A DNA stretch of 16,869 bases, from assembly GCA_018400815.1 (NCBI GenBank), contig JAGYLS010000037.1, positions 1 through 16,869 on the forward strand, written 5' to 3'. Positions within the stretch are counted from its first letter, which is position 1. Each line of letters opens with the position of its first letter. This document shows positions 1 through 16,869 of this stretch, one piece after another. Both the position numbers and the translations under genes were made by a program. This DNA is from Candidatus Oleincola secundus. Its GTDB lineage: Bacteria; Atribacterota; Phoenicimicrobiia; Phoenicimicrobiales; Stramentimicrobiaceae. The notes below the pieces were generated by a model. The model saw nothing but the letters and a program-made list of their open reading frames with translations, did not search any database and had not been told where the DNA came from.

Positions 1-1
1 A

Positions 2-58
2 GATATGAAGGATGGCCTTTTAGAGTGGAAAAAAAATAAATTACCTTTAATAAAATAA
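2..58 (+). CDS. 3' end of a gene, probably a rhodanese-like domain protein (partial)
   Basis: Frame from position 2 reads DMKDGLLEWKKNKLPLIK*, resembling the rhodanese C-terminal motif (L.GG...W...gLP); only 18 codons visible. Confidence 0.5.
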   Translation, partial: DMKDGLLEWKKNKLPLIK

Positions 59-69
59 TTTAAACCATA

Positions 70-906
70 ATGATGAAAAAAATAATTTTTACAATTTTAA
101 CTTTGGCTGTTCTTGCTACTGCAGTTTTATTTTTGAGGGGAGATGAGAATACTTGGACTTGTGAAAGCGGTGAATGGACTAAACATGGTAACCCATCTAC
201 TGAGAAGCCCGATACTCCTTGTGGAATAGAGGATGATTTAAATGTTTTTGATTTTTTAGCTGATTCTTGTGAAATAAATAACGGGGGGTGGCTATCCGAA
301 CAAAAAGAATGTGAACAGGTTGATAAAACGTGGTGTGATGGGAACCAAGGTATTTATAGTGAGTGTGAATCAGGTTGTCGTCATAATAATGATCCTTTAG
401 TTGCTTGTACTGCTCAGTGTGTCGGGGTTTGTAAATTTTCAAATCTTCCGATAATAGAAGTTGTTGATTTTAATTCTTGCGTAGAGGCTGGGAATGCAAT
501 AATGGAATCTTATCCAAGACAATGTCAGGATCAACAAAGTGTGGAAGTATTCACTGAGGACGTTGGTAATGTGCTTGAAGTATTAGATCTGATTCAATTA
601 AGTACACCTCTCCCCGGGGAAGAAATCTCTAGTCCATTAGTAATAAAAGGTCAGGCTCGCGGGACTTGGTTTTTTGAAGCTAGTTTCCCTGTAATACTTG
701 TGAATTGGGATGGTTTGATTATTGCGGAAGGTGTTGCAACAGCTACGGATGATTGGATGACAGAAGAATTTGTTCCATTTACTGCTAATTTAGAATTTAT
801 TAAGCCGGACTATAGCAATAGAGGTGCTCTTATCCTAAAGAAAGATAATCCTTCCGATTTACCAGAATACGACAACGCACTTGAAATACCTATTTTATTT
901 AAATAA
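70..906 (+). CDS. Secreted or membrane-anchored Cys-rich protein with C-terminal Gmad2-type immunoglobulin-like domain
   Basis: N-terminal KKIIF plus hydrophobic signal/anchor; several Cys-rich segments; C-terminal P.PGEEISSPL.I.G.ARGTWFFEASFPV typical of Gmad2 proteins. Confidence 0.75.
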   Translation: MMKKIIFTILTLAVLATAVLFLRGDENTWTCESGEWTKHGNPSTEKPDTPCGIEDDLNVFDFLADSCEINNGGWLSEQKECEQVDKTWCDGNQGIYSECESGCRHNNDPLVACTAQCVGVCKFSNLPIIEVVDFNSCVEAGNAIMESYPRQCQDQQSVEVFTEDVGNVLEVLDLIQLSTPLPGEEISSPLVIKGQARGTWFFEASFPVILVNWDGLIIAEGVATATDDWMTEEFVPFTANLEFIKPDYSNRGALILKKDNPSDLPEYDNALEIPILFK

Positions 907-908
907 TA

Positions 909-1202
909 TTAAAAAGTGATGTTAAGTAATTCCTCAAAAGAATCTTCTTTTGAGGTTTTATTTTTTTTCTGGTATCCGCAGATAACGCAACGATGGACAA
1001 TAATTTGTTCCCCACTCTTATTTTCTAAAGCAATTGGTTCCATTAAACCTTGACAAATAGAGGCTCTATCTCCGGGGTTGATATCAACGTGTTTACTCCA
1101 CAAACAAATAGGGCAGTGATTGGTATAACCGTCTCCTGTGATTTCAGATCCGCAATTTTCGCAAGTGAAATCCTCTATTTTCCTTTGAAATTTCCTATCC
1201 AT
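909..1202 (-). CDS. RNHCP domain-containing zinc-binding protein
   Basis: FTCENCG...TNHCPICLWSKHVD..PGDRAS.C.GLMEP...HRC..CG; start reassigned to the ATG at 1202 (MDRKFQ), which removes the overlap with argS. Confidence 0.85.
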   Translation of the reverse strand: MDRKFQRKIEDFTCENCGSEITGDGYTNHCPICLWSKHVDINPGDRASICQGLMEPIALENKSGEQIIVHRCVICGYQKKNKTSKEDSFEELLNITF

Positions 1203-1219
1203 AGACAATATGTTATTAT
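1191..1219. promoter_or_regulatory. Overlapping divergent -10 elements for argS (+) and the RNHCP gene (-)
   Basis: + strand TGtTATTAT at 1211-1219, 7 nt before ATG 1227; - strand TAACAT at 1215-1210, 7 nt before ATG 1202. Confidence 0.5.
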
Positions 1220-1226
1220 TACAACA

Positions 1227-2990
1227 ATGAATATAACACAATTATTACAAAAAAATACTGATTATGTAAATCCCTCTCAGGAAATAATTCGACAAAAATT
1301 ATTTGAAATCATAAAAGATTATAAAATAGAAGAGGATGTTCTTTTTGTCGTGGAACAACCGTTAGAAGAATCTCATGGGGACTATGCGACAAATGTAGCA
1401 ATGGCATTGGCTGGTATTTTAAAAAAGAGCCCTTTGGAAATTGCTCAGGACATAGTTAAAAAATTTGATAAGTCTGACTTTCTGGAAAGTATTAATGCCG
1501 TTGCACCAGGATTCGTTAATTTTAAATTTAAAAATGATTTTTTTATTAAAGAGTTAAATAAAATTTTAATTAAAAAAGAAAGTTATGGAAAATTTGATAA
1601 TTTGATATTAGAACATCCAGAGAAGATAATGGTTGAGTTTGGACAACCTAATACCCATAAAGCTTTCACAGTTGGGCATATCAAAGGGACGATATCTGGT
1701 TTATCGGTTTGCAACTTGATTGAAAACTTGGGCTATGGGGTTATTAAGACAAATTATTATGGGGATATTGGGATGCACACAGCAAAGTGTACCTGGGGGG
1801 TAATTAAAAAAGGTTTGCCAGAAAATTTTGGAACTTGGAATGAACATAAAAAAATGGAATTCATTGCTGATGCCTATGTCTATGCTTCAGAAAATTTTGA
1901 AAAAAGTGAAGATGAAATTAGAAAGATAAATTTAGATATTTACAATAATAATAAAACAGAGGCAACTGAGTTATATGAAAAAATAAAGATTTGGAGTTTG
2001 GAGCATCAAAAATCTGTTTTTGAAAATTTGGGGGTTTTTTTCGATAAACAATATCCAGAAAGCCAAGTATTTGAAAATGCTAAAAAAATAGTCAATCAAA
2101 ATGTTGGGAAAATTTTTAAAGAAAGTCAGGGAGCTATTATTTATGACGGTGAAAAAGAAGGTTTAAATATTTGGGTGGTACAGACTAGCGAGGGCAACCC
2201 AACTTACATGGCAAAAGATTTGTCTTTAGGTTTTCAAAAATTTCAGGATTATCCTGATTTATACTCAAATATTACTTTAACTGCAATAGAACAGAAAGAT
2301 CATTTCAAAGCTGTTATAAAAATACTGGAAACTTTTGATGAAAAATTCAAAGATAAATATTTCCATGTTCATTTTGGATGGTTATTGATGGATGGGAAAA
2401 AGACTAGTTCTAGAAGTGGGAAAAATATTAAAGGGACTGATATGCTCGAAGAATCCTTGGAAGTGGCTAGAACTAAAATTGCGGAATTGAAAGATTATGA
2501 TAAAGAAAAAAAAGAAGAAATTGCGCGTGTAGTGGCTTTGGCTGGAATTAAATTTTTAATTCTTTCTCACGATTTTAATAAAGATGTAAATTACGACCCA
2601 AAGAAATTTATTGATTTTGAGGGCTATTCAGGTCCTTATATTTTATATGCCTATGTAAGGGCACAATCTATTTTAAGGAAGTCAGAAAAATATGAATCTA
2701 TAAAAGATTTAAAGGTTGATAATTTAAATGATTACGAATTAGGTTTGTTGAAATGGTTGGCGCGTTATCCCCACGTTGCTTACCGGGCAGGAATAGAGAT
2801 AGCCCCTCATCTTCTCTGTGTCTATTTGTTTGAGCTATCTCAAAGATTTAATTCTTTTTACGCAAATTGTCCTGTTTTGGATGCTTCGGAAAAAGAAAAA
2901 GAAACTCGTTTAGCTTTAGCAGAAGGCACAGCTCAAGTTCTAAAAAATGGTTTAGGTTTGTTGGGAATTGAAACTGTTGAGGAGATGTAA
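1227..2990 (+). CDS. argS: Arginine--tRNA ligase
   Basis: HGDYATNVA N-domain, EFGQPNTHKAFTVGH (HIGH region), NYYGDIG, KTSSRSG (KMSKS region), GPYILYAYVRAQSIL and DALR domain ending GLLGI...EEM; start reassigned to ATG 1227. Confidence 0.95.
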   Translation: MNITQLLQKNTDYVNPSQEIIRQKLFEIIKDYKIEEDVLFVVEQPLEESHGDYATNVAMALAGILKKSPLEIAQDIVKKFDKSDFLESINAVAPGFVNFKFKNDFFIKELNKILIKKESYGKFDNLILEHPEKIMVEFGQPNTHKAFTVGHIKGTISGLSVCNLIENLGYGVIKTNYYGDIGMHTAKCTWGVIKKGLPENFGTWNEHKKMEFIADAYVYASENFEKSEDEIRKINLDIYNNNKTEATELYEKIKIWSLEHQKSVFENLGVFFDKQYPESQVFENAKKIVNQNVGKIFKESQGAIIYDGEKEGLNIWVVQTSEGNPTYMAKDLSLGFQKFQDYPDLYSNITLTAIEQKDHFKAVIKILETFDEKFKDKYFHVHFGWLLMDGKKTSSRSGKNIKGTDMLEESLEVARTKIAELKDYDKEKKEEIARVVALAGIKFLILSHDFNKDVNYDPKKFIDFEGYSGPYILYAYVRAQSILRKSEKYESIKDLKVDNLNDYELGLLKWLARYPHVAYRAGIEIAPHLLCVYLFELSQRFNSFYANCPVLDASEKEKETRLALAEGTAQVLKNGLGLLGIETVEEM

Positions 2991-2998
2991 AAGTATAA

Positions 2999-3082
2999 AT
3001 CCTGTTAGAAATTCTAATGGAATGAGTTATATTGAGTTGAGTAACAACAAAAAAATTATAAATTAACTACCTCTAACGGGAT
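2999..3082. repeat. Short element bounded by 11-bp imperfect inverted repeats
   Basis: ATCCTGTTAGA (2999-3009) and TCTAACGGGAT (3072-3082), 10/11 complementary; a further partial arm TTCTAATGG at 3012-3020. Confidence 0.5.
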
Positions 3083-4706
3083 GAAACAAAAAGAAGCCTT
3101 AGAAATTTTAAAAATGGGGAAGAATGTATTTTTAACCGGTCCAGCTGGGAGTGGTAAAACTTATGTTTTAAATCAATATATTGATTTTTTAAAAGAGAAA
3201 AAAGTTTCGGTTGGGGTAACAGCTTCCACTGGTATTGCTTCTACCCATTTGAATGGAATTACTATTCATTCATGGTCAGGTCTAGGTATCAAAGATAATT
3301 TGTCTGAACATGAGATTGAAAAGTTATTATCCAAGAGTTACCTCAAGAAAAAATTTAAATATACTCAGGTTTTGGTGATTGATGAAATTTCTATGTTGCA
3401 TGGTTTTCAGTTAGATGCTGTAGATAGAATTTGTCGTGCTTTTAAACAATCCACAGCCCCTTTCGGTGGGATGCAGATAGTTTTATGTGGTGACTTTTTT
3501 CAACTACCTCCTATCAATAAAGGTGATTTAGAAATTAATTTTGCCTACAAGGCTGAGATTTGGGGAATTATGGATTTACAAGTTTGTTATCTTAGTGAAC
3601 AATATCGACAAGCACTAACTGATGATCTACTAAGTGTCTTAAATGATATCCGCCAAAATGAGATTAGTAAAAGAACTCAAGAACTACTTCAACAGCGACA
3701 ATCAGCTAAACGAAATAAAATTATTCCAACTAAATTGTACACACATAATAGGGAAGTGGACCAATTAAATTTACAGGAATTAGACAAGATCAGTGGTTTC
3801 CCTAACGTCTACCAAATGCAGTTTACTGGTGCTAGGAAATTGGCAGAGAGTTTGAAGAAAAGTTGTTTGGCTATGGAGGAATTGCGTTTAAAAAAAGACG
3901 CTGTGGTGATGTTTGTTAAAAATAATTTTGAAGCTGGTTATGTTAATGGGACTTTAGGAGTTGTGGTAGATTTTGATGGAAATTTGCCAGTCATCCGGAC
4001 CTATAGTGGAAAAGAAATAATTGTAGATTATGAGAATTGGCATATTGAAGAAGAGGGAATTATGAAGGCTAAAATCACTCAAATACCACTTCGTTTAGCT
4101 TGGGCTATTACTGTCCACAAAAGCCAGGGAATGAGCCTTGATGCGGCTGAAATTGACCTTTCACGGTCATTTGTAGCTGGAATGGGTTATGTGGCCTTAT
4201 CTCGGGTTAGGTCTTTAGATGGCCTGTATTTAAAGGGTATAAATAGTATGGCTTTACAGGTGGATGAGAACATTTTGGCTTTTGATCAGGAGTTAAAAGA
4301 AAAATCAGAACGAGCTGTTAGACAATTAAAAATAACACCGAAGGATAGAAAAGGTAACTTACAAAAAGAGTTTTTAAATCAAGCCGTGGTTGATGTTCCT
4401 GTCGAAGAGAAAATTTCTACTTACGATTTGACTAAACAATTAGTAGCACAAGAAATGACTATCGGAGATATGGCTAGGGAAAGAGGTATGACAGAATCAA
4501 CCATCGTCAATCATCTGGAAAAATTGGCAGAGGAGAAGGGGACCGGGCGAGTAAATTTAGACTACTTGAAAGATGATATTAAAGATTTTGAAAAGATTAA
4601 GAAAGCTTGGAAGAAAACTAAAGGTGATAAATTAACTCCTGTTAAAAAGATTTTAGGTAATAAGTATTCTTTTGAGGATATTCGAGTGGCGAGGTTATTT
4701 TTGTAG
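3081..4706 (+). CDS. PIF1-family (SF1B) DNA helicase with C-terminal helix-turn-helix domain
   Basis: GPAGSGKT, DEISM, GDFFQLPP, AWAITVHKSQG, YVALSR; C-terminal ARERGMTESTIVNHL HTH. Confidence 0.9.
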   Translation: MKQKEALEILKMGKNVFLTGPAGSGKTYVLNQYIDFLKEKKVSVGVTASTGIASTHLNGITIHSWSGLGIKDNLSEHEIEKLLSKSYLKKKFKYTQVLVIDEISMLHGFQLDAVDRICRAFKQSTAPFGGMQIVLCGDFFQLPPINKGDLEINFAYKAEIWGIMDLQVCYLSEQYRQALTDDLLSVLNDIRQNEISKRTQELLQQRQSAKRNKIIPTKLYTHNREVDQLNLQELDKISGFPNVYQMQFTGARKLAESLKKSCLAMEELRLKKDAVVMFVKNNFEAGYVNGTLGVVVDFDGNLPVIRTYSGKEIIVDYENWHIEEEGIMKAKITQIPLRLAWAITVHKSQGMSLDAAEIDLSRSFVAGMGYVALSRVRSLDGLYLKGINSMALQVDENILAFDQELKEKSERAVRQLKITPKDRKGNLQKEFLNQAVVDVPVEEKISTYDLTKQLVAQEMTIGDMARERGMTESTIVNHLEKLAEEKGTGRVNLDYLKDDIKDFEKIKKAWKKTKGDKLTPVKKILGNKYSFEDIRVARLFL

Positions 4707-4709
4707 ATT

Positions 4710-5639
4710 TTATAAGAATTTTAATTTACCTATTACTTCTTGAACATTCTTATAATTCTTTTTTTGTAAAATTTCTACTAATTCTTTTTCTATACGTTGG
4801 AAACAAGAGGGACCTTCTTTTTCGAAAGTTGTACCAATTTGAACTGCATTCGCTCCGGCTAAGAGAAATTCAAAAACATCTTCTCCCGTTTTAATTCCTC
4901 CGACGCCGAAGATAAATACCTTGTTTTTTAAAAGATTGTAAAAACCTTGGACATTACCTAATGCTATTGGTTTTATATAATCTCCTGACAAACCACCCCT
5001 TCCTTTTTTGGGTTTAATTAAAGGTTTTTCTGATTTTGAATCAATTATTAAACTATTTCCTAAAGAATTAATACATGTAATAAATGATATTTTATATTTT
5101 TTTATTATCTCAACCATTTTTTCTTGTAGGGCCGAATCAAGATAAGCAGGCAATTTTAGACCAATTGGTTTTTTCCCTAAGTTAATTAATTGGGATAACA
5201 ATTTTTCTGTTTCATCGAAGTCATAGCCGATTTGTGAGTGACCTTCTAAGTTAGGGCAGGAGAGACTAATTTCAATAAAATCAACATCGCTTTTTTGAAA
5301 AGCTTCAACTATGGTTTTATAATCTTCTATTGAAAATCCTCCGACACTGGCAATTATTGGTTTAGTAGTTTTTTCTTTTATTTTTTTCGCAAATTCAATA
5401 TATTTTTTATACCCTAAATTAGGCCAGCCCATACTTTGAATTAAACCGAGAGGAGTGGAAACACAACGAGGGTTATGATTTCCCTCTCTCGGTTCTATCG
5501 TGCAAGTTTTCATCACAATAGCTCCAGAATTACTTCCAGCTAATATCTCTAACTCTTTTAAAGTGATATCTTTTACGCCTGAAGCATTAAATATACAAGA
5601 ATTGAAGTATTTGTTTAATAACTTAGTTTTAGTATTCAT
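4710..5639 (-). CDS. pyrD: Dihydroorotate dehydrogenase class 1A-like flavoprotein
   Basis: NASG, MKTCT..PR.GN..PR, SMG.PNLG, LSCPN (catalytic Cys), KLP.Y, INSLGN, GG.SG.YIKP.AL.NV, GVGGI.TG.D, QIGT. Confidence 0.88.
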   Translation of the reverse strand: MNTKTKLLNKYFNSCIFNASGVKDITLKELEILAGSNSGAIVMKTCTIEPREGNHNPRCVSTPLGLIQSMGWPNLGYKKYIEFAKKIKEKTTKPIIASVGGFSIEDYKTIVEAFQKSDVDFIEISLSCPNLEGHSQIGYDFDETEKLLSQLINLGKKPIGLKLPAYLDSALQEKMVEIIKKYKISFITCINSLGNSLIIDSKSEKPLIKPKKGRGGLSGDYIKPIALGNVQGFYNLLKNKVFIFGVGGIKTGEDVFEFLLAGANAVQIGTTFEKEGPSCFQRIEKELVEILQKKNYKNVQEVIGKLKFL

Positions 5640-5642
5640 TTG

Positions 5643-5714
5643 CGGGTCTAGCAGGACTCGAACCTGCAGTCCTGGTTTTGGAGACCAGTGGTTTACCAGT
5701 TAACCGATAGACCC
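5643..5714 (-). tRNA. tRNA-Trp (CCA)
   Basis: Acceptor GGGTCTA/TAGACCC, anticodon arm CTGGT-CTCCAAA-ACCAG, T arm GCAGG-TTCGAGT-CCTGC; 3' CCA not encoded. Confidence 0.95.
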
Positions 5715-5722
5715 GTAGGGAT

Positions 5723-5817
5723 AGTATAAAGTCAAAAGTCCATAAAGTCCATAAAGCAAGGGTGATACACTGTACTTTTTATTTGAGGCTTTTGGTTTTA
5801 TAAACTTTATGGACTTT
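5723..5817. repeat. Tandem AAAGTCCAT repeats with an inverted copy, upstream of tRNA-Trp
   Basis: AAAGTC-A-AAAGTCCAT-AAAGTCCAT-AAAG at 5728-5756; inverted ACTTTATGGACTTT at 5804-5817. Confidence 0.75.
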
Positions 5818-5823
5818 CAGTTC

Positions 5824-5877
5824 GAATCTAAAAAATAAAAAACTGCAATTAATTGCAGTTTTTTATTTTTTAGATTC
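5824..5877 (-). terminator. 54-bp perfect palindrome, probable rpmG terminator
   Basis: GAATCTAAAAAATAAAAAACTGCAATT|AATTGCAGTTTTTTATTTTTTAGATTC; overlaps the last 15 nt of rpmG; T-runs on both strands. Confidence 0.7.
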
Positions 5878-6021
5878 TTTATGGCTAACGTGCTTTTGAC
5901 ACCATTTGCAAAACTTCTTGAATTCCAATTTTCTTTCGACTAACTTCTTATTTTTACTTGTCCAGTAATTGATTCTTTTACAATCCTGACAAGCCATTTT
6001 AATTAATCTTTCTTGTGACAT
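5863..6021 (-). CDS. rpmG: 50S ribosomal protein L33, zinc-binding (C+) form, 52 aa; not in the ORF track
   Basis: Hand translation MSQERLIKMACQDCKRINYWTSKNKKLVERKLEFKKFCKWCQKHVSHKESKK*; two CxxC motifs; conserved position upstream of tRNA-Trp. Confidence 0.95.
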   Translation of the reverse strand: MSQERLIKMACQDCKRINYWTSKNKKLVERKLEFKKFCKWCQKHVSHKESKK

Positions 6022-6027
6022 GGGGGC

Positions 6028-6056
6028 ATTATATAGGAGATTATGATTATAATCAA
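6028..6056 (-). promoter_or_regulatory. Sigma70-type promoter of rpmG
   Basis: TTGATT-17 nt-TATAAT, then GCCCCC and ATG (6-nt gap, so probably leaderless). Confidence 0.7.
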
Positions 6057-6099
6057 GAGCAAAAAACGAATTTTTATTTTTTTATAATATTATATATAG

Positions 6100-6172
6100 T
6101 CCGCCCGACAGGGATCGAACCTGTGACCGTCAACTTAAGAGGCTGCTGCTCTACCATCTGAGCTACGGGCGG
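6100..6172 (-). tRNA. tRNA-Lys (CTT)
   Basis: Acceptor CCGCCCG/CGGGCGG, D arm GCTC/GAGC, anticodon loop CTCTTAA, T arm ACAGG-TTCGATC-CCTGT. Confidence 0.93.
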
Positions 6173-6227
6173 ATGTTTTTATTTACAATCAACATCTATA
6201 TTATCTTTATTTGTTCTTGATTTCAAG

Positions 6228-7058
6228 TTATTTAAGGATTATTTTTTTTGCTTTTATTTCACTGCCAAAAAATTTACTCCCTAATCTTGTAAATTTATCA
6301 GTGAGGTCAGTTGAATAAAAAACTCTTTTTTTATTTTTACCAAGTTTTTCCTCTATATCAGAATGCTTTTTTAGATAGATTTCTAATTTTTTTGGTATGA
6401 TTTTTGCTTCAGATAAGACGACGATTCGTTTTCCAACAATTTTTTTTATTTTTCTTTCTAAAATCCCGTAATGTGTACAACCTAAAATTAAAGTATCGAT
6501 ATTTTGTTCTATTAGAGGTTCCAAATATTTAAGTAAGATTGTTTCAGTAAAATTTGAGTTTTGTTCTCCGGCTTCTACTATTGGGACTAATAGTGGACAT
6601 GATTTTTGAAGAGCTTTTATTTTTGGGTTAAGCTTTAGTAGTTCTTTTTTGAAGGATTCTGATCTTATAGTCCCTTCTGTGGCAATAACGCCGATTTTAT
6701 TGTTGTTTGTTTTTGTGATTGCTTCTTCCACTGTTGGGATTAAAACACCCAAAACTCTTTTATCTGGATAATACTTAGGTAGATATTCTTGTTGAATTTT
6801 TTTAAGGGCATCACTTGAAGCAGTATTGCAAGCTAAAATTATTATTTCACAATTACTTTCAAATAAAAAATTTATTGCTTGTTTAGTAAATTCATAAACA
6901 ACTTCGCTTGATCTTGTTCCGTAAGGAGTACGAGCGGTGTCACCTAAATAAATGTAATTATAATCGGGGAGCTTTTTTGTTATGGTTTTTAATATATCTA
7001 AACCACCAAAGCCGGAATCAAATATTCCAATAGATTTATTTTTATCAGCTCCTTTCAT
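6228..7058 (-). CDS. murI: Glutamate racemase
   Basis: IGIFDSGFGGL, GDTARTPYG, ACNTAS and LGCTHY (both catalytic Cys present). Confidence 0.96.
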   Translation of the reverse strand: MKGADKNKSIGIFDSGFGGLDILKTITKKLPDYNYIYLGDTARTPYGTRSSEVVYEFTKQAINFLFESNCEIIILACNTASSDALKKIQQEYLPKYYPDKRVLGVLIPTVEEAITKTNNNKIGVIATEGTIRSESFKKELLKLNPKIKALQKSCPLLVPIVEAGEQNSNFTETILLKYLEPLIEQNIDTLILGCTHYGILERKIKKIVGKRIVVLSEAKIIPKKLEIYLKKHSDIEEKLGKNKKRVFYSTDLTDKFTRLGSKFFGSEIKAKKIILK

Positions 7059-7077
7059 AGATTTTTAAAAAAATGTG

Positions 7078-7159
7078 TGCCCGGGGCGGGGGTCGAACCC
7101 GCATCCCGTGAGAGACACGATTTTAAGTCGTGCGCGTATACCAATTCCGCCACCCGGGC
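7078..7159 (-). tRNA. tRNA-Leu (TAA)
   Basis: Acceptor GCCCGGG/CCCGGGC, anticodon arm CACGA-CTTAAAA-TCGTG, long variable arm, GGTTCGAC T loop. Confidence 0.95.
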
Positions 7160-7186
7160 ATTTTTATTTCAATGTTCTTAAACCTG

Positions 7187-7258
7187 AGGCCTAGGTCGGA
7201 ATCGAACCGACTCATGGAGGTTTTGCAGACCCCAGCGTTCCCACTTCGCCACTAGACC
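7187..7258 (-). tRNA. tRNA-Cys (GCA)
   Basis: Acceptor GGTCTAG/CTAGGCC, anticodon loop CTGCAAA, U73 discriminator, T arm GTCGG-TTCGATT-CCGAC. Confidence 0.95.
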
Positions 7259-7279
7259 TTTCTTAGCGTCTCCTACAGT

Positions 7280-7603
7280 TTACAAATTTGAAGACAACTC
7301 GTCAATTCTTTGACGGTTTTTTTCTCCATAATCTATTTCGAAATCAAGAAAAGGGGTATTCTTCATACTTAATTTTGACTGAACAAAACTTCTAATATCG
7401 CTTCTTTGTCGCTTAACAAAATCCAATGCTGACTTCTCACTTGAGTCTGGTAAGACGGTTATGAAGATTGTCGATCTTTTGAAGTCCTTTGATAAGTCAG
7501 CATTTGTAACTGTGATTAGAGAAGTCCGATTCGATTCTCTCCCCAAAAACTGAGCGACTAGATTTTTGATATTTTCTTTTACTTTTTCTTGTCTGAGAGT
7601 CAT
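7280..7603 (-). CDS. rbfA: Ribosome-binding factor A
   Basis: RQEKV.E.I, LITVT.ADLSKD, TP.LDF..D.G..NRQRIDEL; directly after infB; start reassigned to ATG 7603. Confidence 0.92.
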   Translation of the reverse strand: MTLRQEKVKENIKNLVAQFLGRESNRTSLITVTNADLSKDFKRSTIFITVLPDSSEKSALDFVKRQRSDIRSFVQSKLSMKNTPFLDFEIDYGEKNRQRIDELSSNL

Positions 7604-7607
7604 TTTA

Positions 7608-9110
7608 TTATTTTTCGACAATTTTATAAGCTTCCAAAACATCTCCGGGAGTGATATCGATTTTTGATTTTAAGTCCATCCCGAACTCATCTCCTTCATT
7701 TACTTCTTTAGTTTGAATTTTTTGACTTTGCATACCAACAATAACACCTCTACCGATCTCAAAATCTCTTCTTAAAATTTTAACATCAGCAGATAAAACT
7801 AATTTTCCTTCTTTTACTTTTCCACCAATGATTTGGTTAGTTTTTGTTTTACTGAAAACTCTAATAATTTTTGCTAAACCAATTTTTTCCTCAACTTTTA
7901 TTTTTGGAACAAGATCCTTTATATTTTCTTCCAACCATTCGGTTAGTTTATAGATAACGTCAACTACAACGATTTTGATTCCCTGTCGTTCAGCCAAGTC
8001 TTTTATATGTTGACTAACCTTAACATTGAAGCCAACAATCAAGGTGTTTTCTTTACTACCGGTTGTCTTTATATCATTTTCATTAATATCTCCAACCCCT
8101 GCGGAAATAATTTGAATAGAAGCTCTTTCCTGTTCTATTTTTTCTATTTCCTGTTGAATAGCGTCTATAGAACCAAAAACATCAGCTTTCACAATTATGG
8201 AAATTTTTGTATCATCGTCATTAGAAGATGATCTATTAATAATTGTTTTATCTGGTATTATGTCTTCTTTTTCCAAACTATTTGCTGCCATTTCAGCTTC
8301 TTTTTTCGAAGTAAAAGTTTTAAAAAAAGTTCCAGCTTCCGGAACTCCATTGATTCCAATTAATTTAATAGGACTAGAAAAAGTAGCTTCATTAATAAGG
8401 TTTCCAGAGAAATCTTCTAATCTCCTGATGGGACTAACTTTGCCGTCTATCAAAATAAAGTTTCCTTTTTTCAATGTTCCGTTTTTTATTATAGCAACTA
8501 TCTCTGTCCCTTTTTGAGTGTCTATTTTTGACTCCAAAACAAAACCACTGGCTAAATTATTTTCACCACCTTTTAATTCTTCCATTTCTGAGGCCAAAAA
8601 AATAGTCTCTAAAAGTTCAGGAACACCTTCTCCTGTTTTTGCTGAAATTGCATTAAAGGGTACATCTCCTCCGAGGCCTTCAAGAAAAATTTCATTTTCC
8701 ATCAGTTCTTGTTTTACTCTTTCGACGTTTGCATTAGGTTTATCAATTTTATTTATGGCAACTATAAAAGGTATCTCAGCTTCTTTAATACTTTTATAAG
8801 CTTCAATCGTTTGAGGTTTTACACCATCTTCAGCCGAAACAATTAAGATAGCAATATCAGCTATACAAGCACCTGTAGAACGAACATTACAAAAGGCAGC
8901 ATGTCCAGGGGTATCTATAAAAGTAATTCTTCTTTTTTCATAAACAACTTCATAGGCAGAGATATGTTGAGTAATACTTCCAGCTTCACTTTCAACAATG
9001 TTGGTTTTACGAATAAAATCTAAGAGTGTAGATTTCCCATGATCAATATGACCCATGACAACAACTACAGGAGGTCTTTCTATTAAGTTTTCTTCTTTTT
9101 TTTTAATCAT
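7608..9110 (-). CDS. infB: Translation initiation factor IF-2, lacking the N-terminal domain
   Basis: RPPVVVVMGHIDHGKSTLLD, ITQHI, DTPGH, NKID, SAKTG, KADV.GS, IVGFNV, VIYKL, GDEFG. Confidence 0.96.
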   Translation of the reverse strand: MIKKKEENLIERPPVVVVMGHIDHGKSTLLDFIRKTNIVESEAGSITQHISAYEVVYEKRRITFIDTPGHAAFCNVRSTGACIADIAILIVSAEDGVKPQTIEAYKSIKEAEIPFIVAINKIDKPNANVERVKQELMENEIFLEGLGGDVPFNAISAKTGEGVPELLETIFLASEMEELKGGENNLASGFVLESKIDTQKGTEIVAIIKNGTLKKGNFILIDGKVSPIRRLEDFSGNLINEATFSSPIKLIGINGVPEAGTFFKTFTSKKEAEMAANSLEKEDIIPDKTIINRSSSNDDDTKISIIVKADVFGSIDAIQQEIEKIEQERASIQIISAGVGDINENDIKTTGSKENTLIVGFNVKVSQHIKDLAERQGIKIVVVDVIYKLTEWLEENIKDLVPKIKVEEKIGLAKIIRVFSKTKTNQIIGGKVKEGKLVLSADVKILRRDFEIGRGVIVGMQSQKIQTKEVNEGDEFGMDLKSKIDITPGDVLEAYKIVEK

Positions 9111-9113
9111 GAT

Positions 9114-9581
9114 TTAAACAGATGCTTTCGTTTTATTTAAAGCTGAAGTTTCTTCTTCGGATAATTCGTATTTTGATTGCCAATCTTTTATTGGTTTAGC
9201 AAAGACGCGAACGTTGTCTCTAGCATATAAACTGGAGATTACTAGCCCGTTACCCTTTTTGTTCACAAGGGTAGCAGCAAAACTTTGATCCCCTCCAACA
9301 CCATTGTCTTTGAAAGGGTTGAATCGAATGACTTCTAAATTTTGAATACTATCTCCCAGCCTTTCTTCTATGACTTTAAACTTATTTATCGTTTTATTTT
9401 CGAATTGATGTAAATCTTCAATTTTATCATCAATAGAAATAATTTTGTTTCTTAAACTCCCTTTGTCTTTTAGAATTTTAATGTCTTTACTTTTTAATTC
9501 TAGACGGATAAGCCATAAAATAAGCAAGACATTTATTCCAACTAGTATATACAAGGTTATTTCTTCTATAGTAAAAGTCAT
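9114..9581 (-). CDS. DUF4446 family membrane-anchored protein
   Basis: N-terminal TM helix, coiled segment, IRFNPF.D..GGDQSFA..L....NG.VISSLY.R...RVFAKPI, LSEEE. Confidence 0.85.
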   Translation of the reverse strand: MTFTIEEITLYILVGINVLLILWLIRLELKSKDIKILKDKGSLRNKIISIDDKIEDLHQFENKTINKFKVIEERLGDSIQNLEVIRFNPFKDNGVGGDQSFAATLVNKKGNGLVISSLYARDNVRVFAKPIKDWQSKYELSEEETSALNKTKASV

Positions 9582-9591
9582 TATGCCTGAA

Positions 9592-9619
9592 ATTATACAC
9601 TACAAGGGCTTTTTTGCAA
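9592..9619 (-). promoter_or_regulatory. Sigma70-type promoter of the DUF4446-infB-rbfA operon
   Basis: TTGCAA-16 nt-TATAAT, 10 nt before ATG 9581. Confidence 0.6.
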
Positions 9620-9638
9620 TTTAACCTATAAAAAATAA

Positions 9639-9715
9639 GACGGGCAAGGCGGCTAAAACATCTTCGATGTTCGCCCGATCAAAACAAAGTTTTGATTTAG
9701 GGAGCCTTGCCCGTC
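9639..9715. repeat. Branched palindromic (REP/MITE-like) element
   Basis: Outer 12-bp perfect inverted repeat GACGGGCAAGGC/GCCTTGCCCGTC enclosing AACATC-TTC-GATGTT and ATCAAAAC-AAA-GTTTTGAT. Confidence 0.75.
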
Positions 9716-9761
9716 CTCGCCCTTCATTTTCATCAACCTCAAAAAATGTTAACATATAGAA

Positions 9762-10961
9762 ATGTTAAATAGGAAGATAAACCATAAAACATTGTTTGGG
9801 CGAGGAAGAATTTACTTGGATCACGCAGCTGCCACACCTTTACGATCCGAAGCTAAAAAGGTCATGGATCGTTTTTGGGACGTTGATTTTGGTAATGCAG
9901 GAGCAATTCACACCGAAGGAGTCATTGCCAAAAAGGCTGTGGCCGATTCCAGGAAAACAATTGCCGATATACTTAATGCTCAACCAAACGAAATAACTTT
10001 TACTTCCGGAGGAACAGAAGCCAACAGTTTGGCTATCCTTGGTTTTATTAATAAATTAAATGAAACAGGTAAAAGATTTGAAGAAATGCACTTAATCACC
10101 AGCACTTTTGAACACCCTTCAGTCTTGCAATGTTTTAAATATTTTGAAGGCGAAGGTGCGCAAGTTGATTATTTAAATATTGATCAAGAGGGGATAGTGA
10201 GTTTAGAACAACTAAAAAAAATAATAAATACAAAAACAGTTCTAATTTCAATTATGTTCGTCAATAATGAAATCGGTACTATTCAACCAATTTCAGAAAT
10301 AGCTAAAATCATCCATAACTTTAAAAAAAGACAACCACAACAGACCAACTTTCCCGTTTTCCATAGCGACGCTGCCCAAGCACTTCTTTTCTTACCTATC
10401 AATACACAAAAACTAAATGTTGATATGATGAGTTTTGATGCACAAAAAATTTATGGTCCCAAAGGTGTGGGAGCGCTCTTCATTAGAAAAGGAATTGAAA
10501 TCAACCCTCTCATCATTGGAGGTGGCCAAGAAAGAGGTTTGCGCCCGGGAACAGAAAACACTCCACTGATTGTCGGTTTCGCTAAAGCTTTGGAACTAGC
10601 CGAATACGAAAAAGAAAAAGAATCCCAAAGGCTAACAGAACTAAGAGATTATTTTATTACAGAAATTCTTAAAAAAATTCCATGCGCGAAATTAAACGGC
10701 AGTCCAGAAAAACGCCTTTGCAATAGTGCCAACATCTTTTTCCCAAAAATTAACAATGAATTTCTTGTCATCCAGTTAGATCAAAAGGGAATTGCTTGTT
10801 CTACTAAATCAGCTTGTTTAACAAACAAGGCTTCCTATGTAGTTAACTCTCTCGGAGCAGGAGAAAATAGAGGAGACGGTTCAGTTAGATTTACTTTGGG
10901 TAAATCCACTACTAAACAAAATATTGATTATCTAATTAGGTGTCTTGTAGAAATTTGTTGA
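9762..10961 (+). CDS. Cysteine desulfurase, IscS/NifS family (class V PLP aminotransferase fold)
   Basis: YLDHAAATP, FTSGGTEAN, EHPSV, NNEIGTIQP, HSDAAQ, AQKIYGPKG (PLP Lys), RPGTEN, KSAC (catalytic Cys). Confidence 0.92.
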   Translation: MLNRKINHKTLFGRGRIYLDHAAATPLRSEAKKVMDRFWDVDFGNAGAIHTEGVIAKKAVADSRKTIADILNAQPNEITFTSGGTEANSLAILGFINKLNETGKRFEEMHLITSTFEHPSVLQCFKYFEGEGAQVDYLNIDQEGIVSLEQLKKIINTKTVLISIMFVNNEIGTIQPISEIAKIIHNFKKRQPQQTNFPVFHSDAAQALLFLPINTQKLNVDMMSFDAQKIYGPKGVGALFIRKGIEINPLIIGGGQERGLRPGTENTPLIVGFAKALELAEYEKEKESQRLTELRDYFITEILKKIPCAKLNGSPEKRLCNSANIFFPKINNEFLVIQLDQKGIACSTKSACLTNKASYVVNSLGAGENRGDGSVRFTLGKSTTKQNIDYLIRCLVEIC

Positions 10962-10963
10962 AT

Positions 10964-10991
10964 TTGATTTAAATTTTTTTTTCTATATAAT
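10964..10991 (+). promoter_or_regulatory. Sigma70-type promoter of the HtrA-like gene
   Basis: TTGATT-16 nt-TATAAT, 7 nt before ATG 10999. Confidence 0.6.
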
Positions 10992-10998
10992 TTGACTT

Positions 10999-11904
10999 AT
11001 GGATATAGAAGAATTAAACAAAACACAAATAATTCTTTTGACTCTCTTAATAAGTTTCGTTACTTCTATTGCTACTGGGATAGTGACCGTTTCCTTAGTT
11101 AATCAGGCTCCTCCTGTTGTCACTGATACCATTCACCGAGTTATTGAAAAAACAGTTGAAAGAGTTGTTCCTGGTGAACAAAAAGCTACCATCATTGAGA
11201 ACACAAAAACGATAATAATTAGTGATCAAGATTTTATCATCGATGCCATTGAAGATAATTCAGAATCTCTAGTGAGAGTTTTCACCACTGTTGAAATTAA
11301 AGATGCAGAAGGAATAATTACACAGACAGATAAATTTGTTGGTTTGGGAATTATTATTTCCGCTGAAGGTAAAATTATAATGAATAGTCTTGACCTACCA
11401 AAGGATCCAGAAACGACAGAATTTTTTATTACGATTAAAGATAAGAAAATAAAATTAAATATTATTGAAAAACTACCCAGTAACGAAATCACTTTGCTAA
11501 CTATTCAGCCAGAAGAAGCTGAAAATAAATACGTCTTTAAACCAGTTAAATTAGGCAACTCAGATGCTCTTAAATTGGGTCAGTCAATTGTTTCCATAGG
11601 TGGGAAAGAATCAAATGTTGTTTTAACAGGAATTATTTCAAACTTGAAGATAGGGGAATTACCAACCCTAACGGCTACTTCAACTAATCCAATTGCTGAG
11701 GATAAACCAAAAAACATTATTTTAGAAATTGAAACTAATTTAGATTCTCAATTACCTATGGGGTTACTTATTGATTTGGACGGAGAGATTATTGGATTCA
11801 AATCTACCACTAACTTTTATATACCTGTTGATCTAATCAAACAGGACTTAGATAAAATAAATAAGGTGGCCACAGAGAATTCTCAGCCAACTACTGGAAT
11901 ATAG
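10999..11904 (+). CDS. Membrane-anchored HtrA/DegP-like trypsin-fold protein, catalytic triad apparently lost, no PDZ domain
   Basis: TM helix; SLVRV, GLGIIISAEG, LGNSD.LKLGQ.IVSIG, V.TGIIS, IET, LIDLDGEIIG align with the S1C scaffold, but TNxHV, D and GNSGG are absent. Confidence 0.7.
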   Translation: MDIEELNKTQIILLTLLISFVTSIATGIVTVSLVNQAPPVVTDTIHRVIEKTVERVVPGEQKATIIENTKTIIISDQDFIIDAIEDNSESLVRVFTTVEIKDAEGIITQTDKFVGLGIIISAEGKIIMNSLDLPKDPETTEFFITIKDKKIKLNIIEKLPSNEITLLTIQPEEAENKYVFKPVKLGNSDALKLGQSIVSIGGKESNVVLTGIISNLKIGELPTLTATSTNPIAEDKPKNIILEIETNLDSQLPMGLLIDLDGEIIGFKSTTNFYIPVDLIKQDLDKINKVATENSQPTTGI

Positions 11905-11910
11905 ATACGA

Positions 11911-11939
11911 TTGACCAAACCACAAAAATCCAGTATATT
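11911..11939 (+). promoter_or_regulatory. Sigma70-type promoter of the Clp ATPase gene
   Basis: TTGACC-17 nt-TATATT. Confidence 0.6.
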
Positions 11940-11963
11940 ATTGGTAAGTTGTTTTGTGTGGAT

Positions 11964-11994
11964 AGTGAGGTTTTTGCTTCGCAAAAACCTCACT
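11964..11994. repeat. Perfect 14-bp hairpin with TTC/GAA triloop in the clp leader
   Basis: AGTGAGGTTTTTGC-TTC-GCAAAAACCTCACT. Confidence 0.75.
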
Positions 11995-12021
11995 CACCAC
12001 CAAACCGAAAAAACTAAAATC

Positions 12022-14709
12022 ATGCCACCATTTCAAAATTTCACAACAAAAGCAAAAGAAGTCATTCGTCATTCTCACGAATTGGCTATTGAACGAGGAC
12101 AAAACCACGTTAGCCACCTCCACCTTTTTGCTGCTATTTTAATACAAGAAGAAAATACTGTAATTTCTATTCTAGAAAAATTGAATGTTGATATCATACT
12201 TTTAGCCGACACTTTGCTTGAGTTGATTGAATCTCCAGAAAAAGCCACTACTTTAACACCTTCCTACCAAATATTTTTGACTCCAGAATTAGCAGAAGTT
12301 CTACAGAAAACAACCCTCATAGCTCAGAACCTTGGTGATGATTTTGTTTCGGTTGAGCATCTCTTCATAGCCCTTTTTGATGTTCCAGGAGATATTCATG
12401 AGATAATGAATAGATTTAACATCAAGAAAGAAGAGGTCCTTTCAATTCTACAAGAGATAAAAGAAGGTAAAATTACAGATGTAAAAAAACCAAAAAAATA
12501 TAAAGCCCTTTCAAAATTCACCAGGGATTTAACTAAATTAGCCAACGAAAATAAATTAGATCCTGTTATTGGACGAGACAATGAAATTCGCCGAATTGTT
12601 CAGATTCTTTCTCGCCGAACCAAAAATAATCCAATACTAATAGGGGATGCTGGTGTAGGAAAAACCGCTATCGCCGAAGGTTTAGCTTTACGAATTGCTC
12701 AAGGTGATATCCCAGGATCACTAAAAGATAAAAAAATAGTTTCTCTAGACATTGGTCTTTTGGTAGCCGGTACAAAATATAGAGGAGAATTTGAAGATCG
12801 TCTTAAAGCTATCATCAAAGAAATTCAACAATCAGATGGGAAAATAATTCTTTTCATTGATGAAGTTCATACCATCGTCGGTGCCGGGGCATCAGAAGGA
12901 TCCATGGATGCTTCTAATATGCTTAAACCTGCTTTAGCTAGAGGAGAGTTACAAGCTATCGGGGCAACTACTTTAAGAGAATATCAAAGATATATTGAAA
13001 AAGATCCAGCTTTAACTAGGCGATTTCAACCTGTTCACGTTAGTGAACCATCCATTGAAGACACTATCGCCATTCTCAGAGGTCTTAAGGAGAGATATGA
13101 AATGTATCATGGGGTCAAAATCATAGATGATGCCATTGTAGCAGCGGTTAATTTATCAAGTCGTTATATCACAGATAGATTTTTACCAGATAAGGCCATT
13201 GATCTAATTGATGAATCAGCTTCATCTTTAAAAATTTCATTGGAAAACAAACCACCCGTCTTAGAAGAGACTGACAGAAATGTAAGAAGGTTAGAAATTG
13301 AAAAACAAGCACTCAAAAAAGATTCTAAGCCGAAAAATAATGCTCGTATAAAAAAAATAGAAGAAGAGATAGCTAATCTAAAAGAAAAGACTTCCGAACT
13401 ATCTGTTAAATGGAACAACGAAAAAACAATTCTATCTGAAATAAAAGATATTAAAGAAAGACTGGAACAATTTAGATTGGAATCAGACCAAAGTGAAATT
13501 ATGGCTGATTTAGCGAGAACTGCTGAAATAAGATATTCTGAAATTCCAAAAGCTGAAAAAGAATTAAAAGAAAATATAGATAGATTAAAGAAGTTGAAAA
13601 AAAGTGGGCGTATTCTTAATGAAGAAATTACAGCTGAAGATATTGCTGATATTGTTAGCCGTTGGACAGGAATTCCAATTACTAGGATGCTGGAGGAAGA
13701 GGCATCTAAATTAGGGAGAATTGAAGATGATCTTAAAAAAGTTGTTATCGGACAAGATGATGCTATTCGTAAAATAGCCGATGCGATTAAAAGATCCCGT
13801 GTAGGTATTTCTGATCCGAATCGACCTATTGGTTCTTTTATGTTTTTGGGTCCCACAGGAGTAGGGAAGACTGAATTAACGAAAAAGTTAGCAGAAACTA
13901 TGTTTAATGATAGTAAGGCTTTAATTAGAGTTGATATGTCTGAATACATGGAAAAGCATAGTATTTCAAAATTAATTGGTGCCCCTCCAGGTTATGTTGG
14001 CCATGAAGAAGGTGGTTCTCTAACTGAAACAGTTCGTCACAGGCCTTACTCTGTTATTTTGTTTGATGAGATAGAAAAAGCTCATCCAGAAGTCTTTAAC
14101 TTATTGTTGCAGGTTTTAGATGACGGTGTTTTGACCGACGCTAAGGGTAAAGTCGCTAATTTCAAAAATACTATTATAATTTTAACCTCAAACATTGGTT
14201 CTAAATTCATCGGTAGAATGGAAACTATTGGTTTCAATAATGATACAAGTGAAGAACAATATGAGGAAACTAAGAAGAAAGTTTTGGACTCCCTTAAAGA
14301 TTATTTTAGACCAGAATTTTTGAATCGTTTGGACGATATTATTGTTTTTGATATTTTAAAGATGGATACCACTCAAAAAATTGTTGATATTCAAATTGAT
14401 TTAATAAAAAAGAGACTAAAAGATAAAAATATTACCCTAAGTATTTCAAAGGGGGCTCTTTTATATTTAGTTAAAAAAGGCTATAATCCACAGTACGGAG
14501 CGAGACCTTTGAAACGATTAATTCAAAATGAAATTTTAACACCTGTAGCTACAGAAATGATTTCCAACGGAATGATGCAAGGAGGTTCAGTTTCAATTGA
14601 TGTTAAAAATGAAAAATTAACTTTTGTTGTAAAAAAGAAAGGTGGTGTTTCAGTTACAAAGAAAGTAAAAAGTAGTAAAAAAACAGTTAAAGAAAAAGTT
14701 TCTGTCTAA
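12022..14709 (+). CDS. clpB: ATP-dependent Clp chaperone, ClpB-type with long M domain and an IGF loop
   Basis: Clp N repeats, NBD1 [20 protein letters not shown], long coiled-coil M domain, NBD2 [20 protein letters not shown]; start reassigned to ATG 12022 (MPPFQNFT). Confidence 0.88.
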
Positions 14710-14729
14710 AATTATAAGTTCTTATCGTC

Positions 14730-14765
14730 GACTTTTGACTTTAAGGACTTTATAAACTTTAGACT
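14730..14765 (+). repeat. Degenerate (G/A)ACTTT tandem repeats upstream of tRNA-Tyr, possibly its promoter
   Basis: GACTTTT-GACTTTAAG-GACTTTATA-AACTTTA-GACT; contains TTGACT and TAGACT. Confidence 0.6.
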
Positions 14766-14772
14766 AAATTAT

Positions 14773-14858
14773 GCGTCGGTGGTAGAGCGGTCAAATACAC
14801 GAGTCTGTAAAACTCGCGCCTTCGGGCTACGCAGGTTCGAATCCTGCCCGGCGCACCA
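14773..14858 (+). tRNA. tRNA-Tyr (GTA), 3' CCA encoded
   Basis: Acceptor GCGTCGG/CCGGCGC, anticodon arm CGAGT-CTGTAAA-ACTCG, long variable arm GCC-TTCG-GGC, T arm GCAGG-TTCGAAT-CCTGC, ACCA end. Confidence 0.97.
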
Positions 14859-14898
14859 GAATATTAAAACAGCCCTCAATGGGCTGTTTTAATATTCT
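14858..14898 (+). terminator. Intrinsic terminator of tRNA-Tyr (copy 1)
   Basis: 18-bp perfect stem AGAATATTAAAACAGCCC-TCAAT-GGGCTGTTTTAATATTCT. Confidence 0.8.
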
Positions 14899-14902
14899 AA
14901 TC

Positions 14903-15065
14903 GGTGCGCCGGGCAGGATTCGAAAAACGGACTGAGCGAAGCGAGGGAGTTGGGGTCGAGAGTACTTAATAATTTTGGAGTACGAAGTACGAACAAAATT
15001 ATTTAGTAACTCGTGACCGAATCCTGCCCGGCTTTAAACAGCCCTCAATGGGCTGTTTTAATATT
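14903..15065. mobile_element. Putative non-coding tRNA-associated element: inverted tRNA 3' copy, structured core, direct tRNA 3' copy and second terminator copy
   Basis: 14903-14924 is the reverse complement of 14836-14857; 15018-15032 equals 14838-14852; 15036-15065 equals 14867-14896. Mobility is inferred, not shown. Confidence 0.6.
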
Positions 15066-15093
15066 GTATTAACATTAAGAACTATTTCAAAAA

Positions 15094-15118
15094 GGCGGAA
15101 AATCAAAGATTTTCCGCC
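15094..15118. terminator. Perfect 11-bp hairpin with AAA triloop, possible minus-strand terminator or REP-like site
   Basis: GGCGGAAAATC-AAA-GATTTTCCGCC, followed by a T-run on the minus strand. Confidence 0.55.
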
Positions 15119-15119
15119 C

Positions 15120-15149
15120 CCTATCCCAGTAAAACCCCCTTAATTCTTC
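15120..15149 (+). repeat. Direct repeat, left of creD
   Basis: CCTATCCCAGTAAAACCCccttAATTCTTC; 27/30 identical to 16649-16678, first 18 bp exact. Confidence 0.85.
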
Positions 15150-15186
15150 CATATCAATGACATCCGCAGACAAAAATTTCAAATCC

Positions 15187-15215
15187 TTGCTGTATTTACC
15201 AATAAGTTTTATTAT
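15187..15215 (+). promoter_or_regulatory. Sigma70-type promoter of creD
   Basis: TTGCTG-17 nt-TATTAT, 7 nt before ATG 15223. Confidence 0.5.
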
Positions 15216-15222
15216 ATATTAT

Positions 15223-16641
15223 ATGGATACGTTACAAAAAACATTACAAAGTACCACTATCAGGGTTGTCTTTGTTGCTATTTTAGCTCTATTATTACTG
15301 ATTCCTACGGGGATGATTAAATCTGTCATTCGTGAGAGGGAAATGAATCGTGACACAGCCATAGCCAGCGTGATTTCAGATTGGGGAGGAAAGCAAGTTG
15401 TGGTAGGTCCCATTTTGACTGTTCCTTATGACGTTTATAGAACCGTTGACGGCAAACAAATCAAAGAGCTTGCCTATGTTCATTTTCTACCAGAAGAACT
15501 TACAATAGAATCTACTATTAAACCCGAACTAAGATCTCGAGGAATTTATGACGCAGTTGTCTATAACTCCGATCTTCATTTTTCAGGAAACTTTCCTCAA
15601 CTGGATTTTAAAGCTTTAGGTATAGAGTCTTATCAATTACACAGGACAGAAGCCTTTGTTAGTATTGGAATTCCTGATATGCGTGGGTTAGAGGAAAGAA
15701 CAATTTTTAAATTAGGAAACAAAGATTTACAATTTATTTCGGGTATTATTACCGATGATGTGATTAGAAACTTTACTGATCCTCAAGCGTTTTATTTCCC
15801 AGAAGAACAAACCAAGAGAATAATGGTGGAGGGGTCAGTAGGGAATAGCGCTTCGGGTTTGAATGCTGATGTTCCGGAAGCTTTTCTTTATTCGGCTTCT
15901 AACTTTGAATTTAATTTAAAATTAAAGGGAAGTGAGAGATTAGCTTTCATACCTTTAGGAGAAACTACTGATGTTCAGATAAATTCTAATTGGACATCTC
16001 CCAGCTTTGATGGATCATTCCTACCGGATGAAAGAGAACTTTCTGAAGAAGGTTTTACCAGCTCTTGGCATGTTTTAGATTTAAATAGAAATTATCCGCA
16101 AGCTTGGGTAGGTGACAGTTACAATGTCTACGACTCTGTTTTTGGAGTAAGTTTAATTAACCCAGTCGACGGTTACCAGAAATCAAATCGTTCTATTAAC
16201 TATGCTCTATTAATTATAGCTTTAACATTCTTAATCTTTTTATCATTTGAAATCTTCAATAGAAAAAGAGTTCATCCTGTTCAATATATCTTGGTGGGGT
16301 TGGCTTTGGTTTTGTTTTATACTTTGTTGGTTTCCATTTCAGAAATCCTTGGATTCGATAAGGCCTATGGAATTGCCAGTGTGGCTACCATCGGATTGAT
16401 TATTTTGTATTCTAATACAGTTCTACAGTCAAAAAGATTTGTGGCTATTCAAGGAGGAGTCCTAGTCTTTTTGTATACTTTTGTTTTTATTCTTCTCCAA
16501 TTAGAAGATTACGCTTTGCTGATTGGCAGTACCGGGCTTTTCCTTATTTTAGCCAGCATTATGTATCTGTCTCGAAAAGTGGATTGGTATACTCTTGATA
16601 AAAAGGAAATGGAAACACTTGATGATTTTTATAATCAATAA
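15223..16641 (+). CDS. creD: Cell envelope integrity inner membrane protein CreD
   Basis: LLIP..MI..VI.ERE, WGG.Q.V.GP.L.VPY, LPE.L, RGIY, W.SPSF.G.FLP, GF.SSW, FGV.L..PVD.YQ...R..YA, HPVQY.LVG.AL..FY.LL.SISE, LEDYALL.GS, MY.SR.VDWY; start reassigned to ATG 15223. Confidence 0.93.
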   Translation: MDTLQKTLQSTTIRVVFVAILALLLLIPTGMIKSVIREREMNRDTAIASVISDWGGKQVVVGPILTVPYDVYRTVDGKQIKELAYVHFLPEELTIESTIKPELRSRGIYDAVVYNSDLHFSGNFPQLDFKALGIESYQLHRTEAFVSIGIPDMRGLEERTIFKLGNKDLQFISGIITDDVIRNFTDPQAFYFPEEQTKRIMVEGSVGNSASGLNADVPEAFLYSASNFEFNLKLKGSERLAFIPLGETTDVQINSNWTSPSFDGSFLPDERELSEEGFTSSWHVLDLNRNYPQAWVGDSYNVYDSVFGVSLINPVDGYQKSNRSINYALLIIALTFLIFLSFEIFNRKRVHPVQYILVGLALVLFYTLLVSISEILGFDKAYGIASVATIGLIILYSNTVLQSKRFVAIQGGVLVFLYTFVFILLQLEDYALLIGSTGLFLILASIMYLSRKVDWYTLDKKEMETLDDFYNQ

Positions 16642-16648
16642 AAAGTCT

Positions 16649-16678
16649 CCTATCCCAGTAAAACCCGCCGAATTCTTC
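16649..16678 (+). repeat. Direct repeat, right of creD
   Basis: CCTATCCCAGTAAAACCCgccgAATTCTTC, starting 7 nt after the creD stop. Confidence 0.85.
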
Positions 16679-16691
16679 TGGATTAAACAAT

Positions 16692-16730
16692 AAAAACAGC
16701 GGGCTAATCATTGTTGACGATTAGTCCGCT
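16692..16730 (-). terminator. Intrinsic terminator between convergent genes
   Basis: AGCGGGCTAATC/GATTAGTCCGCT stem (16698-16730), followed by GTTTTT on the minus strand. Confidence 0.6.
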
Positions 16731-16748
16731 TATCTATGATTTAAAAAC

Positions 16749-16868
16749 TTATTTAAGGTTTATGATTCTTTCAGCGCATTCTCTGGCGACTCTTGCGTCT
16801 GAGTTTTCACTCCCAGGCATCGTTGCCCAGCCTTGTTTTTGGATGTATTCATACCGAGTCCAAGAGTT
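16749..16868 (-). CDS. 3' end of a hypothetical protein (partial)
   Basis: Open frame from the window edge NSWTRYEYIQKQGWATMPGSENSDARVARECAERIINLK*, followed by a terminator. Confidence 0.65.
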   Translation of the reverse strand, partial: NSWTRYEYIQKQGWATMPGSENSDARVARECAERIINLK

Positions 16869-16869
16869 C

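Follow-up and report, generated by a model that had tools for sequence, protein, structure and literature searches.

A gene-less unit behind a tRNA-Tyr gene belongs to a widespread family of tRNA-linked cassettes that may move as folded single-stranded DNA

The repeat-bearing unit located directly behind the tRNA-Tyr gene of the window (the whole stretch of 16,869 nucleotides analyzed here) is best interpreted as a member of a widespread group of gene-less cassettes, each located downstream of a tRNA or tmRNA gene and bracketed by two copies of the 3' end of that gene, which likely move as a folded single DNA strand by means of a hypothetical enzyme of the host or of a visiting element. We assign this reading a probability of roughly 0.6. 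Each unit consists of a hairpin, a left arm, a core forming a three-way junction and a repeat of the tRNA end; the arms match the target, cores are shared within a genome, and the occupants of a given site turn over. The layout and the kind of unit are already known from the unexplained tRNA-linked repeats (TLRs) of E. coli, and the core family itself is a new variant. A family with TLR anatomy, a covarying core, many copies and visible turnover makes the mobility of TLRs, as well as the identity of their mover, a testable question, and if an enzyme exists that can place a short folded strand in the T-loop of any tRNA and restore the tRNA at the same time, it would represent a new kind of site-specific insertion.

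At the window locus the following features were delimited, with the evidence for each given in brackets:

14773..14858, + strand: intact tRNA-Tyr(GUA) gene with encoded CCA, the target gene (tRNA/Rfam search)
14836..14858, + strand: A, the tRNA end from T-loop to CCA, positions 54-76 (numbering read off the sequence)
14858..14898, + strand: hairpin T with an 18-bp stem (14858-14875/14881-14898), the upstream copy of the locus terminator, probably copied from the target (repeat search; same terminator behind the direct copy in the relatives G516 and G565)
14903..14924, + strand: left arm A', perfectly complementary to tRNA positions 54-75, which pairs with A or with the direct copy (repeat search, folding)
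14925..14951, + strand: core helix P2, with a 3-bp covarying stem, a GGA/GA internal loop and the apex GA-GC-GAA-GC-GA (covariation, covariance model R1)
14952..15018, + strand: core helix P3, with a GGTCG/TGACC base, a long hairpin and the apex GA-GTAC-GAA-GTAC-GA (folding, covariation; 80.6 bits with R1, which was built with the window sequence included)
15018..15032, + strand: A2, which repeats tRNA positions 56-70 in direct orientation up to an 11-bp deletion; putatively the original tRNA end, now displaced (repeat search)
15033..15068, + strand: T2, the older locus terminator, presumably pushed downstream (repeat search; loci of relatives)
15083..15118, + strand: possible, weakly marked relic of an older unit, with a decayed left arm and a P2-like hairpin (collinear with unit L113; scores 30 alone against a shuffled median of 27)

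The first-pass annotation of this DNA, made from its letters alone, had described a tRNA end repeated in direct, inverted and direct order around a structured core, and this architecture was recovered in full. An exact 22-bp inverted pair (14836-14857/14903-14924) forms, together with the terminator stem, a 40-bp hairpin with a 4-nt bulge (14899-14902). Likewise, the reported 15-bp direct copy (exact, 14838-14852/15018-15032) and the duplicated terminator are present, the latter as 36 nt matching at 94% (14864-14899/15033-15068), and the second A-T copy lacks 11 bp (14853-14863), tRNA positions 71-76 among them. The core carries both of the GA-stem-GAA-stem-GA motifs attributed to it and is indeed structured: its folding surpasses that of each of 200 shuffled versions, with z -3.9 for DNA and z -5.2 for RNA. 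The unit itself contains no open reading frame, is flanked by clpB and creD, and, as had also been noted, no mobilizing gene is found anywhere in the window.

The contig corresponding to window positions 1-16869 (C145) was assigned to bin G000, in which it supplies second copies of IF2, ClpB, MurI, PyrD, tRNA-Tyr and several other tRNAs. Since, in addition, the ClpB end of the window displays 83% identity to a genome from the order of G041, a Paceibacterota MAG, the contig is judged most likely to be a Patescibacteria stray, that is a contaminant, in a non-CPR bin. Only one copy of the unit was detected in G000 by BLAST and R1, which says little because the contig is a stray there, and for the same reason little can be read into the search of 40 relatives of that bin, which returned short matches only, mostly to the tRNA. 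Misassembly at the tRNA-Tyr locus was considered and rejected, as the junctions are covered by contigs from two runs (X1 and X2) of one sample, possibly the source. These contigs span 14867-15065 with zero differences, and neighboring contigs in the sample overlap the unit contig at the 30-bp terminator repeat; therefore the junctions on which the first description depended are real. At depths of 66/101/69 (X1) and 9/10/11 (X2), the contigs support the junctions and not the number of tandem units. Another contig of run X1, aligned to window 14918-14955, contains this half of P2, with 2 differences over 38 nt, joined to another left arm and another P3, and possibly derives from a different organism. 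In a 196-bp contig from another study the first 30 bases recur at the end (a 166-bp period), as in a tandem array or a circle.

The core is not unique to the window. A three-motif pattern taken from the window core and run on genome contigs matched at least 120 stretches and, as expected for the non-autonomous element targeting tRNA T-loops that the first-pass annotation had proposed, the core recurs behind many different tRNAs, with arms matched to the local gene and with empty sites in relatives. The titled stretches among the matches listed (n=80) comprise 64 from Patescibacteria, 3 from Elusimicrobia, 5 from Proteobacteria and 8 from bacteria without a finer name, and Betaproteobacteria are among the hosts. 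Within 160 nt behind a tRNA on the sense strand lie 91 of the 122 elements in the matches listed, with 23 anticodon labels, and tmRNA genes also carry units of this family. Model R1, built from the window and 80 of the pattern-found elements, gave 7-13 matches in each of five genomes, and 14, 25, 5, 14 and 0 matches in the five closest relatives of the window. It was positive in 6 of 41 genomes when applied to the betaproteobacterium G044 and 40 relatives, and in 7 of 151 sampled Patescibacteria, six of them with 5-8 matches, a lower bound given the strict filters and the 24 candidates considered per genome. Behind tRNA genes of CPR bacteria, such units account for false 'att site' calls and for assembly breaks.

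Searches of viral contigs returned 6 and 2 pattern matches and zero family members, phage records gave no match, and plasmids gave a single 22-bp chance match. When the window was compared with Rfam, the tRNA alone scored over threshold and matches to miRNA hairpins remained far below the cut-off, so that the concern that the core might match an already described Rfam family did not materialize. No description of the folded-core family was found in searches of openly accessible papers. An invertible element was rejected as an explanation, none of the 122 viewed cores being reversed relative to its own tRNA. Other core families with the same left-arm type are found behind tRNAs, several with a direct repeat (L321, L322, L325, L335, L337, L340, L344; L045; the tRNA-Ser(CGA) locus of G045), and the sequences suggest that cores are interchangeable between units that share this left-arm type. 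At several loci a second insertion at the last bases of the tRNA parts the unit from it (L038, L084, L102, L107, L108, L126; G045 contig C5 at ~131200-134300), and in L084 an ORF resembling a serine recombinase adjoins the unit.

The arms of these units follow the tRNA behind which they are located. Of 91 elements, 39 share with the local tRNA 12 nt or more of uninterrupted identity in direct orientation (control 0.0000), and 40 share 4 nt or more in inverted orientation (control 0.057). Where intact, the direct repeat extends family-wide from tRNA position 57 to about 73-76, its end falling at position 76 in CCA-encoding genes (mode, 12/35) and at 73-75 in 23/34 of the others, and it runs on through the terminator in only 5/31. 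Local matching extends to tRNAs with variant T-loops: in a set of 22 rows, from which a further 22 unanchored rows and 2 duplicates were left out, the direct copy matches its own tRNA in 21/22 and the left arm pairs in 18/22, being complementary in 13 and pairing via tandem G.A pairs in 5, and the four misses include one mis-assigned tRNA and one mis-anchored row (L127 His, L298), which are to be discounted. The left arm of 32 of the 122 copies is split, at a point 3 or 4 nt upstream of the core, by a conserved hairpin whose loop is often CTGC, and once this hairpin is removed at least 10 of 13-14 positions of the arm match the local tRNA in 23/29. In the Patescibacteria as well as in the Elusimicrobia and Betaproteobacteria, the hairpin faces the T-stem/acceptor junction (e.g. 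L081, L099, L156); it may represent either a second parasite or an arm that mimics a tRNA.

Nevertheless, the target is not copied in every left arm and about half of the direct copies are decayed, which weighs against the cassette reading, and in some copies arms or hairpins look donor-derived (e.g. L055, G045 Leu, G045 Gly). The origin of the arms by fold-back synthesis at the terminator, proposed in the first-pass annotation, remains attractive for the window locus, where the upstream terminator looks copied from the target, since in relatives that terminator is found solely behind the direct copy. For the family at large pure fold-back is not supported, in view of the G.A arms, the hairpin-split arms, the arms or hairpins that look taken over from other tRNAs, and the direct repeat, which usually stops at the mature tRNA end and does not cover the terminator.

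A donor circle carrying its old tRNA end could not give rise to arms that match the local tRNA, even at variant T-loops. This bears on the proposal that the unit is a tyrosine-recombinase substrate, either the smallest remnant of islands that integrate into T-loops or a single-stranded attachment site that folds and is used by host XerCD, in the way known for CTX phage or integron attC, which we consider improbable. According to the accessible part of the Islander paper (PMC4383910), tyrosine-integrase islands in tRNA genes, including a T-loop/junction class, leave a restored gene and a displaced 3' fragment, with crossover in the T-loop being common. The unit displays the same restored tRNA and displaced fragment, its folding recreates a duplex copy of the T-loop site, and 1-2 tyrosine recombinases were found in each of the five carriers tested. 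However, unlike such islands, it measures only ~170-180 bp, lacks an integrase, has an extra inverted arm, and presents one core family on dozens of tRNAs. A circle would import the donor tRNA end, yet the arms match at least 23 different tRNAs and tmRNA, and the recombinases, which by their size are probably housekeeping Xer proteins, are also found in 14/14 control genomes.

In the predicted fold the left arm pairs with the direct copy, closing a three-way junction with the core helices P2 and P3. Pairing is observed in 93.4% of the alignment cells, and among the 25 pairs 15 vary on both sides, and the covariation score is 0.429 against 0.139 in shuffled alignments and at most 0.109 with slid partners, values to be read with the caveat that invariant pairs were preset by the search pattern and that the shuffle controls overstate the signal, since related sequences are not independent. 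The folded elements are specific to one strand: GA-stem-GNA-stem-GA is present in 23/123 cores on the + strand and in none on the - strand, and C(GNA)G triloops in 51/130 cores on the + strand (16 shuffled) and in 6 on the - strand. GNRA tetraloops show no enrichment in the cores (31 vs 29) and are enriched in the neighboring terminator hairpins (22/108 vs 11). Triloops of the d(GNA) type are stable in DNA and unstable in RNA, and their enrichment therefore points to a core that acts as folded single-stranded DNA, in line with the hairpins of single-stranded-DNA type that had been perceived in the window at the outset.

The choice between DNA and RNA is relevant, as the unit could instead encode a functional small RNA of the RtT/RrB type. 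A readthrough transcript would be cut at both tRNA-like 3' ends, releasing a structured RNA that serves as protein sponge, decoy or processing signal, and the units would spread only by rare gene conversion between tRNA loci, which we regard as unlikely. The distribution fits such a history poorly, being patchy and including arrays, up to 25 matches per genome and turnover at a single site. A strong terminator precedes many copies, the 3' repeat has decayed in about half, and the enriched loops are GNA triloops and not RNA tetraloops. Nonetheless, the folded strand is the transcribed strand, the extra hairpin is located opposite the T-stem/acceptor junction in a manner resembling the top half of a tRNA, and the repeat ends at 76 or 73-75 given above, which coincide with the mature tRNA 3' end, equally fit RNA processing or selection on RNA and to that extent count against a mobile cassette. 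Moreover, the accessible part of PMC8144298 describes transcription and processing of the TLRs of E. coli, reports that Hfq and CsrA are bound by RrB, and maps the 3' end of RrB next to the repeat.

Further signs of movement come from the comparison of cores and of orthologous sites. The nearest core is found in the same genome behind a different tRNA in 19 of 40 cases (1.5 expected), or in 17 of 38 when one double-counted element, the G125 Ser pair, is left out, and behind the same anticodon in another genome in 1 of 40 (1.2 expected); part of this similarity within genomes may be a lineage effect, because close relatives are thinly sampled. At the orthologous clpB-tRNA-Tyr site the tRNA was seen in 24 of 30 loci, of which 21 are readable and 3 incomplete, and inspection of the 21 by eye showed seven with this core family, seven with other cores having the same kind of left arm, and seven with none. 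In G516 and G565, the two closest relatives (L316, L317), the terminator of the window is kept behind the direct copy and is preceded by a different hairpin and a different core. Judged from these alignments, the units of the window, G516 and G565 look like independent insertions adjoining the tRNA. Arrays of unlike units also occur. As a separate observation, 5 of the 24 orthologous loci have the tRNA-Tyr gene turned around with respect to clpB (L333, L335, L337, L338, L343; also L044, L047), and each of the five contains a unit, compared with 9 of 16 readable loci oriented in the usual way, though the numbers are small; unit arms may promote local inversion.

The intermediate, the insertion chemistry and the enzyme are the parts of the cassette reading that we infer. 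We propose that the fixed 3' end of the core (TGACC) would be joined to the target at T-loop position 56/57, and that the tRNA end would be re-synthesized from the target, generating the direct repeat while the tRNA stays intact. The hairpin and the left arm would result from template switching, either by fold-back on the terminator hairpin, as in the window, or by a jump to donor sequence at the tRNA end, and the left arm would be kept paired with the local sequence by later correction or by selection. New units would enter adjoining the tRNA, and older units, together with the terminator, would be pushed downstream. Against this proposal, no enzyme was found, and neither an intermediate nor movement was seen in the present sequence comparisons.

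In fact, no mobility gene or integrase family recurs within 1.5 kb of 80 loci, the clusters of flanking ORFs being housekeeping genes. The fully read carriers G042 and G045 share 357 ORFs, and among these no distinctive enzyme was recognized by eye, serine recombinases, UPF0213-like GIY-YIG, DinB, Xer and RNase H being present. The first-pass annotation had looked to co-occurring HUH/TnpA-Y1, reverse transcriptase or recombinase genes, and none of them tracks the family. The Y1 HUH transposase (PF01797) was detected in 2/5 carriers, an incidence affected by MAG incompleteness, tyrosine recombinases were no more discriminating, as described above, and DinB is present in 6/7 carriers and 82/144 non-carriers. 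Small GIY-YIG proteins were encoded in 5/5 carriers, but the family is also present in 12/14 controls. Given that these genomes are MAGs, such misses do not prove absence. In three carrier genomes small GIY-YIG genes end just upstream of tRNA-Pro or tRNA-Asn genes (L372, L374, L375, L377).

Reverse transcriptase (RT) deserves separate consideration, as the unit might be a parasite resembling a retroelement, in which tRNA trailer RNA (hairpin, arm, core and tRNA end) is reverse transcribed by a borrowed RT into a nick at another tRNA gene. Such a route would explain why unit boundaries coincide with mature tRNA 3' ends and why the orientation is always sense. It is nevertheless very improbable: RT genes are found in 3/7 carriers and 51/144 non-carriers, and over cut-off in 1/5 carriers of a second set of MAGs, with none over cut-off in G565, G516, G045 and G042 (25, 14, 13 and 7 unit matches; MAGs, which may be incomplete), so the co-occurrence expected of non-autonomous retroelements is not seen. 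Furthermore, CCA is missing from upstream copies where the gene itself lacks CCA.

The closest known counterparts of the mobile cassette that we favor are the TLRs. The accessible part of PMC8144298 describes 22 of them in E. coli K-12, without genes, directly behind tRNA genes, often in tandem, and ending in 18-19 bp of the 3' end of the upstream gene; it names the tyrT/tyrV repeats and RtT RNA (Rfam RF00391), dates the first description to 1978, and reports no known function by 2021 save its own evidence for three members in rRNA operons, the TLRs of tRNA operons having no reported function. The core family resembles them in that the unit lies directly 3' of the gene and in the same orientation, in the window and in 91/122 family members. 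The terminal copy also corresponds, being 18-19 bp in TLRs and spanning positions 57 to 73-76 where intact in the core family, of which the window keeps 15 bp after its 11-bp deletion. The K-12 tyrT (L310) and lysT-lysQ (L311) loci have a left arm complementary to the end of the local tRNA and followed by GA-GAA or TCGAA, GCGNAGC hairpins are on the sense strand only, and in the lysQ unit the terminator is duplicated, as in the window. The inverted-arm layout accordingly has a precedent in E. coli TLRs, as read from the K-12 sequence; in its accessible part PMC8144298 mentions the direct repeat only.

The TLR core is a different one. With R1 none of the E. coli loci exceeds 12.6 bits, and RF00391, which in a control detected 9 E. 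coli units at 46.7-137.5 bits, gave no match at E<=5 in the window, none at E<=0.5 in 10 carrier loci and none over its cut-off (45 bits) in 5 carrier genomes. With a shared layout and models that do not cross-match, the unit is therefore built like a TLR and is not a member of RtT. In comparison with TLRs, the core family offers comparative evidence of turnover and spread. With regard to the E. coli units, mobilome coverage of the tyrT/rttR region was raised under stress, an increase that, in the accessible text, the authors credit to RNA/DNA hybrids (10.1101/2024.07.17.603846).

Among other mobile elements, casposons target the tRNA T-loop, create a direct duplication, insert in a polarized manner beside the tRNA and need Cas1, according to the accessible part of PMC5137440. 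In contrast, the present units have no fixed terminal inverted repeats, their duplication is the tRNA end itself, and Cas1 (PF01867) was found in 0/5 carriers. They also differ from MITEs, since their arms change with each tRNA instead of forming family-wide terminal inverted repeats, and no cognate transposase was found. Integron attC sites, CTX-phage attP(+) and REP/REPIN elements resemble the proposed cassettes in being single-stranded DNA that folds with conserved bulges, in their strand asymmetry and arrays, and in depending on an enzyme in trans. The units depart from these in having arms programmed by the target and in that Y1 is missing from 3/5 carriers.

A broader hypothesis is that TLRs, including RtT of E. 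coli, and the core family form a cross-phylum superfamily of self-retargeting single-stranded DNA cassettes, in which an enzyme would recognize the core by its fold, insert it into the T-loop of any tRNA or tmRNA, generate both arms on the model of the target and build polarized arrays. We advance it tentatively, as a possibility with the balance against it; if true, it would imply a new programmable insertion chemistry and an answer to a class of repeats unexplained since 1978. In the window itself, a long perfect palindrome located at 5818-5880, between tRNA-Trp and tRNA-Lys, starts at the T-loop-like GTTCGAATC and is preceded by short direct and inverted repeats at ~5729-5818. This palindrome, which receives no R1 score, may be a relic of a related unit.
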